Positions 1 to 64,000 of a stretch of 64,000 nt of DNA are shown one piece after another; the stretch's first letter is position 1, and the number at the start of each line of letters is the position of its first letter. Location of the stretch: the IMG/VR virus record IMGVR_UViG_3300045135_001635. One strand, 5' to 3'. Source of the DNA: a virus. The position numbers and the translations under genes are program-made. Below the pieces are notes generated by a model. It saw only the letters and a program-made list of their open reading frames with translations. It was not told the DNA's origin and did no database searches.

Positions 1-992
1 CTTGCGTCAGCGCCTGCGATGAATATTCCAGCGCCGTCTGCTTCCGCAGGAGTAGCAGCATCATCAGCTAATGTTAAAGTGAGGTCATTAACCGACATTA
101 CCGTCGAGTTAATTATTGTTTGTGTACCTTGAACTACTAAGTCACCACGTACAATTAAAGTACCGCCGTCCGAATCTGTCGGAGCAGGGTCTAAGTACAT
201 CGTGTTAGAAGAATCAGTAGAAGATAAAGTGTTACCTTCTAATTTTAAGTTTCCGACTTCTAATGTATTGAGTTCAGTAACATCTGTTTTTAAAACAGTG
301 CTTATTGTATTTGTTAGCGAGTCGTAGTTTACGTCTACGTTAGAAGAACCTTCAAAATGTAAATCAGAATCCAATAATGATATTGAATCACCGTTTACAG
401 TAAGGTTAGTCGCTATATCAACCGAGCCAGCAGAAGACAAGCGTCCGTCTGAGTCTACAGTAAAGGTAGGGATTTCAGTTTGAGAACCGTACGAGCCAGC
501 AACGACGCCTGTAGGGGCAATGGCGTCCGCAACATAATTTGCTAACGTATCGTCAACATAGAATTTAGTAGTTGCGTCAGCAGAATCAATCGGCGTCGCA
601 AGGTTAGTAATACGAGTACCACTAACATCAATATTCTGACCAGCAGCTGGGGTGAATACAAGATCGCCAGCAGTTGTTGTAACCGAGTTTCCGTCAAATA
701 CTAAGTCATCAACTTTAAATTCGTTGATTTTACCGTCAGCATCAACGATTATAGCAGTGTTCGGGGTTAGTTGTCCGAAGGGTGCGTCACCTTCACCACC
801 AAGAAGGTCAACAAAATGTTTACCGCCAATGACCGTATGATTGACAGCATCGCCGTTAATTTCTTCACCAGTACCGATGTAGAGTCTATCACCACCGACA
901 CCGTTAAAATATGAATATGCTAATTCACCTTGTCCGAGTATCGAGGGATTTCCCTGTACTCCGGAGCGTTTTATTCTAATTATTGATGCCAT
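1..992 (-). CDS. Virion structural/tail-fibre protein, N-terminal part (runs off the window)
   Basis: Not in the ORF track. ATG at 992 overlaps the upstream stop (TAATG) and reads MASIIRIKRSGVQGNPSILGQGELAYSYF..RLYIG, the N-terminal motif typical of T4-like marine myovirus fibre proteins; later ITNLATPIDSADATTKFYVD. Confidence 0.8.
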   Translation of the reverse strand, partial: MASIIRIKRSGVQGNPSILGQGELAYSYFNGVGGDRLYIGTGEEINGDAVNHTVIGGKHFVDLLGGEGDAPFGQLTPNTAIIVDADGKINEFKVDDLVFDGNSVTTTAGDLVFTPAAGQNIDVSGTRITNLATPIDSADATTKFYVDDTLANYVADAIAPTGVVAGSYGSQTEIPTFTVDSDGRLSSAGSVDIATNLTVNGDSISLLDSDLHFEGSSNVDVNYDSLTNTISTVLKTDVTELNTLEVGNLKLEGNTLSSTDSSNTMYLDPAPTDSDGGTLIVRGDLVVQGTQTIINSTVMSVNDLTLTLADDAATPAEADGAGIFIAGADA

Positions 993-1261
993 TAATATTG
1001 ACCCCCATTTATAATCTGCTTATCAAGTAGTTTTTGTGCTACCCATTTTTGTGCTTCGTCTTGCCAAACTAATACGTCACCGTCTTCAGCAGCATAAGCG
1101 TCGACATCATTTAGATTAACTAAATTTCCGTTGTCAGCATAAACTCTACGAATAGGCTTTCCAAGGGTAACACGTTTTACTTTAGTGTTATTACCTGTAG
1201 AAACTCCGTCAACGATATGAGTTGTTGTACTGTTTGATTTAGATACGCGTCTAATCGGCAT
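992..1261 (-). CDS. Small virion structural protein
   Basis: LVNLNDVD..EDGDVLVW....KWV motif common in phage fibre proteins; translationally coupled to the downstream gene. Confidence 0.6.
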   Translation of the reverse strand: MPIRRVSKSNSTTTHIVDGVSTGNNTKVKRVTLGKPIRRVYADNGNLVNLNDVDAYAAEDGDVLVWQDEAQKWVAQKLLDKQIINGGQY

Positions 1262-1269
1262 TTAATTCT

Positions 1270-1620
1270 CTACCTTGTTACTGAAGGCGTGACTTTAATC
1301 TTACCTTCTAAAATACGTTCTACAATAGGATTTCCATCACTATCGTTATATGTTAATTCAACATCATAAACGTATCTACCGCGAGTAGATAGAGCATCAG
1401 TTTGTTCATTTGTAAGAGAAAGGACTACGATACCGTCGGTCGCAGGTTGCGAGACAATAGCGTCAAATTGGATAGCTTCGTCTGAGCCAAATGATTTTTT
1501 CATTTTAGCTTCGACTGTATGTGCTGTGAGATTCTTGGTTGAACCGTCTATTTCGGTCAACTCTAATTGAAGGGCGACATCTGCGCCTTGATCGATTGTA
1601 AAATCTTCGTAAGTAGCCAT
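1270..1620 (-). CDS. Conserved virion structural protein (Ig-like, IDQG..GRYVYDV..RILEG.I.VTP.VT)
   Basis: Motif pattern typical of T4-like marine phage structural proteins; late promoter upstream. Confidence 0.7.
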   Translation of the reverse strand: MATYEDFTIDQGADVALQLELTEIDGSTKNLTAHTVEAKMKKSFGSDEAIQFDAIVSQPATDGIVVLSLTNEQTDALSTRGRYVYDVELTYNDSDGNPIVERILEGKIKVTPSVTR

Positions 1621-1655
1621 CTTCCTAGTTTCTTCCGTTACAATATAGTTGTTTA

Positions 1656-1663
1656 TATTTATA
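1656..1663 (-). promoter_or_regulatory. T4-type late promoter TATAAATA
   Basis: Exact consensus about 35 nt upstream of the 1620 start. Confidence 0.8.
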
Positions 1664-1700
1664 ACAGTTTGAAACTTAGGAAGATAACTATTTTATACGA

Positions 1701-2408
1701 TTAGAAAGATGAGATATCTTCTAAAACCATTTCACGGAATTCTTCAGAGGTATCGCTCATATCAAATACATATGATACGGTACAACGCCAAGAATCTTCT
1801 GTTTCCGCTGCGTGATATAAAACTTTGTCTTGTTCAGTCCAAGAACCGAAATAAGCAGCTTTACAAGTCCACTTACCTTTAGGGTCTTCACACTTTACAA
1901 TCTCTTTTGTTTCAGGGTGAACATAAGAGAAGTGACCATCGCCACCTTCAGAATAACTGAAGATTAAGTTATATCCTGGAGCATTATGGTTGCTATGCCA
2001 CGAAATGAAGCCACCTGGAGGGTACACGGCACATAACGCATTATGCTTAACAGAAAGGAAATTCATCATTCTGGCGTTAAGGTCACTTAACTTATGTGTC
2101 AAATCACGCTTAAAGATTGGGTCTGCGTCTCTCTCAAAGAAAGTATGCGACTTATCAGCAAGCTTGAAGTTATAGCCAACAATCATATCAGGAAAGCCTT
2201 CGTGTCCAGCACCTTGGTCTTTAACATCCTGTAGATATTCCATACCCATCCAATGCGGGCGTTGGCGTTTATGTTCTTTTGCCGTTAAATGGCAATTCTT
2301 TTCGAAACCTTCAAGAGTATGTAATTTAGAATACTCATTTAAGATTTCAAGCAACTCAGGGTTATTAACCTCTACGTGCTTTAAGTATTGGTCGTTAATC
2401 TGTGTCAT
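1701..2408 (-). CDS. Putative 2OG-Fe(II)/cupin-type oxygenase
   Basis: YPPGGFISWHSN...LYHAAET..WRCTVSY layout of a double-stranded beta-helix oxygenase, with HxN in place of HxD. Confidence 0.6.
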   Translation of the reverse strand: MTQINDQYLKHVEVNNPELLEILNEYSKLHTLEGFEKNCHLTAKEHKRQRPHWMGMEYLQDVKDQGAGHEGFPDMIVGYNFKLADKSHTFFERDADPIFKRDLTHKLSDLNARMMNFLSVKHNALCAVYPPGGFISWHSNHNAPGYNLIFSYSEGGDGHFSYVHPETKEIVKCEDPKGKWTCKAAYFGSWTEQDKVLYHAAETEDSWRCTVSYVFDMSDTSEEFREMVLEDISSF

Positions 2409-3145
2409 ACGATTGGTTTATCCTTGTCTAGACCAGCCGAGAAGTGACGTAAGATAACTTCATCTTCAGGCTGAGTTCTTGCCCAGTTAAAAGCATTGTA
2501 ATAATTCCATCTTAAATCATCATCAAAGATTCCGATTTTAAGATCCTTATATTTTTCTTCTTTCTCAGTAAGCCACCATAGTGAAAATTGATCCCAACAT
2601 TTAAGGGAATCCGCATATCCTTCTGGCCACCAAGTATCATTCATTTGCTTATACGTTAGTTCCCACCAGTCTTGCATAAATTCGCGCACGATTGGTTTAG
2701 ACATATCATACAAACACACACCACCACAAAGAGTAAATTGAGCTTTACCTTCTGGCGTATCAAAATCACGTTCAGCATAAATGTAGGAGCGATCGTCAGT
2801 GAGTTCAGAGTAGACCATATCATAGTCTTTCATCTCATCCCAAACTTTAACGATATCTTCATGCTCACATTCCATATCAGCATCAATGTACATTGTTATA
2901 TCATATGGCGATTGAGCCATACCCCATAACTTAGCGCGATAATGGTCTTCACAAAAGATAACCGTATCGGCTACGTCATGACCACGTTCATCAATAAATC
3001 TTTCTTCGGTTACTAAACAAATGTTACAATCTTCGTAATAATCGCGAAGCGATTCCGCTAAGTTAAGCGCATACAAATAAAAGTTACGTTTGTGTGAACC
3101 AACGATTACAAAACCTTTGGTCTTTTCCATATTACTCATCTCCAA
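2405..3145 (-). CDS. GT-A fold glycosyltransferase
   Basis: SPYDITMYIDADM (DxD), GGVCLY, WDQFSL, RWN and late His motifs. Confidence 0.75.
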   Translation of the reverse strand: MEMSNMEKTKGFVIVGSHKRNFYLYALNLAESLRDYYEDCNICLVTEERFIDERGHDVADTVIFCEDHYRAKLWGMAQSPYDITMYIDADMECEHEDIVKVWDEMKDYDMVYSELTDDRSYIYAERDFDTPEGKAQFTLCGGVCLYDMSKPIVREFMQDWWELTYKQMNDTWWPEGYADSLKCWDQFSLWWLTEKEEKYKDLKIGIFDDDLRWNYYNAFNWARTQPEDEVILRHFSAGLDKDKPIV

Positions 3146-3578
3146 TCTGTTCTTGTAGAATCATAATTGAATATAAGTCAACTTCAATACGGCTTTTCGC
3201 ACGTCTCAGTTTAGACTTGAGTTTACGGTTTTTAGAATTCTTAATCTCTTCAACTTCAAAAGCTTCTAACTTATAGTTGAAAAGTTTCTCTAATTTACGA
3301 GCCTTTTCATGCTCGACTTCACGTTGCTTATGCTCTTCAGCTTCAGCTTTTTTACGTTCTTCACGATCAGTTGTTTCTTTATCTATTTGGGCTTCGCCAA
3401 CAGAGTCAACAACTTCGTTAAATAATTCGTTTTCGTTACCTTCTTTGTCGTGACGATTTAATTTCATCACTTGACGAGTAACACGACCAACGTCGTCTTC
3501 CATCTCTAAAATACAATTCAATTGGCTTCGGTCTTCATTTTCCCAAAACGCGTTATCTAACCATTTTCTATAGCTCAT
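3132..3578 (-). CDS. Hypothetical protein with charged coiled coil (possible fibre chaperone)
   Basis: 148-aa ORF with GGAG RBS, first gene after the giant fibre gene; function inferred from position only. Confidence 0.5.
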   Translation of the reverse strand: MSYRKWLDNAFWENEDRSQLNCILEMEDDVGRVTRQVMKLNRHDKEGNENELFNEVVDSVGEAQIDKETTDREERKKAEAEEHKQREVEHEKARKLEKLFNYKLEAFEVEEIKNSKNRKLKSKLRRAKSRIEVDLYSIMILQEQIGDE

Positions 3579-3627
3579 TTTTTATTTCTCCAGGTTTATC
3601 AAATCAAGCAAAAGTATATAGTAATAA

Positions 3628-3656
3628 AATAAAAGGGGATATTCCTTTATCCCCTT
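3628..3656 (-). terminator. Intrinsic terminator after the giant fibre gene
   Basis: Stem AAGGGGATA/TATCCCCTT followed by a T-rich tract on the minus strand. Confidence 0.7.
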
Positions 3657-3685
3657 ATTATACAACATTCCTTAATCTATATCAA
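3657..3685 (-). promoter_or_regulatory. sigma70 promoter TTGATA-17-TATAAT
   Basis: Near-consensus hexamers with 17-nt spacing; overlaps the stop codon of the giant gene. Confidence 0.65.
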
Positions 3686-6600
3686 GAAATTCGTACATAT
3701 AATGTGTAAGTTTCTACAATTGAGAATGTAGGTTGTATTGTTGTTCCAACGTAGTTACCTACGAAAGCACGCGAATAGTTACCAACATAATCTCTCGCAT
3801 AGTTACCTACGAACTCACCAACATAATTACCGACATAGTTACCAGCATATGAAGATACGCGAGTTCTTGAGTAGTTATCTGTGTAAGCACTTGTACGTAA
3901 ACGTGAGTAAGCTGAAACACGAACTCGACTAAACGTATCAGTTGAGTTACGAGTATATTCACCAACGAAACCACGTGTGTAGTTACCGATGAAATCGCCT
4001 ACGAAGTCACGCGCATAGTTACCGACATACTCGCCAGCAAATCCACGAGTGTAGTTACCAGTAAAGTCACCAGCGTAGTTACGAGCATAGTTACCGATGA
4101 AATCACGAGCAAAGTTACCAGTGAAAGTACGGTTATATGTGCCAGTATATTCGCCAGCAAAACCACGTGAGTAAGTACCTGTATATTGACCAGAGAATCC
4201 ACGTGAGTAAGTACCAGTGTACTGACCAGAGAATCCGCGAGTGTATGTACCAGCATACGAACTTGGACGAGTTCTTGAATAATACTCAAAACGTGTGCGT
4301 AAGAAGTTACGTGAGTAATTTCCAACGAAGTCACGAGAGTAAGTACCAGTGTACTGACCAGAGAATCCGCGAGTGTATGTACCAGCATAAGTGCTAAAGC
4401 GTGAACGGTTGTAAGTACTAAAACGAGCACGAACAAAGTTACGCGAGTAATTACCAACATAATCACGTGAGTACGCACCAGTATATTCGCCTACGAAGCC
4501 ACGTGTATATGTTCCAGCATAAGTGCTGAAGCGAGCGCGGTTGTAAGAGCTTACACGGTTACGAGAGAAGTTACGTGAGTAATTTCCGGTATATGAGTTA
4601 GCATATGTGCCTGTATATTCGCCTACGAAGCCACGTGTATACGTTCCTGCGTAAGTACTTAAACGAGTACGAGCATAAGCAGATACTCTTGAACGAGTAT
4701 ACGCACGAGCATAGTTACCTGTATAAGTTGTCGCATATGTACCAGTATATTCACCAACGAAACCGCGAGCGTAAGTACCAGCATATGAACTTGCGCGTGA
4801 ACGAGCGTAAGCAGATACTCTTGAACGAGTATACGCACGGGCATAGTTACCTGTAAACGTACGATTATATGTTCCAGTATATTCGCCTACGAATCCACGG
4901 CTGTATGTACCAGCATATGAACTTGGACGTGAACGAGAATAAGCAGAAACACGAGTGCGAGTATAAGCACGAGCATAGTTACCAGCGAAAGCACGTGAGT
5001 AAGTACCAGTATATTGACCAGAGAATCCACGGCTATAAGCACCAGTGTATTGTCCAGAGAATCCACGGCTGTATGTACCAGTGTACTGACCAGAGAATCC
5101 ACGAGTGTAGTTACCAATATAGTTACCAGCAAAGTTACCAACGTAATTACCAATGAAGTTACCAGCATAGTTACGTGCGTAATTACCTGTATACGTTCTT
5201 GCATAGTTACCTACGAAGTCACCAGTAAACGTTGTTACACGGTCACGAGCATATGTGCTGTTACGAGTACGAGCGTATGCAGAAACACGTGTACGAGCGT
5301 AAGCACTGTAACGAGTACGAGCTGAAGTACGAGCGTATTCACCAACGAAGTTACCTGCGTATTCGCCAGCATATCCGCGAGCATAGTTACCTACGTAAGA
5401 CGCATTTCTTGTACGAGCATAAGCACTATAACGAGTTCTAGTCGAAGTACGAGTACTTAAACGAGTAAAGTCGCCGACATAGTTTGTTACACGAGTACGC
5501 GAGTAAGCTGAGTAACGAGTACGAGTAGAAGTACGAGTACTTAAACGAGTAAAGTCGCCAACATAGTTTGTTATACGAGTACGAGCGTAAGCGCTGTAAC
5601 GAGTACGAGTAGAAGTACGTGTTGATAAACGAGTATACTCACCAACAAAGTTACCTGTAAACGTAGTGACGCGATCACGGATGAAGTCGCCAACATAGTT
5701 TGTTATACGAGTACGCGAGTAAGCTGAGTAACGAGTACGAGCTGAAGTACGAGCTGATAAACGAGTATATTCGCCAACAAAGTTACCCGTAAACGTAGTG
5801 ACGCGATCACGGATGAAGTCGCCGACATAGTTTGTAATACGAGTACGCGAGTAAGCTGAGTAACGAGTACGAGCTGAAGTACGAGTACTTGTACGCGCAT
5901 AGTTACCAACAAAGTTGCCAGTGAAGTTTGTTACACGGTTACGAGTAAAGTCGCCGACATAGTTTGTAATACGAGTACGCGAGTAAGCTGAGTAACGAGT
6001 ACGTGTAGAAGTTCTTGTAGAAGTTCTTGCGTAGTTACCAACGAAGTCACCTGCGTAAGAACCAGTACGAGTATAATAACCAGTATTAGTTGAAGTACGT
6101 GTAGAAGTACGCGCATATTCACCTACGAAGTCACCTGCGTAGTACAATGGACGAGCATAGTTACCTGTGTAATATAATGTACGAGCGTAATTACCAACAA
6201 AGTTACCAGCATATACTAATGTACGAGCATAGTTACCTGTGTAATATAATGTACGAGCGTAATTACCAACAAAGTTACCAGCATATACTAATGGACGAGC
6301 ATAGTTACCAGTATAGTAAGCTGTACGAGCGTAATTACCAACAAAGTCGCCAGTATAGACTAATGTACGAGCATAGTTACCAGTGTAATACAATGTACGA
6401 GCATAGTTACCAGCGTAAGAAGCAGCGCGAGTACGAGTATACGTTGGATAGTAAGCACGATCACGAGCATACGTTGGGTAGTAAGCGCGTTCACGAGTAT
6501 ACGTTGGGTAGTAAGCACGATCACGAGCAAAACCTCTTTCTACAGCACGAGATCTTGTAAAGTCTGGATAGTAAGCACGATCACGAGCATACGTTGGAGC

Positions 6601-9600
6601 TGCGTGACGAGCACGAGTATATTCTAAGCCATAAACTCTATATCGAGCATATGTTGCTGTTCTACTGTAATATGCTGTACCAACAAAGTTACCAGTAAAG
6701 TAAGCTGTTGACGGCCAACCAGGATCTCCGCCCCAAGCTTGATAAGTATATGATCTTGTACTTGTACGAGTAGAAGTCCCTGTACCAGCATATGCTAATG
6801 TACGAGCATAGTTACCAGTATATGTCCCAGTACGAGTGTAATTACCTGTGTAATAAACGTTACGAGAATAGTTACCAGTGTAGTAAGCTGTACCGATATA
6901 GTTACCCGTAAAATATCTTGTACCGACAAAGTTACCAACATAATATCTTGTACCGGCATAATCGCCAGTGTAATAAGCTGTACGAGCATAGTTACCTGTG
7001 TAATATAATGTACGAGCATAGTCACCAGTATACGAAGCAGCACGGTCACGGGTATACGTTGGATAGTAAGCACGGTCACGAGCATAAGTCGGTGACGTTG
7101 TGTAGTCTGTGATACGAGTACGGGCATATGTCGGATAGTAAACACGACCACGAGTGTACGTCGGTGACGTTGTGTAGTTTGTTACACGGTCACGGGTATA
7201 CGTTGGATAGTAAGCACGGTCACGAGCATAAGTCGGTGACGTTGTGTAGTTTGTTACACGGTCACGGGTATACGTTGGATAGTAAGCACGGTCACGAGCA
7301 TAAGTCGGTGACGTTGTAGAAGTTCTTGTAGAAGTTCTTGCGTAGTTACCAACAAAGTCTCCAGCATAGTACAATGTACGAGTATATGCTAATGTACGTG
7401 TTGAAGTACGCGTAGAAGTACGAGCGTATTCACCAACAAAGTCTCCAGCATAATTACCTGCGAATCCACGAGCATAGTTACCAACAAAGTCGCCAGTAAA
7501 TGTCGTTGCGTAGTTACCTACGAAGTCACCAGCATAATCTGTGATACGAGTTCTTGCGTATTCACCAACAAAGTTACCAGCATAATTACCTGCGAATCCA
7601 CGAGAATAGTTACCAACAAAGTCGCCAGTAAATGTCGTTGCGTAGTTACCAACAAAGTTTCCTGCGTAATCAGTGATGCGAGTACGAGCATAATTACCAG
7701 TATATTCACCAGCAAAGTTACCAGCATATCCACGAGAATAGTTACCAACAAAGTCGCCAGTAAATGTCGTTGCGTAGTTACCAACAAAGTTTCCTGCGTA
7801 ATCTGTGATACGAGTACGAGCGTAATTACCAGTATATTCACCAGCAAAGTTTCCTGCGTATCCACGAGCGTAGTTACCAACGAAGTCGCCTACGAAATCG
7901 CGAGCGTAATTACCAGTATATTCACCAGCAAAGTTTCCTGCGTATCCACGAGCGTAGTTACCAACGAAGTCGCCTACGAAATCGCGAGCATAGTTACCTG
8001 TGTAATCACCAGCAAAGTTTCCTGCGTATCCACGAGCATAGTTACCTACGTAAGAAGCACCACGTGTACGAGCATAAGCTGAGTAACGAGTACGAGCTGA
8101 CGTACGTGTTGAGGTACGAGCATAATTACCAACGAAGTTACCAGCAAAACCACGAGCATAGTTGCCTACGAAGTTGCGTGAGTAATTTCCAACGAAGCCA
8201 CGAGCATAGTTACCAATAAAGTTACCAGCATAATCTGTGATACGAGTTCTAGCAAAAGTAGAAACGCGCGCACGAGAGAAAGCACCAGCAAAGTTAGTAA
8301 CACGATCACGAGTATAGTCTGTTACACGAGTACGACCATAATCAGCAGCGTATACAGAAACACGGTTACGTGAATATGTACCAGAATATGTGCTGATACG
8401 GTTACGTGAATATGTACCAGAGTAAGAAGAAACACGTGTTCTTGAGTAAGTACCAGCATAAGCTGAAACTCTTGAACGAGTAAAGTTACGTGAGTAATTT
8501 CCTAAGAACGAACGGCTGTAATTTCCAATGAAGTTACGAGCATAATTTCCGCTATACGTTGATATACGAGTACGAGCATATGTACCAGCGTAAGATGAAA
8601 CACGACCACGAGTAAAGTTACGTGAGTAATTACCTGTAAATCCGCGTGAATAGTTTCCTACGAATTGACGAGCATATGTTCCAACATAAGTTGATACGCG
8701 TGTACGAGCATATGTGCCTGTAAATGTAGAAACACGACCACGAGTAAAGTTACGGCTGTAATTACCAGTAAATCCGCGAGCATAGTTACCTACGAATCCT
8801 CGAGAGTATGTACCTGCGTAAGCAGAAACTCGTGTGCGAGCATACGTTCCAGAAAACGAGCTTGGGCGTGTACGAGTAAATTCACCAGCATAGTTCCCTA
8901 AGAAACCTCTTGTGTAGTTACCTACGAATTGACGAGCGTATTCACCAACATAAGTTGATACACGTGTACGTGAGTAAGTGCCAGAGAAAGCGCTTGTACG
9001 AGTACGTGTAAATTCGCCAGTATAGTTACCTACGAATTGACGAGCATAGTTCCCAGCAAAGGCACGAGCGTATTCGCCAGTATACGTTGAAACACGGTTA
9101 CGCGAGTAAGTACCAGAGAAAGCACTTGTACGAGTACGAGTAAATTCGCCAGCAAAATTACCAGTAAATGAACGAGCATAGTTACCGATGAAGTCACGTG
9201 AGTAATTACCAGTATACGTTGATACACGTGTACGTGAGTAAGTTCCAGTATACGTTGAAATACGGTTACGTGAGTAAGTACCAGTGTAAGTAGAAACACG
9301 GTTACGTGCGTATGTACCAGCATAAGCTGAAACACGACCACGAGCGTAAGTAGAAGGACGAGTGCGAGTAAAGAACCCAGCAAAGTCTGTAATACGGTTA
9401 CGAGTATAAACTGATACACGGTTACGTGCGTATGTACCAGCGAATACACCAGTAAACGCTTCTAAACGGTTACGTGTATAAGAAGAAATACGAGTACGAG
9501 CATAGTTACCGACGAAATCGCCAACGTATTCTCCCGCAAAACCTCTTGAATAGTTACCAGCAAAATCACGAGTGTAATTACCAACGTAATCACCAATGAA

Positions 9601-10485
9601 ATCCTGAGTAGTTGTACGCGTTGAAGTACGCGCGAACGCCGAACTACGTGTGCGAGCATAAGAAGAAACACGAGCACGAACATATGAACTGTTACGTGTA
9701 CGAGTGTAATCTATTTGCGCAGTAGTGCGTTGTGTATTGATTGCTGTACCTACAGCTTTCCAAGTTCCGGCATCAGTCGGTGCACCTTGCGCACTTGACC
9801 TTAATTGATATGAACCGATATTACCTGAAGTAGCACGTAGAGTTTTGATACGTTGACCCAATACTTCTTGGATCTCGTTATCTGTCATTTCTTGGAAACC
9901 GTCAAAGCCAGAACCGTCATAGCGGATCTTAACTGGACGAGTTGGGTTTACAACAGTCATTGCTGTACGAACCCAAATGTGGTAGTTTGTTACGCTTCCG
10001 TCACCACGTGTATCAGTGAATACATTCTCAATAAAGATTGTATAGTCTGAACCAGGAGTTGAAGATGCTAACTTGTATGTACCGATATAGTCATTTTCGA
10101 CCATATTTCCAAGAACACGATTAGCGAGGTTTGTTAAATCTTGGTCTACCATTTCGTAGAAACCAGGATTGTCACCTGCTTCGTAGTAACCCACAGGAAT
10201 GTTTACGCCACTTTCTACAGAAGGACCAGCAACTTGTTTTAGTGTGGTTGTTGTAGTTCCAGAAGTAATCTGTGATGCTGGGTGTGTACCAGTAGATTCG
10301 TTGAAAAATGTATCAACGTAAGTACCGACAGGAACACCAGCTGATAAAGTCAATGCGCCTACATCAGTAGGACTTAACATTGCTTGACCAACAGCATAAG
10401 CCAGATAGTTTTCTTCTAGTGGAGTGAATTCCTTCAGGTCACCATTCGAATTTAGTATTTTTAAAGGGATACTAGATGCTGACAC
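3682..10485 (-). CDS. Giant (2267 aa) Arg/Tyr/Gly/Thr-rich tetrapeptide-repeat virion fibre, predicted single long beta-hairpin
   Basis: GTG start with RBS and late promoter; about 255-aa globular N-domain, then about 1990 aa of [YFRS]-x-[GRST]-x tetrads mirror-arranged about WGGDPGWP; C-terminal strand ETYTLYVRIS. Confidence 0.8.
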   Translation of the reverse strand: MSASSIPLKILNSNGDLKEFTPLEENYLAYAVGQAMLSPTDVGALTLSAGVPVGTYVDTFFNESTGTHPASQITSGTTTTTLKQVAGPSVESGVNIPVGYYEAGDNPGFYEMVDQDLTNLANRVLGNMVENDYIGTYKLASSTPGSDYTIFIENVFTDTRGDGSVTNYHIWVRTAMTVVNPTRPVKIRYDGSGFDGFQEMTDNEIQEVLGQRIKTLRATSGNIGSYQLRSSAQGAPTDAGTWKAVGTAINTQRTTAQIDYTRTRNSSYVRARVSSYARTRSSAFARTSTRTTTQDFIGDYVGNYTRDFAGNYSRGFAGEYVGDFVGNYARTRISSYTRNRLEAFTGVFAGTYARNRVSVYTRNRITDFAGFFTRTRPSTYARGRVSAYAGTYARNRVSTYTGTYSRNRISTYTGTYSRTRVSTYTGNYSRDFIGNYARSFTGNFAGEFTRTRTSAFSGTYSRNRVSTYTGEYARAFAGNYARQFVGNYTGEFTRTRTSAFSGTYSRTRVSTYVGEYARQFVGNYTRGFLGNYAGEFTRTRPSSFSGTYARTRVSAYAGTYSRGFVGNYARGFTGNYSRNFTRGRVSTFTGTYARTRVSTYVGTYARQFVGNYSRGFTGNYSRNFTRGRVSSYAGTYARTRISTYSGNYARNFIGNYSRSFLGNYSRNFTRSRVSAYAGTYSRTRVSSYSGTYSRNRISTYSGTYSRNRVSVYAADYGRTRVTDYTRDRVTNFAGAFSRARVSTFARTRITDYAGNFIGNYARGFVGNYSRNFVGNYARGFAGNFVGNYARTSTRTSARTRYSAYARTRGASYVGNYARGYAGNFAGDYTGNYARDFVGDFVGNYARGYAGNFAGEYTGNYARDFVGDFVGNYARGYAGNFAGEYTGNYARTRITDYAGNFVGNYATTFTGDFVGNYSRGYAGNFAGEYTGNYARTRITDYAGNFVGNYATTFTGDFVGNYSRGFAGNYAGNFVGEYARTRITDYAGDFVGNYATTFTGDFVGNYARGFAGNYAGDFVGEYARTSTRTSTRTLAYTRTLYYAGDFVGNYARTSTRTSTTSPTYARDRAYYPTYTRDRVTNYTTSPTYARDRAYYPTYTRDRVTNYTTSPTYTRGRVYYPTYARTRITDYTTSPTYARDRAYYPTYTRDRAASYTGDYARTLYYTGNYARTAYYTGDYAGTRYYVGNFVGTRYFTGNYIGTAYYTGNYSRNVYYTGNYTRTGTYTGNYARTLAYAGTGTSTRTSTRSYTYQAWGGDPGWPSTAYFTGNFVGTAYYSRTATYARYRVYGLEYTRARHAAPTYARDRAYYPDFTRSRAVERGFARDRAYYPTYTRERAYYPTYARDRAYYPTYTRTRAASYAGNYARTLYYTGNYARTLVYTGDFVGNYARTAYYTGNYARPLVYAGNFVGNYARTLYYTGNYARTLVYAGNFVGNYARTLYYTGNYARPLYYAGDFVGEYARTSTRTSTNTGYYTRTGSYAGDFVGNYARTSTRTSTRTRYSAYSRTRITNYVGDFTRNRVTNFTGNFVGNYARTSTRTSARTRYSAYSRTRITNYVGDFIRDRVTTFTGNFVGEYTRLSARTSARTRYSAYSRTRITNYVGDFIRDRVTTFTGNFVGEYTRLSTRTSTRTRYSAYARTRITNYVGDFTRLSTRTSTRTRYSAYSRTRVTNYVGDFTRLSTRTSTRTRYSAYARTRNASYVGNYARGYAGEYAGNFVGEYARTSARTRYSAYARTRVSAYARTRNSTYARDRVTTFTGDFVGNYARTYTGNYARNYAGNFIGNYVGNFAGNYIGNYTRGFSGQYTGTYSRGFSGQYTGAYSRGFSGQYTGTYSRAFAGNYARAYTRTRVSAYSRSRPSSYAGTYSRGFVGEYTGTYNRTFTGNYARAYTRSRVSAYARSRASSYAGTYARGFVGEYTGTYATTYTGNYARAYTRSRVSAYARTRLSTYAGTYTRGFVGEYTGTYANSYTGNYSRNFSRNRVSSYNRARFSTYAGTYTRGFVGEYTGAYSRDYVGNYSRNFVRARFSTYNRSRFSTYAGTYTRGFSGQYTGTYSRDFVGNYSRNFLRTRFEYYSRTRPSSYAGTYTRGFSGQYTGTYSRGFSGQYTGTYSRGFAGEYTGTYNRTFTGNFARDFIGNYARNYAGDFTGNYTRGFAGEYVGNYARDFVGDFIGNYTRGFVGEYTRNSTDTFSRVRVSAYSRLRTSAYTDNYSRTRVSSYAGNYVGNYVGEFVGNYARDYVGNYSRAFVGNYVGTTIQPTFSIVETYTLYVRIS
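3742..9708 (-). repeat. 12-nt-periodic coding repeat array with nested 30/36/72/84/132-nt tandem units
   Basis: Visible tandem units, e.g. 72-nt units at about 6130-6420 and 7030-7320, and 132-nt units at about 5620-6000 and 7450-7830. Confidence 0.9.
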
Positions 10486-10521
10486 TTTAATCGCTCTCTT
10501 TTTAAATTAATAGGATGAGTT

Positions 10522-10529
10522 TATTTATA
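10522..10529 (-). promoter_or_regulatory. T4-type late promoter TATAAATA (giant fibre gene)
   Basis: Exact consensus 37 nt upstream of the start codon. Confidence 0.8.
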
Positions 10530-10616
10530 TAACTTTTAAACGCAATACATCGACAAGATTGAACTTGCTATTGTATTGTACTCTATTTAGTATAAAAAGT
10601 AAATTAAAAATATTTG

Positions 10617-10645
10617 TTGACTAATACAGAAAAGTATAGTATAAT
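10617..10645 (+). promoter_or_regulatory. sigma70 promoter TTGACT-17-TATAAT, antisense to the structural operon
   Basis: Near-perfect consensus with an upstream A/T tract; no plausible + strand ORF follows. Confidence 0.7.
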
Positions 10646-10669
10646 ATATCTTAGATAAGGGGAAAGTAG

Positions 10670-10704
10670 TATAGGAAAGAAATGAGGGAGTACAGAGACT
10701 CCCT
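10670..10704 (-). terminator. Hairpin/terminator after the tail chaperone gene
   Basis: AGGGAGT..ACTCCCT stem (10685-10704) followed by TCATTTCTTTCC on the minus strand. Confidence 0.55.
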
Positions 10705-10712
10705 ATCTTAGA

Positions 10713-11183
10713 TTATGGTTTGACTGGCCATTCTAGTTCATCAAGAGATGATGGATTGTCTAAAGTAGCAGGGAAGTCACGTAACGATTGACGGTATACA
10801 CGATACTCAGCAACTTGTTCATCAGTTAATGGAGCATCAACAGTTTGAGTCCAATCAGTCGCAGCAATCATATGATTACGAATTGTTTTGATATCTGACA
10901 TAAATGCATCAGCATCCCATTCCCAATCAGTTCCATTGTATATAGCGTGTCTGTTAGGTGGTGTTCCTAAGTGAATCAATGAACCACTGTCATACACCCA
11001 TTCTACAGTGTTAAAATTATCTTCCATAAAACCAGAAGGAATGTTATCTTCAGATATGTGTATAACTCTTTCGCCAGTAGGTTTTAACCCTTCCGGAGGT
11101 AATGTAGCCATAGGAAACTCAACACTTATAAGTTGTTTCGTTAACTCATCAATAACTGCTACATATTTTATTACTTTTGACAT
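10713..11183 (-). CDS. Tail fibre assembly chaperone-like protein
   Basis: C-terminal RNHMIAATDWTQTVDAPL...YRQSLRDFP...WPVKP signature. Confidence 0.8.
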   Translation of the reverse strand: MSKVIKYVAVIDELTKQLISVEFPMATLPPEGLKPTGERVIHISEDNIPSGFMEDNFNTVEWVYDSGSLIHLGTPPNRHAIYNGTDWEWDADAFMSDIKTIRNHMIAATDWTQTVDAPLTDEQVAEYRVYRQSLRDFPATLDNPSSLDELEWPVKP

Positions 11184-11201
11184 TTTTTATTGTCCCTTTG
11201 T

Positions 11202-11951
11202 TTATTCTTGTGCGAGTAAAACTGCGCCCCAATTCGTATAATAATTTATTCTTGTTTCGCTAGAATTTGGATCATTATAATAAGTAGTCCAAACGTTCTG
11301 AGGTGCTGAAAAATTTTGATACGTATAATCTATATATTGTGAATAATAATCACCATTTGAGAAAAATGTGGATACTATACCTGCCATATTATAACTATAC
11401 GTAAAATATTCTATTTTAGACCAATCAAACTGAATCCAATCATTTTTATTAGTAGTTATTCTAGATATATCACCGCTACCATAACCACTCATAGAGTTAT
11501 GTGGTTTCAATGATGTAACTTGTAATTTAGAATTTACTTTTATAGTTCTACTATCAAAAGAAACTTCATTACCTGAAGTAAGAACTTTTAATCCATAATC
11601 TCCTACTGGTGTAACTTTACTCGCTAAATCTAATACATAATAATCTAAACTAATATTACTAAAATCAGCTTCCAATGGATATTTTTTATTACCAGAAGAT
11701 TTAAACGTTACAGAAGATAAAGTGCTGTCGTACTCTATAACTATATAATCTTTTTGATAGTTGCTTGTATTTCTATGTTTCGGTTTTATAAAAATTAATC
11801 TAGTTCTATTAGGATCAGTTCCAAGTCCAGTGATACTACTACCAGTACCTTTTTTTGTCACAACATAATTCACTAAACCTATCGTAGTGTCTATTTGTAC
11901 AATTTCATTTCCTGCTGCATCGAAAGATTTTACTTGTAATCCATATGACAT
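11202..11951 (-). CDS. Tail-tip/fibre-associated structural protein (duplicated YGL-x-V motif)
   Basis: MSYGLQV... and DYGLKV..GNEVSFDSR repeats, like proteins that follow gpJ-type tips. Confidence 0.55.
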   Translation of the reverse strand: MSYGLQVKSFDAAGNEIVQIDTTIGLVNYVVTKKGTGSSITGLGTDPNRTRLIFIKPKHRNTSNYQKDYIVIEYDSTLSSVTFKSSGNKKYPLEADFSNISLDYYVLDLASKVTPVGDYGLKVLTSGNEVSFDSRTIKVNSKLQVTSLKPHNSMSGYGSGDISRITTNKNDWIQFDWSKIEYFTYSYNMAGIVSTFFSNGDYYSQYIDYTYQNFSAPQNVWTTYYNDPNSSETRINYYTNWGAVLLAQE

Positions 11952-12736
11952 TATGAAATCCTCACTGCTGTTACTTTTATTGTGACCGAAGTACTACTAC
12001 TATTAGTTATTGTAAGCGTATCACCAGAAGTTGAAAACGATATAAAATCAGACCTAGCTGTAGTTGAATATATAACTTTACTAGGATCACTTACATCTTT
12101 TATAGTAAGTGACACCGAACCATTCCCAGCAATATTTTGACTCGATAAATGCGCTAAGTTAAATAACTTAGTTTGTGGGTTAATTATTTCAGTTACACCA
12201 TCTGGACCATATACAACTAAACCATATTCAGCGTCAGAGCCTGAAGCAACATAAGTTGGACCAGAACCACTACCACCTGAAATCGTTCTTGTATATGTAC
12301 TTGTTCTGGTATAGTTTCTCGTATAGTCAGCAATATAGTTACCGATATAATCGCTAGAATATGTTCCAGTATAGTTACCTAAGAAATCTCTGGTATAATT
12401 ACCAATGAAATTACCAAGATAACTTCTGGTATATGTTCCAGTATAGTTACCGAGATATTCTCTTGAATAATTACCTGCGAAAAATCTTGAGTAATTACCG
12501 ATGAAATTTCCAGTAAAATCTCGGGTATAGTTACCGACATATCTTTCTTCACGAGGATCCGTGCGGTATCCAGCGTAAGATGATATTCTAGTAGAAGTAG
12601 CACCTGAATAATATGCCGTAAAAGATCTAGAACTTGTGTGCGTATCTCTTGTAAATGTTGCAGAGCTACCTACACCAACACGAGTAAGCGTACGAGTGTA
12701 TGTACTTTGTCTTGTATAACTTACTATTCTTGCCAT
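11951..12736 (-). CDS. Structural protein with short Y/F-x-G-N / Y-x-R repeat segment and C-terminal YGL domain
   Basis: Same tetrads as the giant protein, DPRE turn, ends VRIS like the giant protein. Confidence 0.65.
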   Translation of the reverse strand: MARIVSYTRQSTYTRTLTRVGVGSSATFTRDTHTSSRSFTAYYSGATSTRISSYAGYRTDPREERYVGNYTRDFTGNFIGNYSRFFAGNYSREYLGNYTGTYTRSYLGNFIGNYTRDFLGNYTGTYSSDYIGNYIADYTRNYTRTSTYTRTISGGSGSGPTYVASGSDAEYGLVVYGPDGVTEIINPQTKLFNLAHLSSQNIAGNGSVSLTIKDVSDPSKVIYSTTARSDFISFSTSGDTLTITNSSSTSVTIKVTAVRIS

Positions 12737-12746
12737 TATCTATCCC

Positions 12747-13208
12747 TTATTCAATAGCAGTTCCACCACCAGTGAAGAATGAAGTTCTTCCTTCAATGGT
12801 GCGAGCATAGGTTGATTCTCTTGTAAAACTTGTGCCGTAATATGCGGTAGAAGTAACGGTAAAGTACTCCGTTCTTACTTTGCTATAATAAGCGGTAAAC
12901 GATACTAATTTGTAAGTTGATTCTGTGAAGAACGCAAATGTCTCGCGAGTGTATGCCGAAGTACGGTCTACTAATTTATCACGAGTGTATGTACTTTCAC
13001 GGGCGCGAGTAAAATCTCTTGAGTAGTTACCGACGTAAGTATTTTCGCCATCTACAGTACTCGTACTCGTTCTATCAGTAGTATACTCGCCAGCATAATT
13101 TTTAGAGTAAGTACCGTCATAACTACCTGTGCGAGTTTTTACAAAATCGCGAGTAGATATAGCGGCGAAATCCAACACACGTGTAAATGATAAAGTATAA
13201 TCAGCCAT
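12747..13208 (-). CDS. Small Thr/Tyr/Arg-rich beta-repeat structural protein
   Basis: YAGEY, YVGNYSRDFTRARESTYTR tetrads related to the giant protein. Confidence 0.6.
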   Translation of the reverse strand: MADYTLSFTRVLDFAAISTRDFVKTRTGSYDGTYSKNYAGEYTTDRTSTSTVDGENTYVGNYSRDFTRARESTYTRDKLVDRTSAYTRETFAFFTESTYKLVSFTAYYSKVRTEYFTVTSTAYYGTSFTRESTYARTIEGRTSFFTGGGTAIE

Positions 13209-13219
13209 TATTTAAAACC

Positions 13220-14779
13220 TTATTCGAGTCGACCAAATTTGACTCTTAAATTATTACTACCGTCGAATATCTTCATGACATCATTCGTCATTGTCATCGA
13301 ACCATTATTACCAGTAGAGCTTATATTTAGCGAACCAGTAACTGTAGCATTCGAGAGTTCAACGTTATCGCCATTAATCGTAAATGGTTTAACCGCGTTA
13401 TTACTTGCGTTAACAATACCAAACTTATCGGCAGTAATAACCATATCAGCCGTTGCGCCATCGTTATTAAACTCGATACCAGCAACGTGGCCATTAGCAT
13501 TTAAATTTAATGTATATACAGCAGAAGCATTACCTAAATCATCAACTTGTGTTTGTAAGTTTGACGTCGCTGTAGCGAAAAAGCTGTCGCTACTATCAAT
13601 CCGAGATTCTAAGTTAATAGCAAAGTTTGAAGTTGCTGTTAATCTATCTGAATCAGCATCTATTCTTGAATTGAGTTCACTCTTTGCCGTAGATACCGCA
13701 CTTGTAATAGCAGGGTTCCAAGGAGAACCGTCTAAGTCAGATCTAAGATTAGTAACATCAGAACTCAACGAAACAAGTTTATCACTATCTAAATCTACTC
13801 GAGTTTTCAACGCTGAAGTTGCGTCCGCATTAGCTTGTATGGTTCCAGACGGACCATCTACTAATGTTAATCGACTTTCTAAATTCGTTATATCTCCAGT
13901 GATAACACTGATTGAATCACTGTTTGCGTTAATTAACGCATAAAGGTCATCAGTAATACCGCCAACCGCATTAGATACTTCTTCTGGAGTAATGGTAAGA
14001 CCTTCGGAAATCGCACTATCAAGTCTCGTTTCGAACGTACTAAATTGACCAGATAAAGCAGATAGTGAACTATCGTTAGCCGTTACTTGAGCAAGTATTT
14101 GTTGGTCAGCAGCAGCGCTTAATGTAATTTGTGTTTGTAGGTTACTATCTAATAATTTTAATTCTGCGTCTAAATCAAGTATAGATTGAGAAACAACATT
14201 AATCTCATCTGAGTTTGCGTTTATTCTTGTTTCTAGAATATTGAGAGAACCGCCGATAGCTTCAACTATAGTCGCAGAGTCTATATCAATAGATCCTGTA
14301 AATTGAGCGCCCAGATCAACTAAGTCTTGAGACAGTACTTCAATACCGCTTTCAAGTACTGATATTTGTGATGTTAATGAGCTATTCGCCGTTGAAAGAG
14401 CCGAGATACCGTCATTTAAATCGTCGTAGCTTGTAGATAGATTAGTAAACTGTTGAGCTAGTAAGATAAACCCGCCGTCAACACTATCTATCCTTGATAC
14501 TATTCCGGTCTCAGCTAATATTTCATAGAACTGACCTGAGTCTATTTGACCATTTATTTCAGTATTGAATATGATTGATTGGATATAATCAGAGTCTATT
14601 ATGTTAATAAATGTACTTTGATCAATATAATTGTTGATCGTATCGCTGTTGATATAGGTATTGACTACATTACGGATCGCGTCACTATCTACTACCCAGC
14701 TTGCTAATTCAAAGTTCTCGTTTATCTTGTCTATTCCAGCATTGATATTGTCTGCTAGATTTACTATTTGAAATGGCAT
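13220..14779 (-). CDS. Coiled-coil fibre with C-terminal gpJ/DUF1983-like domain
   Basis: N-terminal KINENF anchor, long heptad region, then YTLNLNANGHVAGI...ITADKFGI...PFTI...LRVKFGRL as in lambda-J central straight fibre domains. Confidence 0.7.
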   Translation of the reverse strand: MPFQIVNLADNINAGIDKINENFELASWVVDSDAIRNVVNTYINSDTINNYIDQSTFINIIDSDYIQSIIFNTEINGQIDSGQFYEILAETGIVSRIDSVDGGFILLAQQFTNLSTSYDDLNDGISALSTANSSLTSQISVLESGIEVLSQDLVDLGAQFTGSIDIDSATIVEAIGGSLNILETRINANSDEINVVSQSILDLDAELKLLDSNLQTQITLSAAADQQILAQVTANDSSLSALSGQFSTFETRLDSAISEGLTITPEEVSNAVGGITDDLYALINANSDSISVITGDITNLESRLTLVDGPSGTIQANADATSALKTRVDLDSDKLVSLSSDVTNLRSDLDGSPWNPAITSAVSTAKSELNSRIDADSDRLTATSNFAINLESRIDSSDSFFATATSNLQTQVDDLGNASAVYTLNLNANGHVAGIEFNNDGATADMVITADKFGIVNASNNAVKPFTINGDNVELSNATVTGSLNISSTGNNGSMTMTNDVMKIFDGSNNLRVKFGRLE

Positions 14780-14780
14780 T

Positions 14781-14981
14781 TTAAAGTTTCTCCGCTATTT
14801 GAGAGAGTAATGCTTTTATATCGGTTACATCTTTCTCTAATTGGTCTAATCTTTGAGCTTCTTGGATTCTTGCTAATTTACGAGCTTTTGCTTGAGCGAT
14901 ACCAGCGCGATCGGTATTAAGGATCGCACCAGTTCTTTTATCTCTCATTAAATTAGTATGTCCTTTCACTTTCTGTAACAT
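14781..14981 (-). CDS. Conserved small T4-like myovirus protein
   Basis: KVKGHTNLMRDKRTGAILNTD motif and C-terminal coiled coil, typically found after the DUF4815 gene. Confidence 0.65.
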   Translation of the reverse strand: MLQKVKGHTNLMRDKRTGAILNTDRAGIAQAKARKLARIQEAQRLDQLEKDVTDIKALLSQIAEKL

Positions 14982-14982
14982 A

Positions 14983-17900
14983 TTACACCGCCAACGCTAT
15001 AGTTCTGAAATCGGTAATAATAGGAACTTTACTTGAATTATTTGATTTCATAACAAGTTTAGTTTGGAATATACTAAATTGATCGACCGCTTCTATACTA
15101 TATGAATATTCTCGTATTACTTCACGACTTTCGTCGCTCGGAACTTGAGCGTCTATATCAACCTTAATCCATTCAGCTACATCTAATGATGAATCATCCT
15201 GAGCAGTTTTAACATAAACTTCAAACTGAGCAGCGCTCGGGCGATGAGCAGAGAACAATATTTTAAGTCCTTCAGCAGCTTCATCTAAAATTACAGGAGT
15301 TGTAATATGTTGAGCAGCGTCAGACATATCTATAACGTTTTCTATCGTCATTACAGAAGTACGCTGTAAGTCAATTAGAGGAGATACTTTAGTATCAGTT
15401 GTTGATAATGTTATAACAAATTCCATATCTTCTGGATCAGCCACGATAGTCGGGCGATCATTTAGATTTGAATCGTTAAGGAATACCTGCTTAGAAGCAA
15501 CCGAAGAATAAGAGTTATTATACAATGGGTTGTTTCGATTACCGCCGTAAGAAGCACCAGAAGTTTGGCGAACTTTAGCTGTAACGCTAGTACCATTTGG
15601 AATGATATTTGCGATATTAGGAATAATCTCATCAATCATAATTTGTTCATTTACGACAACCTGATCTCCACCGCCTAATACAGATGATGTAGCGATTGTA
15701 CCAGCGTTAATTCTATATCCGTCCCAAGAGACACTCGCGATAAGATGATTACCGTTAATGCTTGATGCGTCTACTCCACCAATAGTACCTTGTACGCCTG
15801 ATATTTCAACTTCATCGTTAGCATTAAATCCGTGACCTTGGTGAGCAATATGAACTAATGCGCTATCGCGTTCAACGGAAATAGGATCTGCTCCAAGAGT
15901 AATCTTAGGAACTTCAACGTTAGATAGAACAACGTTAGCCGAAGATTCAAATGACGCGCAATATAATTCAAACATCAAGTCTTTAGTTTGATCGGCTGTC
16001 CAAGTAGAACCATTCTGAGATAAGAATAGAGATCCAAGGGTTGGTTGTTTATTAACGCGACCTTCACGTCTATTAGGACCGAGAATGAATTCATAAGTCT
16101 CAGCTACATATGCGTTATACTTAACAGATTCAGCCAATAGTACTACCGCATATTCCTCGCTCGGCGATAAGTAGACTGGTTCATCAAAGTGTATATCAGT
16201 ACCGCCTTGAGATCTAACATCAGCAATATCAGTTTGATCTGTTAATGGCGTGATATTAATATCAGAAGGTGATACAAATTTAGAAGAACCAGGAACCAAA
16301 CGTGTTGTCGGGATACCATTTTCTACTGGGCGAATTTGTACTTGTAAAGGTATAGTATCATCTTTACTTTCCATAAAGATTCTTACTTTAGATAAGTAAA
16401 TTCCGTTTGGATTTTCTACCTGATCAACATAAAAAGTTTGAGCTAGTGGATCGTAACGTTCCGTAATACTTTCTACGATACGTGTTGAACGAATAGTTCT
16501 TTGAACAGTATCAATACGTCCTACAGATTCGTACATAGCACGTGAAGAAGCAATAGCGTTATCATCATCATTAACTACAATATCAAGTAGTTTAAATTCT
16601 TGTTGTCCTGTACGGAATGATAAGTTTGTTGTATTCGGTAAGAAGAACGAACCGATTAACATACCGTTTTCATCAGTTACCAAATCAGTATTTCCGTTCG
16701 GGTGACTCGTAGCATTAGAAAACTCACTTCCGTATTCTTTAGGATTATCCGAGAAATGCTTGAATCTATTTTCTTGACGAACCCAATCTTGTACTGGTTT
16801 GTTACCGAAGAAAGCAAACATATTAGTATTAGGACGTAATCCTTCAACGCGGAAGAATATTTCGCGAGAACGCATAAATGGAACTACTTCAACATTTAAA
16901 ACTTGTTCGCCTAAGAACTCTTGAATAGATCTTTCGACAACACGAGTCCGAATACGTTTTCCTTTAGTGATAGATCTGTTATCAGTACGTACTCTACGAA
17001 TATTGTTTTGCATAATATCAGGGAGTTTACGAACTTCTACCCATTCATCAGAAGAAGGAGATAACGTCATATGACCAGTTTGAGTAATAACCGCAAATGG
17101 GTTAACATTCATCTTCCCTGTCGCTAATAACTGAGAAGCCATAACTTCGTCAGTATAAGGAATAATAGCAACGTCGCCTTGCTTACGAGCTGTAGAGTTA
17201 GCTCTCATTGATAAGCGAATAGAGTTCTCTCTAAACGAAGGCATTAGCTCACCATTAACAGGCTCAACCGAAGCGCGATAATCAGGATTACTAAGATCGC
17301 AGAAGTTTAAGCTGTTAAAGTTATCCGCAATAAACCCAGATTTAGTTCGGTTATTTCCATTCTCATCCAATACCATAAGAGAAGCAGTATCAGTTTCAAG
17401 TAAACTAAGTGTCGTCAATTCATAAAGTTCTTCAACACGTTCTTCCAACTTAGCGATATCTTTCATAGTGAAACGCTTATGCGGAATCTTAGTTAACGTA
17501 AGATCTGTTTTGTCTAAGGTGTATGCGTTTAAATCAAACTGGAATAAAGGTAATGAACCAGTCGGAATTTGAGGAGGGCGTGGATCTAATGACGACTCAC
17601 CCTTAATTAGTTGTAAGCGACCAGTACCAATTCTACCCTTAGCGTCTAATGTATTAGCAACAAGAGTGTCGATACGAGGTAGGTAATATGTAGCGTCTAC
17701 GCTAATAATGCTCTTGTTTTTAGGGAGTGAATTAATACTTCCTGTATCTATCCCAGAAGGTAAAATTACTGGACGGAAATCAAGGACATCCGTTAATGAG
17801 ATTTCGGCACCCGACGAACTCTTATATGTAGGGATTAATCCGTAGTCTTGAGGATATGATTCAACACTGAAGTAATCTCCGTCTCTATGATAGAAGTGAG

Positions 17901-20304
17901 AGAATTGTACCGTGTATGTAGAGCCTACTTTAGCCGTAAGACCAGATTTAAGTCTTATTTTAATTGGTCCGTAGAAGTTATCTCTTTGTCCACCATCAAA
18001 CTCAAAAGAAGCTGTAACATTAGTACCACTATCGTCTACAACAGAAAGTAATTCAATACCGTCCGCGTAATTAAGTTCAATTAAAGAAGCGTCCGATGTA
18101 CTGTTTGCTAATGCTTGACGAGATATTTCATAATAGGTGAAACTTCCGTTTCCGCTAATATCTCCGCCTTGAGTATATGTTCCTGTATAAGAACTCGTGC
18201 GAGTCCTAATATATGAAGATGAGCGAGTATATTCGCTCGTAAAGTTTCTAGTTGACGGGTTTTCAGAAATAAATTGTCCAGTAACCGTGCGCGTAAAATC
18301 TAACCAAACAGGTTCTCTAGGATTGCCCCCTTCTCTTGCGGATACAACAGTTCTTTCCCCTGTATAAGAAGCAGCATAGCTACTTGATCTGGTGTTCGAA
18401 AAGGTTAAAGTTCTTGAGTAGTTTCCAACGAAGTCTACATATGTCGTATTTGTAAACGTCTTAGCGAACGTTGAAGGAACTGTTGGAGTTTGAACACTTC
18501 CGCGAGTGTATTGATACCCTTCAGCGTTTAACGTGGTAATATTACTTGCGCTTGTCGCGATCATCTCGCCGTTCCAGATAATACTCACCGCACCAGTATT
18601 ATCATCAACACGCCACATCGTTTCACCTTGAGTGAAGATTGGTCCTTCTATAGGAGCTGCGCCAGAGCCTAACGTTACATTCTCTGTTACCGTAGCGATA
18701 CCTTTCTCTCTTACTACAGGAGAAGGAACAGCAAAGTAATATGTTATAATATATGCTGTTGATGGAGATAGTCCTACAATCTTATTAAGAGAAACGTTCC
18801 AACCAGTAGCAACGCCAACACCAACTTCAAATATAACAGGGTTGTATGAAGCATCCATAGTTTCAGGAATAAATACTTCTCCCGAAGCGTCCGAAGAAAC
18901 TTCAATTGTACGTTGAGCTGAATAATTAGTATCAGTTATCGCTTGAGGACGTGGATTAGATAAATGGAATAATAATGAATTATCAATACCGCCTAATAGA
19001 CCAGAAGGTTTAACTGTAACAGAACCATTAGCTCCTGTTATTGTAGTAACTTCTCTGAAACTAGAACCGATATCCATCTGAACATTAAATAAGTATAAAC
19101 GATATTCACCGCCAACGTTTTCAATACCACGTACATTAGCTGTACCGATTCCGCTCAAACTTACTTGCCCGAACGTAGTTAGTTCTGAAATCCCTGTACT
19201 TAATGTTTCATCAATAACAACATAGTTACCGTATTGAGCAATTACGCTGTCGTTGTTTAGGCTGTCTGTTTCTCGAGCCTTTTCTAAATCTATATTTGTC
19301 GTACCGAAGTCTAAGCGATATCCGTCAACATAAGCAGTTCCAGGAGTTACTTCTAAATCTAAATTAAGGTCGTCTTTTTCATTAAGTACAGTTTTAAATT
19401 CTTTGGCTACATAGTCACCAGATTCTTCTTTTGTACGAGTAGCAAGTAGATCATTAATGATGTTATATGCGTCGTTAGTTTCAACTTCGCGAGTAATAAC
19501 ACCGTCAACTATACGCGCAACGAATACGAAGTTTTCTTCTTCTTGGACTTCATTTCTTGTTGTAGGAGTAAGTTCGATTTTAAATCTATGAGCACCAGGA
19601 GAAGAAGTATTTGGAAGATCTCCTTGGTTATCAAATAGCCCTTCGTCTTCACTCTCAGTGATAATAGTTTCTACTATTTTAAATCCGAAGTCTACAGTAG
19701 GTGTTGAGCTATACATATCAATATAAACTGACTGTTGTTCAACTTGTACAAAGTGGCCATGTACGAAGAATACACCTTCGCTGATTGAGATAATCGTTCC
19801 TGTACCAACAGCTGGAATAGTATCGTCGCTTGCTACAGTTAAAGGAAAGGTTGTAGAGCCGACAGGAGTTAATGTTTGATTTGACGTAACGCGTGGCGCT
19901 TCTTCTGAATTAGATAAAGCAGTTGTATCTGTATATTTTACGATAAGTGTTTGCGGTGAAGTATCTGTAGAAGGGTGATACTCTTCAATTAAGAATTTAA
20001 CACCTTGACTATTTTGGTATTCTTTCCCTACAATATTATCTGGTACATTACTGTTTGTTTGTAGTCTAATATATTCTTTAGAATTATCGACCATAGAACC
20101 GCCAGCGTGAACCATAGCACCTTCTTTGAAAATGTTACGTCCAAATTGAGCCAGTTCTTCATGAAAGATAGACTGTAACTCATTTAGTTCTCGAGCTTGA
20201 AGAGCTTTACCAGCATTAAATAATACTCGATGATATCCGTTTGTTTTATCGAAGGAATCTCGATATGTTTCTTTAAATGTTTTACTTGTAAAATTAGTCA
20301 TCAA
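14983..20304 (-). CDS. Large virion structural protein, DUF4815/VrlC-like
   Basis: YHRVLFNAGKALQARELNELQ, PGAHRFKI, RTKEESGDY, RFTMKDIAKLEERV, KSGFIADNF, DPLAQTF, GSLFLSQNGSTW motifs. Confidence 0.85.
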   Translation of the reverse strand: MMTNFTSKTFKETYRDSFDKTNGYHRVLFNAGKALQARELNELQSIFHEELAQFGRNIFKEGAMVHAGGSMVDNSKEYIRLQTNSNVPDNIVGKEYQNSQGVKFLIEEYHPSTDTSPQTLIVKYTDTTALSNSEEAPRVTSNQTLTPVGSTTFPLTVASDDTIPAVGTGTIISISEGVFFVHGHFVQVEQQSVYIDMYSSTPTVDFGFKIVETIITESEDEGLFDNQGDLPNTSSPGAHRFKIELTPTTRNEVQEEENFVFVARIVDGVITREVETNDAYNIINDLLATRTKEESGDYVAKEFKTVLNEKDDLNLDLEVTPGTAYVDGYRLDFGTTNIDLEKARETDSLNNDSVIAQYGNYVVIDETLSTGISELTTFGQVSLSGIGTANVRGIENVGGEYRLYLFNVQMDIGSSFREVTTITGANGSVTVKPSGLLGGIDNSLLFHLSNPRPQAITDTNYSAQRTIEVSSDASGEVFIPETMDASYNPVIFEVGVGVATGWNVSLNKIVGLSPSTAYIITYYFAVPSPVVREKGIATVTENVTLGSGAAPIEGPIFTQGETMWRVDDNTGAVSIIWNGEMIATSASNITTLNAEGYQYTRGSVQTPTVPSTFAKTFTNTTYVDFVGNYSRTLTFSNTRSSSYAASYTGERTVVSAREGGNPREPVWLDFTRTVTGQFISENPSTRNFTSEYTRSSSYIRTRTSSYTGTYTQGGDISGNGSFTYYEISRQALANSTSDASLIELNYADGIELLSVVDDSGTNVTASFEFDGGQRDNFYGPIKIRLKSGLTAKVGSTYTVQFSHFYHRDGDYFSVESYPQDYGLIPTYKSSSGAEISLTDVLDFRPVILPSGIDTGSINSLPKNKSIISVDATYYLPRIDTLVANTLDAKGRIGTGRLQLIKGESSLDPRPPQIPTGSLPLFQFDLNAYTLDKTDLTLTKIPHKRFTMKDIAKLEERVEELYELTTLSLLETDTASLMVLDENGNNRTKSGFIADNFNSLNFCDLSNPDYRASVEPVNGELMPSFRENSIRLSMRANSTARKQGDVAIIPYTDEVMASQLLATGKMNVNPFAVITQTGHMTLSPSSDEWVEVRKLPDIMQNNIRRVRTDNRSITKGKRIRTRVVERSIQEFLGEQVLNVEVVPFMRSREIFFRVEGLRPNTNMFAFFGNKPVQDWVRQENRFKHFSDNPKEYGSEFSNATSHPNGNTDLVTDENGMLIGSFFLPNTTNLSFRTGQQEFKLLDIVVNDDDNAIASSRAMYESVGRIDTVQRTIRSTRIVESITERYDPLAQTFYVDQVENPNGIYLSKVRIFMESKDDTIPLQVQIRPVENGIPTTRLVPGSSKFVSPSDINITPLTDQTDIADVRSQGGTDIHFDEPVYLSPSEEYAVVLLAESVKYNAYVAETYEFILGPNRREGRVNKQPTLGSLFLSQNGSTWTADQTKDLMFELYCASFESSANVVLSNVEVPKITLGADPISVERDSALVHIAHQGHGFNANDEVEISGVQGTIGGVDASSINGNHLIASVSWDGYRINAGTIATSSVLGGGDQVVVNEQIMIDEIIPNIANIIPNGTSVTAKVRQTSGASYGGNRNNPLYNNSYSSVASKQVFLNDSNLNDRPTIVADPEDMEFVITLSTTDTKVSPLIDLQRTSVMTIENVIDMSDAAQHITTPVILDEAAEGLKILFSAHRPSAAQFEVYVKTAQDDSSLDVAEWIKVDIDAQVPSDESREVIREYSYSIEAVDQFSIFQTKLVMKSNNSSKVPIITDFRTIALAV

Positions 20305-20310
20305 TCAATC

Positions 20311-21642
20311 CTAAACCGTTATAACCACTTTAATATCTTCTTGTTGTTCTGCGTCACGTCTAATTCTATGACGGTTTTCGATATACAAAACATCACCTGT
20401 GAATCTATTTATATTGTTACTTGGAGTGATATAAGATACAGTACCTGTAAGGACAACACCGACTTGAGTGAGTACTTCACCCACTTGGAAATTGCCGAAT
20501 CCAGTACTTTCGTTTTGATGAAAGTGAATAATATTATCAACAGATTCATCTACATAAGCAATAGCGCCAGACTGAGAACCAACAATAGTTTTACCTGATA
20601 CAAAAGGGGAAGAGTCTACAAGAGTGATTGTAGGTAATACTTTAGCGGAAGTATCATCAAAAATATTTCCGTCAGTACCTAATGGAGATTTAATCAACCC
20701 AATTTGACGGAATTCGTTTTCAACAATGAATGTTCCATCTTCTTCACCATTAGGTTTAGCTGTGAACATAATAGAACTTGTTTTTAAATCATTTATCGCA
20801 TCAAAGCCAATACCATTTGCGTCAGTAACAACAGTACGAGCAATAGCACCAAGACCATCACCTTGAATCTTAACAGAAGCGTGAGTGTAACCAGAACCCA
20901 TATTAGTCATTTCAATTTTAGTAATATGACCTTGAGCGTTAACATAAGCAACAGCTGTCGCGCCAGTTCCGTCTCCGATGATTTCAACAGTTGGAGCAGA
21001 ACTAAAGCCAGAACCTTCTTCTATAATTTCACAACGAATAACTTGACCGCCAACAGCAGCTTGTTTAACGTTGAATTGTAGATCTTCAATCGGATCTCCA
21101 GTGGCTAAATCTGATTCAGGAATATGTACAGGAATATAATTAGATGAAAGAAAATTTCGAATCGAATTTGGAGTTAACGAATATAAGAACTTCCAAGTAT
21201 AACCGTCACCCGTCGTAAATGGTTGAGTATAATCTACGCCAAGGACGCCATAGTTAGGTTCGATTGTTGATACATTAGTTGCGCCTGTTTGAGTGATACC
21301 TTTTTCTAAACAGATGTATACTTCTTTAGCGTCATTAATAACATAGAATCTTTCTGACTCTTGGCTATTTTTATCAGACCAACCTTCATATTTAGAACCT
21401 GAGTTCCAATTATGTCTATTCGTCACATACGTAACGCCTTCAATCTTTTTTATGGATTGAAGGTTATTCCTGAACTCGCGTTCTTCTAATAGAGAGTCAA
21501 TAGGGTCTATTACAACGTCTTCTAAGTTATAGACGTCAGACTTACCAATACCTATGTAATAACTGTTAACTTGACCTTCTGCATCATTAAGTAGTTGTTG
21601 TGATAAACTTTTGCTAATAGATTGTCTAACAATAGCTGACAT
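20311..21642 (-). CDS. gp8: Baseplate wedge subunit
   Basis: FYVIND..VYICL, DGYTWKFLY, FRQIGLIKSP, GDVLYIENR..IRR...QQEDIKVVI. Confidence 0.9.
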   Translation of the reverse strand: MSAIVRQSISKSLSQQLLNDAEGQVNSYYIGIGKSDVYNLEDVVIDPIDSLLEEREFRNNLQSIKKIEGVTYVTNRHNWNSGSKYEGWSDKNSQESERFYVINDAKEVYICLEKGITQTGATNVSTIEPNYGVLGVDYTQPFTTGDGYTWKFLYSLTPNSIRNFLSSNYIPVHIPESDLATGDPIEDLQFNVKQAAVGGQVIRCEIIEEGSGFSSAPTVEIIGDGTGATAVAYVNAQGHITKIEMTNMGSGYTHASVKIQGDGLGAIARTVVTDANGIGFDAINDLKTSSIMFTAKPNGEEDGTFIVENEFRQIGLIKSPLGTDGNIFDDTSAKVLPTITLVDSSPFVSGKTIVGSQSGAIAYVDESVDNIIHFHQNESTGFGNFQVGEVLTQVGVVLTGTVSYITPSNNINRFTGDVLYIENRHRIRRDAEQQEDIKVVITV

Positions 21643-21674
21643 TATTAATTATTCCTGTTGAAATTATATAAGTT

Positions 21675-21682
21675 TATTTATA
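21675..21682 (-). promoter_or_regulatory. T4-type late promoter TATAAATA
   Basis: Exact consensus upstream of gp8. Confidence 0.8.
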
Positions 21683-21702
21683 CTCGTTTCAACAGGTTGT
21701 TT

Positions 21703-22974
21703 CTATTTTTTATTCTCGACTATTACGTCTAATTGTTGATTAGTTTTGGTGATACTCAAAATACTAAGATATTGAGATAATTTATTAACCCACCAAGGCA
21801 TGTCTTCGATGATTAAATGAGCGTTTCTTCCGTCTTGTAAGATTCTCATCGCAGGATACATAGCGATAGTCAAATAACCTTGAATCTTTATAGAGTCCGC
21901 AATTTGCTTAATAACATTATCAATGAGGTTCGGTTCAACGTGTTCTAATACATCTATACAAATTAAGAAGTCTTTTGGTGTTTGTACGCCCTCTTTACCC
22001 TCTATTCCTGGGTCGTATTCATATACTTTATACGGAGCGTCTTTTGGTATATTATTTTTAAAACTACTTGACCCACAACCATAATCTAAAACCTCTTTAG
22101 CGTCATTAGATAGTAGCCAGTTATGAAGTGTATCTATCATAGCGCCAGCACTTGTACCCCAGTGTTGAGTTTTATGTTCAGACTTTAGTAACGTCATATA
22201 ATCGTCAGATACAAGATGTTCTGTAAAGAATGCTGAGGAGTGTTTCAATTCTGTTTGATTAGGTAAATCTAAATTTTGATTAAGATCATCTAAATTTACA
22301 TAAGGAACTAAATCGTTTATTTTAGAATCAGGACTAATAGAGAAAATTTCAATACCGCGCTTCATACACTCTTTTGAGAACCAATCTAAATAATGATAAA
22401 GATGATTATATAAGTTCATATTCCAAGCGTCTTGGTCCTTCGTCATCTCTCGACCATCAAAGTACGACTTATCACTTACCTCAAAATCTACCCCAGCAAG
22501 ATAAATCTTTTTAAATCCCATATGTAACATAATGTTCATCGTAGTAGAGAAAACGTTCTTTTCCCATATAATGTTCTCACTTTCGGGCGAAGCGCATTCA
22601 AATATATCCATAGGTTCTTTTGTAGGGAACATGTTTCCAAAATATGTAAATGGATATTCGTATAGTTTACGACCGTCAAGAATACGTTCGTGTAAACCAC
22701 CTCTTAGAATTTTAGGGAAAGATTCTTTATATACATGTTCGTCATAGCAAGAAGGTTCATCCATTCCAACCCAAATATCAGGGCGAACTTTAGGATAAGT
22801 TGTATTGACTCCGACAACAGTTTTCCCTGAACCCGATAATTTTGAAATGTCGATTTTATTTAATGAAGGACCACCGCCGACGAATATTCCGACATTCATA
22901 TTTTCTTCTACATACGACTCAAGAAATTTCCAACTGTTTCCGTTATGATACATTAATGGTGTACGTTTAGACAT
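21703..22974 (-). CDS. DUF115/Maf-like glycosyltransferase fused to class I SAM methyltransferase
   Basis: GGGPSL..VGVN..PDIWVGMD..MGFKKIYLAGVDF in the N-half; VLDYGCG and DVLEHVEP in the C-half. Confidence 0.75.
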   Translation of the reverse strand: MSKRTPLMYHNGNSWKFLESYVEENMNVGIFVGGGPSLNKIDISKLSGSGKTVVGVNTTYPKVRPDIWVGMDEPSCYDEHVYKESFPKILRGGLHERILDGRKLYEYPFTYFGNMFPTKEPMDIFECASPESENIIWEKNVFSTTMNIMLHMGFKKIYLAGVDFEVSDKSYFDGREMTKDQDAWNMNLYNHLYHYLDWFSKECMKRGIEIFSISPDSKINDLVPYVNLDDLNQNLDLPNQTELKHSSAFFTEHLVSDDYMTLLKSEHKTQHWGTSAGAMIDTLHNWLLSNDAKEVLDYGCGSSSFKNNIPKDAPYKVYEYDPGIEGKEGVQTPKDFLICIDVLEHVEPNLIDNVIKQIADSIKIQGYLTIAMYPAMRILQDGRNAHLIIEDMPWWVNKLSQYLSILSITKTNQQLDVIVENKK

Positions 22975-22986
22975 TATATAGCTCTC

Positions 22987-23019
22987 AAAAAAAAGGACAC
23001 CAATATATAGTGCCCTTTT
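22987..23019 (-). terminator. Intrinsic terminator after the collagen-like gene
   Basis: GGGCAC-loop-GTGTCC followed by T8. Confidence 0.75.
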
Positions 23020-23026
23020 AAGTCAG

Positions 23027-25519
23027 TTATAAATTACCCAACTTCACCCTGAGTTTTCCGCCAGCATCGTAGATTGTAATGTTATCACCGCCAAATTCTA
23101 TTCTCGCGCCAGAATCAGCAGTATTACGTAATCCGTTAAGACTTAATATACCGCCGGAGTTAGTTGTAACTTCAGTGAAAGTCTTATCAGCTGTACCATT
23201 ATAGTCAACACCTTGATATTGGAATACTCTACCAGTTTGTATATGCCAATAAGTGTCGTGTTTTAATAAAACATTTTCACCTCTAAATTGGCGTATAATA
23301 TCTGATTTAGAATTAGTACCAGTATCAGAATTAACTGTAGCGTCTGTATCAAAAACTATCGCATTACCAGCTGAACCCATAGGACCAGAAGGACCGATTG
23401 TACCTGTAGGACCTTTTGACCCAGGATTACCGCGACTACCGCGAGGACCAGCCGAACCACGAGGACCTTGCGTACCTTGTGGTCCTTGAGTACCCCTGAT
23501 ACCAGTAGGACCAGCCGAACCACGAGGACCTTGCGTACCTTGTGGTCCTTGAGTACCCCTGATACCAGTAGGACCAGCCGAACCACGAGGACCTTGAGTA
23601 CCTTGAGGACCAGAAGGACCTCTGATACCAGTAGGACCAGCCGAACCACGAGGACCTTGAGTACCTTGAGGACCAGAAGGACCTTGAATACCCGTCACAC
23701 CGCGAGGACCAATAGTACCTTTAGGACCTTGTGATCCTTGGATACCAGTTACACCGCGAGGACCAATAGTACCTTTAGGACCTTGTGTACCTTGCGGACC
23801 TTGAGATCCTTGAATACCAGTCGCGCCACGAGGACCTTGTGTACCTTGCGGACCGCGAGTACCTTGGATACCTTGAGAACCTTGAATACCAGTCGCGCCA
23901 CGAGGACCCTGAGTACCTTTAGGACCCTGAGTACCACGAGGACCTTGAGAACCTTGAATACCAGTCGCGCCACGAGGACCCTGAGTACCTTTAGGACCCT
24001 GAGTACCACGAGGACCTTGAGAACCTTGCGGTCCAGAAGGACCTTGAATACCAGTCGCGCCACGAGGACCAATCGTACCTTTAGGACCCTGAGAACCTTG
24101 AATACCAGTCGCACCGCGAGGACCTTGTGTACCTTGCGGTCCTTGTGTTCCGCGAGGACCCTGAGTACCTTGAGGACCTTGAGTACCTTGAGGACCTTGA
24201 GTACCTTGAGGTCCACGAGTACCTTGCTTACCTTGAGGACCAGAAGGACCGACTATACCTGTTGGACCAACAACCCCCGTAGGACCTTCAATCCCACGAG
24301 TACCTCTTTGTCCAGTTTGACCCCGAGTACCTTGAGGTCCAGTAACGCCTTGGATACCAGTAGGACCTTGAATACCAGTAGGACCATTAATACCCGTGAC
24401 GCCTTGGATACCTTGAGTACCTTGAGGTCCTTGGGTTCCTTGAGGTCCTTGTGTTCCCTGAGGTCCAGTAACGCCTTGAATACCTTGCGTACCTTTAGGA
24501 CCCTGAGTACCACGAGGACCAGTAACGCCTTGGATACCAGTAACGCCTTGGATACCTTGAGTACCTTTAGGTCCTTGAGTTCCTTGAGGACCAGTAACGC
24601 CTTGAATTCCAGTAGGACCTTGAATACCCTGAGTACCTTTAGGACCCTGAGTTCCTTGCGGTCCTTGTGTTCCCTGAATACCAGTAACGCCTTGGATACC
24701 TTGAGTACCTTTAGGTCCTTGAGTTCCTTGAGGACCCGTAGGACCTTGGATACCAGTAACGCCTTGGATACCTTGAGTTCCCTTAGGACCCTGAGTTCCC
24801 TTAGGACCCTGAGTACCTTTAGGACCGATTGTACCCTGAATACCTTGAGAACCTTTAATACCTTGACTTCCGCGAGGACCCTGAGTACCTTGAGGACCAG
24901 TAACGCCTTGAATACCCTGAGTACCTTGCGGTCCTTGCGTGCCTTGAGGACCCTGAGTACCTTGAGGACCGATTGTACCTTGAGTTCCCTGAGGACCCTG
25001 AGTACCTTGCGGTCCTTGTTGTCCAGTAGGACCTACGATACCCTGAGTACCTTTAGGACCCTGAGTTCCTTGCGGTCCTTGTTGTCCAGTAGGACCTTGG
25101 ATACCTTGAGTTCCTTGCGGTCCTTGGATACCTTGAGTTCCTTGGGCACCCGTAGCACCGCGAGGACCAGTAGGACCTACGATACCATCAATACCAGCAA
25201 TACCCACGATAGTAGGTTCTTCCCACTCACTTTCAATCGTTTCATTATATGAAGGATTGCCGACGATTACGCGACGGCATTCCCAAAGAATAGGAAAAGA
25301 TTGGCTTAAATTTTCACCGAACGTAGTCCAAGAAATACCGTCAACGCTACCTGAAGGTGATGGGTTATTATACCCCCAACTATTTTTAGGTAGTTGACCC
25401 GATAAAAAATCAGAAGCGTCTGTTATAGACGCAACTGTTCTTGAGTAAATATATTCATAACCAACAGCATCGCTTACGTCTGTAAACGATATTGATGAAG
25501 ATGCGGTTAACGTCGGCAT
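23027..25519 (-). CDS. Collagen-like fibre protein (about 205 Gly-X-Y triplets)
   Basis: Continuous [15 protein letters not shown] triplets at about 23360-25205; C-terminus [15 protein letters not shown]. Confidence 0.9.
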
Positions 25520-25533
25520 TTAAAACCCCTTTT

Positions 25534-26721
25534 TTATGGAGTTGTTACTGTCGCTACACAACGAATACTAATTGGAACGCCAGTATCAGGTATATTAGAC
25601 GGAGATACAATAACCTGATTTGTATTAAACGCTACACCATTCGCTGAACGACCTACAGATAAAGGAGCGCCAGAAGCATCAGTTTGAACTTCTAAGCTGT
25701 CTGTAGCAACAAAAACTTGTTCCCCTGTAACGAATTCCCAATCATAAGCGATTGTAACACCGCCAACACCATCGGTCAATTGACTTCCGTCATTTGCGTC
25801 AAATACATTAGCGGTTAATGTAACAGGGTCGCCAGAGTTATTACGGAATACGGTTGGTCCGTTAGCAGTTACTTCAACATAAACAGCAGCACGACCAGCA
25901 CGAACTTTTGCGAATGTTACGGCGTCTTTACCTTGCTCACCAGATACACGAACTGAAAGAGTTTCAGCAGAATCACCTAAGTTAGAAGGTTGAATTTCAA
26001 GACGAGCATTAGAGTTTAAGTTATTTGGTAATGTTCCTGTACTAAACGCACCAGAAGCATCATTATCAAAACCAGAAATACCACCAGCATCAGCTGAAGT
26101 TGCTGTTTGACTTTGGAACGGAGCACCGTCTAAAGAAGTTTCGTAACTTAATTCTCCAGGATTACCAGCAATATCAAATAAGATAGTACTTGCTGATTGA
26201 CCTGATAAAAGTTCGCCGTCCGCGTTAGCAGAGAACATTTGGCTTGAAGGAACCATCTTAATTACAGTACCACCAGCACCGTCTTGGATTCGGTTAACAG
26301 ATAATTCTAAGTTAAATGATCCTACAGTACCGTTGTTGTTATACGTAACAGGAACTACGATTGACGCAGAAGAAGGAACGCCAACAGCATCGGCATAAAT
26401 TGTACCAGCATCTTTTGTTACGCCACCGCCAATATCGAAGCCATTAGTTTGAGATACTTGAAATTCCCAACCACTTACGGCTGATATTGAACCAATTGTG
26501 AATTGGCCAGCAGAAGGAGTGCCAGTCGTGAATGTTTGAGCTGAACCCCCAACAAACACTTTTACGTTACACGAGAAATCTCTTCGAGTAGCATCAGATA
26601 CAACTCCTGCGTCATTTGCCGCAAATGTATGGTTTTCGTTAGTTAAAAATGCTGATACAGAACTTTGTCCGTCAGCTAAGTCAGTTAGTGTTATGGCAGC
26701 AGTAGCTGTACGAATTGCCAT
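25534..26721 (-). CDS. Multi-Ig-domain fibre subunit
   Basis: Beta-rich domains each closed by an I/V-T-x-x-[DKR]-x-x-[DA]G strand; LTNENHTF motif. Confidence 0.6.
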   Translation of the reverse strand: MAIRTATAAITLTDLADGQSSVSAFLTNENHTFAANDAGVVSDATRRDFSCNVKVFVGGSAQTFTTGTPSAGQFTIGSISAVSGWEFQVSQTNGFDIGGGVTKDAGTIYADAVGVPSSASIVVPVTYNNNGTVGSFNLELSVNRIQDGAGGTVIKMVPSSQMFSANADGELLSGQSASTILFDIAGNPGELSYETSLDGAPFQSQTATSADAGGISGFDNDASGAFSTGTLPNNLNSNARLEIQPSNLGDSAETLSVRVSGEQGKDAVTFAKVRAGRAAVYVEVTANGPTVFRNNSGDPVTLTANVFDANDGSQLTDGVGGVTIAYDWEFVTGEQVFVATDSLEVQTDASGAPLSVGRSANGVAFNTNQVIVSPSNIPDTGVPISIRCVATVTTP

Positions 26722-26723
26722 GA

Positions 26724-27695
26724 TTAGTTTCCTTTTTCGGTTATAATTAATTGAATTGGAAGAGTTCCGTTATTCGGAACTGCTTGGGCTTCTATTGAAA
26801 TTGTTTTTAAATCTGAGCCATTAAATGTATTTAGCTCGCTTTGAGTTGTAGCAGGTACTCCGTACCCTAATGGACATAATCCGTTAGTATCAACAGTAAC
26901 GATATTACCGTTAATGTGTGAAACTCGTTTGGTTGTAGGATTAATACAAACCAATTCATTCCCCCCTTTCAGCCATTCATAATGATAGTTTGAATAATCT
27001 GAATCAGAAATTTGAATATCGTTATTTGTTATGAATGCTGATAAATCAGTTTCGCCTTGGTCGTTTCTAAAAATGTTACCGTTACTTGTAATAATATCAA
27101 CCTGTAGATTCTCTACACCACGGTCAAAAATAAGTATCGGATCAGACCAATTACTTGATAGAATAGTTTTTGAAGATTCTGTTGTGAATACAGACACTTG
27201 AATAGCGTGAACGTACCTTCCAGATTCAGGAATTAAAAACTGCCATTGCCCGAGCGTTTCGCCGTTTTGTATAGGCTCAAGAGAATTTGTCTCGAACGAA
27301 TATATTAAATCAACATCAATATCTTCACTAATAGGTAATGTCTTTTCGTTAGAAGATTTATACAGCATTATGTTAATTGAGTTTACATTATCTACTGTAG
27401 ATTCTACTTTACTTTGAAGGTCTATTAAGATGTTATCGTGATTACCTATTTTAGCTTCAGTTTGCGAAATTCTATTATCATAATCCGAATCCAAAACGTT
27501 CGTTAATTCTAAAGAAACGCTCTGAGATATTAAATCTTCTAATACATTTAAGTCTATATTTCCGCCAGACCCACCAGCAGATATAAGTTGATTAAGAAAA
27601 TTAAAGTTCTCATTAATCTTAATACCCACTTGTCTGAGAGTATCGCCTTGACCATCGTTGGCAGCATTACCTATATTAATTGGTTGAATCGACAT
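26724..27695 (-). CDS. Baseplate-anchored fibre adaptor (gp9/gp10-like N-terminus, Ig-like C-terminus)
   Basis: INIGNAANDGQGDTLR...KINENF N-terminal motif; C-terminal TSNGNIFRN..YEW domain. Confidence 0.7.
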   Translation of the reverse strand: MSIQPINIGNAANDGQGDTLRQVGIKINENFNFLNQLISAGGSGGNIDLNVLEDLISQSVSLELTNVLDSDYDNRISQTEAKIGNHDNILIDLQSKVESTVDNVNSINIMLYKSSNEKTLPISEDIDVDLIYSFETNSLEPIQNGETLGQWQFLIPESGRYVHAIQVSVFTTESSKTILSSNWSDPILIFDRGVENLQVDIITSNGNIFRNDQGETDLSAFITNNDIQISDSDYSNYHYEWLKGGNELVCINPTTKRVSHINGNIVTVDTNGLCPLGYGVPATTQSELNTFNGSDLKTISIEAQAVPNNGTLPIQLIITEKGN

Positions 27696-27704
27696 CTTTA
27701 GTTC

Positions 27705-28613
27705 CTATAAGTAAATATCTTGATCGAAAGTTGGTAAATTTGCGTTCGTCTCATCTATTGTCGCCGGAGTATTTAAATCCGCGAGGTCATAAATTGTTAA
27801 GTAACCTTGGGCAATTAAACTTTCGAATGTTTCTGACGAATAATCACTCAACAAAGGTATAGAACTTATATTTAGTCCTGTATCAGTCAAGTCCGTTTCT
27901 GTTAATACTGTTAAAGTCCAATTTGAAGATACTTTAGATAAAACCGTATTTTCTAACGGTAATGGATAATTTATTTCTAAAGGATCGATTGTTTCTCCAA
28001 CACTTACGCCCATTGAAGCTTCACTTTGAGTTACAACGTCCGCAGATAAGTAGAATCCTGCTGGGTGTACGAACTTACGATATAGCGCTTCATAGTCTGA
28101 GAAAGAAAGACCAGTCTTAATATTGACAGAGAATATTTGATATCTTCTATTATCGGTAATGTATTTAAGACTTTCGGTTCCAATCTTAGAATCATTTAAA
28201 ATAAAGACATTATTCTTTGGGTAGGATATCTCAACGTCTTCAGCAAAGAATGATTTAAAGAATTGCTCAACAGATATTTGAGTACCCTTCGCGCGATAGA
28301 AGTCAGAAATTAACTTAACCATCAAGCGAGGGTTTTGCGCGAACGAGTTAGTTTTTAATCCTTCGCCAACTTCAGATAATATTAGATCCAATGTTTCTAA
28401 ATTAGTAGAGGTTATGTCGCGGATATCAAATAACGTTTTAATTTGGTGTTCAAACGATCCAGGATTACTTTCACCAGCATATTCATAATATGTTTCTAAG
28501 AATGATACAAGATTCGGATACATTTCTACCATTGCTTCAGGTAACAGTTGAGTTACCTGATTGGAATGAAATCTTGTTTTTAATCGAGGACTATTTAAAC
28601 GAACATTTAACAT
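27705..28613 (-). CDS. gp7: Baseplate wedge protein, short gp7-like
   Basis: FLETYYEY, FYRAKGT..S, ISYPK and HPAGF motifs; follows gp6. Confidence 0.7.
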   Translation of the reverse strand: MLNVRLNSPRLKTRFHSNQVTQLLPEAMVEMYPNLVSFLETYYEYAGESNPGSFEHQIKTLFDIRDITSTNLETLDLILSEVGEGLKTNSFAQNPRLMVKLISDFYRAKGTQISVEQFFKSFFAEDVEISYPKNNVFILNDSKIGTESLKYITDNRRYQIFSVNIKTGLSFSDYEALYRKFVHPAGFYLSADVVTQSEASMGVSVGETIDPLEINYPLPLENTVLSKVSSNWTLTVLTETDLTDTGLNISSIPLLSDYSSETFESLIAQGYLTIYDLADLNTPATIDETNANLPTFDQDIYL

Positions 28614-30430
28614 TATAAGGTCACCTTGGCCATATCGGTTTCTACAACACTTTGTACGCTGAGTAACGGTTCATTAAGAGTGATTATATAATTACGTAAT
28701 GGTCTAATCGTACTTGTGTTAGCAGGTTTTGCCGTAATTTTTAAAGAAGTTAAATTATCAACAGTAAAGCTATTCAAAATGACTAATCCATTCGCTGGAT
28801 CATATGAACCTATATTTAAGAGTTTAACTTCATCATTTGTATCTAGTAGTTGTAATCTAGTTGAACCTAATTCGTTTCTAATATAACAATTTTGCCCCTT
28901 ATATACAAACGACGAAGAAGTAATAATATGATCGTCTTTATCAGGAGAAGCTAATGTGAACGGGAATGATACGCTATAATCTTTATCTTGATTAGGAATA
29001 ACGTCCGTTATTTCTTGTTGGGCAAATACGTTTATCTGAGAATTTAAAATAGACGTAGATATAGAATCAATCTTATTTAATAATGAAGACCTACGGAAAG
29101 AAGCGTCAAATTTATTTAATTCTTTATTAAAGTGATTAATTATAACATTTTGTACAGACGTTTGTAGTGACGCTGTTGAAGATCTACTCTTAGTTGTATC
29201 TACATTAAATGTAGCCTGTAATATCAACGACGTGATTTCAGGTTCTACGAATATCGTTTCAATTGACATTATAGCTAAGTTTGAAGTTAACTCGTCTGCG
29301 ATAGATTGCTTAATAATACCTTGAGTGTAAGAATCCATTCCGTCTTTAAATTGAAGACTTACAAAAACTTTACCTAATTGAGCCGGAACATTCTCATTAC
29401 CACCCCAAGCAATCACACCATCTAAGTACGAACCATAATTATTAAATATAACAGACTCATAATCATTCGCAGTAACTAATCGTTGTTGAGTTGTATAAAG
29501 TCTTGGCGCGTTAATTTTAATAGATTCAAGAGATTCTTTTTCATCACCACCAGCAGACTCAGCTACTGTTGAAACTAAAACAGGATACGTGTTTCCGTTG
29601 AAACTGATATTACGTGTAGCAAAGGCGAATCCACCGTTAGCATCAGAACCAACAGTCGTCATATAATCAACAACAATCTTATTACCCGCAACTGGAGCCT
29701 TACCTAATGTATTGCCGTCACTAAATTGAAGTTCGTAAGAACCTTGCGAGGTTTCACGAATAAGGTAAATCTGAGATTCGTCATTAATAGTACGAACGTT
29801 GTCGATATGATTATAGACAGTAAATTCGGTGGTATTGAAATCGTTATATACTGAAACGCGAATTGTAGTTGTGTCTATATTAGTATCAGGAATAACAAAT
29901 ACTGGGTTGTCGCTATTATCACCAACAGCAAAAGTCTTTCTTTTAACAGTACCTTCTTTTAAAGTGATGTTAGGACTTCCTGCTGAGTTTTTAAACGTAT
30001 ATACACCATTTTCATTAGTAGCTGTATAGCTCTCTATTGTTTTGAATGAATAAGCAACTTCATCAACATCAACTAAAAATTCAGTATAAGGGTTTAAAAC
30101 CATAACTTCAGGATTAGTTTCACCTTCAAGTTCTGCTACAGTAGCAGTAACTACAGCAGTAGAAGCGGTCGAAGACTTTGGAGTATATCCTAATGACTCA
30201 GCGTGAGCTAATACTGAAGAACGTAATTGCGCCGTACCTAAAAACGATTCGTTGATTGCCATATTAGCGATCAATCCATTTAGGTGAGTGTTATATGATA
30301 GTACGTCTAAAATATTAGATACACCACTTGCTTCGAAATCGTAGTCGTCGAATTCGCCACTCTGTTTTAAAAACGTTTTAAGTTTCGTTTTAATATTGGC
30401 AAAATCTAAATCTGACGTTGAAATAGTCAT
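28613..30430 (-). CDS. gp6: Baseplate wedge subunit
   Basis: LDFANIK..L..FL, FDDYDFEAS, NESFLGTAQLRSSV, QQRLVTANDY. Confidence 0.95.
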   Translation of the reverse strand: MTISTSDLDFANIKTKLKTFLKQSGEFDDYDFEASGVSNILDVLSYNTHLNGLIANMAINESFLGTAQLRSSVLAHAESLGYTPKSSTASTAVVTATVAELEGETNPEVMVLNPYTEFLVDVDEVAYSFKTIESYTATNENGVYTFKNSAGSPNITLKEGTVKRKTFAVGDNSDNPVFVIPDTNIDTTTIRVSVYNDFNTTEFTVYNHIDNVRTINDESQIYLIRETSQGSYELQFSDGNTLGKAPVAGNKIVVDYMTTVGSDANGGFAFATRNISFNGNTYPVLVSTVAESAGGDEKESLESIKINAPRLYTTQQRLVTANDYESVIFNNYGSYLDGVIAWGGNENVPAQLGKVFVSLQFKDGMDSYTQGIIKQSIADELTSNLAIMSIETIFVEPEITSLILQATFNVDTTKSRSSTASLQTSVQNVIINHFNKELNKFDASFRRSSLLNKIDSISTSILNSQINVFAQQEITDVIPNQDKDYSVSFPFTLASPDKDDHIITSSSFVYKGQNCYIRNELGSTRLQLLDTNDEVKLLNIGSYDPANGLVILNSFTVDNLTSLKITAKPANTSTIRPLRNYIITLNEPLLSVQSVVETDMAKVTL

Positions 30431-30870
30431 TATCTGTTCCTCGATATAGTAACTGTCACTGAAGTTGTTTCTAATGTATTAATAACTTGAAATTCAACAG
30501 TAACTTCTGCCGAATAATAATCAGTGGAGAAATTTGTCTCGACACTGAGAACCCTAGCTCTTGGTTCATTGTTTTTTATAGTGTTAACTACGTAATTGGC
30601 GACGTCGCCCTCATCAACTTCAGTTGAAAGAGAGAAAATTAAGTCGTATAAACCAGAACCGTAATATGGATTAAATGGCTTCTCACCTCGACGAGTGAGT
30701 AACAAATTCTTAACGGCTTGCTTTACAGCAGCTGCGTCAGTCTTTTTGTATATATCGCCAGAAAGTTTTGCTTCAAACGAACAGTCAATATCGCTGTATG
30801 ATCTTGATACAGTTGTGGTGATTGGTCTGTTCGAAAGATTACCATCTTCGTTTGCGAATACTTTAGCCAT
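30430..30870 (-). CDS. gp25: Baseplate wedge subunit
   Basis: YSDID, AVKQAVKNLLLT..GEKPFNP.YG, NNEPRA. Confidence 0.95.
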   Translation of the reverse strand: MAKVFANEDGNLSNRPITTTVSRSYSDIDCSFEAKLSGDIYKKTDAAAVKQAVKNLLLTRRGEKPFNPYYGSGLYDLIFSLSTEVDEGDVANYVVNTIKNNEPRARVLSVETNFSTDYYSAEVTVEFQVINTLETTSVTVTISRNR

Positions 30871-30895
30871 TTTGAACCTTAAACTCTTTTCTTTT

Positions 30896-30903
30896 TATTT
30901 ATA
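30896..30903 (-). promoter_or_regulatory. T4-type late promoter TATAAATA
   Basis: Exact consensus upstream of gp25. Confidence 0.8.
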
Positions 30904-32203
30904 CGGAAAGTTTAAGGTCAAATGACGTTGGAATGCCTAATAGTTTTAAAACATCACAAAAAGTGAGCGTGATAAGGTCAAGTATCTTGGACAAGCCTAT
31001 CTTTTTTAAGAACTTTTTAATCTTCTTAATCCACATAAACAGTAGTTCTTTTTGCCATTGAGCGAACCAGTTCTTTGCTTGTTTGACTAAGTCTGCTATG
31101 AGTTCTTCGCCACACAGAACGTTTTCATCAATCTTCTTACCTAATATCTCAACAAGACTCTTACCGAAGATTGTTACCTTTTCAAGTTGTTCAACGATAT
31201 AACCCGTGACACTGAAGTTTTCTATCTTATCCTTGAGCGCTTCCGCTTTATCTCGTAAGCTATCAATATGACCTTGAATGAATGCTGCTACGTCAAACGA
31301 TAGTATGGCAGGGATGTCAGGTAAGCCCAACGCCTTCCATATCTTTTTAAACTTCTTAATAAGTGCTTCGAATGCTTTAAACATCGCGTTCGTACACCAT
31401 TCCATTATTTCCGTCTTAATATATTGCCAAGTGTACTTTGCTCGCCACTCGTCACATTTAATACCAAACTCGCCATTAAAGAATTGATATGCTTTAGGTA
31501 GTAAAGGGAATATATCTTCAAGCTTGTCGACGATCTCACCTTGAATTCTTTTTTGTTCTTCACGTTCAAATATTTTCAAAACGTTTATGTTAATCCCAAA
31601 TATATTAACATTAAAATCAACAGGGATTAGTTTGGAAATCATATCAAGTATTTTAACTGGAATGAATATGTGAAGTTCTTGGATAAGTTCGTCCCAAGCG
31701 TCTTTGGCTTCTTTCTGCCAATTACGTATCTTACCTTTGGACCAATACGGAGATAGAATATCAGCAATCTTCTCCATCACATCTTCTATCTTTTGAATGA
31801 TACTATTAATTTGTTCAACTACATCATCAGCAAGTTCGCGTCTTGCGTCAATTAGCTTTTGTTTTAACTGAGAAGGAATCTGAGCTATCTTATTAAATTG
31901 CTCTACTATTTCAGCTTTCGTTGGTAGTGTACCGTCACACTCAATCGAGAAGCCTTGTAGATTTATCGCCGAAGCACCTAGTAATCCAAGCAACTCATAT
32001 TCTTTTTTAGATACCGTTGAGAAGTTAGTTGGAGGAATGATTGGCGTGATACTGCCTATTGGATTAGCAATTTCAGGCAAGTCTGTATAAAGCACGCCAG
32101 CAGAAGTAGCGTCTGAGCTAAGTCCAACAGATACTAAATTTTCACCCAAGAATACCTTGTCGATTCGTTGAGAACCAAGATATATCTTCTCAATACCAGC
32201 CAT
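30899..32203 (-). CDS. Hypothetical baseplate/spike-associated protein with amphipathic helical repeats
   Basis: N-terminal IYLG...IDKVFLG motif; helical Lys/Ile/Phe/Trp-rich repeats; lies between gp5 and gp25. Confidence 0.55.
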   Translation of the reverse strand: MAGIEKIYLGSQRIDKVFLGENLVSVGLSSDATSAGVLYTDLPEIANPIGSITPIIPPTNFSTVSKKEYELLGLLGASAINLQGFSIECDGTLPTKAEIVEQFNKIAQIPSQLKQKLIDARRELADDVVEQINSIIQKIEDVMEKIADILSPYWSKGKIRNWQKEAKDAWDELIQELHIFIPVKILDMISKLIPVDFNVNIFGININVLKIFEREEQKRIQGEIVDKLEDIFPLLPKAYQFFNGEFGIKCDEWRAKYTWQYIKTEIMEWCTNAMFKAFEALIKKFKKIWKALGLPDIPAILSFDVAAFIQGHIDSLRDKAEALKDKIENFSVTGYIVEQLEKVTIFGKSLVEILGKKIDENVLCGEELIADLVKQAKNWFAQWQKELLFMWIKKIKKFLKKIGLSKILDLITLTFCDVLKLLGIPTSFDLKLSV

Positions 32204-32398
32204 TTAACTACTCGCTACAGAACCAGAACCTGTTCCACTTGAAATTATAAAATAAAGTGTTTGAGGATCAGGATTATCAATAGATTCATATTCTTCTTCA
32301 GTACCTGTCCATATCATTTTACCTACAGTCAGTTGGTCACCCGAAGGGAAGTTTTGATCTTTTAGCGCATCAGCTATTTGAGCATCTATGTCTAACAT
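32204..32398 (-). CDS. Small tail-associated adaptor
   Basis: WTGTEEEY...DPQTLYFI motif seen in phage minor tail proteins. Confidence 0.55.
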   Translation of the reverse strand: MLDIDAQIADALKDQNFPSGDQLTVGKMIWTGTEEEYESIDNPDPQTLYFIISSGTGSGSVASS

Positions 32399-32406
32399 CT
32401 TATCAC

Positions 32407-33003
32407 CTATGAATTAAGTTTAATTTGTTCACTGCCGTTTACTTCAACAACAGGAGCAGAAACAGATACAGCAACGCTTGCTTCAATGATTACCTTCTTC
32501 GCAGCTTTGATTTTAATATCAGCGTGAGGTGTATCAATTACAATATTGCCGTCTTCATCCATCTCATAATATTGACCCTTACCGTGTTGTTCACGTATAC
32601 GGCGCTTTCCTTCAGTGTCGTCATACTCTTTATAATGACCAAGTTCAGTTTGATAAACTTTGTTGTGTGGATAGTTAGCGTTAGCTTTATCGTTATCATC
32701 ACCCTCTTTCGGTATCGTTCCAATAACCATCGGGAGTTGAGAGTTCTGACCATCAAGGAACATACCAAATACTTGAGAACCTTTTAACAAGCCAAGATAT
32801 TGACCATTTCCTTCGTGAGCACCTTGCGTAATAGGTACAACTATTTGCGCCCAAGGTAAGTCTTTGTCTTCTATTTCATCATACACACCGAACACACGAA
32901 CCTTTGCTCGTCCTAATTTTTTAGGGTCTTGTAAGTCAACAACAACCCCGACAAACCAACGAGTTTGGTCACCATAGAAATTTATAAAACTATTTGGTAT
33001 CAT
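32407..33003 (-). CDS. gp5: Baseplate central spike (OB fold plus short beta-helix, no lysozyme)
   Basis: WFVGVVVD.QDP.KLGRAKVR, DLPWA, VFGMFLDG..SQ.P, YPHNKV.QT..GH..EYDDT. Confidence 0.9.
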   Translation of the reverse strand: MIPNSFINFYGDQTRWFVGVVVDLQDPKKLGRAKVRVFGVYDEIEDKDLPWAQIVVPITQGAHEGNGQYLGLLKGSQVFGMFLDGQNSQLPMVIGTIPKEGDDNDKANANYPHNKVYQTELGHYKEYDDTEGKRRIREQHGKGQYYEMDEDGNIVIDTPHADIKIKAAKKVIIEASVAVSVSAPVVEVNGSEQIKLNS

Positions 33004-34322
33004 ACTTCACCATTAGATAATTTAACGCCAGTAAAAGATATATCATACCCCTCACGACGGAATGCGTGCTTCGCGGTTAATAATAAGAAATGACCAGACT
33101 TCTTTGAATCAAGTCGGTTATCGCTCGCGCCTTGGTCTACTATGTTACGTAAAAATCTAATATCTAATTTATTACCAATTGTATTATTACCTTCATTTTG
33201 TAAGAAGTCAATACCGTTTACTCGAATCTTAATAGGTTGTTTCATTAACAGTCCATACATTGCTCGACTAATAGAATTTAATTTATACATTCCTTTAGTA
33301 TCATTCTCAGATAATGTCTTTTGTTTTTCAAACGCGTCAGTTCCCCCTATTTGAGATATGACTCGACTTTGTATATTGTTAAATGATTTTCCATTTAGGT
33401 TATACTGACTCGAAAATAGAGGTGACTTTTTAACTTCGCCGTCATTCTGAAACGTTTTAATAACATCTTTAGCTAAATCAAAATCAATAGACTTAATCTC
33501 ATTCTTAGTTATATCAATGTAATTATGACGAGCGCCAACAGCACCCTTCCCTATAAGTTCAAATAAATTTTCTGTATTATTATAGTCATAATGTAAAATA
33601 GTTCTACGTCTTGGTTTATCAGAATAATTATCATCAACACTTGGTATAGTAGATTCAGTGTAAGTATATGGTTCACCTACATTAGAAGCTGGTCTTTCCA
33701 TCATAGTCTTTAAGTCTGCGAATAATAATTCATCTTGACCAAACGTAGAGAACAAATAAAACGGATATCCTTTAGAAGTGGTTGCCTTATTTTTAATCCA
33801 AGACATAGCATTCAATGGAGTTAAGTTAGGCACTATTACTTTAAAATCTTGAGTATCTTTTGATGATGTCAATATAGTTTTGTTTAGATAACCTTTAGAA
33901 ATCTTATTAATGATGTCAGTAGGACTTCCGCTATACGACTTATTAACATTGAATAGGTTAGACTTATATGCTACATCTTCTATTAAATGTAAGACGATAG
34001 CATTACCTGCTGTAGAGCCTTTACCTGTCGTGATAATCTTAGTAATATAAAATGTCTTTTTAACAGAGACGGCAATTTGACTATTTACTCGAACTTTAAT
34101 GTCAACAGTTTCCGCACCACTAATATCTAAACCGCCAACAACATCTTCGGTATCTAAAAACGAAATCAACCCAGTCAAATAAGGCTTGTCAAGATGCTCG
34201 AAAATATCCAAGTCAGTTACACTATTGGCTATGTCAACGCGCACTGAGTTTCTGTCTGAACGAATTACAACTGATTCGAACGCTATAGCTGATTGTTTTT
34301 CTAATGCCGAAGGGTTAATCAT
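33000..34322 (-). CDS. Baseplate hub protein, gp27-like
   Basis: Position between gp53 and gp5; IFEHLDKPYLTG, VPNLTP..A..W, SGHFLL...KH motifs. Confidence 0.7.
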   Translation of the reverse strand: MINPSALEKQSAIAFESVVIRSDRNSVRVDIANSVTDLDIFEHLDKPYLTGLISFLDTEDVVGGLDISGAETVDIKVRVNSQIAVSVKKTFYITKIITTGKGSTAGNAIVLHLIEDVAYKSNLFNVNKSYSGSPTDIINKISKGYLNKTILTSSKDTQDFKVIVPNLTPLNAMSWIKNKATTSKGYPFYLFSTFGQDELLFADLKTMMERPASNVGEPYTYTESTIPSVDDNYSDKPRRRTILHYDYNNTENLFELIGKGAVGARHNYIDITKNEIKSIDFDLAKDVIKTFQNDGEVKKSPLFSSQYNLNGKSFNNIQSRVISQIGGTDAFEKQKTLSENDTKGMYKLNSISRAMYGLLMKQPIKIRVNGIDFLQNEGNNTIGNKLDIRFLRNIVDQGASDNRLDSKKSGHFLLLTAKHAFRREGYDISFTGVKLSNGEV

Positions 34323-35038
34323 TATTCTTTCACCGCATCTCTAAATGCCAATACCACTTGGTTCACTATGTCAGGACGTAATACTGTAATTTGTCGTTGT
34401 TTATCGTTCTGACTAATATAATAATCTTGTTGAGAAACTTCGGTAACAAATTGACCGTCAGGTGTAAATTGGTCATAATCAATTTCTTCGCCGTCAGCAT
34501 TTAAGTGAAGTCTTGGGGCGAGATGTTCTGGCGTCGCGCTTAATATAGTGATTGTTTTATCAGTACCGATTTCTCCAACTAACTCGTTGGCTATAAATGA
34601 ACCAGTAACATCTTCCAATACTACGTGACCAAGATTTAGATCCCTAAATGCTACCGTACCTTCGGCACCACTAATATTACCACGAACCTGAGTACCCACT
34701 TTGAATTTATCGAATATCTCGTCAGTTGTTCTTAAAACGAGTCCTGGATAATCAGTTTTAACTTTCTCTATTACATCAAGATTTTTCATTGGCCAACCTA
34801 AATCGCGAATAGAATCATTCAATAAGTATAACGTCCAATGTAGTTCGGCGTTCTTATATAATTTAAATGCTACTTGGTCAGGTCTTTCGCCATCCATAAT
34901 ATAATAAGAGGAATAGTACGATCCATTGTTTTTAATTTCATCTATGACTTCTGCGTAAACAGTCAAGTCTTTCATCGCAGCAACATTTCCGTCGCCAAAT
35001 GAATAAAGAACCTTTGGGAAATTCTTAAAGTAAGCCAT
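34322..35038 (-). CDS. gp53: Baseplate wedge subunit
   Basis: MAYFKNFP, DGERPDQVA..LY....LHW.L.L.N, GWP. Confidence 0.9.
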   Translation of the reverse strand: MAYFKNFPKVLYSFGDGNVAAMKDLTVYAEVIDEIKNNGSYYSSYYIMDGERPDQVAFKLYKNAELHWTLYLLNDSIRDLGWPMKNLDVIEKVKTDYPGLVLRTTDEIFDKFKVGTQVRGNISGAEGTVAFRDLNLGHVVLEDVTGSFIANELVGEIGTDKTITILSATPEHLAPRLHLNADGEEIDYDQFTPDGQFVTEVSQQDYYISQNDKQRQITVLRPDIVNQVVLAFRDAVKE

Positions 35039-36177
35039 TATAAACTACCTTCTGAATATTGTTCTAGAATCGCAGCACGATCTAATGTTTTCTCTTCAAC
35101 AAAGTTAAGTGTTAAATCTATCTCAGCAGGAGTTCCGTCTTTATGGAAAGTCATAGTAGATGGGTTATATGTAGTTGAGATACCCTTCAAGAAGCACTTC
35201 TGAAACTTCTGACCAACCGTTACATCTCTTCCATCAGGCGTTTTATATTTAACAATAATGTCAAATAAATCAGGAAATTTAAATCCGTAATCAATACCAC
35301 CAGCTGTAATACTTTCTGGATAAGCTGCGATTCTAAAACGTTTAATTATATCTTCTACGACTTTAGATTCTTCTTTTGATTTAGGGATAAATTTGAATGT
35401 AAATGAGAACTCTCTAATAGCGACACCTTTAAATGCTGCTCGAGTATTTGGGTTCATCGTAACTGCGCCAGCAATAGAGATACCTTCTGCGATTTCTGGA
35501 GAAGCTTTATTTGCTAATCTAATTGCTCCGAGGGTGGTCGCATCTGCGCCTGTTGTATTACCTGTAACCGTATCAACTAAGCTTGTAATGCCTTTACTAA
35601 ACGCGTCAACTCCTGCTCTTAAAGCGCCTTCGCCAGAACCTACTGCGCCGAATGTTAATGCGCCAGTCATACCCAAATTAGGGGTATCGTAATTCAAGCC
35701 GTCATTGAAGGTTAGTGCTGTAGGTAAAAATAATTTAACACTACCACCCTTTATTTTAACGTCTCTTTTCGTAAGTACGGTCGGAACTTCATCAGATTCA
35801 AGTACACTTTTATACAAATTATCAGCGCCTTGCGCTACAGACTCGGCAGTAACCTTACCGTCCCAAACATCAACAGAAAAATCACCGATAGCGCTCACAC
35901 CATTAAGAAAACCTTGTAATGGATTAAAGCCCTCGAATAAAGAACCAACACCCTGTGTTTGTGCTTTCTCTAAACCATCGGATAAACCTCCTGCGACGGT
36001 TTCGGAAACAGATTCAGAAACTGTAGGTGGCGTTATTTCATATGGTTGAAAAGTTATAGACGCAGAGTATCTGTCTTCGTGTTCAATTGGGTACACTAAA
36101 CTTTGATTATTTTTCTTATCTTCTTCCATTAAATCACTAACGGTTTTTCCTTTAGTAATTTGTATCTTTTCTGCCAT
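35038..36177 (-). CDS. gp48: Baseplate tail-tube cap (true start probably MAEKIQ at 36177)
   Basis: LFLP, NPNTRAAFKGV..REFSFTFKFIPKSKEES, FPD.F, EIDLTLNFVE; a late promoter lies inside the longer ORF extension. Confidence 0.9.
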   Translation of the reverse strand: MAEKIQITKGKTVSDLMEEDKKNNQSLVYPIEHEDRYSASITFQPYEITPPTVSESVSETVAGGLSDGLEKAQTQGVGSLFEGFNPLQGFLNGVSAIGDFSVDVWDGKVTAESVAQGADNLYKSVLESDEVPTVLTKRDVKIKGGSVKLFLPTALTFNDGLNYDTPNLGMTGALTFGAVGSGEGALRAGVDAFSKGITSLVDTVTGNTTGADATTLGAIRLANKASPEIAEGISIAGAVTMNPNTRAAFKGVAIREFSFTFKFIPKSKEESKVVEDIIKRFRIAAYPESITAGGIDYGFKFPDLFDIIVKYKTPDGRDVTVGQKFQKCFLKGISTTYNPSTMTFHKDGTPAEIDLTLNFVEEKTLDRAAILEQYSEGSL

Positions 36178-36189
36178 CAGAGTTCTCGC

Positions 36190-36214
36190 TATAAATACAT
36201 TGTAACTATTTATA
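36190..36214. promoter_or_regulatory. Pair of opposed late promoters (TATAAATA + at 36190-36197, - at 36207-36214)
   Basis: Both exact consensus; they serve gp4 (+) and gp48 (-). Confidence 0.85.
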
Positions 36215-36227
36215 ACTAAAAGAATAA

Positions 36228-36743
36228 ATGAAAACATATAAAGGTAGATACAAACCAAAGAACCCTAAAAAGTATGCTGGCGATCCTGATAATGTCGTTT
36301 ATCGCTCAATGTGGGAACGACACGTTATGCGTTGGTGTGATGATAATGTAAACGTTGCTCAGTGGGTATCTGAAGAAGTGGTCATTCCTTATATTTGTGG
36401 AACCGATAACCGACCGCATCGCTACTTTATGGACTTTGCGATTCAATTCACCGACGGTAAAAAGATATTGGTCGAAGTCAAACCATTCAAAGAGACTAAG
36501 AAGCCAGAAAAGAAACAAGGTAAGACTCGAAAAACATTACTCAACGAGAGTATGACGTATGTCAAGAACCAATCTAAATGGAGTGCTGCGAGAGAGTATG
36601 CGCTTGACCGTGGTTGGCATTTTGAGATATGGACGGAGAAGGAGTTGACGGCGATGGGGATCATGCCTAAGTCGACACGTAAACCGTTTGCTAAGAAGCC
36701 ACTTAAAAAACTCCCACCATTCCGTAAAAAGAAAGCTAAATAG
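36228..36743 (+). CDS. gp4: Head completion nuclease
   Basis: YKGRYKPKNPKKYAGD..VVYRS.WER, SEEVVIPY, HRYF.DF, VEVKP, NQSKW.AA. Confidence 0.95.
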   Translation: MKTYKGRYKPKNPKKYAGDPDNVVYRSMWERHVMRWCDDNVNVAQWVSEEVVIPYICGTDNRPHRYFMDFAIQFTDGKKILVEVKPFKETKKPEKKQGKTRKTLLNESMTYVKNQSKWSAAREYALDRGWHFEIWTEKELTAMGIMPKSTRKPFAKKPLKKLPPFRKKKAK

Positions 36744-36769
36744 TATTATAGTTTTTAACGGAGACCCAA

Positions 36770-37360
36770 GTGTCTAACATATTTCAGAAATTAGAGATTG
36801 AAGCATTTCGCGCAGGTATTACACCTCGCACGAAAGAGTCGCGTAAGTGGTTCATGAATAAAATCAAGAACATGCGTAACATCAACCGCGAATCTTTGAT
36901 GAAGGCTGAACCGTTAAAACAAAAGAATGATGGCGTGGTTGGTAACATGTATATGTTTCAGTATGATCCGAAGCATAAAGAAACGTTGCCATACTACGAT
37001 ACATTCCCATTAGTAGTTGTGATCGGACCAGCCAAAGGCGGATTCCTTGGTCTCAACCTTCATTACCTTCCTCCTCAATTACGAGCGAAGTTACTTGATG
37101 GACTAATGGATATTACATCTGACAAAAGATATAATGACTCTACTCGCTTCAAGGCTTCGTACGAGTTATTAGCAAGGTCAGCAAAATTAAAATACTTTAA
37201 ACCTTGTTTGAAGCATTACTTGAACGAGCAAGTACAAAGTAATTTCGCTTTAGTACCTGCGCCTGAGTGGGAGATAGCAACATTTCTTCCGACGGCAGAC
37301 TTCCGTAAAGCTAACAACTTCAAGGTATACTCTGACTCTAAGGCAATGATCAATGGCTAG
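36770..37360 (+). CDS. gp2: DNA end protector
   Basis: YDPKHKETLPYYDTFPL, GLNLHYLPP.LR, KPCLKHYL. Confidence 0.95.
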   Translation: MSNIFQKLEIEAFRAGITPRTKESRKWFMNKIKNMRNINRESLMKAEPLKQKNDGVVGNMYMFQYDPKHKETLPYYDTFPLVVVIGPAKGGFLGLNLHYLPPQLRAKLLDGLMDITSDKRYNDSTRFKASYELLARSAKLKYFKPCLKHYLNEQVQSNFALVPAPEWEIATFLPTADFRKANNFKVYSDSKAMING

Positions 37361-37997
37361 TATAGAACAATTAAAAAGTCAAATGAATAAGACAGCTGGT
37401 ATCGCATTGACGAACCAGTTTGCTGTTCAATTACCAACGATTGATGGTTACGAAGCCAGATCATTGAACTTATTATGTAAGAACGTTACATTACCAGGAA
37501 AGCAGATCACAACAAAAGATAGAATGATTGGTTTGTTCAATGAGAAGATTGTTGATGGATTCATTGTCGAAGATGTTTCCATGACATTCTATGTACTAAA
37601 CGACTATCACACCAAGTTATATTTTGATGCTTGGAAATCATTAATGGTTGATGAGAAAACTGGTGCTGTCGGGTATAAGAAAGATTATCAAAAGAGAATT
37701 ACAATCCATCAGTTAAAGAAGCCAGACGGTTCTGGTGTGCTTGGTAAAGAGTATAGTGCTGATTTAAATATCGGCGGTATCTTTAGTGCTGGCATAGATT
37801 TTTACGCGAACTCTATATATTCAGTCGATCTACTTGATGCGTTCCCAACAAGTTTATCAGCTATAGAGCTTACGAATGACCCTGATGGATTGGTCGAGAT
37901 GACTGTACAATTCTCTTATACTAATTGGGAAGTGAAGCAAGACTTATTATCGAAACTGAATCGCGGTATCAAATTTGATATCGGAAACATTATTTAA
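37353..37997 (+). CDS. gp54: Baseplate tail-tube initiator (gp54/gp19-like)
   Basis: LLC..VTLPG, MTFY, YFDAW, DAFP, MTVQFSY..W; synteny gp2-gp54-gp26. Confidence 0.75.
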   Translation: MASIEQLKSQMNKTAGIALTNQFAVQLPTIDGYEARSLNLLCKNVTLPGKQITTKDRMIGLFNEKIVDGFIVEDVSMTFYVLNDYHTKLYFDAWKSLMVDEKTGAVGYKKDYQKRITIHQLKKPDGSGVLGKEYSADLNIGGIFSAGIDFYANSIYSVDLLDAFPTSLSAIELTNDPDGLVEMTVQFSYTNWEVKQDLLSKLNRGIKFDIGNII

Positions 37998-38014
37998 ATT
38001 ATAAAGGATATACA

Positions 38015-38722
38015 ATGGCATTACCTAAGTTAAACTCTACACCGAGTTATACAGTGAAAGTACCTTCTACTGGTCAACAAGTTTCATTTAGACCTTTTTT
38101 AGTGAAGGAACAAAAGAATTTATTAATCGCATTAGAGACTCAGGATCGTAAAGATCTACTGAAAGCGATTGTAAAAACGATTGAACATTGTGTAGAAGAT
38201 GAAATTAAATCTCCAATGACAACGGTCGACGTAGATTATCTATTTACTATGATCCGTTCTAAGTCAGTTGGTGAAAATGCCGAGATTTATCTTGAATGTA
38301 GTAACTGCGAAACAGCGAATAAGATAAGTGTAGATTTAGAATCTTTAGAAATAGCAAACTTAGATAAACCAAGTAAAATTGAAATATCAAAAGGCATCAG
38401 CATAAAGATGCGTTGTCCGACCTATATGGAATTTTTAGAAAGTACTGATTTAAGCAAGAGTGAAAGTCAGTCACAACTTATATTCGAACTTGTTATCATA
38501 TGTATGGAAGCAGTCCTTACTGAAGAAGAACGAGTCGCTATCTCAGATGAGAAGCGTGAAGATATAGTTAATTTTTTAGAATCTATGACCGCAGCGCAAT
38601 ATGAGAAGTTGGCGAATTTTATTTTAGAACTTCCATACTTGTATAAAGATATTGAATACAAGTGTACTGAATGCGGAACCGAAAATAAGAAAACACTACA
38701 AGGAATGGACGATTTTTTTTAA
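38015..38722 (+). CDS. gp26: Baseplate hub assembly protein
   Basis: MALPKL..P.Y...VPSTG..V.FRPFLVKEQK.LL, IRSKSVGE, two CxxC motifs, C-terminal GM.DFF. Confidence 0.9.
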   Translation: MALPKLNSTPSYTVKVPSTGQQVSFRPFLVKEQKNLLIALETQDRKDLLKAIVKTIEHCVEDEIKSPMTTVDVDYLFTMIRSKSVGENAEIYLECSNCETANKISVDLESLEIANLDKPSKIEISKGISIKMRCPTYMEFLESTDLSKSESQSQLIFELVIICMEAVLTEEERVAISDEKREDIVNFLESMTAAQYEKLANFILELPYLYKDIEYKCTECGTENKKTLQGMDDFF

Positions 38723-38745
38723 TTAACCTCTCTCATGATAACTTG

Positions 38746-38895
38746 ATGAATTACTATCAAGTTAACTTTCAACTTCTGAATAACTTTAATTATTCGTTAG
38801 ATGAAGTTGAAACAATGATCCCTTGGGAGAGGGAAATATATCTAACTATGTTAATAGATGATATAAAAGAAAAGAACGAACGCGCCAAACAATAA
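38746..38895 (+). CDS. gp51: Baseplate hub assembly chaperone (49 aa; probably also made as a gp26 frameshift fusion)
   Basis: Not in the ORF track. MNYYQVNFQLLNNFNYSLDEVETMIPWEREIYL matches the gp51 pattern. Confidence 0.85.
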   Translation: MNYYQVNFQLLNNFNYSLDEVETMIPWEREIYLTMLIDDIKEKNERAKQ

Positions 38896-38907
38896 AGGTA
38901 ACGACTA

Positions 38908-40527
38908 ATGTCATTAGCAGCTATAGCAAAAATCTTAGAAGAAAGTAACGAGGATTTGATCAGCGTCTTTAACGTTGTTGATGACATTGATAAAAAACTT
39001 ACATCATATATGATTAAAAAGGAACAAGGGGTTCTTGATAAGAAGAACTTCGAGTTTCAACAAGCGCATCTAAATGTATCCACTCAAATATTACGAGTAC
39101 TTAGAGACCCCCAAAAGCCAACAGGCGACGACTTAGAACGTGATAGAGAAGAGAAAGACTTCAACAAACGCTTATTGAAAGCCGTTGAAGCTATTGGAGG
39201 AGGTTCAAAGAAATCTGTAACTAAGAACTATAAAGGAAGTTCTTTTGGTGGCGCTGTTGGTGGAGCGTTGGCTGGCGGTATCGCACTTGGCGGTAAAGGT
39301 ATTGGAGCTGCGGTCGCGTTAGGTTCGTTAGGATTGGGATTAGGTGGGTTCTTCGCGGGATTAGCAGCAGGTGATAAATTAGCTTCAATGGCTAACACCG
39401 ATTTTGGTTCTGTTAAAAAAGGAATGAAGTCATTAGGTGAAGCAATCGCTGAAACGCCAAATAAAGGATTAATTGGAATTGGCGCACTTATGGCGGTTGG
39501 CGCTAAGTTTGGTTCTCTAAAAGGCGCTGCTGGAATGTCAGCACTTGGTTTAGGTATTGGCGGATTCTTTTCAGGTCTTGCTGTTGCTGATAAAGCTGGT
39601 GATATGATGAATATTGACGGCAGTGGCTTAAAAGAACAAATGAAAAACTTCGCCGAAGGTATATCGGCGTTTGATGATAGAAGTTTAATTGCCTTGGCTG
39701 GAGTTATGGCGTTAGGCGGTATTATGGGGACAAGCGCTGTATCAGCTGCCGCAGGAATGACTGCGGTAGGAGCTGGTATAGGTGGGTTCTTTACAGCGCT
39801 TGCGGGTATAGGTGATCTCGGAGCCGAATTCGGTATTGACGGAACTGGTATTAGAGACATGATGGTTAATATCGCTGGTGGTTTGGATAAACTTGCTCAG
39901 TTGAACTATGGAAATCTTCTTGGACTTATTCCAGCAGTATTGGGTCTTGGACCAGCAATGCTCGTTCTACTTGGAAGTAAAGGTTTGAGTAGTATTGGTG
40001 ATGCGATTACAGGCTTCTTTGGTGTAGGTGATAGTGAAGACGATATCTTTAGTAAAGTCGCCAAAGGTCTACAAAAGCTTGAAGTATTAGACGTTAATAA
40101 ACTCAGCGGTCTAACTGCTGTTGCTAATTCTGTAAGAAACTTAGGTGATGGTCTATCTACGTTAGAAGATATAGACTTTGGTGATGTGCGTGACCAATTA
40201 GAAGAGTTAGCAGAAACATTAACTTGGGCAAGTCCTATGTTAAGTGCTATTGATACTTCTGGTATGGATAATACATCATCATTCTTCGACACTGTTAGAC
40301 AAAATGAAGCATTACAACAAAAAACTATGACTATGAGAGCTAACCAAGGTGCGACGTTATCTGAAGGAACGAAGCAAATGGAAGAGAATAGAAATAGAAC
40401 TGCCCCGATCGTAGTTAGCGCACCGACTCAAAATACAAATAACGTAAGTAATTCGTCAACAGCTGTTATGGGTAATGGCGGTATGTCGATGACTGACGCG
40501 TTTGATCCGGGAACACGTAACTGGTAG
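38908..40527 (+). CDS. Tape measure protein, gp29-like
   Basis: Follows gp26/gp51; 539 aa with Gly/Ala-rich hydrophobic repeats (GLGIGGFF x3) and an Asn/Thr-rich tail. Confidence 0.7.
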   Translation: MSLAAIAKILEESNEDLISVFNVVDDIDKKLTSYMIKKEQGVLDKKNFEFQQAHLNVSTQILRVLRDPQKPTGDDLERDREEKDFNKRLLKAVEAIGGGSKKSVTKNYKGSSFGGAVGGALAGGIALGGKGIGAAVALGSLGLGLGGFFAGLAAGDKLASMANTDFGSVKKGMKSLGEAIAETPNKGLIGIGALMAVGAKFGSLKGAAGMSALGLGIGGFFSGLAVADKAGDMMNIDGSGLKEQMKNFAEGISAFDDRSLIALAGVMALGGIMGTSAVSAAAGMTAVGAGIGGFFTALAGIGDLGAEFGIDGTGIRDMMVNIAGGLDKLAQLNYGNLLGLIPAVLGLGPAMLVLLGSKGLSSIGDAITGFFGVGDSEDDIFSKVAKGLQKLEVLDVNKLSGLTAVANSVRNLGDGLSTLEDIDFGDVRDQLEELAETLTWASPMLSAIDTSGMDNTSSFFDTVRQNEALQQKTMTMRANQGATLSEGTKQMEENRNRTAPIVVSAPTQNTNNVSNSSTAVMGNGGMSMTDAFDPGTRNW

Positions 40528-40529
40528 GT

Positions 40530-40555
40530 AAAAAAAGGGATCCCGAAGGATCCCT
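40530..40555 (-). terminator. Intrinsic terminator (UUCG loop) between convergent genes
   Basis: GGGATCC-TTCG-GGATCCC followed by T7 on the minus strand. Confidence 0.9.
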
Positions 40556-40578
40556 AATGACGTCATGGGTGTCAGAAA

Positions 40579-41523
40579 TTAATCTTCTTGAGCCATTTGG
40601 GCGAAGTACGATAAAGTATCATCTTCATCAGCAACAGGAGCCACAGCTGCAGCTGGCGCTGATACGATAGTTGGTTCACTTGCTTCTTTGATAGGAGCAG
40701 TTTCAGCACTTTGAGCTAAACCTTCATTCTTCAACGTAGCACCCGCACCAGTCGCTAAACCGAGTACAGTTTCTAAACGAGCTTTCAACTCATCATAAGT
40801 CTTGAAGTATTTTGGATCATGCGCTCCAGGAAAGTTAGGAGTAATGAATTCATTCAAGTCATAGATAGAATTATATGTCGCTTCTAACTTAGTCTCATCA
40901 GCATCGAATAAGGCACTTGGTGCTTTAAAGCCAGACTTGTCGTAGTTACGATATCCCTCAACTTTACGGATCTTCAATTCGAAGTCAGCACCTTTCCAGA
41001 AATCGAAAGGATTTACTGGTTCTTCACCTGGGAATTCAGGTTGCATTTGATCCATGATTTTATCAAAGATTTTCTTACCGAACTCATAAAGCATTACCTT
41101 ACCATTGTTAGCAGGGTTGCCAGGGTCGTTTACAACTAAGATATTAGTAACATAGTGTAAGCGACGTTTTTGTGTACGAGCTTTTTCTTTATCAGCTTCA
41201 ACACCAGAGTTCCATAGACGTGAGTTCATTTCACCTAACGGATCAGCTTGACCGATAGTTGTAAGAGAACGTTCGATATACCATTGACCAGTTGGTCCTT
41301 TAAAAGCATGATCCCAGTAGCGTACCCAAGGCAGGTCTTGACCTTCACCCGCAGGTAAGAAACGGATTACCGCATAACCATTACCGTTATCGTCAACAGT
41401 TGGTTTCCATTTGCGATCATCTTGGTATTTGTTAGTAGATTTAGTTTGACCAGCTGCTTCGGTAGCAGCAGAAACTAATGATGAGATGTCCATAGATTTG
41501 GACTTTAAATTAGCAAAAGACAT
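40579..41523 (-). CDS. gp32: Single-stranded DNA-binding protein
   Basis: GNGYAVIRFLPA, HAFKGPTGQWYIE.SLTTIG, FGKKIFDKI, NPFDFWKGADF, RNYDKS, acidic tail. Confidence 0.97.
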   Translation of the reverse strand: MSFANLKSKSMDISSLVSAATEAAGQTKSTNKYQDDRKWKPTVDDNGNGYAVIRFLPAGEGQDLPWVRYWDHAFKGPTGQWYIERSLTTIGQADPLGEMNSRLWNSGVEADKEKARTQKRRLHYVTNILVVNDPGNPANNGKVMLYEFGKKIFDKIMDQMQPEFPGEEPVNPFDFWKGADFELKIRKVEGYRNYDKSGFKAPSALFDADETKLEATYNSIYDLNEFITPNFPGAHDPKYFKTYDELKARLETVLGLATGAGATLKNEGLAQSAETAPIKEASEPTIVSAPAAAVAPVADEDDTLSYFAQMAQED

Positions 41524-41602
41524 ATTCTTTTCCTTCGTATAAACTAAAATATTTGTTTTTATTTGTTAAGTATAAATTGCCTATGTGGCATATGTATTTA
41601 TA
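41524..41602 (-). promoter_or_regulatory. gp32 leader: late promoter, short hairpin and A/U-rich unstructured operator
   Basis: TATAAATA at 41595-41602, TGCC-ACATA-GGCA hairpin, then about 50 nt of A/T-rich sequence, resembling the T4 gene 32 autogenous operator. Confidence 0.55.
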
Positions 41603-41852
41603 CGTCTAATGTATTGAGTTTCGGTAAAAAATTTAAAGATCTTGCTTCAGCTTCCAGCTGACTAACGATAGAAGAATTTAAAAACTTCTTCGTATCTTCT
41701 ACTTCCATTTTGTTTTCTTCACATAAGTGGACAATTGCGTCCATGTATGATATATCGTTCTCGTACACAAATAGTTCGACCATACGAGAGAAAGATTTCC
41801 TAGTCAAGAATTCAGCTTTATCTTCATTTTCTTTACGCATCGATAACCTCAA
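41598..41852 (-). CDS. gp33: Late transcription coactivator
   Basis: FS..VE......ISYMDAIVH.CEEN..E.E....L...I...LEAEA..LNFL. Confidence 0.9.
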   Translation of the reverse strand: MRLSMRKENEDKAEFLTRKSFSRMVELFVYENDISYMDAIVHLCEENKMEVEDTKKFLNSSIVSQLEAEARSLNFLPKLNTLDV

Positions 41853-42096
41853 ACGAATTCACGTTTTCAACTTTAAACGAGCGCCATGCTTGTTTGTCAA
41901 TAGCATACGCGCGTACCACTGTTTCATTTACTGAATGCTTCTCGACAGCTACCTTTTCTTCGGTAAAGTCTGGAATAAATTCAGCAGATAAAGTACAGGG
42001 CATCACACGTTTTTCGCCATTAACTTTAGTAAACGTGACTTCGACCACATTAGTACGTAATTGATTAATAATATCATTATATGTTAAAGTAGTCAT
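41833..42096 (-). CDS. WYL_2/Sm-like SH3 protein
   Basis: VTFTKVNGEKRVMPCTL...WRSFKVENV. Confidence 0.8.
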   Translation of the reverse strand: MTTLTYNDIINQLRTNVVEVTFTKVNGEKRVMPCTLSAEFIPDFTEEKVAVEKHSVNETVVRAYAIDKQAWRSFKVENVNSFEVIDA

Positions 42097-42112
42097 AAAG
42101 TCAACCTTTTAT

Positions 42113-42418
42113 TTAGAAACGATCAAATTCTTCATCATCGTTAGATGATACGTCAGCGTCAGCGTGGACATAATCCAAGAACTCAGTACCGCGATCTAAC
42201 AAGATGATTGTAGTTTCTAAACCTTTCAAAGCATCTTCCATATTACCGGAAACTGTCTTATCAACGTCAGCTTTTTGCTGTTCAGTAACATACTGATCTA
42301 ATGTCTCAAGATAGATAATGCGAATAAACTCGCGAGCGATTAATTCTACATCTTCTTGCTTATATTTAGACAAGTCGATTAAGTTTTCTAACTGTTGTTG
42401 TTCAGCCATTAGTTCCAT
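42113..42418 (-). CDS. Hypothetical acidic protein
   Basis: ORF in operon context. Confidence 0.55.
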   Translation of the reverse strand: MELMAEQQQLENLIDLSKYKQEDVELIAREFIRIIYLETLDQYVTEQQKADVDKTVSGNMEDALKGLETTIILLDRGTEFLDYVHADADVSSNDDEEFDRF

Positions 42419-42600
42419 TCCTCTTTAGTTGTGGCTTCAAATGTATCAGTAAATTGAGCCGTTAAGTGATTAGTATCGCCATAAGATATTTCAGACTTAT
42501 AATCCTGTCTATCTATGCGTTCTACATCCATAGCCAGTTTCATGTTAGACTTTAATATCTTATTGTTTTTTTGTACCTTTAGAGCAGCTCGACGAATCAT
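42409..42600 (-). CDS. Hypothetical protein (start probably MIRRAAL at 42600)
   Basis: ORF; a promoter -10 abuts the upstream ATG at 42630. Confidence 0.5.
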   Translation of the reverse strand: MIRRAALKVQKNNKILKSNMKLAMDVERIDRQDYKSEISYGDTNHLTAQFTDTFEATTKEEWN

Positions 42601-42630
42601 CGCGTAACGCAACTCTTTACTGATAGACAT

Positions 42631-42660
42631 ATTATACCCCTTTTTGATTATAAAGTAAAG
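42631..42660 (-). promoter_or_regulatory. sigma70/early promoter TTTACT-17-TATAAT
   Basis: Same hexamers as the early promoter family, with an upstream A tract. Confidence 0.6.
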
Positions 42661-42667
42661 CTTTTTT

Positions 42668-42925
42668 TTAAACTATTTCAGACCATTGTTTAAGTTTTTC
42701 ACGTTTTTGTTCAGCGTACTCTTCAATGTTAGTAAATGAGATTAAATCATATTCCTGACAAAGATTAATCATACACTGAAGGTCGCCAATTTCTTTTTCA
42801 AAACGAACCAAGTTTTCAGGCTGTTGACCGAAGCGCATTATCTTAGCTGCTTCTTGGATAACTTCACCACACTCTTCCATTAAGACCGTAAGCAGTTCGG
42901 TAGAAGATTCATTATACTTTAGCAT
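42668..42925 (-). CDS. MazG-like nucleotide pyrophosphohydrolase
   Basis: LMEECGEVIQEAAK...EKEIGDL. Confidence 0.8.
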   Translation of the reverse strand: MLKYNESSTELLTVLMEECGEVIQEAAKIMRFGQQPENLVRFEKEIGDLQCMINLCQEYDLISFTNIEEYAEQKREKLKQWSEIV

Positions 42926-43079
42926 TCAGCGCTTTCCTTTCAAGTTTATATTGACGACGGAGCCAATGTTTGTAACGATTAAAATAAACAGAACTCGATT
43001 GTTCAGGTTCAATACGATATGATTCAAGTTCTTCAAGATGTTCATACCATTTTTGATTTAGCCAATTTCTAAATGTCAT
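42912..43079 (-). CDS. Small hypothetical protein (55 aa)
   Basis: Below the ORF-track cutoff: MTFRNWLNQKWYEHLEE...YFNRYKHWLRRQY; fills the gap in the operon. Confidence 0.6.
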   Translation of the reverse strand: MTFRNWLNQKWYEHLEELESYRIEPEQSSSVYFNRYKHWLRRQYKLERKALNAKV

Positions 43080-43087
43080 AATATCGC

Positions 43088-43270
43088 CTACAGTTTAATA
43101 ATATTTTTACGCGCTTTAGATTCTTTTATTGTCCAAGTTGAATAACCGTGTTCTTCTACCGCTTTCTCGGCGAACCTTCTTATCTCACTCCATTCGCCCT
43201 CTACAATACCTACAGGAAACGGTTTCCTTTGGGTATGAGTAATATCCAATAATATTACATTACACTTCAT
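43088..43270 (-). CDS. Hypothetical protein
   Basis: ORF coupled to the upstream gene. Confidence 0.5.
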   Translation of the reverse strand: MKCNVILLDITHTQRKPFPVGIVEGEWSEIRRFAEKAVEEHGYSTWTIKESKARKNIIKL

Positions 43271-43710
43271 TTACATTCCTCGTAGACAACGCTCTCAAGG
43301 TTATATGCTTCAATTTCCCAAGGCTGATCTTTATAGTTGACGCCGACGTATTCTTGACCATCAAAGATTTGCTTGGTGGTTAACGCGCCAGGATTATCGT
43401 CACGAAATACAAAACCCTTGTTGACTAAACGACCGCTCGCCATCTGTTGAGCGTGAACTAACTCGTGCGCAATATTAATCATTAGGTCTTTTTTAGGAAT
43501 ACGACCTTCGCCGTCTTGACGTGCTAATTCTACTTCAACGTGTTCGTCGTCGCCGTTACAATAACCGCCCGCACCGCCTGCGCATTCTTTTACAAATTGT
43601 AAATCAAATAAACAATCTTCAAACTCGTCTAAACCTAAGTAATTGTAAACGCGTTCAACGTAGCTGATTAACTTCTTATCTACTGTACCTTCAATTATCA
43701 TATTATACAT
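43267..43710 (-). CDS. Zincin-like metallopeptidase-motif protein
   Basis: AHELVHAQQ (HExxH) and QPWEIEAY. Confidence 0.75.
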   Translation of the reverse strand: MYNMIIEGTVDKKLISYVERVYNYLGLDEFEDCLFDLQFVKECAGGAGGYCNGDDEHVEVELARQDGEGRIPKKDLMINIAHELVHAQQMASGRLVNKGFVFRDDNPGALTTKQIFDGQEYVGVNYKDQPWEIEAYNLESVVYEECK

Positions 43711-43831
43711 TTTTAACCACCTCTTTCAATTCTACGTAAAGAGTTTTGATCGCCCAACCAACGGCGTAAATTGATAGGAAAGTTCCTACTGTTAATAAAG
43801 GTAAATTTTCAGGGGTAAAAAAGTTATTCAT
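43703..43831 (-). CDS. Early small membrane protein (42 aa)
   Basis: MNNFFTPENLPLLTVGTFLSIYAVGWAIKTLYVELKEVVKNV; first gene after an early promoter, with GAGAG RBS. Confidence 0.65.
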   Translation of the reverse strand: MNNFFTPENLPLLTVGTFLSIYAVGWAIKTLYVELKEVVKNV

Positions 43832-43837
43832 AATTTG

Positions 43838-43900
43838 TTCTCTCTCAATTCAATATAAGTATTATACTTGTTTCATAAACAAAAGTAAACACTTTTTTTA
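43838..43900 (-). promoter_or_regulatory. T4-type early promoter with conserved leader
   Basis: A tract-GTTTACT-17-TATAAT-ACTTATATTGAATTGAGAGAG. Confidence 0.85.
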
Positions 43901-44044
43901 ACTTTTTTTAGATTTTTTTACAATTTCTTCATAAGTAAGGTAATCATCAAGATAATCACCCTTCTTACGAGTTTCTTTTTTACGATCAGTCATCACGACA
44001 GCCTTATTGAATTTTTTTAGATTTTTGGCTACTGGATTTCTCAT
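43898..44044 (-). CDS. Small basic protein (48 aa)
   Basis: MRNPVAKNLKKFNKAVVMTDRKK motif common in T4-like phages; GGAG RBS. Confidence 0.6.
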   Translation of the reverse strand: MRNPVAKNLKKFNKAVVMTDRKKETRKKGDYLDDYLTYEEIVKKSKKS

Positions 44045-44089
44045 TCATTTTTCTCCGCATCATTAAGGCACTGTTACTTGTTCTTCTCA

Positions 44090-44599
44090 TTATGCTGCTG
44101 CCTCTACATATTGTAATACGTTTTTGATTGCTGCTTTTTTATCAAACTCAACGTAATCTTTTGCTGTACACTGATAATCTTTTTCAAAAGAACCTACTTC
44201 GATATCAATATAGTGGCTACAATGGAAGTAATCAGTCATTGAGTCGCTTTCGTCAAAGTAATTTTCACCAAGCATTGCGTCTTTTAACTCAACTAAGAAG
44301 TCACGAACAACGCCTTCGTAGTTTTCTTCAATCCAATAAGTGTTAACATCAAAGTAAGCGCGACTTAAACAATATTCTAAGTTACTGATATGATCTGGGT
44401 TAATAGCAACTTCTTTGATAGCGCGTTCTACAGCGTTTTGATTGTAAGCGCCAATAAGATCGACTTCACCAGATTTAAGTTTAACAACAAGCGTAGAATG
44501 GTGCTTCACAGAGATGCTACCTTTCATTTTGTACTTTTTAAGTACCGCTTTGATTCCTACTGCTAATTCTTTTTTCTTTTCTTGTGATACAAAAGCCAT
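44090..44599 (-). CDS. Early hypothetical protein (true start MAFVSQ at 44599)
   Basis: Promoter lies within the longer ORF extension; contains DSMTDYF motif. Confidence 0.7.
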   Translation of the reverse strand: MAFVSQEKKKELAVGIKAVLKKYKMKGSISVKHHSTLVVKLKSGEVDLIGAYNQNAVERAIKEVAINPDHISNLEYCLSRAYFDVNTYWIEENYEGVVRDFLVELKDAMLGENYFDESDSMTDYFHCSHYIDIEVGSFEKDYQCTAKDYVEFDKKAAIKNVLQYVEAAA

Positions 44600-44605
44600 A
44601 ATATA

Positions 44606-44670
44606 TTCTCTCTTTTTCAATTCAATATAAGTATTATACTTGTTTTGATAACAGAAGTAAACACTTTTTT
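44606..44670 (-). promoter_or_regulatory. T4-type early promoter with conserved leader
   Basis: GTTTAC at 44657-44662, TATAAT at 44633-44638, same leader. Confidence 0.85.
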
Positions 44671-44874
44671 TCACTTTTTTTCAAATAAATTTTGATTTTC
44701 CAAATATATTTTTTGAGATACAAGATTAAAGTCATACGGGAACTCAACTTTGCGTTCAATTTGTTGCCGTAGCTTATCGGCTTCAATATCATTCTCAGCT
44801 TTAATCTCTATAGATTGAACGACCGTAGATTTAGATGCCGTCCCTACATGAAAGCGTATTACATAATCAATCAT
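44671..44874 (-). CDS. Hypothetical protein
   Basis: ORF with AAGGA RBS. Confidence 0.55.
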   Translation of the reverse strand: MIDYVIRFHVGTASKSTVVQSIEIKAENDIEADKLRQQIERKVEFPYDFNLVSQKIYLENQNLFEKK

Positions 44875-44883
44875 TTTATTTCC

Positions 44884-45216
44884 TTATCGACGCATGTTCG
44901 CGTGTTCTTTTGCTTCACTCTCATCAATAATAGGAACAGCGTTAGACTTATGCATCGTGCTAATACCTTTCACCAATGTACCAGTATATTTCTTTGACTC
45001 AACTTTAGCTGTACAAACTTCACCTACTACACCAACCGACTGAATAGTAGATGCTTGTAGCGCACCTCTACGTGGCGGTGGCGCTGAGTAGTTAGGAATG
45101 GCGCTATCACCACCCACATAAGTTTTCTTCTTAGTACTCCAAGCGTTGTACTTTTTCTTACGACCGTTTGCGTACGTTCTCATATTACCGTGTATCATAC
45201 TCTTACCTCGAACCAT
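44884..45216 (-). CDS. Conserved T4-like hypothetical protein
   Basis: YTGTLVKGISTMHKSNAVPI motif. Confidence 0.7.
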   Translation of the reverse strand: MVRGKSMIHGNMRTYANGRKKKYNAWSTKKKTYVGGDSAIPNYSAPPPRRGALQASTIQSVGVVGEVCTAKVESKKYTGTLVKGISTMHKSNAVPIIDESEAKEHANMRR

Positions 45217-45755
45217 GAAGGGATAGGACGTTTAGTCCAAGCCATAGTGAATCTATCTTGTTTTGTTTGATAGAAGTTACGGTATGATTGTACCGCGTTT
45301 CCGTCAATAATACAAGCAGGAAATTGCTTCATTGCTAATTTAAATGGTGTAATGCTTTCGGTGCGCTTGATATTTGTAGGTGTCTTAGCAAGCGCTTCCT
45401 CTAACTTAGTTCTTGTAGAGTGAACTTTACCGTAGCGATACTCATACTCTTCACACAACGCAACAAAGTGACGATAGTGCCACTGATAGTTTTTATCAGA
45501 TTCCATAGTCCATACAGTAGAGGGGTGACCTGTATGTACAGACTTATATAATAACCCGTCAAGGTATGGGTCATCTAACTTCCACATTTTCATCTTTCTT
45601 CCGCTACTAGATAACACTATAGTTTGAAACCCGTCGATCATACGATGTGCGGTAGATAACATTTGAGCGGACTCTACTATCATCTTAACAACGTGTTTAT
45701 CGCATTGCTGGATAGCTGACTCTACAGGACACTCACTTAATACAAAAATATTCAT
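45195..45755 (-). CDS. Pyrimidine-dimer glycosylase/endonuclease V family protein
   Basis: MNIFVL...A....CDKHVVKMIVESAQMLSTAH, HPSTVW, EYEYRYGKVH, YRNFY. Confidence 0.8.
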   Translation of the reverse strand: MNIFVLSECPVESAIQQCDKHVVKMIVESAQMLSTAHRMIDGFQTIVLSSSGRKMKMWKLDDPYLDGLLYKSVHTGHPSTVWTMESDKNYQWHYRHFVALCEEYEYRYGKVHSTRTKLEEALAKTPTNIKRTESITPFKLAMKQFPACIIDGNAVQSYRNFYQTKQDRFTMAWTKRPIPSWFEVRV

Positions 45756-45804
45756 AATATAACTCACTCGTTTAGGGTATATTCCCATTTCGCTTACAAG
45801 ATAT

Positions 45805-45834
45805 ATTATATACTATAAAATTAGATTCGTCAAC
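45805..45834 (-). promoter_or_regulatory. sigma70 promoter TTGACG-17-TATAAT
   Basis: Consensus hexamers with an upstream A tract. Confidence 0.75.
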
Positions 45835-45848
45835 AACTTTTTTACAAT

Positions 45849-45856
45849 TATAAATA
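45849..45856 (+). promoter_or_regulatory. T4-type late promoter TATAAATA
   Basis: Exact consensus immediately before the 45862 ATG. Confidence 0.75.
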
Positions 45857-45861
45857 AACCC

Positions 45862-46116
45862 ATGAAAAAAGAACTTTTTGATTTTGGCTTTACCGCCGTC
45901 GACGAAACAGAACTAGAAGCTGCGCAGCAATTAGAGAATGTTTCATCAGAAGCGGAACGTAGTCAAGAAAAACTCGACGAACTTTACAATGCTATCCAGC
46001 CATTGTTAGCTAACCTCAAGATGAACCCTGAAAAGGAATACATCTTATGGCCAGATAGACTTGAAAAGATTGAACAGTTTGAAGAATATATTCTAAAAAT
46101 CTACAAAGGAAACTAA
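45862..46116 (+). CDS. Conserved late hypothetical protein
   Basis: FDFGFTAVDE...LYNAIQPLLANLK.NPEKEYILWPDR. Confidence 0.7.
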   Translation: MKKELFDFGFTAVDETELEAAQQLENVSSEAERSQEKLDELYNAIQPLLANLKMNPEKEYILWPDRLEKIEQFEEYILKIYKGN

Positions 46117-46117
46117 C

Positions 46118-46975
46118 ATGTTTTTTAACCTATTAAACGAACAAATCTTACGTGACGTACCAAGTGATAGCGCTGTCCTACAGTACGTTTACGGAGAAGA
46201 GAAAGAAGGGATCGCACGAAAGGTCAACGGTCAAATTGAAGCTGACCTTCAAGCAAATGGCGATTATCTTATGTACAAAAACGCTGAAACGAATGCTGTT
46301 GAAGAAGCGTTGAACCGTGCGCCAATGTACTTAAACTTATTAAAGCACCGTGGATACAAGAACATCCTTTTCGTTGGTCACTATAACACTGGACAATATC
46401 AGTGGATCTTAGAGTCACGTATGGATCGTGTTGTTGACGTAATGCCATTAGAGCGTTCTAACGAATCTACTTTAGTAGATCCTAACATCGTTCTACAGTT
46501 CTTACCATTAGTATGTAAAGCGTTTGCTTACAAAGGTGAGTTCAGTGTCGTAAAACCTCGTGAGTCTCGCTTCCGTGGTATTATGCATTCTTTATATCAA
46601 CAAAATGGTTTAACACCTCATTACGTAGAATCAAGCGTACAATACCGTCACGGTATGTCTGACGTTCAGTTTGCTACTGATAAGAAGTTTGACGCTGTTG
46701 TATTCTTGGGTGTACCTAAACACGAAGGCAACTCATTCACTAAAGCGCAAGTTGAAAGTGTATTTGGTGGTATGTTAGCTGAAGGTGCTGAGTTCGTAGA
46801 TTTATACTATGGACCAACAACTGAAGGTAAGTTTGAAGGTTCAGAACAGAAAGATATTACTGAGCACTTAGACTTTACTTTTGCGGTACGTTCTGCTTGG
46901 GATGATTCTGTCCAGAAAGATGACGGTCGTCCAGAAGAATATGAGATTATGAAACGAACTGTTTCAGTCTACTAA
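46118..46975 (+). CDS. Late hypothetical protein (possibly virion-associated, Rossmann-like)
   Basis: 285-aa ORF with highly expressed-type codons; KNILFVG and KFDAVVFLG strands. Confidence 0.55.
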   Translation: MFFNLLNEQILRDVPSDSAVLQYVYGEEKEGIARKVNGQIEADLQANGDYLMYKNAETNAVEEALNRAPMYLNLLKHRGYKNILFVGHYNTGQYQWILESRMDRVVDVMPLERSNESTLVDPNIVLQFLPLVCKAFAYKGEFSVVKPRESRFRGIMHSLYQQNGLTPHYVESSVQYRHGMSDVQFATDKKFDAVVFLGVPKHEGNSFTKAQVESVFGGMLAEGAEFVDLYYGPTTEGKFEGSEQKDITEHLDFTFAVRSAWDDSVQKDDGRPEEYEIMKRTVSVY

Positions 46976-46982
46976 AAACAAG

Positions 46983-47009
46983 AAGGGAGCTTAATCGCTC
47001 CCTTTTTTA
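46983..47009 (+). terminator. Intrinsic terminator
   Basis: AAGGGAGC-loop-GCTCCCTT followed by a T run. Confidence 0.85.
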
Positions 47010-47126
47010 TAACCACGCCGAAATTAAAATCGCTATACACATCCATATGATGACGTTAGGGTAATATGCCCAAGCTGTTTTAAAATCAATTGCCGTCAAT
47101 TTTATAAAATCAATTACTTTCTTCAT
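47007..47126 (-). CDS. Small membrane protein (39 aa)
   Basis: MKKVIDFIKLTAIDFKTAWAYYPNVIIWMCIAILISAWL with GAGGA RBS. Confidence 0.55.
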   Translation of the reverse strand: MKKVIDFIKLTAIDFKTAWAYYPNVIIWMCIAILISAWL

Positions 47127-47781
47127 TTATTTCCTCAACCACTATAGTTACATTGTCAGGAGCTTTAAACTTCAAGCCATCGTGACTATGATATATGAAA
47201 AACTTCACTTGGTCAAATTCTCGAAAGAACTTTCCGAAAATAGGTCGCCAGTTACTTGACATTCTATGAGTATTGAGTGGACCACGATCGCTTTCTAAAA
47301 AGTTATCAGTGTGACTTTTTAGGTTCATATCAAACATAGAATCGAATCCATACATATGAACTTCAGTAGCCTTCATCGTGCGGCAAGCGTAGTCTACCGC
47401 CATATGACCGCAAGAGTAGTTAGTAGCTGCTTGCGCTATAGTATGTCCAGGGAGCTGCGCGTAGGCTGGTATATGAGTGTGAAAACCTTTAATGTTTTGA
47501 GCGTACTTCATATAAAACTGTGGCTGCATCTCCATCCATTTACGTGGACGAGTACCAAGCACCCAATCATATTTGTCAAGGTTACTCTTGCCCTCAAATA
47601 ATGCTTTCATCATCTTGAAGTCTACCATACAAGTGGCATTAACTTCATCAGAATCAAAATCAATTGGTGGCATATTACAAACAATCAATTTTCCTTCAGT
47701 ACCACGTTTGAATAATTTCCAGTGGTCACCATTACCTAATACATTAACTCTCATAATTCTACTCTGGGTGATATGTTCCAT
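47110..47781 (-). CDS. DUF115/sialyltransferase-like glycosyltransferase
   Basis: VLGNG..VCN..MVD..SCGHMAV.YA..EVHMYGFDS pattern. Confidence 0.6.
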   Translation of the reverse strand: MEHITQSRIMRVNVLGNGDHWKLFKRGTEGKLIVCNMPPIDFDSDEVNATCMVDFKMMKALFEGKSNLDKYDWVLGTRPRKWMEMQPQFYMKYAQNIKGFHTHIPAYAQLPGHTIAQAATNYSCGHMAVDYACRTMKATEVHMYGFDSMFDMNLKSHTDNFLESDRGPLNTHRMSSNWRPIFGKFFREFDQVKFFIYHSHDGLKFKAPDNVTIVVEEINEESN

Positions 47782-48109
47782 ATACGCAGTGAGCTAATTC
47801 ATGCCCCCACGTTTCTAAGTTATTATTATCGTTTACGCCTTTCGGCTTCACAACATATATATCACAACCGTAAAGTACACTAGCATCAGGGGAGATAAAC
47901 CAATCAGCTTTCCCTTCAATTCTTCGTTCTTCATCTTGATTGTCGCGAAGATATTCACGCATCTCATTCCTAGTTTCGAAAACGTGTACAGTAATAGGAA
48001 ATTCTACTCCAGAAAAGTCTTGAGTCCCCTTTATAGTGTCTTCACTTTCTTTTTTAACACAGCCGACGACTAACATCATAAATGCTGCGATTACGATTAA
48101 CTCTCTCAT
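47759..48109 (-). CDS. Lipoprotein with HExxH motif
   Basis: Lipobox-like LVVGC; GHELAHC. Confidence 0.65.
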   Translation of the reverse strand: MRELIVIAAFMMLVVGCVKKESEDTIKGTQDFSGVEFPITVHVFETRNEMREYLRDNQDEERRIEGKADWFISPDASVLYGCDIYVVKPKGVNDNNNLETWGHELAHCVYGTYHPE

Positions 48110-48471
48110 TTCATATACCTTTTAGCGTGACCTGCGTTTATCATTTGTTCGTTAATACTAATATCGAATTGGTTGTTGTAGAACTCACCTAATATTCTTC
48201 CGTATTTCCCTTTCTTGTCGAGCTTTGTGCGGAGGATACATGTTTCTCCCAACGCGCCCTCAAGGAATTTGGTGGCGTCTTTACCCAACTTCTTCTCAAC
48301 AATATCGCGTGTACGAGACTCAGGAGCATCAATACCGTATAAACGGACACGCTGATTGCTGTAAACAATACCGAAGCCAAGATCAATATCAACGTCAACA
48401 GTATCGCCATCGACCACTCGTACAACCTTACAATGATACTCATACATCTTAGTTTCCGAAGTACTTCGCAA
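48106..48471 (-). CDS. Thermonuclease (SNase) family nuclease
   Basis: RVVDGDTVDV.IDLGF, VRLYGIDAPE, GKYGRILG. Confidence 0.9.
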   Translation of the reverse strand: MRSTSETKMYEYHCKVVRVVDGDTVDVDIDLGFGIVYSNQRVRLYGIDAPESRTRDIVEKKLGKDATKFLEGALGETCILRTKLDKKGKYGRILGEFYNNQFDISINEQMINAGHAKRYMK

Positions 48472-48652
48472 TGATTTCTAATTGATCTTCGTATTCTGAA
48501 ATCGCTTTCAGTTCAACTTCAATCGCTTCAATAATATCAGAATGCTCGCCGATACCAACTGGATTTGCCAAGTAAACTTCAACATTCATTTTGTGTTTAT
48601 TAATATGACCGATAGCGTGTGAGCGTAAGGTCTCTAATATTTGTTCTCTCAT
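48449..48652 (-). CDS. Conserved hypothetical protein
   Basis: NVEVYLANPVGIGEHSDI motif. Confidence 0.7.
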   Translation of the reverse strand: MREQILETLRSHAIGHINKHKMNVEVYLANPVGIGEHSDIIEAIEVELKAISEYEDQLEIIAKYFGN

Positions 48653-49110
48653 TTTGTTCTTGCCTTTTCAATAGCACGTGAACCAAACCAAAAAGATATA
48701 ACCGCAGCGAAGATTGCTTGAGTGTCTTCATCCCAAATAACCTGTAATGCTTCACTTAAATCCATTCCGTTTTTCAACGCTTCGTTTAATATTGTCACCT
48801 CAATCGCAGCGAATAGAAAAAAGAAACAGTATGTTATAACTGGTCGTACAGACTTCTGTAACCCAGAAATAAATCCTCTGCCTTTTGCTATCTCGGTATC
48901 GTGCGTGAGTAACGCTTTTTGTTCTTCGTGTAATCCCATCTCTCGGAATCGTTTTATCTCATGGTCATATCCAGCTTTCTGTAACTCAGCCATCTTTTCC
49001 ATTTTACTTAATTCAAACTCGTGTTGACGTTTGCTTTTAAAATGGTCAGTAATAGCTGGAACAACAGAACTTCCGAATCCTAACAATGAGCCTATTAACC
49101 CGCTTATCAT
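48649..49110 (-). CDS. Holin-like membrane protein (3TM/GTA-holin type)
   Basis: SVRPVITY + TM segment ... ISFWFGSR. Confidence 0.65.
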   Translation of the reverse strand: MISGLIGSLLGFGSSVVPAITDHFKSKRQHEFELSKMEKMAELQKAGYDHEIKRFREMGLHEEQKALLTHDTEIAKGRGFISGLQKSVRPVITYCFFFLFAAIEVTILNEALKNGMDLSEALQVIWDEDTQAIFAAVISFWFGSRAIEKARTK

Positions 49111-49111
49111 T

Positions 49112-49795
49112 TTATTCTCCCCAGTAATTCTTTACCCACGGCTGAGGAAGGTATTCCCTCATCGGAGTAGTTACTTTTTCTGACATTGATTGAATAATGC
49201 TTGGTCTGCCGTGAAAGCATATGATAGAAGCAGAATCAATATTATCAGGATACACTTGGTACTTATATGATTTTAATTGTTTTGGAAACAAATCTTGTAA
49301 TAAATCTCGATGTTTTATTATACTATCTAAGTATTCGCCATCACCTCGGAACTTAGAAACGATTTCATCTTTCTGTAGCATAAACTCAAGATAAATCCAA
49401 TTCATATATTCAGACCGCCAAGCAAGTACACCACTTTGTAGTTTACCTTTCAAGTGAGGTTGATGAGCGTTAATCGCGCCAAGGTCTTCAATACCTAAGA
49501 ATGAACCGTCATACTGTAACAACCAATCAATATTACCAGTGATAAGCGTATCAAGGTCAAAGTATACAACGCGCCCTTTCATATCACCCTTGAACATCTG
49601 TAACTTATTCCACCAACCTGTTAATCCAGGAGCCAACAACTTACAGTCAATCCCTTCTAACATTCTATCACTATAGCATACGAAATCAAAAGGAACCGTC
49701 GAGTTTTTCTCTACAGCCTTCTTTAAGTTATACACATAATCAGAGGTAAATTTATTTCCCCAAAATACACAACAAACTGTAACTTTATTAGACAT
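49112..49795 (-). CDS. GT-A glycosyltransferase
   Basis: WGNKF..DYV, GWWNKLQMF, YFDLDT (DxD), FHGRP. Confidence 0.8.
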   Translation of the reverse strand: MSNKVTVCCVFWGNKFTSDYVYNLKKAVEKNSTVPFDFVCYSDRMLEGIDCKLLAPGLTGWWNKLQMFKGDMKGRVVYFDLDTLITGNIDWLLQYDGSFLGIEDLGAINAHQPHLKGKLQSGVLAWRSEYMNWIYLEFMLQKDEIVSKFRGDGEYLDSIIKHRDLLQDLFPKQLKSYKYQVYPDNIDSASIICFHGRPSIIQSMSEKVTTPMREYLPQPWVKNYWGE

Positions 49796-50432
49796 CGACT
49801 ATCTCAAATCCTTTATCATAATTATGTTTCGACAAACAACCAGTTTCTTCTTGTATCGTAGTAAAGCTGTCATCTGCTATCGCGACCCAAGGGTAATACT
49901 CTTGTAAGAAGTTAAATCTACGCTTATCAAGATATACATCAGTTGTCATTGCTTCGCCTTTCGCTTTCTCACATAGTATATTCGCGCCAATCGGAGTTAC
50001 GATATAAGCGTGAGCGCCAGGAAAGTATGGCTTGCTACAGAGTTCACCCCAGCCAAGTGTCGTCGGCGGATTAACCTTACCGTAACTTGGGTGACCGATA
50101 TTACCAACAAAAATAGGTGGTGGTGGTGGCGAGTTTTGTAAGACAGCGTCGTGCTCAAATATCGCATAAGGTTGATTATGCTCAACACAAGACTTCCATA
50201 ATGTATAGTGTGATAAGAACGCAGCAATACTGTTAGGTGTCTTTGAGTACTTACCTACAAACCGTGTAGGGTCTATACCAATTCGTTCACAAATAGCAAA
50301 TATGTCTTGATGAGGAGTAATAGCCAAGAACTTTTGAATATCCCAACCATAACGCTTACCACTTTCGATACAACGGTCTGCTGCTTGTTGAGATTTTTCG
50401 TGTCCGTCTATAGCAATAACAAATGATTTCAT
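49788..50432 (-). CDS. Glycosyltransferase family 25-like
   Basis: FLSHYTLWK, IFEHDA, GAHAYIVTP.GA. Confidence 0.85.
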   Translation of the reverse strand: MKSFVIAIDGHEKSQQAADRCIESGKRYGWDIQKFLAITPHQDIFAICERIGIDPTRFVGKYSKTPNSIAAFLSHYTLWKSCVEHNQPYAIFEHDAVLQNSPPPPPIFVGNIGHPSYGKVNPPTTLGWGELCSKPYFPGAHAYIVTPIGANILCEKAKGEAMTTDVYLDKRRFNFLQEYYPWVAIADDSFTTIQEETGCLSKHNYDKGFEIVDV

Positions 50433-50433
50433 T

Positions 50434-50700
50434 TTACTCTACAATTAATTTAACGTGCTCATAATCTACGATAGCGCATTTGATACCATCAAGTTCAACT
50501 GGCAACGCTTTCGACCAATCAAGGTACACTGTTGCGCCAGCAACCAATTCATTTTTCAACACAACGTCCATACCCATACCAATTACTTTGGCTGGCTTAT
50601 TACCTGTCGTTACATCAGAGGATAAGATTAATCCGCTCGCCGTTTTATTTTCAGTTTGTTTGTCTTCAGTCACGAGTACATTATTATGTAATACTTTCAT
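50434..50700 (-). CDS. groES: GroES-like co-chaperonin
   Basis: MKVLHNNVLV...KTASGLIL...AKVIGMG. Confidence 0.8.
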   Translation of the reverse strand: MKVLHNNVLVTEDKQTENKTASGLILSSDVTTGNKPAKVIGMGMDVVLKNELVAGATVYLDWSKALPVELDGIKCAIVDYEHVKLIVE

Positions 50701-50750
50701 GATATTCCTTTTAATTAATTTGTATCATTATATATTTAAATCGTAAACGC

Positions 50751-50775
50751 AAAAAAGGAGACCGAAGTCTCCTCT
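50751..50775 (-). terminator. Intrinsic terminator (UUCG loop)
   Basis: AGGAGAC-TTCG-GTCTCCT followed by a T run. Confidence 0.9.
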
Positions 50776-50796
50776 TTATTATAACATAGTGTTAGA

Positions 50797-51474
50797 TTAT
50801 AGACCTAATTCTACAGCCTTTTGGTCGATATACTTAGCTTGTTCAACAGTTAGTACATCAGCCCAAGCACCTACTTTCTCGATATAAGGACTCTCAGCGT
50901 CTAAACGTAAACCACGAACTTCAGAAGCAGTTACAACTTGTTCAACAACTTCCATAGAGATTTTTAACTCAGGAATCGCACGTAATTTATCCAATACAGA
51001 AACAAGAACCGCGTGAGGGTTTTGTACTAAATCTTCTAATGATACTTTTGTGTAAGAACCACCTAAACTATCTAAACGTTCTTTACATAACTCAGCACTA
51101 CGAATAAGTAAATCTATTTTTGGTATCGTAATTTCTTCACCTTCTTGACGGATTTTAGAAACCTGAATCGCTATATCATCTTTAAGATCACGCTTAACAT
51201 AAATTACCTTATCAGAAAAACCCTTAAAATGTGGTTCAACTGTTTTCCAACGTTGTAGTGGAAAATCTTCTTCATGAGCATAACCTGTAGATAATGTAGA
51301 AGGTATTAATGAGTGAAACCCCAATTCCTTTGATGTAGCAGCAATAGTAAGACTTTGCCCTCCTACGCCATAAGCCTTTGAGATATATTGACCTACTAAA
51401 GAAGAAAGTAGTTCGTGACCAGATTCAGCTGAACCTACGACCAAACGATCTTCTAATTGAATAATTCTTGACAT
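50797..51474 (-). CDS. Degenerate sulfotransferase-fold protein, late monocistron
   Basis: KVIYVKRDLKD, SLEDLVQNP and KVGAWADVLTVEQ follow sulfotransferase motif order; the PAPS loop is altered (GSAESGH). Confidence 0.5.
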   Translation of the reverse strand: MSRIIQLEDRLVVGSAESGHELLSSLVGQYISKAYGVGGQSLTIAATSKELGFHSLIPSTLSTGYAHEEDFPLQRWKTVEPHFKGFSDKVIYVKRDLKDDIAIQVSKIRQEGEEITIPKIDLLIRSAELCKERLDSLGGSYTKVSLEDLVQNPHAVLVSVLDKLRAIPELKISMEVVEQVVTASEVRGLRLDAESPYIEKVGAWADVLTVEQAKYIDQKAVELGL

Positions 51475-51536
51475 TTAAATGTTCCTTTGTTTTAAAAACC
51501 TTGCCTGCGCAGACAAATTAAAGTTTAAGTTGAGAC

Positions 51537-51544
51537 TATTTATA
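51537..51544 (-). promoter_or_regulatory. T4-type late promoter TATAAATA
   Basis: Exact consensus upstream of the 51474 start. Confidence 0.75.
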
Positions 51545-51546
51545 CA

Positions 51547-52536
51547 TTAATCTCGGAACTCGTCTAAGCTAAACTCGGTTCCGTGCATCTTATGTAGATC
51601 GCGGTCGTGGTTACTATAGACTAATGTTTCAGGATCGTCGATTAAGAAGTCGCAAGTCTTACAGTAATCAGGATAATTACCTGTACGATGACCTTCACGT
51701 AGTGCTTCATATTCTTCACCAAAGAAGATATCAATAACACTATCCTCAGAAGCGTGACCTAATACAGCTTTCTCATCTTGACCTAATACCTGACAGCAAG
51801 GGTGTACAGCACCTGTCTTACCTTTTTCCAAACCACCTGCGCGTATTACTAAGTCAGGTGAGAACGGACGACCACAAGTCTTAACGTTACCTGTACGAGC
51901 ATTATCGCCAATCTCATAAACGCCAGACCAGTTATGCATCTTCCAGATTTCAGTCTTAACTTTAAGTTCTTCAACTATCGCCTTGTAGCGTTCGAGTTCT
52001 TCCTCGATCTTCTCGTTGTCCGTGATAAGGTGATACGTCGCAACCGTGCAGTCTGCTCCGCTTTCCTCAACGTATGCCACCATCTCCTTGATGTTCTGTT
52101 TAATTTTTTCATAAGCACCGCCAATGGAATTATGCATCCACTTGGTATAGTCCTCACCAGTTGAACCAATAAAGGAGAAACGGTAGAAGTCTAATCCAGC
52201 GTCAACACAATCACGCATAAATTGCCCTTCCATCTTAAACCCATTAGAGAATAAGTATGCTTGAGCGCCATATTTCTTAACTACCTTGATATACTCAGGT
52301 AGATTCTTTGCCATCGTAGCTTCGCCCGAACCATCTAAGTTTACAACACGTAAACCGTGCTTCGCACAATCAGCCACATACCCTTCAAACTCGTCGAGTT
52401 TCATAATACGACGAAAACGTTTATCACGTCCGCCTTCGCGAATATCTTGAGGACACATCGAGCAAGAGTAGTTACAGCCACCAGCAACTTCTATTACTGC
52501 TCGGTCGATGTGAAAAGTGTCTCTATTCATTTCCAT
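51547..52536 (-). CDS. Radical SAM protein with SPASM/twitch domain
   Basis: CNYSCSMC, GSGEA, CGRPF...VHPCC...CKTC. Confidence 0.9.
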   Translation of the reverse strand: MEMNRDTFHIDRAVIEVAGGCNYSCSMCPQDIREGGRDKRFRRIMKLDEFEGYVADCAKHGLRVVNLDGSGEATMAKNLPEYIKVVKKYGAQAYLFSNGFKMEGQFMRDCVDAGLDFYRFSFIGSTGEDYTKWMHNSIGGAYEKIKQNIKEMVAYVEESGADCTVATYHLITDNEKIEEELERYKAIVEELKVKTEIWKMHNWSGVYEIGDNARTGNVKTCGRPFSPDLVIRAGGLEKGKTGAVHPCCQVLGQDEKAVLGHASEDSVIDIFFGEEYEALREGHRTGNYPDYCKTCDFLIDDPETLVYSNHDRDLHKMHGTEFSLDEFRD

Positions 52537-53398
52537 AACGTTCTCTCATTTCTTCTTCATATTTAACAGCTTTGAACTTACTATGTCCTAATAACTCAGG
52601 GAACATATCCATCCATTCCCATATATTATTTTTATCTTTCTCGTCAGGACTACAGCGTATCGCGTTCGGAGTATGGTATTTAGTAATTCCTTCACTACTA
52701 ATCACAGCAGTCGGACGAGCAAAGTTCTTCGCAACATAATGCCACATACCATCATAACAGACACAAAGACGTGACGTTGATATTAAATACATTGCTTCAC
52801 GTATTGGTGTACGATAAGTTATTTCGTGACACTCAAAACCATTTTGACGTAACTCGGTAATCAACATACCCCAATCACGATCACTGAATAATCGTTTCCA
52901 AGTTCTTGGCTTCTCGGCATTAAAAATTGGCGTCCAGAATACAATACGCTTGTCATTGATAGGTTGAAACGCACTATCACGAAAGATAAAGTTATTATCA
53001 GGAACTTCACCACCGCGTTCATCAGTAAATTTACCAGACTCAAACCAAAAACGCTTCTTGTCGTGAGCGCCTTGTTTCGCAGCAATTCGTTTAGAACCAT
53101 CAGCTTCCATAACACAATCGTCTTCAAACTTCCAATCACTGTAACGCCCTGTTGAATTGAAAACATGTACTACATTAACGCGTTCTTTATCCGTATAGAA
53201 GTTATGAATATAATCCATACGTTCGATAATCGTTTCTGGATCTTCAAAGTGATGATAGTAATCCTCGCTGTGTTCCCAGTGCATCTCAAGTTCTACATTA
53301 ATATCGTTTTTCGCAGCATGAGCATGACAGGAGTTAAGCGCCCACATAAAGTCACCAACTCCTGGAGTACCTCGCCAACTGACCTTTTCGATAGTCAT
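52523..53398 (-). CDS. GT-B glycosyltransferase (GT9-like)
   Basis: N-terminal GVGD and C-terminal YDGMWHYVA....P motifs. Confidence 0.55.
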   Translation of the reverse strand: MTIEKVSWRGTPGVGDFMWALNSCHAHAAKNDINVELEMHWEHSEDYYHHFEDPETIIERMDYIHNFYTDKERVNVVHVFNSTGRYSDWKFEDDCVMEADGSKRIAAKQGAHDKKRFWFESGKFTDERGGEVPDNNFIFRDSAFQPINDKRIVFWTPIFNAEKPRTWKRLFSDRDWGMLITELRQNGFECHEITYRTPIREAMYLISTSRLCVCYDGMWHYVAKNFARPTAVISSEGITKYHTPNAIRCSPDEKDKNNIWEWMDMFPELLGHSKFKAVKYEEEMRERYGNE

Positions 53399-53728
53399 TT
53401 ATTTTCCTGTTGTTAGTTTCTTTAGATTACGCGCAGAACCTGTTGAAGTGTATAGACCAAACCAAGCAGCACCAGCACCAACTACAACCGATATTAAACC
53501 AGCCTGAGAAGCCGATGGGTCAGGTAACTCAGTAAACCACTGTATTGTTATAATAAGGATATACATGTATACTGAGATAAAGATTCTTGGGAAGATACGA
53601 TAAGCATCCATAACTTCAGCGAAATCTAAGAGAGCCTGAAAGCGACTCTCCTTATCTTCTTTATTCGTAGTATCAAACTCTACTTCAAGTTCAATCTTTT
53701 TCTTTACTGCTTGTACTTCTTCAGTCAT
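53399..53728 (-). CDS. Two-TM membrane protein (holin-like)
   Basis: YRIFPRIF + TM, WF..LPDP, second TM; start probably MTEEV (TAATG coupling). Confidence 0.6.
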   Translation of the reverse strand: MTEEVQAVKKKIELEVEFDTTNKEDKESRFQALLDFAEVMDAYRIFPRIFISVYMYILIITIQWFTELPDPSASQAGLISVVVGAGAAWFGLYTSTGSARNLKKLTTGK

Positions 53729-55248
53729 TAGAATACCTTCACACCATATTTTTGTTCCCACAACTCAGCGTCGTGTTCATCGTTAACCATAGGACGTCCA
53801 CGAATATTTAGTGACGTATTAAGTAGCATTGGAATACCAGTACGCGCATAATATTCTTCGATAATCTTACGGAATACCGATTCACAGTCTTTTGGTACTA
53901 ACTGAACTCGGGCAGTACCGTCTACGTGAGTGACTGAAGTGTATGGGTGTAACGCCTTTGACGTAAACTGCATATGCTCATTCATCGGTCCTTCAAAGTA
54001 TTCGTGAGCGTGTTCCTCTAAGATAGCAGGAGCAAACGGACGATACTTTTGACGGCGCTTGATAGTATTAACAGTATCTTTTACATCATAGCGTACATCA
54101 GCGATTAAGGAACGATTGCCTAATGCTCTCGGACCAAACTCGGCACGACCATTAGCGATACCACATACCTTATGTTCGAGTAAGTGATCAACGACAGCTT
54201 TGACGTCAACTTCACGATCAATATTATAACCGCAATATGGCGACCAATCAAGTTTGTCTTTACCAGTAGCCTTCGCCCAAGAACGAGCAGCAGTACCTAA
54301 ACCAGAACCCGCATCAGTTGGTGAACAAGCAATATGTACTTCATCAAATAATTCAAATAAACGTGAGTTGATTACAACGTTCTGAGCACAACCGCCCGAG
54401 TAACATAACTTCTTACCGTACTTGGCAGCTTCGGTCATAATCTGCATAATAGCATATTCAGCAAAGTCTTGAGTCGCACGAGCAGCAACTTTATCTTCTA
54501 CCGCTAATACTTTAGCGCGTAATTCTTCGCGGAACAACACACGATCTTTCTCGCGCTTAGATACTTCCATATCACCAATCGGAATTCCTTCGGCTAACTC
54601 TGGCGCTTCATCTTCTAAGTTATCCCACCAATCAATTAGCCAATCAGAAATAGCTTTTGATTCAGGAGAGGTATCGTGATACGCAGATAAACCCATTACA
54701 ACATATTCATCTTCAAGTGGACGTAACCCTAAGAACTTAGTTACGGTAGTATATACAAGACCAACAGACTTAGGATATTGCCATTCTTTAATAAGATTGA
54801 ACTCGCTATCCATAATAGTCGCACATTGAATCTCGCCAACGCCGTCTATTGATACTAATACTGTATCTTCTTTATCATCCCAAGGACGAGTATAGAAAGC
54901 AGCTGCGCAATGTGATTCGTGGTGAGCGTGATTTACATCATACGCTACCGAGTGAGGGATTACCATTCGTTGGAAAGTTTCTTCAGCAGTTTCTGGTCTT
55001 TCTTTTAAATGATCCTTTGTACCTGTTACCCCATCACCACCGCGCATATCAAACTTAACCGTGTGGTCTTCATAGAATGATACGTGGTCATTATCGGAAG
55101 TCATATCCCATAAACTTTCAGGAAGAATAGCATCGTTTTTCTTTTTGGAGTAACGTTCTCCGTGAGTAGCGAAATCTAACTTGCCTGATTCGTCGATAAT
55201 AGCGAACCCTGCGTCATGATAATATTCACTAAATCCTACATACTTCAT
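53728..55248 (-). CDS. Carbamoyltransferase (NodU/CmcH family)
   Basis: HHESHCAAAFY, IDGVGE, EYVVMGLSAY, GGCAQNV, EFGPRALGNRSL, RPFAP, HVDGTARVQ, LLNTSLN. Confidence 0.95.
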   Translation of the reverse strand: MKYVGFSEYYHDAGFAIIDESGKLDFATHGERYSKKKNDAILPESLWDMTSDNDHVSFYEDHTVKFDMRGGDGVTGTKDHLKERPETAEETFQRMVIPHSVAYDVNHAHHESHCAAAFYTRPWDDKEDTVLVSIDGVGEIQCATIMDSEFNLIKEWQYPKSVGLVYTTVTKFLGLRPLEDEYVVMGLSAYHDTSPESKAISDWLIDWWDNLEDEAPELAEGIPIGDMEVSKREKDRVLFREELRAKVLAVEDKVAARATQDFAEYAIMQIMTEAAKYGKKLCYSGGCAQNVVINSRLFELFDEVHIACSPTDAGSGLGTAARSWAKATGKDKLDWSPYCGYNIDREVDVKAVVDHLLEHKVCGIANGRAEFGPRALGNRSLIADVRYDVKDTVNTIKRRQKYRPFAPAILEEHAHEYFEGPMNEHMQFTSKALHPYTSVTHVDGTARVQLVPKDCESVFRKIIEEYYARTGIPMLLNTSLNIRGRPMVNDEHDAELWEQKYGVKVF

Positions 55249-55295
55249 TAGTCACCTTGTATAGTTATTTGTTAACGGTGTTATTTATTATTAAA

Positions 55296-55321
55296 ATAAA
55301 AAAAGCCACCCGAAGGTGGCA
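55296..55321 (-). terminator. Intrinsic terminator (UUCG loop)
   Basis: GCCACC-TTCG-GGTGGC followed by a T run. Confidence 0.9.
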
Positions 55322-55339
55322 AACGCGAGAATCCTTTCT

Positions 55340-55921
55340 CTACTTCATTATGAATTCGTAAATTTCTTTCCAGTTTCGAACCTTCGTGACACGTTCGTCT
55401 TCAAATGTTCTATTGTGTTCGTGCTTAACTAATAAGCTTGTCAATCCTAACTCAGCGCCACATACAGCGTTCTCTTGCTTATCTTCGATCCAGTAACACT
55501 CAGTTCCTTGATACGGAGCAAGTTCTTCGTCTTTATCAGCGCCAGTGTCTAAGTATGTATACTTTTCAAAAGCGGTCGGACCAAACAATTCAATTAGGTT
55601 TTTAGTCCGTAAGTGTTGCGAGTAATAGTCATCACTCAACGAGGTAATTGCGTGGAACACATAACCGTGTTCTTCGTGTAGTTTCTTAACATACTTGATA
55701 GCATCACGCAGAGGCGGTAACTTACGGATCGTCGCAGACTCGTTAAACATACGTACAAGCATCTTAGCTAATTTCTTTTCTATGTTATAACGTTTGGCGA
55801 TGTCATACACGTTAGTGTCAACCTCAACAAAACCGTGACGGCTCATCCATTGACCAAATGCGTACACCCAGTCTAATAGGACACCATCACAATCTACTAA
55901 TATTACTTTATCTTTATTCAT
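55340..55921 (-). CDS. HAD-family phosphatase/5'-nucleotidase (T4 30.2-like)
   Basis: ILVDCDGVLLDW, ITSL, WIEDK. Confidence 0.85.
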   Translation of the reverse strand: MNKDKVILVDCDGVLLDWVYAFGQWMSRHGFVEVDTNVYDIAKRYNIEKKLAKMLVRMFNESATIRKLPPLRDAIKYVKKLHEEHGYVFHAITSLSDDYYSQHLRTKNLIELFGPTAFEKYTYLDTGADKDEELAPYQGTECYWIEDKQENAVCGAELGLTSLLVKHEHNRTFEDERVTKVRNWKEIYEFIMK

Positions 55922-56160
55922 TATATATTTTCCTCTAATTTTTTATTGAAGCGTTCAACCATCTCGGTCGCATATTCTTGTAACGCTTCATCTTCTGATC
56001 GCATCGCACGATGTAATAGCATCTCTAAGTTTGCGACAATAGCGCCGTGAGCACGTGCGAACCCATTACCGATATTACCTTCTTTGTTTCTATAATAAAG
56101 TGAATAGCTTTCAACCGCTTCACTCACTTCTTTTAAATCAAATTCACTAATTGCTTTCAT
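55921..56160 (-). CDS. Early hypothetical protein
   Basis: TAATG-coupled ORF. Confidence 0.6.
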   Translation of the reverse strand: MKAISEFDLKEVSEAVESYSLYYRNKEGNIGNGFARAHGAIVANLEMLLHRAMRSEDEALQEYATEMVERFNKKLEENI

Positions 56161-56444
56161 TACACTACCACCATTTCATTAAGGAGTTCATCAAAACCTT
56201 CGTCAAAAGTCTTTAGCAATTGAATACGACCTTCGTACTCAATCATTGTTTCAAAGGGAACAGTCAATGTCTGACCATAACGCAACTTGTTAAACTCTTC
56301 GCTCTCAGTCACTGACTTTAGAACTTTTACGCTATAACTAAAGGCGTTTTTTTCAACAACGATGCCAGTGATGTGATCATCGCGACCAAAGAAGTCATAA
56401 GATTTAATTTCGTCGCCGATGTCAGCTAGATTTTCGTAGTTCAT
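56160..56444 (-). CDS. Early hypothetical protein
   Basis: First gene after an early promoter; IGDEIKSYDF motif. Confidence 0.65.
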   Translation of the reverse strand: MNYENLADIGDEIKSYDFFGRDDHITGIVVEKNAFSYSVKVLKSVTESEEFNKLRYGQTLTVPFETMIEYEGRIQLLKTFDEGFDELLNEMVVV

Positions 56445-56450
56445 AATATA

Positions 56451-56512
56451 TTCTCTCTCAATTCAATATAAGTATTATACTTGTTATTGAAACAAAAGTA
56501 AACACCTTTTTC
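56451..56512 (-). promoter_or_regulatory. T4-type early promoter with conserved leader
   Basis: GTTTAC at 56498-56503, TATAAT at 56474-56479, leader ACTTATATTGAATTGAGAGAG. Confidence 0.85.
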
Positions 56513-56531
56513 AGAAAAAAGTGAAAAAAGT

Positions 56532-57083
56532 TTAAATTATTTTTACGAGGGTCAGACCGTTAGTCTGTTGCTTGCCTTTGAAGTCTGATTGGTAGGTATA
56601 CTCTTTCACTATCTCGATACGCTCAATCGCGCGTAGATGTTGAAGTAGAGTACGAACTGTTTGAAGTTCAGTATTATCAAACAAGATATAAGGTATCTTG
56701 AGTTCTTTACATAAAAGGTAGTCAGTGAGTGCGCTTACGTAGTCGTGCTTGCCGTCTAAGAAGCATAAATCAAAAGAGTGAGTCATTGTAAGCATGAATA
56801 TTTCGGGCGACGGTACGCAGTGTACAGTAACGTTCTCGAAGTTATCCATCATATATGTTCCGTACTTACGACCGTTAGGGTGGTCAGGACAGCACGAAAT
56901 AATCGTAGCATCAGGTGCCAAGTTTGCTAAGTAAGTTGTAGAATGACCAGCATAGAAGCCAATCTCAAGGATAGACTGCGCCTTGGAAATCTCAATAGAC
57001 TCCCTCAGCGCGTTAAATACTTCTTCGGACGGTGGTAGGTATCCCCAACCATTCTCGTCCCACATTAAATGGTCTAAATTCAT
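56532..57083 (-). CDS. Class I SAM methyltransferase (Methyltransf_24-like)
   Basis: ILEIGFYAGHS, FDLCFLDGKHDY, ILFDN. Confidence 0.85.
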   Translation of the reverse strand: MNLDHLMWDENGWGYLPPSEEVFNALRESIEISKAQSILEIGFYAGHSTTYLANLAPDATIISCCPDHPNGRKYGTYMMDNFENVTVHCVPSPEIFMLTMTHSFDLCFLDGKHDYVSALTDYLLCKELKIPYILFDNTELQTVRTLLQHLRAIERIEIVKEYTYQSDFKGKQQTNGLTLVKII

Positions 57084-57907
57084 TGTTGCGTCTTATACTT
57101 CTTTTCGTTCCAATGTCTAACCATATCTAATTTCCAATCACCGCCAGTGTAGTGACAGAACTTAGCTTCCTCAAGGAATTCTTCTTCAGACGCATAATGC
57201 GGAGAATCATTCCAAGTTGGGTCAATAGTCTCAACGTCAAAGTCATTCTTCATAAACTGAGCTGAGATATAAGGTTGGTCATTTTGAATAGACATATGGA
57301 AGTCACCGCCATAACACCACTCTTCCCAAGGAGAGAATGTTTCACGTGCTAATAGACGAGCTTGTTTAGACCATAGTACAACGCCAGTATTCATAATGAA
57401 TATTTTACTTGGACTGTTCGGTGGCATTACAGGTACGATAGGACAGTCGTGCATCATAAACTTACGACAGAAGTTTTGATACGTAGATTCTTTATAGTCC
57501 CAAGAGTTATATCCACCGCCATTAGCCGTTACATAGTCAGACTCTAATACACCATATACATCCGCACCACTTTCCATAAGATCAAATATGTTTTCATCAG
57601 TATTCACTACGATGTCAGTATCAACAAACAATACATTGTCATATTCATCAAACATAGGATCTAACCAAGTACGAGCGCATTCGTGTAATAAAGATACGTT
57701 ACAGCCGTGACCTTTCGTAGTCACTCGCTCATCCCAATAAAAATGGTCAGCGCCAATCTTATCAGCGTATTGTTTAAACGACTCACGAGATATACGAGCG
57801 CACTCTTGATACAAGTCTGCTCGTTTCCATTCACCGATATCACCACGACTATTCACCGCTACTTTGTCTGTGGTAATCATATATTGTATAATAATATTTT
57901 TAGACAT
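57080..57907 (-). CDS. GT-A glycosyltransferase
   Basis: YADKIGAD, VLFVDTDI (DxD), NTGVVLW, DQPYI, WN, FCHY. Confidence 0.85.
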   Translation of the reverse strand: MSKNIIIQYMITTDKVAVNSRGDIGEWKRADLYQECARISRESFKQYADKIGADHFYWDERVTTKGHGCNVSLLHECARTWLDPMFDEYDNVLFVDTDIVVNTDENIFDLMESGADVYGVLESDYVTANGGGYNSWDYKESTYQNFCRKFMMHDCPIVPVMPPNSPSKIFIMNTGVVLWSKQARLLARETFSPWEEWCYGGDFHMSIQNDQPYISAQFMKNDFDVETIDPTWNDSPHYASEEEFLEEAKFCHYTGGDWKLDMVRHWNEKKYKTQQ

Positions 57908-58400
57908 TCTCTAATCTACTCATTAATCGTTCTGCTCGGTTAGTTACTTGTTTATGCCAACGACTATCGCGACCTTCTTTAGCAGCTTCTTTCCAGTCAC
58001 CTACTAATAGCGCAGCATTCATTTTCTTAAATTTGCTAAGACGTGGACGTCCCATATTGAACATCATATTCGCTATGATTTCTTGAACTTCTCCTGGAAA
58101 TTCTTCCCAGTGATCGCCATAAAGAACAATACATTCTTCAATCGTTATCTGTAAGTCCATTTCAAACGCAGACCGAACGCGTTCAAATTTAACAGGAGTT
58201 CCGACAGGTTGTCCATACTCAATATCATTCTCAGTAATCAAGTGACCTACACCAAAAGTTGGATAGCCTAAATGATCTAAGTAGATTTCATAGACAACAC
58301 CTTCATCTTCGCGAAGTTGTTTGAATAAATTTTCTCTATTTTCTAATTTCATCTTTCTTTGATCCTTTAGGCATTTTGCCCACTTACTGAGCCAATTCAT
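57900..58400 (-). CDS. T4-type lysozyme/endolysin (GH24)
   Basis: LREDEG...IYLDHLGYPTFGVGHL, NMMFNMG, DSRWHKQV.NRA.RL. Confidence 0.92.
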   Translation of the reverse strand: MNWLSKWAKCLKDQRKMKLENRENLFKQLREDEGVVYEIYLDHLGYPTFGVGHLITENDIEYGQPVGTPVKFERVRSAFEMDLQITIEECIVLYGDHWEEFPGEVQEIIANMMFNMGRPRLSKFKKMNAALLVGDWKEAAKEGRDSRWHKQVTNRAERLMSRLENV

Positions 58401-59074
58401 TAATCATATCCAAGTTCGTGCTTGGCTATTATATAGTCTTTGACGAAGTCACTTCTTACGATGTCTTCAATTTGGAAATCAATCATATCAAAGTTACCAG
58501 TCTTTTCTAATATCTTCATAAACTCGACCATACCAGACTGTTCACGCTTACCTTTGAAGTCATCCTGACGGAAGTCACCACAAAAGATAATCTTACAGTT
58601 AAGACCGACACGAGTAATGATTGAGTCTAATTCGTGGAACGTCATATTTTGACACTCATCAACAATAATAACTGAGTTATCAATTGTGATACCACGAATG
58701 AATGACGTTGTCATAAATTCAACAATAAACTTTTGTTTTAGAATGGAATAAGCATCACCGCGTTGGAATAGATTCGCAGCAACATCTTTGTAAGGTTCTT
58801 CGTATACCGCTGATTTCTCTTTATCAGTTCCTGGAAGGAAGCCAATATCTCGAGTCGGTACAGCAGAACGGATGATTACGAGGTTGGTAAATTCTCTTTC
58901 GGTCATAGCACGATAAGCCAAGTAACAAGCGACATACGTTTTACCTGTACCAGCAATACCGTGAAGGACTAGATTCTTTTCACTCTGGAACGCGAGTGTT
59001 TGATTCTGAGTAAGAGGTTCTATCGTTTGAAGAACTAGCTGATTACCAGCTAATGAATTACTCTTTTTGGACAT
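58400..59074 (-). CDS. phoH: PhoH-like ATPase
   Basis: GIAGTGKT, RDIGFLPG, FIRGIT, VDECQN, TRVG, GDFRQ.D, DIVRS. Confidence 0.95.
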   Translation of the reverse strand: MSKKSNSLAGNQLVLQTIEPLTQNQTLAFQSEKNLVLHGIAGTGKTYVACYLAYRAMTEREFTNLVIIRSAVPTRDIGFLPGTDKEKSAVYEEPYKDVAANLFQRGDAYSILKQKFIVEFMTTSFIRGITIDNSVIIVDECQNMTFHELDSIITRVGLNCKIIFCGDFRQDDFKGKREQSGMVEFMKILEKTGNFDMIDFQIEDIVRSDFVKDYIIAKHELGYD

Positions 59075-59083
59075 AATAAACCT

Positions 59084-59320
59084 TTAAGTTTTAATAGTAT
59101 TGTCTTTGCCCGCTTTTTTCTTAATGGCTCCGAGATGTTCTTGCCAATCATTTCCAGCCATAGAAAGTGTGGACTTAGTGCCAGAAATCAGACTGGGTGC
59201 TGTACCGTAGTAACGTTCCCATTCTGGATTTTGTTCTTTCCAGCTATCATATTCAGAGATCCGAAGAAACTTCGTGATAGTCTCTCCGGACTCTGCGTGT
59301 TTAAATTCATACTGTGGCAT
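59084..59320 (-). CDS. FmdB-like small protein
   Basis: MPQYEF....GE.......ISEYD.W...NP pattern, usually adjacent to phoH. Confidence 0.7.
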   Translation of the reverse strand: MPQYEFKHAESGETITKFLRISEYDSWKEQNPEWERYYGTAPSLISGTKSTLSMAGNDWQEHLGAIKKKAGKDNTIKT

Positions 59321-59410
59321 TATTTAATTCAACCTTATTAACCCGATTATAACAAAACTCATATACATCAAGAGACTCACATACGCTCTTGAAGAGATGA
59401 AATCACCCCC

Positions 59411-59560
59411 TTATCTCGAAACTTCCTGAATAGTTTGGGTTAAGAAACTACGCTGTGCAATAAAATTCGTCGTCGTTCGTCGATTTCCTTTTACCGCCGA
59501 GGCAAATGACCTCAAAGCGTGTATTGTACCTTTTACTTGTTCTATTTCATTGTTCGACAT
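59411..59560 (-). CDS. Small hypothetical protein (49 aa)
   Basis: Strong AAGGAG RBS; MSNNEIEQVKGTIHALRSF...FLTQTIQEVSR. Confidence 0.55.
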   Translation of the reverse strand: MSNNEIEQVKGTIHALRSFASAVKGNRRTTTNFIAQRSFLTQTIQEVSR

Positions 59561-59648
59561 AAAGTCTCCTTATTATTGTTTTAAGAAATTAGATTTTCGC
59601 TAAATTGTAGGTTTTTATGGTTGCCCTCCTTAAAAGAATTTTTTTAGG

Positions 59649-60074
59649 TTATTCTGGAATTAGATCTGGTAATGCTTCTTGAACTAATTTTTTAGTCAAG
59701 TACTTTACTTGTAAGTCTTTATCTTTCATGCGACAAATTAAGTCTGCGTCTTTAGGATGAATAGACTCAAGTAATTGAATGAATTTTTGTTCACGTTTGA
59801 ATGAAGGTAGGTTATCGCCTTTGAACCCCTTTACGAACCAACCAATATCTTTATGTCTTTTATGTAAGCTGGATGGGGTGGATTCTTCGCGATTTGCTTC
59901 GAACGGTGGTTTGCCTTCAGGCAAGTTGAATTGTAACGAGTCATCAAAAGTCGCACGTAAAACATCTCTTAATGCCCATGCGTCTTTATATTCGTGAAGG
60001 ACTTCGATTCGAGCTTTCTTGCTCTTTGCCTTCTCAAACTTTTCGATTATCTCATATACTTCTATGCGTCTCAT
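59649..60074 (-). CDS. Conserved T4-like hypothetical protein
   Basis: FD...F.LPEG.PPF, KREQKFIQLLESIHPKDA, LTKKLVQEA.P.LI. Confidence 0.75.
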   Translation of the reverse strand: MRRIEVYEIIEKFEKAKSKKARIEVLHEYKDAWALRDVLRATFDDSLQFNLPEGKPPFEANREESTPSSLHKRHKDIGWFVKGFKGDNLPSFKREQKFIQLLESIHPKDADLICRMKDKDLQVKYLTKKLVQEALPDLIPE

Positions 60075-60114
60075 TTGTTTCTCTCATGATTATTAATGTA
60101 AAGTTATCTATAAT

Positions 60115-60429
60115 TCACATATCTTGAATTTTATAGCAACGATATGAGTTACTGTCTATCTGAACCATGTCACCTTCGACACAAGCTTGGACATACTGTA
60201 GTAAAACTCTTTCACGAACTAAGACGTCTTTTCTTAGATTCGAAATTAACTTTTTATTATCCTCAAGAGATTGAGTATACTCAACTTCAAGTATCATATA
60301 CTCAACTTCAAGTATCATATACTCATCGTGGAGGATGTCGTTCTTATTCTGTAAGTCATTGAGCGCTGGTATTAGTACGAGCAAACAAGACAAAGCGCTT
60401 ATTGTAGCGACTCTTATTGTTTTGAACAT
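60115..60429 (-). CDS. Membrane-anchored coiled-coil protein
   Basis: N-terminal hydrophobic segment, heptads, two C-terminal Cys. Confidence 0.55.
   Translation of the reverse strand: MFKTIRVATISALSCLLVLIPALNDLQNKNDILHDEYMILEVEYMILEVEYTQSLEDNKKLISNLRKDVLVRERVLLQYVQACVEGDMVQIDSNSYRCYKIQDM
60276..60325. repeat. 21-bp tandem duplication (EYMILEV x2)
   Basis: TATACTCAACTTCAAGTATCA twice plus 8 nt. Confidence 0.9.
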
Positions 60430-60463
60430 AGATCCCCCTATAATATTATATAGGGGAATAATG

Positions 60464-60661
60464 TTACTCAGGAAGCACTTTTACACGTTTTTTTATGAAT
60501 TTACGACCACTGGTGGAGAACTTCATTGTTCTGAACGGAATGAACTTACCACCTTCAGTTTCTTGATAACCGTGTAACGTTGTATTACGGTCAGTTGTAT
60601 AATAGATAAGATTCTTAGCTTGACCTTTCCAGTCAGTGATTTCAGTTAGTTTATTGTACAT
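60464..60661 (-). CDS. Hypothetical protein
   Basis: EITDW..N.IY..FS.SGRKF pattern. Confidence 0.6.
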   Translation of the reverse strand: MYNKLTEITDWKGQAKNLIYYTTDRNTTLHGYQETEGGKFIPFRTMKFSTSGRKFIKKRVKVLPE

Positions 60662-60884
60662 TTGATACCTGTAATAATTTAGTGTTAAGAACCATATTCT
60701 CGACCAAGAGTTTTGTCAACGTAGCAGCAATAATTAACTTATCATCTTCCATTTCCAAAACGTGTAAAGCCATTAGGCGATATGCTTCGTCTTCGTCGAT
60801 TTCAACCATACCCCAATCAATAGGGTCGCCGACTTCTACTTCTTTAGCGATATCGACTAATAGCTCGGCAAGTTTATTGTACAT
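60651..60884 (-). CDS. Hypothetical protein (start probably MYNKL)
   Basis: DPIDWG...IDED.AY.L..ATLTKLLVEN.VLN. Confidence 0.6.
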   Translation of the reverse strand: MYNKLAELLVDIAKEVEVGDPIDWGMVEIDEDEAYRLMALHVLEMEDDKLIIAATLTKLLVENMVLNTKLLQVSNVQ

Positions 60885-61113
60885 TGTCTTCTTCCCAACG
60901 ATCAATCATATATCGCAACTCAGAAACTATTATACCACCATTTAAGTCTTCAATCTTTTCTTTAAGTAAAGCGATATCAGAAGCTTCTAATTCGTCAAAC
61001 GAACTTTTACCAAAAGCATCCTGTATCATATACTCAAGTTGCTCTTGAATCTCATAATTAATGATTGAGTCGATCTTATCGATCATTCGGTCGAAACGGT
61101 ATGTATTACTCAT
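60874..61113 (-). CDS. Hypothetical protein
   Basis: ORF with GGAG RBS. Confidence 0.55.
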   Translation of the reverse strand: MSNTYRFDRMIDKIDSIINYEIQEQLEYMIQDAFGKSSFDELEASDIALLKEKIEDLNGGIIVSELRYMIDRWEEDNVQ

Positions 61114-61240
61114 AATAATTCTCCAAAGTATTAATTCTCATAAACTCAACACACTCGCTCATTGTTCCGCGAAACATTGGGCGAGGGTAACGGTGACGAC
61201 GCACTTCATAGACGTCTTTAGATACCTTGACGATATGCAT
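61106..61240 (-). CDS. Small hypothetical protein (44 aa)
   Basis: TAATG-coupled MHIVKVSKDVYEVRRHRYPRPMF... fills the operon gap. Confidence 0.5.
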   Translation of the reverse strand: MHIVKVSKDVYEVRRHRYPRPMFRGTMSECVEFMRINTLENYYE

Positions 61241-61476
61241 TACTTCACCTGTACCTTTTTACCTTGTACCAAACAAGTTGGCGCTTTCTCGGCGCGATAC
61301 ATAAAGACAGAAGCTTCTTTCTTAGCAACGTTAGCCATATACCAATCGGCTTCCTGAAGTGTCTCTACAGCCTTGCTACGACCGAATACTTCAATACGTT
61401 GTAACAACTCTTGAAAGTCTTTACGACCTTCGTTAGACTCAACTACAACATCAACTACATACTTAACTAAATTCAT
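61240..61476 (-). CDS. Early hypothetical protein
   Basis: First gene after an early promoter; AAGGA RBS. Confidence 0.6.
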   Translation of the reverse strand: MNLVKYVVDVVVESNEGRKDFQELLQRIEVFGRSKAVETLQEADWYMANVAKKEASVFMYRAEKAPTCLVQGKKVQVK

Positions 61477-61483
61477 AATATAT

Positions 61484-61545
61484 TCCTTAACTCAATTTAT
61501 ACACTAATTATACTTGTTTCAAAACCAAAAGTCAACACTTTTTTA
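61484..61545 (-). promoter_or_regulatory. Early promoter TTGACT-17-TATAAT
   Basis: GTTGAC at 61531-61536, TATAAT at 61507-61512; spacer ends GAAACAAG like the family. Confidence 0.85.
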
Positions 61546-61716
61546 TACATTAAATGAATATTTTAATCCACTTGTATATTGACGCTCATAAGCGTTGAAC
61601 AACATACGTTGCTCGACTGTATGCTTTACTTTCGGTGGCTCCATAATAGGACGGTCTTCACCAAATATCTTATCCCACTTCTTAGAGTTCATTTTAGTAC
61701 GAGTAACTTTAGCCAT
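61543..61716 (-). CDS. Early small protein (true start MAKVTR at 61716)
   Basis: AGGAG RBS; promoter lies inside the longer ORF extension. Confidence 0.6.
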   Translation of the reverse strand: MAKVTRTKMNSKKWDKIFGEDRPIMEPPKVKHTVEQRMLFNAYERQYTSGLKYSFNV

Positions 61717-61723
61717 TTCTACT

Positions 61724-61784
61724 TCTCCTAAATTCAATACAAGTATTATACCTGTTTCAAAAACAGAAGTAAACACTTTTTTTA
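61724..61784 (-). promoter_or_regulatory. T4-type early promoter with conserved leader
   Basis: GTTTAC at 61769-61774, TATAAT at 61745-61750, leader ACTTGTATTGAATTTAGGAG. Confidence 0.85.
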
Positions 61785-62447
61785 AACTTTTTTCAACATT
61801 TCTTTGAATTCGTGACATTTTATACATTTACCGCATTTATCTGCGGTAGCGTGTACGCACGTATGTACGAGCTTTTGAATATGAGGAGGGATAGAGTTCC
61901 ACTGTTCTAGCTTTGACATATGAGCTAGCGGAGCACTCATCTTAGTTGGAATGTTTAGTTGAGCTAATACATTCTCTATACTACGAAAGTGATCATCCGC
62001 CCATTGCTTGTGTTTGTCACCTAGTCCATCATCCGGCGTACGAAGAATACCACCATTGTAGCCATAGTATATGTTATGTATTTGAGGATTGTTTAGATTG
62101 ACAAGCTGAGCAATATTAGACCAAGTGAAGATCATTGGAGGAACACTAGCTCCCCAAAACTCTTGATAATGATCACCAGTGACTTGTCTATCAACTACAG
62201 GGTTAGGATTAAAGTACTCTATTATTCGAAGATCGACGTCTAGCGCTTCAGCTATATTTTGAGCAGCTTGTACTTGTTGTTGCCAAAACATACCTAGCTC
62301 TACATGAAAGCATAGAGGTTTAAGACCACGTCTGACGCAATCATGTACTAATGCAGTCGACTCGGTTCCGCCAGACAGTGGAATGATACAATCGTACTTA
62401 GTCTTTTGGGATGTGTTTGCTGTGGATTTTGCAACCGATGAATTCAT
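61782..62447 (-). CDS. QueC-like PP-loop ATPase
   Basis: IPLSGGTEST PP-loop; PLAHMSK; TC.....CGKCIKC zinc site. Confidence 0.75.
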   Translation of the reverse strand: MNSSVAKSTANTSQKTKYDCIIPLSGGTESTALVHDCVRRGLKPLCFHVELGMFWQQQVQAAQNIAEALDVDLRIIEYFNPNPVVDRQVTGDHYQEFWGASVPPMIFTWSNIAQLVNLNNPQIHNIYYGYNGGILRTPDDGLGDKHKQWADDHFRSIENVLAQLNIPTKMSAPLAHMSKLEQWNSIPPHIQKLVHTCVHATADKCGKCIKCHEFKEMLKKV

Positions 62448-62820
62448 TATAAAAATCTTCTCTTAGTAATACATCATACTGAAACTGTAACTTAGCTTCA
62501 TAGTATGAACATTCGCCTTTGGTTCTACACAAATGGAGAACCTCTCTTTTATATCCTTCCCCACCCTGCTCTTTAACTAGCTGCTTCAGTTCTTGGTTAG
62601 AACCATAGTACTTCATCCAATCAGATTGGACACGTGTCTTAACTTTACGTTTACGTGTTTTGGTAATAGGGAGAGTTTTTGGTTTCCAGAAAAACTTCTT
62701 ACCGATATATTTCTTACCAGTATCAAGTTCAGTTATCATATAAACAAAACCCTGATAATCCTCGAGAAAGGACTCTTCAGGGTTAAATTCTTTTTCTTCG
62801 TAAAACCAAGTCATTGGCAC
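62398..62820 (-). CDS. GIY-YIG-like nuclease (conserved T4-like)
   Basis: GFVYMITELDTGKKYIGKK, YYGS, KREVL, YYE, FYN. Confidence 0.8.
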   Translation of the reverse strand: MPMTWFYEEKEFNPEESFLEDYQGFVYMITELDTGKKYIGKKFFWKPKTLPITKTRKRKVKTRVQSDWMKYYGSNQELKQLVKEQGGEGYKREVLHLCRTKGECSYYEAKLQFQYDVLLREDFYNEFIGCKIHSKHIPKD

Positions 62821-62859
62821 ACCTCATATTATTATAAACAATATTTAGTGTGTTATTAA

Positions 62860-62997
62860 CTAATCTTCTTCAACGTGTTCTGCTTCAACATCTTCACCGC
62901 ACATAGAGCAGTGACGAGGAACTTCATCCTCATACTTTACTATTACAACAGTTTCGATATCGCAGATTGGACATTCAATATTAAATTGCTGTTCCAT
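62860..62997 (-). CDS. Small zinc-ribbon protein (45 aa)
   Basis: MEQQFNIECPICD...PRHCSMCGE; TAATG-coupled to nrdB. Confidence 0.7.
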   Translation of the reverse strand: MEQQFNIECPICDIETVVIVKYEDEVPRHCSMCGEDVEAEHVEED

Positions 62998-63986
62998 TAC
63001 GCTACATCCTTTTCAATTTCATCCCAACCAAAGTCATCACCTTCCATACCTACAACCGAGTATTCAGTAACACGTTTCTCGAAGAAGTTATCGTGAGACG
63101 CGCCATTTAATACCCAATCAAGCCACGGTAGAGGATTATCTTTGACACCAAACATAGGCTTCATACCTAATTGTAAAAGACGACGATCCGCAATATGACG
63201 AATATATTGTTTCACTTCTTCTTCACTTAAACCAGCAATGTGAGAGCCGTCATCAGTATTATCTTTATATGCTAATTCGATAAACTTATCTTCTAATGAC
63301 ACAGCATTCTCAGCCATCTTATATATCTTAGATTTTAATTCATCGTTTACAATACGCTTATGCTCATCACAGAACGTACGGAACAACTTCGCGTTACCTT
63401 GTACGTGTAAAGATTCATCACGAATAGACCACTCAACAACAGTACCCATCCCTTTCATCTTACCTTGACGTTGAAAGTTAAGTAGCATAACGAATGAAGC
63501 GAATACCGACATCCCTTCGTTGAATACTGACTGCGCTAATGCTAATGCTAAACCAGTGTTAGTCTTACACTCACCGTCTTTCATAAAGTCAATCTTATCA
63601 GCCATTTCCTTATATTCTAAGAACTTATGGAAATCTTCGTCAGGTAAACCAAGCGTGTCATTTAATAGAGCATACGCACGTTGGTGTACTGCTTCACGAG
63701 CAGCAAACGAAGAAAGCATATTACGTACTTCATTGTTTTTAAAACGAGGGATTAATAACTCGTGGTAGTTCTCGCCTACTTGTACATCAGACTGAGTGAA
63801 CAAACGTAGAACGTGAGTTACGAATTCTTTCTCACCGTCGCTTAACTTTGTTTTCCAATCTTGTACGTCTTCAGAAAGTTCAACTTCGTCTTCCACCCAG
63901 TGAACTTCTTCGTGTTTCTTTGATAAATCAACCGCCCACGGATATAGGAACGGTTTATATGTTTGTGAAAATTTTAATAGAGACAT
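62997..63986 (-). CDS. nrdB: Ribonucleotide reductase class Ia beta subunit
   Basis: FTQSDV, REAVHQRAY, EGMSVFASF, RDESLH, NFFE.RVTEY. Confidence 0.97.
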   Translation of the reverse strand: MSLLKFSQTYKPFLYPWAVDLSKKHEEVHWVEDEVELSEDVQDWKTKLSDGEKEFVTHVLRLFTQSDVQVGENYHELLIPRFKNNEVRNMLSSFAAREAVHQRAYALLNDTLGLPDEDFHKFLEYKEMADKIDFMKDGECKTNTGLALALAQSVFNEGMSVFASFVMLLNFQRQGKMKGMGTVVEWSIRDESLHVQGNAKLFRTFCDEHKRIVNDELKSKIYKMAENAVSLEDKFIELAYKDNTDDGSHIAGLSEEEVKQYIRHIADRRLLQLGMKPMFGVKDNPLPWLDWVLNGASHDNFFEKRVTEYSVVGMEGDDFGWDEIEKDVA

Positions 63987-64000
63987 TTAATAACCTTATT

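Follow-up and report, generated by a model that had tools for sequence, protein, structure and literature searches.

A giant fibre-like protein of a T4-like marine phage whose two mirrored repeat arms appear to pair as an antiparallel hairpin

A single open reading frame in a 64,000-nt viral record (3682-10485, minus strand, of IMGVR_UViG_3300045135_001635; this whole stretch is the window referred to below) encodes a 2267-aa protein in which two arms of 993 aa each lie between a base domain and a conserved C-terminal strand, and the two arms are complementary to each other when one is read forward and the other backward. We propose that this protein makes up a fibre on the virion of a divergent, uncultured T4-like marine myovirus, and that its arms form a two-stranded antiparallel beta-ribbon with a Gly-Gly turn at the far end and a closure at the base. 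To this reading as a whole we assign a probability of roughly 0.72. Most likely, judging from the residue statistics and the matched indels of relatives presented here, the chain zips onto itself like an RNA stem-loop.

A gene with two mirrored arms

The repeat extends from aa 260 to 2245-2248, and the features of the gene and its flanks are as follows.

3682..10485, minus strand: whole putative fibre-protein gene, 2267 aa; GTG start, stop codon at 3682-3684
9709..10485, minus strand: base domain, aa 1-259, beta-prism/MABP-like at middling Z; kept in 359 relatives (50%-identity cluster representatives)
6730..9708, minus strand: N arm, aa 260-1252 (993 aa); F/Y/W/R/G on a single residue parity, unbroken
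6712..6735, minus strand: unique tip WGGDPGWP, aa 1251-1258
3751..6729, minus strand: C arm, aa 1253-2245 (993 aa), opposite parity; complementary to the N arm at i+j=2505
3685..3750, minus strand: C-terminal tail, aa 2246-2267, final residues ETYTLYVRIS
10522..10529, minus strand: TATAAATA, T4-type late-promoter motif by direct sequence reading, 37 nt upstream of the GTG start
3625..3654, minus strand: terminator-like hairpin GGGGATA...TATCCCC followed by a T run, directly past the stop codon, by direct sequence reading

The gene is surrounded by baseplate and fibre genes, in keeping with the fibre-module location given in the earlier note, and the late promoter claimed there can be found in TATAAATA, which, by the known T4 late-promoter consensus, would act as one. 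A GAGAG ribosome-binding site, also read from the sequence, lies ahead of the gene at about 10494-10498.

One antiparallel register joins the arms

The best antiparallel register of the two arms is i+j=2505 (1-based), at which they align gap-free over 993 pairs. This register is the sole outlier among 396 in-phase registers (composite z = 5.2): R:G makes up 121 of the 993 pairs against a mean of ~63 per 1000 across those registers, and R:R makes up 3 against ~37. The anti-diagonal scan revealed no other sharp antiparallel register. The C arm was permuted 1000 times at each of three block sizes (4, 12 and 44 residues), and none of the 3000 shuffles reached the observed values. Shuffling in 4-residue blocks gave 66±6 R:G pairs (maximum 86; 95 across the three block sizes), 42±4 R:R pairs (minimum 30; 18 across the three block sizes), 23±4 F:R pairs against the 61 observed, and a mutual information of 0.64±0.02 against 1.05. 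The mirror-complementary repeat described in the earlier note is thereby confirmed in a stronger form than was stated, and scoring of the anti-diagonal against shifted registers and shuffled tetrads leaves i+j=2505 standing alone.

The same register emerges locally and in the density of residues along the arms. Each of five N-arm blocks was scanned along the whole C arm, over 722-867 antiparallel registers apiece, and the global register ranked 1, 1, 1, 1 and 4. At the mirror register the R-minus-G densities of the two arms are anticorrelated (r = -0.66, z = -5.8), and R-rich, G-free arrays of the N arm stand opposite G-rich arrays of the C arm. Counting against pairing, the central block is less register-specific (the global register ranks 8 of 892), and R:G complementarity also appears at some parallel registers within the outer 470 residues (0.08 vs 0.10). 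Taken together, antiparallel arm-to-arm pairing is well supported.

The mirror axis falls between G1252 and G1253 (nt 6729/6730). The symmetry centre had been placed on the Asp codon at 6724-6726, which does lie inside WGGDPGWP, but the axis itself is the Gly-Gly, 1.5 residues off that Asp. The register implies a tip geometry in which a two-residue Gly-Gly turn would be flanked by W1251:D1254 and Y1248:W1257. A search for a DNA inverted repeat linking the N and C arms found none, so the description of the DNA as non-palindromic holds.

A pairing code on two faces

Specific residue pairs are enriched at i+j=2505. Y:Y pairs number 87 against 52 expected, F:R and R:F pairs number 31 and 30 against 9 and 11, and F:F pairs number 3 against 13, while the partners of the 276 Arg residues include 121 Gly, 61 Phe and 6 Arg. 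Of the Arg-Gly/Arg-aromatic code proposed at the outset, the Arg:Gly and Arg:Phe components are therefore retained, but Tyr mates with Tyr, and aromatics do not generally mate with Arg. The eight YTGNYARTxY 10-mers that were said to face eight YARDRAYYPT 10-mers near the tip are seen to do so in the alignment at this register.

The parity of F/Y/W/R/G is unbroken within each arm and switches once, at the centre. Pairs lacking F, Y, W, R and G, which make up the other face, also covary, and do so solely at i+j=2505 (z = 5.2); covariation of both faces at this register alone is consistent with a sheet in which the paired residues sit side by side. The diagonals are asymmetric, with R:aromatic pairs at 188 for +2 and 132 for -2 and G:aromatic pairs at 76 for +2 and 145 for -2, such as a twisted ribbon would give.

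Seven tandem arrays each have a partner of equal period and equal copy number at the mirrored place, and the sequences of partners are unrelated.

7041..7317, minus strand: N-arm array, 24 aa x 3.8 copies, aa 1057-1149
6146..6412, minus strand: its C-arm partner, 24 aa x 3.7 copies, aa 1358-1447; the N array mirrors to aa 1356-1448
7417..7963, minus strand: N-arm array, 44 aa x 4.1 copies, aa 841-1023
5552..6012, minus strand: its C-arm partner, 44 aa x 3.5 copies, aa 1492-1645; the N array mirrors to aa 1482-1664
8450..9248, minus strand: N-arm arrays, 44 aa x ~6 copies, aa 413-679
4200..5045, minus strand: their C-arm partners, 44 aa x ~6 copies, aa 1814-2096; the N arrays mirror to aa 1826-2092
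7817..8050, minus strand: N-arm array, 28 aa x 2.8 copies, aa 812-890
5411..5652, minus strand: its C-arm partner, 28 aa x 2.9 copies, aa 1612-1692; the N array mirrors to aa 1615-1693
6842..7029, minus strand: N-arm array, 10 aa x 6.3 copies, aa 1153-1215
6428..6621, minus strand: its C-arm partner, 10/20-aa period, aa 1289-1353; the N array mirrors to aa 1290-1352

Relatives change both arms in step

A search with the N-domain found 359 relatives at E up to 0.001 (50%-identity cluster representatives from public genomes and metagenomes), in which the conserved N-domain and C-terminal motif flank a variable repeat; among 50,697 phage records, 1 held a relative. More than 100 relatives keep the C-terminal motif, which ends 107 of 159 sequences by the regular expression applied and several more by eye. 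The whole protein has no relative in Pfam, PHROG, NCBIfam or PDB sequences, and no match of gp37/gp38 type among them, which agrees with the claim that the architecture lies outside described families. On the sequence evidence, the combination of base domain, paired tetrad arms and ETYTLYVR tail would qualify as a new family.

The N arms and C arms of relatives were aligned separately. In three relatives resembling that of Phage C48C1, each indel in one arm has an equal-sized indel at the mirrored site of the other. P0002 and P0004 differ by a 44-aa indel in both arms, and P0002 and P0005 differ by gaps of 14, 28 and 14 aa in the N arm and by gaps of the same three sizes in the C arm, which lie within 3-12 residues of where the mirror places them. 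Counted rung by rung, the C arms of these relatives are 87-90% identical, and paired positions show 39 double substitutions where 15.5 would be expected. Across 116 relatives, the register fixed by a conserved Trp and Tyr is the best for the 44 base-proximal pairs in 30, and is the modal offset among 41 possible. A gap-free R:G register is absent in some relatives, such as P0070, which counts against pairing. As for the two antiparallel arms of ~990 residues originally suggested, register scans, shuffles, mirrored arrays and matched indels all favor them.

Relatives carry a compact globular domain at the centre of the sequence. Phage C48C1 (OQ984149, a record placed in Kyanoviridae) encodes a true homologue, WJE88074.1, whose sole annotation is hypothetical protein and whose N-domain is 63% identical; it shares with the 2267-aa protein the tetrad vocabulary, C-terminal motif, gene neighbours and mirror register. 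It differs in its length of 3347 aa, its globular centre, and its five globular inserts, all in the returning arm. The mirror register is held across a 315-aa globular C-arm insert, and the N arm has a parity switch exactly opposite that insert.

Structure models of the base and the centre

Models predict that the C-terminal tail forms a strand between base-domain strands 223-229 and 240-248. An AlphaFold2 model of the short relative P0062, built with an alignment, has base-domain pLDDT above 90 and forms both strand 240-270 and the C-terminal strand 442-474, with pLDDT of 77-98 over the last 27 residues (450-476). An ESMFold2 complex of aa 1-304 with aa 2201-2267 scored 0.92, with the best of 3 controls at 0.00; among benchmark cases, 58 of 80 solved complexes and 2 of 110 mismatched pairs attain this score, a yardstick that is rough here given that our own alignment was supplied. 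Runs agree in at least 69% of contacts, partner pLDDT is at least 56, and the contacts with the smallest predicted error (242:2263-2265, 244:2262 and 248:2260) fall at i+j = 2505-2508, on the repeat's own anti-diagonal. The complex is confident solely for 240-266 against 2238-2267, and its first 40 arm rungs are uncertain. The complex model supports, short of showing, that the C-terminal strand binds the base domain. Structural comparison of the P0062 base domain with VIA-align 2 gave 8b6v_A (Z 7.4, rmsd 3.8, 121 aligned), 2qp2_A (Z 6.7, rmsd 3.6, 117 aligned) and 3tow_A (Z 6.0, rmsd 3.5, 114 aligned), Z values below 8 that possibly reflect just a common arrangement, and Foldseek returned no match to the base-domain model in the PDB.

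For the central 402 residues (aa 1052-1453), AlphaFold2 without an alignment gave a mean pLDDT of 51, a disordered centre and no long hairpin, with local strands of 16-18 residues (pLDDT 70-89) in the 20- and 24-residue arrays. The best Foldseek matches to this model were faint ones to beta-solenoids (9u4u, E 0.13; 3suc, E 0.17; 3p4g, E 0.5). Because the model is too weak, we do not count it as a refutation.

Alternative arrangements of the arms

The central model does lend itself to an arrangement in which the hairpin pairing is real and the ribbon is wound into a compact two-start beta-solenoid of ~20-24 residues per rung, N- and C-arm rungs alternating, with a length of ~40-50 nm rather than 330 nm. 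The array periods (10/20, 24, 28, 44 as 2x22, and 12/36) all suit such a rung, as do the modelled strands recurring every 20 or 24 residues and secondary score maxima at ±44, and winding would satisfy the free edges without oligomerisation. However, the model is of low confidence and was built without an alignment, its solenoid matches are not significant, the ±44 maxima are expected from any 44-residue repeat, and rung length would have to vary along the fibre. The unbroken 993-residue dipeptide parity suits continuous strands better, although even-period solenoids keep parity too. We consider this arrangement unlikely.

It is also conceivable, if improbable, that the N arm pairs with the C arm of another subunit, giving a swapped antiparallel dimer or higher oligomer in which the C-terminal strand sits in the partner's base domain. 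Phage fibres are usually oligomers, and neither the complementarity nor the two-chain complex model can separate pairing within a chain from pairing between chains. Against this, the axis lies on a unique Gly-Gly flanked by aromatics, a classic tight-turn sequence, the relatives carry their compact globular domain at the centre, and a swapped dimer with base domains at both ends would make a poor attachment fibre. That the arms are unpaired, each a local beta-meander or solenoid as in the AlphaFold2 model, with the mirror a by-product of repeat history and of octads such as YxGxYxRx whose palindromic residue classes put many registers in phase, is very improbable, as complementarity is found in 1 of 396 in-phase registers, R-rich and G-rich arrays oppose each other across the arms, there is no DNA palindrome, and indels matched in size and position between relatives have no mutational explanation.

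The proposed hairpin fibre

In the paired-arm fibre that we favor, the chain would leave the 259-residue base domain, extend 993 residues outward, reverse at the Gly-Gly turn within WGGDPGWP and run 993 residues back, and its last strand, ETYTLYVRIS, would insert into the base domain, as the models predict. The arms would join, exactly at i+j=2505, into a single two-stranded antiparallel beta-ribbon, presumably by hydrogen-bonded strand pairing. On its zipper face, Tyr would lie opposite Tyr, Phe opposite Arg, and Arg opposite Gly or Ser, with Arg placed diagonally against the aromatic ring of the other strand; the second face would carry small residues (T, S, A, V, N, D) that likewise pair specifically. 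Tandem units would be gained and lost in matched pairs across both arms because the arms must keep register, and fibre length could therefore change while base and tip stay fixed. The middle of the sequence would be the far end of the fibre, and that position in relatives, along with bulges of the returning strand, would bear globular, probably receptor-binding, domains. Both the role in adhesion and the extended shape are what we infer from these features. One point against this picture is that a two-stranded ribbon on its own would have both edges free along 990 residues, and must therefore associate further in some way.

A bolder version of this proposal, which we advance tentatively and at somewhat less than even odds, is that one polypeptide forms an essentially continuous two-stranded ribbon of ~990 rungs and 200-330 nm, with a Y:Y/F:R/R:G code, evolving like a nucleic-acid stem by compensatory indels and substitutions. 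If true, it would exceed every known beta-hairpin in length, and would be a natural protein that keeps its fold while its length is tuned.

Comparison with known systems

The needle domain of T4 gp37 is a ~15-nm trimer with six strands around His-coordinated iron ions. Its chain, too, runs to the tip and returns as antiparallel beta-strands, so that the far end is mid-sequence and the receptor-binding part is at the tip; this tip of the T4 long tail fibre was reportedly described by Bartual et al. in PNAS in 2010 (PDB 2XGF). The 2267-aa protein appears to fold back in antiparallel passes of this type, according to sequence statistics and models only. The gp37 needle is much shorter, whereas the protein described here has 993-residue arms, an explicit pairing code and a loop closed by its own N-terminal domain, and its 1986-residue repeat contains one His and no His-x-His iron motifs.

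The triple beta-helix of the T4 gp5 C-terminal domain and gp12 is built from the octad VxGxxxxx in three intertwined parallel chains. It resembles the present repeat in being an even-period Gly repeat of a phage fibre or spike, with Asn/Asp after Gly and strict in/out alternation. Mirror symmetry is needless there, however, and the antiparallel complementarity of N and C arms has no counterpart; the Gp5_C repeat (PF06715, VxGxxxxx) gave no Pfam match at E up to 0.01.

In trpzip hairpins and OspA-based mimics, aromatics face each other across a two-stranded antiparallel sheet and stabilise it without a hydrophobic core. The cross-strand facing of aromatics on one face is shared, but those ladders are designed or short (12-40 residues), while the one proposed here is natural, of ~990 rungs, and includes F:R and R:G. 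RNA and DNA stem-loops offer an analogy only: they share the positional rule pairing i with C-i, a unique loop, and compensatory matched indels and double substitutions, but they are another polymer, in which hydrogen-bonded bases take the place of side-chain packing preferences, and the code of the protein is statistical rather than strict.

The fibre gene and its setting

The region's largest open reading frame (10485-3682, minus strand) begins with GTG and encodes a protein of 2267 residues, here called the fibre protein. A purine-rich ribosome-binding site lies 5' of the start, and the late promoter that the earlier note had claimed for this gene is matched by a T4-type motif:

10529-10522 (-), late-promoter motif, T4-type, TATAAATA, 37 nt 5' of the GTG start

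The stop codon is followed by a GC-rich hairpin with a T run. On the same strand, 5' of the gene, are a tail-fibre assembly chaperone (Phage_tail_APC, E 8e-15), a 519-residue fibre with a tail-tip domain, and baseplate wedge genes. Also 5' of the gene is an 830-residue collagen-like tail-fibre protein (23027-25519 (-)), which has matches in dozens of PHROG fibre families (best E 4.5e-190); its gene explains the high GC content at 24-26 kb. Compared with its counterpart in Phage C48C1 (OQ984149), the gp6-like wedge protein is 47% identical; with those of Pelagibacter phage HTVC008M and Synechococcus myoviruses, identity is about 33%. The genome is therefore that of a marine myovirus, T4-like but divergent. 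A gene lying between the wedge genes and the fibre cluster encodes a 1773-residue protein (14983-20304 (-)) that matches phrog_358, of unknown function, over nearly its full length (E = 0).

A single mirror register relates the two arms

Residues 1-259 of the fibre protein are without repeats. From residue 260 to about 2245 almost every residue is T, Y, R, G, A, S, N, F or V, with an aromatic at each fourth position; this repeat (1986 residues, 3751-9708 (-)) contains 276 Arg, 88 Asp plus Glu, and no Lys, Cys or Met, for a net charge of +188. It consists of an outgoing N arm (residues 260-1252) and a returning C arm (1253-2245), which the earlier note had proposed to pair as one giant beta-hairpin about the Asp of a central WGGDPGWP segment.

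That segment sits where the note had placed it (residues 1251-1258, Asp codon at 6724-6726). Pairs of residues at i and C-i were tallied over 2400 values of C; 396 of these registers bring aromatics into coincidence. As the note had suggested, these pairs were compared against shifted registers and shuffled tetrads, and one register stands out that no shuffle matches. The register i+j=2505 (1-based) is the sole outlier among the 396, with Arg:Gly at 121 of 993 pairs and Arg:Arg at 3 of 993, against means of about 63 and 37 per 1000 elsewhere. Printed at this register, the arms run from tip to base with zero gaps. The proposed central symmetry stands, but not its exact point: the axis falls between G1252 and G1253, 1.5 residues from the Asp. 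When the C arm was shuffled in blocks of 4, 12 or 44 residues, the observed values were reached in none of 3000 trials in total. Against 4-residue-block shuffles, Arg:Gly is 121 (66±6 in shuffles), Arg:Arg 3 (42±4), Phe:Arg 61 (23±4) and mutual information 1.05 (0.64±0.02). The signal is also found piecewise: with N-arm pieces each scanned against the entire C arm, the global register ranks 1, 1, 1, 1 and 4 for five blocks (722-867 antiparallel registers each), and 8 of 892 for the central block.

Two simpler sources of signal were considered and set aside. Coincidence of aromatics alone is uninformative, since each fourth register scores equally. Parallel registers match the mirror register in mutual information, but they do so through the identity of homologous repeats (R:R, G:G), and none spans both arms.

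The pairing code

Relative to the other in-phase registers, register 2505 is enriched for Tyr:Tyr (87 vs 52 expected), Phe:Arg (31 vs 9), Arg:Phe (30 vs 11), Gly:Arg (65 vs 35) and Arg:Gly (56 vs 28), while Arg:Arg (3 vs 38) and Phe:Phe (3 vs 13) are avoided. The 276 Arg face mostly Gly (121), Phe (61), Ser (45) and Tyr (25), and Arg only 6 times; the 122 Phe face Arg 61 times and Phe 6 times. Pairs without F, Y, W, R or G are still register-specific (z = 5.2), and thus both strand faces covary, as lateral neighbours in a sheet would. F, Y, W, R and G keep one residue parity across the N arm and the opposite parity across the C arm, with a lone switch at the centre, and neither 993-residue arm contains an odd-length indel. 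Arg lies beside an aromatic of the other arm 188 times at offset +2 and 132 times at -2, a bias that would fit a twisted antiparallel ribbon.

Mirrored arrays without DNA symmetry

Arrays with periods of 10, 12, 24, 28 and 44 residues were identified with Tandem Repeats Finder, and N-arm positions were mapped by i -> 2505-i. Each of seven N-arm arrays falls on a C-arm partner of equal period and near-equal copy number.

Table. Mirror-partnered tandem arrays (positions in residues of the fibre protein)
12-residue arrays: N arm 378-431, 4.4 copies; C arm 2077-2115, 3.2 copies
44-residue arrays: N arm 413-546, 3.0 copies; C arm 1967-2096, 2.9 copies
44-residue arrays: N arm 544-679, 3.1 copies; C arm 1814-1961, 3.4 copies
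28-residue arrays: N arm 812-890, 2.8 copies; C arm 1612-1692, 2.9 copies
44-residue arrays: N arm 841-1023, 4.1 copies; C arm 1492-1645, 3.5 copies
24-residue arrays: N arm 1057-1149, 3.8 copies; C arm 1358-1447, 3.7 copies
10/20-residue arrays: N arm 1153-1215, 6.3 copies; C arm 1289-1353, 3.3 copies of 20 residues

A palindrome in the DNA does not explain this arrangement: just two chance inverted repeats of 17-19 nt were found, neither joining the arms, and AT and GC skew keep the same sign over both arms. Because the sequences of partnered arrays are unrelated to each other and no DNA inverted repeat joins the N and C arms, the symmetry exists only at the protein level, in agreement with the earlier reading that complementarity resides in the amino acids and that the DNA is not palindromic.

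Matched indels in relatives

Equality of arm lengths in homologues, which the earlier note had named as a check, holds at the level of individual indels in P0002, P0004 and P0005, three relatives found through the N-domain whose inner arms are 86-89% identical. With N arms aligned apart from C arms, P0002 and P0004 differ by one 44-residue gap per arm. Between P0002 and P0005 the N arm shows gaps of 14, 28 and 14 residues, and the C arm repeats this series of 14, 28 and 14, 3-12 residues from the mirrored sites. When the C arms of the three are compared rung by rung, each via its own register, identity is still 87-90%. Double substitutions at paired positions number 39 against 15.5 expected, an excess that regional rate differences could inflate.

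Phage C48C1 carries a true homologue of 3347 residues (12001-22044). Five globular inserts interrupt its returning C arm, three of which resemble one repeated domain, and the outgoing arm is free of inserts. The inner arms of this homologue (856-1280 and 1384-1808) share a single register, which scores 160 (z = 6.3) against 14 for the runner-up. Further out, pairing resumes with 567-851 facing 2128-2412 after a register shift of 315, which equals the length of a globular insert on the returning side; the N-arm parity switch lies exactly opposite this insert. The outermost segment, 3253-3326, has its best partner at the base (265-338).

An undescribed fibre family

The N-domain search returned 359 proteins of 397-3893 residues (E up to 0.001), themselves cluster representatives at 50% identity, among 1.84 billion representatives; in 50,697 phage records the only homologue is that of C48C1. 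The earlier note had recognised no described family here, and likewise the fibre protein has no match in Pfam, PHROG, NCBIfam or PDB sequences, matches nothing but unnamed viral clusters in the ESM Atlas, and has no family description in the literature searched.

In all relatives a base domain is followed by a tetrad arm, a variable centre, a second tetrad arm and a conserved tail, and more than 100 end in ETYTLYVR(I/V)(A/S). Globular domains, lectin-like ones among them, occur in relatives either centrally or along the returning arm; the precomputed Pfam marks in relatives P0003 to P0005 are PF14312 and PF13385. Short relatives, such as the 476-residue P0062, set Arg-type blocks opposite Gly-type blocks. 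Repeat chemistry differs in other relatives: P0006 and P0008 use Asn/Lys/Gln, and P0012 has strongly acidic FILDTDYEGDF units; thus charge is not conserved and the four-residue period is.

Further tests covered the wider family. An R-minus-G density test put the best axis no more than 8 residues from the midpoint in 16 of 115 relatives; the result is supportive but weak, since many of them make no use of Arg. Automatic segmentation of arm lengths in 35 relatives gave no correlation (r = -0.18), by a method that is unreliable because it scores Arg-rich, aromatic-poor stretches as gaps, one of them in the window's own protein; P0070, a relative segmented as 456 vs 54, has by eye an irregular centre near its anchor midpoint of 566. 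A central Asp-Pro is not a family feature (4 seen vs 3.5 expected), and Gly in the central dipeptide of short relatives (about 15 of 35 by our own count) is suggestive only.

Structure predictions

AlphaFold2, run on P0062 with a 39-sequence alignment, predicts the base domain at pLDDT >90, a long strand at 240-270 and a C-terminal strand at 442-474 (pLDDT 77-98 across the last 27 residues), with the middle at low confidence. In VIA-align 2 the model aligns through its last residue with beta-prism/MABP domains (8b6v_A, Z 7.4, rmsd 3.8, 121 aligned; 2qp2_A, Z 6.7, rmsd 3.6, 117 aligned); these scores are middling and point at most to an arrangement in common.

An ESMFold2 complex of residues 2201-2267 against 1-304 of the fibre protein scored 0.92, the best of three controls scoring 0.00; of solved complexes 58 of 80 reach that mark, and of mismatched pairs 2 of 110, counts that are only rough here because our own alignment was used. 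Runs agreed on at least 69% of contacts, with partner pLDDT at least 56. The conserved C-terminal strand is placed between base-domain strands 223-229 and 240-248, and the lowest-error contacts (242 with 2263-2265, 244 with 2262, 248 with 2260; sums 2505-2508) follow the same anti-diagonal as was found independently from the repeat. The predicted complex supports, short of showing, binding of the C-terminal segment to the base domain.

The tip region (1052-1453), modelled by AlphaFold2 without an alignment, gave pLDDT 51, a disordered centre and local strands of 16-18 residues, with faint solenoid matches in Foldseek; this model neither supports the hairpin nor seriously contradicts it. Foldseek searches of the PDB with this model and that of P0062 returned nothing at E 0.001 or better.

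A probable folded-back fibre held in register

We found no explanation other than pairing of the arms at i+j=2505 that accounts jointly for a single outlying register, arrays with mirrored partners and indels matched between the arms, all in the absence of DNA symmetry. Pairing within one chain is favoured by a Gly-Gly axis set between Trp and Asp and by the predicted return of the C-terminus to the base domain. The ribbon could be extended, at about 330 nm (3.3 Å per residue), or alternatively wound, with about 22 residues per rung, at about 45 nm. From where the gene sits in its cluster, and from the globular domains of relatives, some of them lectin-like, we infer a host-adhesion fibre whose far end is encoded mid-sequence.

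Among known architectures the T4 gp37 needle, which also folds back, comes closest; the fibre protein would share its topology but not its sequence, iron sites, scale or code. We place the fibre protein in a new family, as a new form of folded-back beta-fibre. Designed hairpins provide known cases of aromatic ladders across strands. Repeat proteins are thought to grow via tandem duplication under constraints that are local only. To our knowledge, an exact long-range register maintained by compensatory indels has not been described for any protein. Here, two distant halves of one chain would be held in exact register over 993 positions, and the three aligned relatives vary in length through matched indels alone, a protein equivalent of the compensatory changes seen in RNA stems. 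Nearly 1000 rungs also yield a readable cross-strand preference (Y:Y, F:R, and R:G or R:S, with R:R and F:F avoided) that can be tested in designed hairpins and nanofibres. The relatives define a large unannotated fibre family for uncultured marine T4-like phages, and a host-facing end that would lie mid-gene, with both termini at the virion, bears on searches for receptor-binding domains in metagenomic phages.

Genes beside the fibre gene

Four genes lie directly downstream of the fibre gene, in the same order as in C48C1 (CDS0202-0205):

3132-3578 (-), 77% identical to CDS0202
2405-3145 (-), 84% identical to CDS0203
1701-2408 (-), 69% identical to CDS0204
1270-1620 (-), 68% identical to CDS0205

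They are more conserved with respect to C48C1 than the fibre base domain (63%) or the gp6-like wedge (47%), and their products could be folding or modification factors for the fibre. The 246-residue downstream protein has a sub-threshold Glycos_transf_2 match around a DxD region (E 0.017), and the 116-residue one a weak LtfC-like match (E 6e-4).

Two small proteins, of 261 residues (11951-12736 (-)) and 153 residues (12747-13208 (-)), share the tetrad vocabulary (YVGN, FTGN, YTRD, RTST). The larger is laid out as an Arg/Ser/Thr-rich N-part, a DPRE segment, about 85 residues of Gly-type tetrads and a globular C-part ending in VRIS. By tblastn, both match only the repeat arms of the C48C1 giant protein; they may contribute strands to the giant ribbon or fold into small hairpins by themselves.

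Follow-up and report, generated by a model that had tools for sequence, protein, structure and literature searches.

A marine T4-like phage protein with a 1996-residue repeat array in one turn of its base domain, predicted to be closed by the C-terminal strand

Introduction

An open reading frame of 2267 codons occupies the minus strand near one end of the window, i.e. the whole 64,000-nt stretch of viral DNA analysed here. Its product begins with a small globular domain and continues as a very long array of short repeats. Does the array lead away from this domain as a one-way chain, or does the chain come back to it? The initial annotation, made for positions 9700–10485 (residues 1–262 of the protein), had favoured a return: the array would be a giant hairpin inserted into one loop of a three-repeat base domain. 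Along the chain the gene is laid out as base domain, putative fold-back repeat array and closing strand, with the following parts:

3682..10485, minus strand: whole gene, GTG start, 2267 aa, stop codon at 3682-3684
10222..10470, minus strand: repeat 1 (residues 6-88), two short strands, helix, hairpin with a ~12-residue loop
9964..10203, minus strand: repeat 2 (residues 95-174), PVGYY..GFYEMVD helix, IGTYKL, hairpin FTDTR-GDG-SVTNYHIWVR with a short turn
9718..9942, minus strand: repeat 3, N-terminal part (residues 182-256), PVKIRY..GFQEMTD helix, IGSYQLRSSAQGAP, first hairpin strand GTWKAVGTAINTQRT
6736..9717, minus strand: outgoing arm (residues 257-1250, 994 aa), 4-residue Tyr/Arg/Gly/Thr units by translation and composition
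6712..6735, minus strand: tip motif WGGDPGWP (residues 1251-1258), a predicted turn, occurring once
3730..6711, minus strand: returning arm (residues 1259-2252, 994 aa), equal in length to the outgoing arm, with mirrored tandem arrays
3685..3729, minus strand: closing segment TFSIVETYTLYVRIS (residues 2253-2267), predicted to complete the repeat 3 hairpin

We consider the GTG start to be correct, since relatives begin with MSASSIPLKI and the 2267-aa protein with VSASSIPLKI, making the N-termini colinear.

Results

The base domain contains three repeats

The ~256 N-terminal residues comprise three repeats, each consisting of two short strands, a helix, a short strand and a long beta-hairpin. 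The repeat motifs quoted in the initial annotation were all found in the translated minus-strand frame:

Residues 17-21, minus strand: LKEFT
Residues 108-114, nt 10144-10164, minus strand: GFYEMVD
Residues 134-139, minus strand: IGTYKL
Residues 156-173, nt 9967-10020, minus strand: FTDTRGDGSVTNYHIWVR
Residues 196-202, minus strand: GFQEMTD
Residues 223-228, minus strand: IGSYQL
Residues 248-254, nt 9724-9744, minus strand: AINTQRT
Residues 2257-2265, nt 3691-3717, minus strand: VETYTLYVR, two residues before the stop

Profile-profile comparison with hhalign aligned repeats 2 and 3 over 50 columns (96% probability, E 3.5e-9, score 46). This similarity, as judged from sequence profiles, is above chance, and the internal repeats noticed earlier do align. 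Repeat 1 is weaker in sequence (E 2e-5 over 21 columns against repeat 3 and 2.4e-3 against repeat 2), and its profile match is limited to the first hairpin and the start of the helix. In AlphaFold2 (AF2) models of two short relatives, P0123 and P0025, the order of secondary-structure elements in repeat 1 is nevertheless the same as in repeats 2 and 3. In the P0123 model repeat 1 contains E5-8, E13-16, H22-34, E50-61 and E74-84, an order retained in P0025, and repeat 2 contains E98-102, E107-110, H113-129, E136-139, E147-158 and E164-172.

The description of the base as a globular domain of three repeats had to be refined. The repeats are there; the domain is not simply repeats and appears to be pseudo-threefold and beta-prism-like with loose linkers, since in some relatives entire additional domains separate repeat 1 from repeat 2 or repeat 2 from repeat 3. 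The N-terminal part of repeat 3 is the most conserved block of the family, with G224, Y226, R229, G234, P236, G240, W242 and G246 invariant in 58 sequences. It always directly precedes the array, even when other domains are inserted upstream.

One turn of the base holds inserts of very different size

Relatives of the protein form 365 representative clusters at 50% identity; members are not phylogenetically independent, which applies to all family counts given here (clusters, motif, insert, proline). Over the N-domain the 2267-aa protein is 36–63% identical to its relatives, and it carries the three features of the family: the three-repeat N-domain, the ETYTLYVR strand, and the SYQLRSSAQGAP..GTW block immediately preceding the insert. 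In the 138 members that are complete, what lies between the two conserved flanks at this turn measures anywhere from 35 to 3161 residues, while ETYTLYVR, usually ~2 residues from the chain end, is nearly invariant. The largest relatives reach ~3,900 residues. Short homologues with small inserts at the repeat 3 loop also exist: many members have 363–450 aa and lie on 80–95 kb contigs, and P0123 (292 aa), a complete gene within its contig, has an insert of only 35 residues.

By the two short conserved flanks, a large and so far unannotated family of proteins from marine T4-like phages can be defined. Searches of Pfam (E<=0.01), PHROG and NCBIfam returned no family for the N-domain, P0123 or P0025; the family profile found no PDB chain at E<=1, and Foldseek gave no match at E<=0.001 in PDB or BFVD. 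Described families of trimeric phage tail fibres and tail spikes yielded no profile match (Pfam, PHROGs) and no fold match (BFVD).

The closing strand of repeat 3 is predicted to come from the C-terminus

When a profile of the 17 C-terminal residues was compared with the whole 262-column N-domain profile, a single match was obtained, at residues 161–174, which form the closing strand of repeat 2 (P 0.03, a value limited by length). Appending the C-terminal 14 residues to repeat 3 extended its alignment with repeat 2 from 50 to 76 columns (E 3.9e-10, score up from 46 to 52) and paired VTNYHIWVR of repeat 2 with VETYTLYVR of the C-terminus. Within the closing strand T2261, L2262 and Y2263 are invariant in the 58 sequences. 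The ETYTLYVR motif stands at the end of 198 of the 258 relatives fetched, most of the others appearing cut or frameshifted. In P0015 it is internal, at position 1816, and is followed by 414 more residues, so what is conserved is the strand rather than the chain end.

Whole natural short members were folded with AF2 in place of an artificial construct joining the N-domain to the C-terminus by a linker, and strand pairing was read from the order of DSSP elements and from pLDDT. The P0123 model (pLDDT 86.8, pTM 0.83) has three equivalent repeats, the third hairpin being formed by E240-262 and E266-290, with the C-terminal blocks at pLDDT 92–95. P0025 (461 aa, 54% identical to the N-domain of the 2267-aa protein) was modelled with a base at pLDDT 90–98, strands E250-284 and E422-459, and the last 20 residues at 93–98. 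In both models the elements of repeat 3 match those of repeats 1 and 2, and the second hairpin strand comes from the extreme C-terminus. Three viral clusters with models in the ESM Atlas also match the whole P0123 model on superposition (TM 0.67–0.77). The middle of the P0025 insert (residues 282–425, pLDDT ~32) has no structure in the AF2 model, which therefore predicts no pairing of the arms at a distance from the base.

By homology to these two modelled relatives, closure of the base by the C-terminal strand is supported for the 2267-aa protein. That the closing strand appears only at the extreme C-terminus, where VETYTLYVR resembles VTNYHIWVR, agrees with a profile alignment running through both strands; that the N- and C-ends meet is supported by the C-terminal strand sitting in the base of both models, where it completes the repeat 3 hairpin at pLDDT 92–98. 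The contrast between a short hairpin in repeat 2 and a huge insert at the equivalent loop of repeat 3 holds in the profile alignment and in the range of family inserts, and the view of the giant hairpin as an insertion into one loop of the base draws support from the variable insert, its conserved flanks and the two models. Natural minimal members (292–400 aa) make the architecture testable by ordinary expression, crystallography and cryo-EM.

The array has equal arms, a central tip motif and mirrored duplications

The insert totals 1996 residues, with a strongly basic (net charge +187), Tyr-rich array and a tip of Trp, Gly and Pro. Transferring the strand register of repeat 2 (R160=R253, V165=V2257) places the hairpin centre at residue 1255.0, and the centre of WGGDPGWP lies at 1254.5. 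We predict the tip motif to be a turn because its centre coincides with this independently derived one. The midpoint of the insert in 117 relatives is either enriched in proline or occupied by a non-repeat tip domain: 67 of the 117 have a proline within ±5 residues of it, compared with 28.5 expected, and proline positions are symmetric about it.

Tandem arrays in the outgoing arm have periods of 36, 132, 84, 132, 72 and 30 nt, and each of the six has a partner of equal period, mirrored about nt 6723.5:

7041-7317 and 6146-6412, minus-strand gene: mirrored pair, 72 nt
7417-7890 and 5552-6012, minus-strand gene: mirrored pair, 132 nt
7817-8050 and 5411-5652, minus-strand gene: mirrored pair, 84 nt
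8450-9248 and 4200-5045, minus-strand gene: mirrored pair, 132 nt
9196-9336 and 4142-4257, minus-strand gene: mirrored pair, 36 nt
6842-7029 and 6433-6527, minus-strand gene: mirrored pair, 30 nt

A DNA palindrome as the origin of this pattern was rejected, since the DNA has no inverted repeats. When aromatic positions were compared in a gapless mirror fold-over, the score formed a wide plateau with many near-ties (best centre 1264.5) that is not decisive alone; the optimum is broad rather than sharp because the 4-residue period dominates. Overlap-normalised mirror autocorrelation picked local repeats only.

Genomic context of the gene

The neighbourhood of the gene is a T4-type baseplate and fibre module with gp25, gp6, a wedge protein, gp9/10, gp8, DUF4815, a tail-tip fibre gene and a fibre assembly chaperone gene, the last located directly upstream of the 2267-aa gene. 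The order of genes in the module is common to L003 and phage C48C1. Megablast of 5 kb around the gene found no match in INPHARED; tblastn with the N-domain hit a single record, that of phage C48C1, in which the gene bears only the label hypothetical. A literature search on the ETYTLYVR motif, C48C1 and tyrosine-rich or beta-hairpin cyanophage tail fibres returned nothing relevant. Two adjoining genes encode small tetrad-repeat proteins (261 and 153 aa) with YxGN / YxRx units like those of the array. The 261-aa neighbour also ends in VRIS and was considered as sharing the closing motif; this was rejected, as its end, TIKVTAVRIS, is without the TYTLYVR strand.

Proposed architecture and its alternatives

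We consider it probable, with good confidence, that the first ~256 and the last ~10–12 residues make one base domain from which the insert folds out and back at the turn of repeat 3. The turns of repeats 1 and 2 would have stayed short and that of repeat 3 would have expanded to 1996 residues. The chain would exit the base after GTAINTQRT, run out for 994 residues, turn at WGGDPGWP, run back for another 994 and re-enter the base as strand VETYTLYVR. With an insert of ~2,000 residues within a hairpin turn, both ends of the array would lie in one small domain, and if they do, the chain must go out and return to finish that domain. Base closure is in this way evidence for fold-back that is independent of any reading of the repeats.

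How the arms are arranged is more tentative. They may pair with each other in an antiparallel ribbon of two strands, which at full extension (~3.3 Å per residue) would measure ~330 nm. That the insert is such a single-chain, self-complementary beta-ribbon, growing from one beta-prism turn and evolving in length in the manner of an RNA stem, is a reading we hold with slightly less than even confidence. The likeness to an RNA stem follows from each duplication in one arm needing a match of equal length in the other; changes in array length would come about by duplications matched between the arms. In such a protein, indels in one segment would have to be compensated by others in a distant one. 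A real ribbon would form a structural class of its own among virus fibres and exceed any other known beta-hairpin in length by a wide margin, the more so in the ~3,900-residue relatives; it would also offer a new route to a long, length-tunable single-chain fibre, of relevance to host recognition by ocean phages and to protein design. The protein may be an appendage on the virion of a marine T4-like (Kyanoviridae-related) myophage: a long-reach adhesion fibre, anchored at the baseplate by its base domain, whose tip and strongly basic, Tyr-rich surface would be presented to the host envelope. Together, the data point to a fold-back fibre of very great length and of a kind so far undescribed.

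The base could instead be closed in trans, the C-terminal strand completing repeat 3 of another copy in a domain-swapped antiparallel dimer or polymer that has bases at both ends and a ribbon about twice as long as a hairpin. Such a dimer predicts the same mirror relation between the N- and C-halves and the same conservation of the closing strand, and the AF2 runs were monomer predictions only. It does not need the unique Gly/Pro motif at the exact midpoint, or the proline or tip domain found there in 117 relatives, whereas a turn accounts for the midpoint motif; moreover, the minimal member, with ~35 residues between the strands, is modelled as a simple hairpin with high confidence. We regard closure in trans as improbable. 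It is very improbable that ETYTLYVR resembles the repeat 2 strand by coincidence and that the peptide instead serves for docking to, or chaperone recognition by, another virion protein. The ends would then need not meet, and the array would be a disordered, sticky tether or a fibre running one way only. Attachment and assembly often depend on conserved C-terminal peptides, the chaperone gene is close by, and the strand-only profile match is weak when taken alone. Against this, the strand lies inside the base in both models, the alignment of repeats 2 and 3 continues through it, the motif of P0015 is internal, and a one-way or disordered chain leaves equal 994-residue arms and six mirrored duplications unexplained.

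A different possibility accepts base closure as proposed and concerns only the ribbon, which might not stand alone: hairpins could bundle, for instance in threes to make a six-stranded antiparallel needle like that of the T4 gp37 tip, or neighbouring proteins could add strands. It would be unusual for a ribbon to expose both faces along hundreds of nanometres, gp37 sets a precedent with chains running to the tip and back in such a needle (PMC9659904), the two adjoining small proteins share the tetrad units, and the middle of the P0025 insert was not modelled as a monomer. However, the base is a single-chain pseudo-threefold domain with only one extended hairpin and no obvious threefold interface, and the array is without His-x-His metal sites of the gp37 type. 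On balance, we find bundling or added strands rather unlikely.

Comparison with known structures

The top five structural matches of both models were MABP (MVB12-associated beta-prism) domains (3tow, 2qp2, 8b6v, 6sb1 and 6u23), which rank clear of all further matches. Of these, 3tow is MVB12B, 2qp2 the C-terminal domain of Photorhabdus Plu-MACPF, 8b6v Mpf2Ba1, and 6sb1 and 6u23 are MPEG1/perforin-2 P2. VIA-align gave Z 6.3, 6.3, 6.1, 5.3 and 4.5 for the P0123 model (next row 3.2; rmsd 3.6–5.3 Å) and 7.1, 6.2, 5.4, 4.7 and 3.9 for P0025 (next row 3.0). The superpositions align 112–122 residues and span the model up to the C-terminal strand, with Z below 8 and Foldseek without a match. MABP domains are pseudo-threefold and beta-rich, as the phage base is predicted to be, and in the MABP domain of MPEG1 one hairpin is ‘extraordinarily elongated’ and binds membranes (PMC6753088). 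A further mark of MABP domains is that acidic lipids are bound by a basic or hydrophobic loop corresponding to the elongated hairpin; the phage array has a net charge of +187 and a Trp/Gly/Pro tip. Unlike MABP, the phage base has an extra helix in every repeat, its elongated hairpin holds 35–3161 periodic residues rather than a few tens, and its setting is a phage baseplate module rather than pore-forming or ESCRT proteins. No sequence relation to MABP was detected by Pfam with the N-domain (E<=0.01) or among PDB chains with the family profile (E<=1).

In the T4 gp37 needle the chain runs to the distal head and back, with antiparallel strands along the shaft (Bartual et al. 2010; PMC9659904). 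The receptor-binding part of gp37 is at the turn, and a fibre-assembly chaperone gene adjoins. A comparable tip-and-return run is supported for the 2267-aa protein by ends lying in one domain (in the relatives' models), equal arms and mirrored duplications. The likeness is one of working mode and not of family membership. A match to gp37 was found neither in sequence nor in fold. The T4 protein is an obligate trimer of six interwoven strands, and its shaft has His-x-His iron sites, whereas no His-x-His periodicity was found in the array sequence. The part of gp37 that folds back is ~200 residues long and sits at the C-terminus of a conventional fibre; it is not a loop insert of a globular domain, and its two ends are not brought together again in a single domain.

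The repeat 3 and hairpin part of the models also gave weak matches to T4 gp11 (1el6) and the baseplate cup protein of Klebsiella phage KP1 (9f4b_FD), with Z 3.0 and 3.2 for P0123 and 3.0 and 2.9 for P0025 over 45–49 residues at 16–27% identity. Both are fibre-holding baseplate proteins; the matches, at noise level and covering a small part of each, serve as a lead only.

Base-domain repeats and the closing strand

The base-domain finding concerns the 5′ end of the giant gene:

3682-10485, minus strand: giant gene, 2267-codon ORF

The initial annotation had proposed that the array interrupts one loop of a base domain made of internal repeats, and every motif that it quoted for the repeats and for the closing strand was found at its place in the protein. 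An alignment of 149 N-domain sequences was cut into the three repeats for profile-profile comparison.

Profile-profile comparison of base-domain repeats
Repeat 2 vs repeat 3: probability 96%, E 3.5e-9, 50 columns
Repeat 2 vs repeat 3 plus last 14 residues: 76 columns, score rising from 46 to 52
Repeat 1 vs repeat 3: E 2e-5, limited to the first hairpin and helix start
Repeat 1 vs repeat 2: E 2.4e-3

The match between repeats 2 and 3 bears out the internal repeats. The proposed likeness of VETYTLYVR to VTNYHIWVR also held: the alignment extends once the last 14 residues are appended, placing ...DGSVTNYHIWVRT against ...FSIVETYTLYVRI. For an unbiased control, the final 17 residues were made into a profile and compared with the entire N-domain profile. 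The single match, at residues 161-174, is the closing strand of repeat 2; being short, the match is weak (P 0.03), and it lies where predicted.

A phmmer search with residues 1-270 against 1.84 billion representatives gave 365 clusters at E ≤ 0.001, 151 of them at E ≤ 1e-30; in word-indexed searches member length ranged from 292 to 3893 aa. The closing motif (consensus ETYTLYVR, most commonly TIETYTLYVR, 79 occurrences) ends 198 of the 258 fetched proteins, and most of the others are apparently frameshifted or cut at contig ends. T2261, L2262 and Y2263 of the closing strand are invariant in a 58-sequence alignment, as are G224, Y226, R229, G234, P236, G240, W242 and G246 of repeat 3. From the repeat-3 block to the closing strand, 138 complete members have 35 to 3161 residues (median 338); thus, the flanks are fixed and the intervening length varies ~90-fold. 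Short homologues with a small insert at this loop, which the annotation had suggested seeking, do exist: the gene of the shortest member, P0123 (292 aa), is complete, with neighbours on either side within its contig.

Extra domains are tolerated at base-domain sites other than the array turn. Between repeats 2 and 3, two long members, P0003 and P0004 (3884-3893 aa), have ~470 additional residues (FG-GAP and others), and another, P0015 (2238 aa), has ~300 between repeats 1 and 2. Whole domains (FG-GAP, Laminin_G_3 and others) lie between base repeats in these three and in P0216, and the arrays of P0003 and P0004 contain several non-repeat stretches. In P0015 the closing motif (IETYTLYCK) is internal, at residue 1816, and is followed by 414 further residues; therefore, conservation attaches to the strand that follows the array and not to the chain end itself. 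The sequence of P0216 likewise continues past the closing strand.

Predicted structures and likeness to known folds

Two natural short members, P0123 and P0025 (461 aa, from the window protein's own subfamily, N-domain 54% identical), were folded whole with family alignments, strand pairing being read from element order and confidence. In the P0123 model (mean pLDDT 86.8, pTM 0.83) element order is alike in the three repeats, and pLDDT is 92 and 95 in the final two blocks of ten residues.

Elements of the P0123 model (E, strand; H, helix)
Repeat 1: E5-8, E13-16, H22-34, E50-61, E74-84
Repeat 2: E98-102, E107-110, H113-129, E136-139, E147-158, E164-172
Repeat 3: E183-189, E192-198, H201-219, E224-228, E240-262, E266-290

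In the P0025 model the base has pLDDT 90-98 and the last 20 residues 93-98, and E250-284 and E422-459 are long strands; the middle of the insert (282-425, pLDDT ~32) has no structure in the model. Superposition on the full P0123 model gave TM 0.67-0.77 for the ESM Atlas models of three viral clusters. In both modelled relatives, the C-terminal strand is predicted to complete the base.

In an exhaustive structural comparison, five MABP beta-prism domains lead for both models, clear of the next rows, each alignment covering 112-122 residues and reaching the C-terminal strand.

Z scores against MABP domains
P0123 model: 6.3, 6.3, 6.1, 5.3, 4.5; next row 3.2
P0025 model: 7.1, 6.2, 5.4, 4.7, 3.9; next row 3.0

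Since these scores are middling and Foldseek gave no match for the models in PDB and BFVD, we treat the modelled resemblance as a likeness of shape, not as membership. The likeness is nonetheless fitting: an 'extraordinary elongated beta-hairpin' projects from the MABP domain of MPEG1/perforin-2 and binds membranes (PMC6753088). An elongated single hairpin on a beta-prism is of an already known kind, and the base domain varies that theme. Nothing that covers the window protein, whether a described family, a solved structure or a paper, was found in Pfam, PHROGs, NCBIfam, PDB or the literature searched.

Functionally, the nearest counterpart of the putative fibre as a unit is the T4 gp37 needle, whose three chains reach the receptor-binding head and then return, forming a six-stranded antiparallel shaft (PMC9659904). 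The window protein differs from gp37 on three counts: its predicted anchor is a pseudo-threefold domain of a single chain, both chain ends are predicted to return to this domain, and 4-residue Tyr/Arg/Gly units make up the shaft.

Mirror symmetry of the array

In the repeat-2 hairpin R160 pairs with V165 over a GDG turn; in the profile alignment R253 is the counterpart of R160, and V2257 that of V165. If repeat 3 is this hairpin plus an insert, the centre must fall at (253+2257)/2 = 1255.0. WGGDPGWP (residues 1251-1258, centre 1254.5) is the sole turn-like non-repetitive segment in the array, and the arms, counted from the base-strand ends, are 994 residues each. Tandem Repeats Finder detected six outgoing-arm arrays, each with an equal-period partner mirrored about nt ~6723.5.

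Mirrored tandem arrays (period; outgoing; returning)
72 nt; 7041-7317; 6146-6412
132 nt; 7417-7890; 5552-6012
84 nt; 7817-8050; 5411-5652
132 nt; 8450-9248; 4200-5045
36 nt; 9196-9336; 4142-4257
30 nt; 6842-7029; 6433-6527

Since partners are unlike in sequence and no inverted repeats were found in the DNA, the symmetry is one of protein architecture. The mirrored blocks (3682-9720) suggest that duplications are compensated between arms. Among 117 non-identical relatives, proline positions are symmetric about the insert midpoint, and 67 have a proline within ±5 residues of it against 28.5 expected at random positions, a count that is not a clean probability because the sequences are related. 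In P0015 (residues 520-1816) the arms are built of unlike units, YEGDFILD and ETNPTIQYF, and across the fold each faces the other type, not itself, a sequence pattern that would fit heterotypic pairing.

In short, conserved flanks enclose a hypervariable insert, and its two arms match in length and have mirrored duplications. On the most likely reading, the arms would pair as an antiparallel ribbon (Y/Y and G/R are the commonest facing pairs in the best gapless register) that would project outward from the baseplate, and the tip and a strongly basic, Tyr-rich surface would touch the host envelope; the array has net charge +187 and is rich in T (15%), Y (14.5%), R (14%) and G (11.5%). That the array forms a ribbon from a single chain, extends for hundreds of nanometres and evolves via compensatory duplications is our tentative reading, which falls just short of probable. 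A thicker shaft, with several hairpins or the neighbouring small tetrad-repeat proteins bundled together, seems rather unlikely; in its favour, the 4-residue units of the giant protein (YxGN / YxRx) also make up most of two adjacent proteins:

11951-12736, minus strand: tetrad-repeat protein, 261 aa
12747-13208, minus strand: tetrad-repeat protein, 153 aa

Encoded closely upstream in the operon, these might supply extra strands for the fibre, or its cap. The end of the 261-aa protein, TIKVTAVRIS, differs from the ETYTLYVR strand. Closure of the base in trans, giving an antiparallel domain-swapped dimer, we hold to be improbable, and a C-terminus acting as a docking peptide very improbable.

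Genomic neighbourhood

The genes before the giant gene form a T4-type baseplate and fibre module. In transcription order they encode gp25, gp6, a baseplate wedge subunit, a gp9/10-like protein, a collagen-repeat protein, a methyltransferase/MptE-like protein, gp8, a 1773-aa DUF4815 protein, a 519-aa tail-tip fibre, three small proteins and a tail-fibre assembly chaperone.

21703-22974, minus strand: MptE-like (PF01973) and methyltransferase-domain protein, 423 aa, among the baseplate genes
23027-25519, minus strand: collagen-triple-helix repeat protein, 830 aa (Pfam Collagen, E 7e-98)
1701-3578, minus strand: three coupled genes (148, 246 and 235 aa), downstream of the giant gene

The 423-aa protein could be an enzyme modifying virion proteins. 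The collagen-repeat gene, in locally GC-rich DNA (0.48 vs ~0.38), probably encodes a further fibre of the same module.

In INPHARED, tblastn with the N-domain found a homologue in just one annotated phage record, C48C1 (Kyanoviridae): a hypothetical protein of ~3,350 codons (10,044 nt), in the same gene order as in the window. The order is again the same on L003, a 95-kb metagenomic contig with a 390-aa member. For the genes after the giant gene, no Pfam family reached its cut-off at E ≤ 0.01. On L003, the homologue is followed downstream by genes of 152 and 247 aa.
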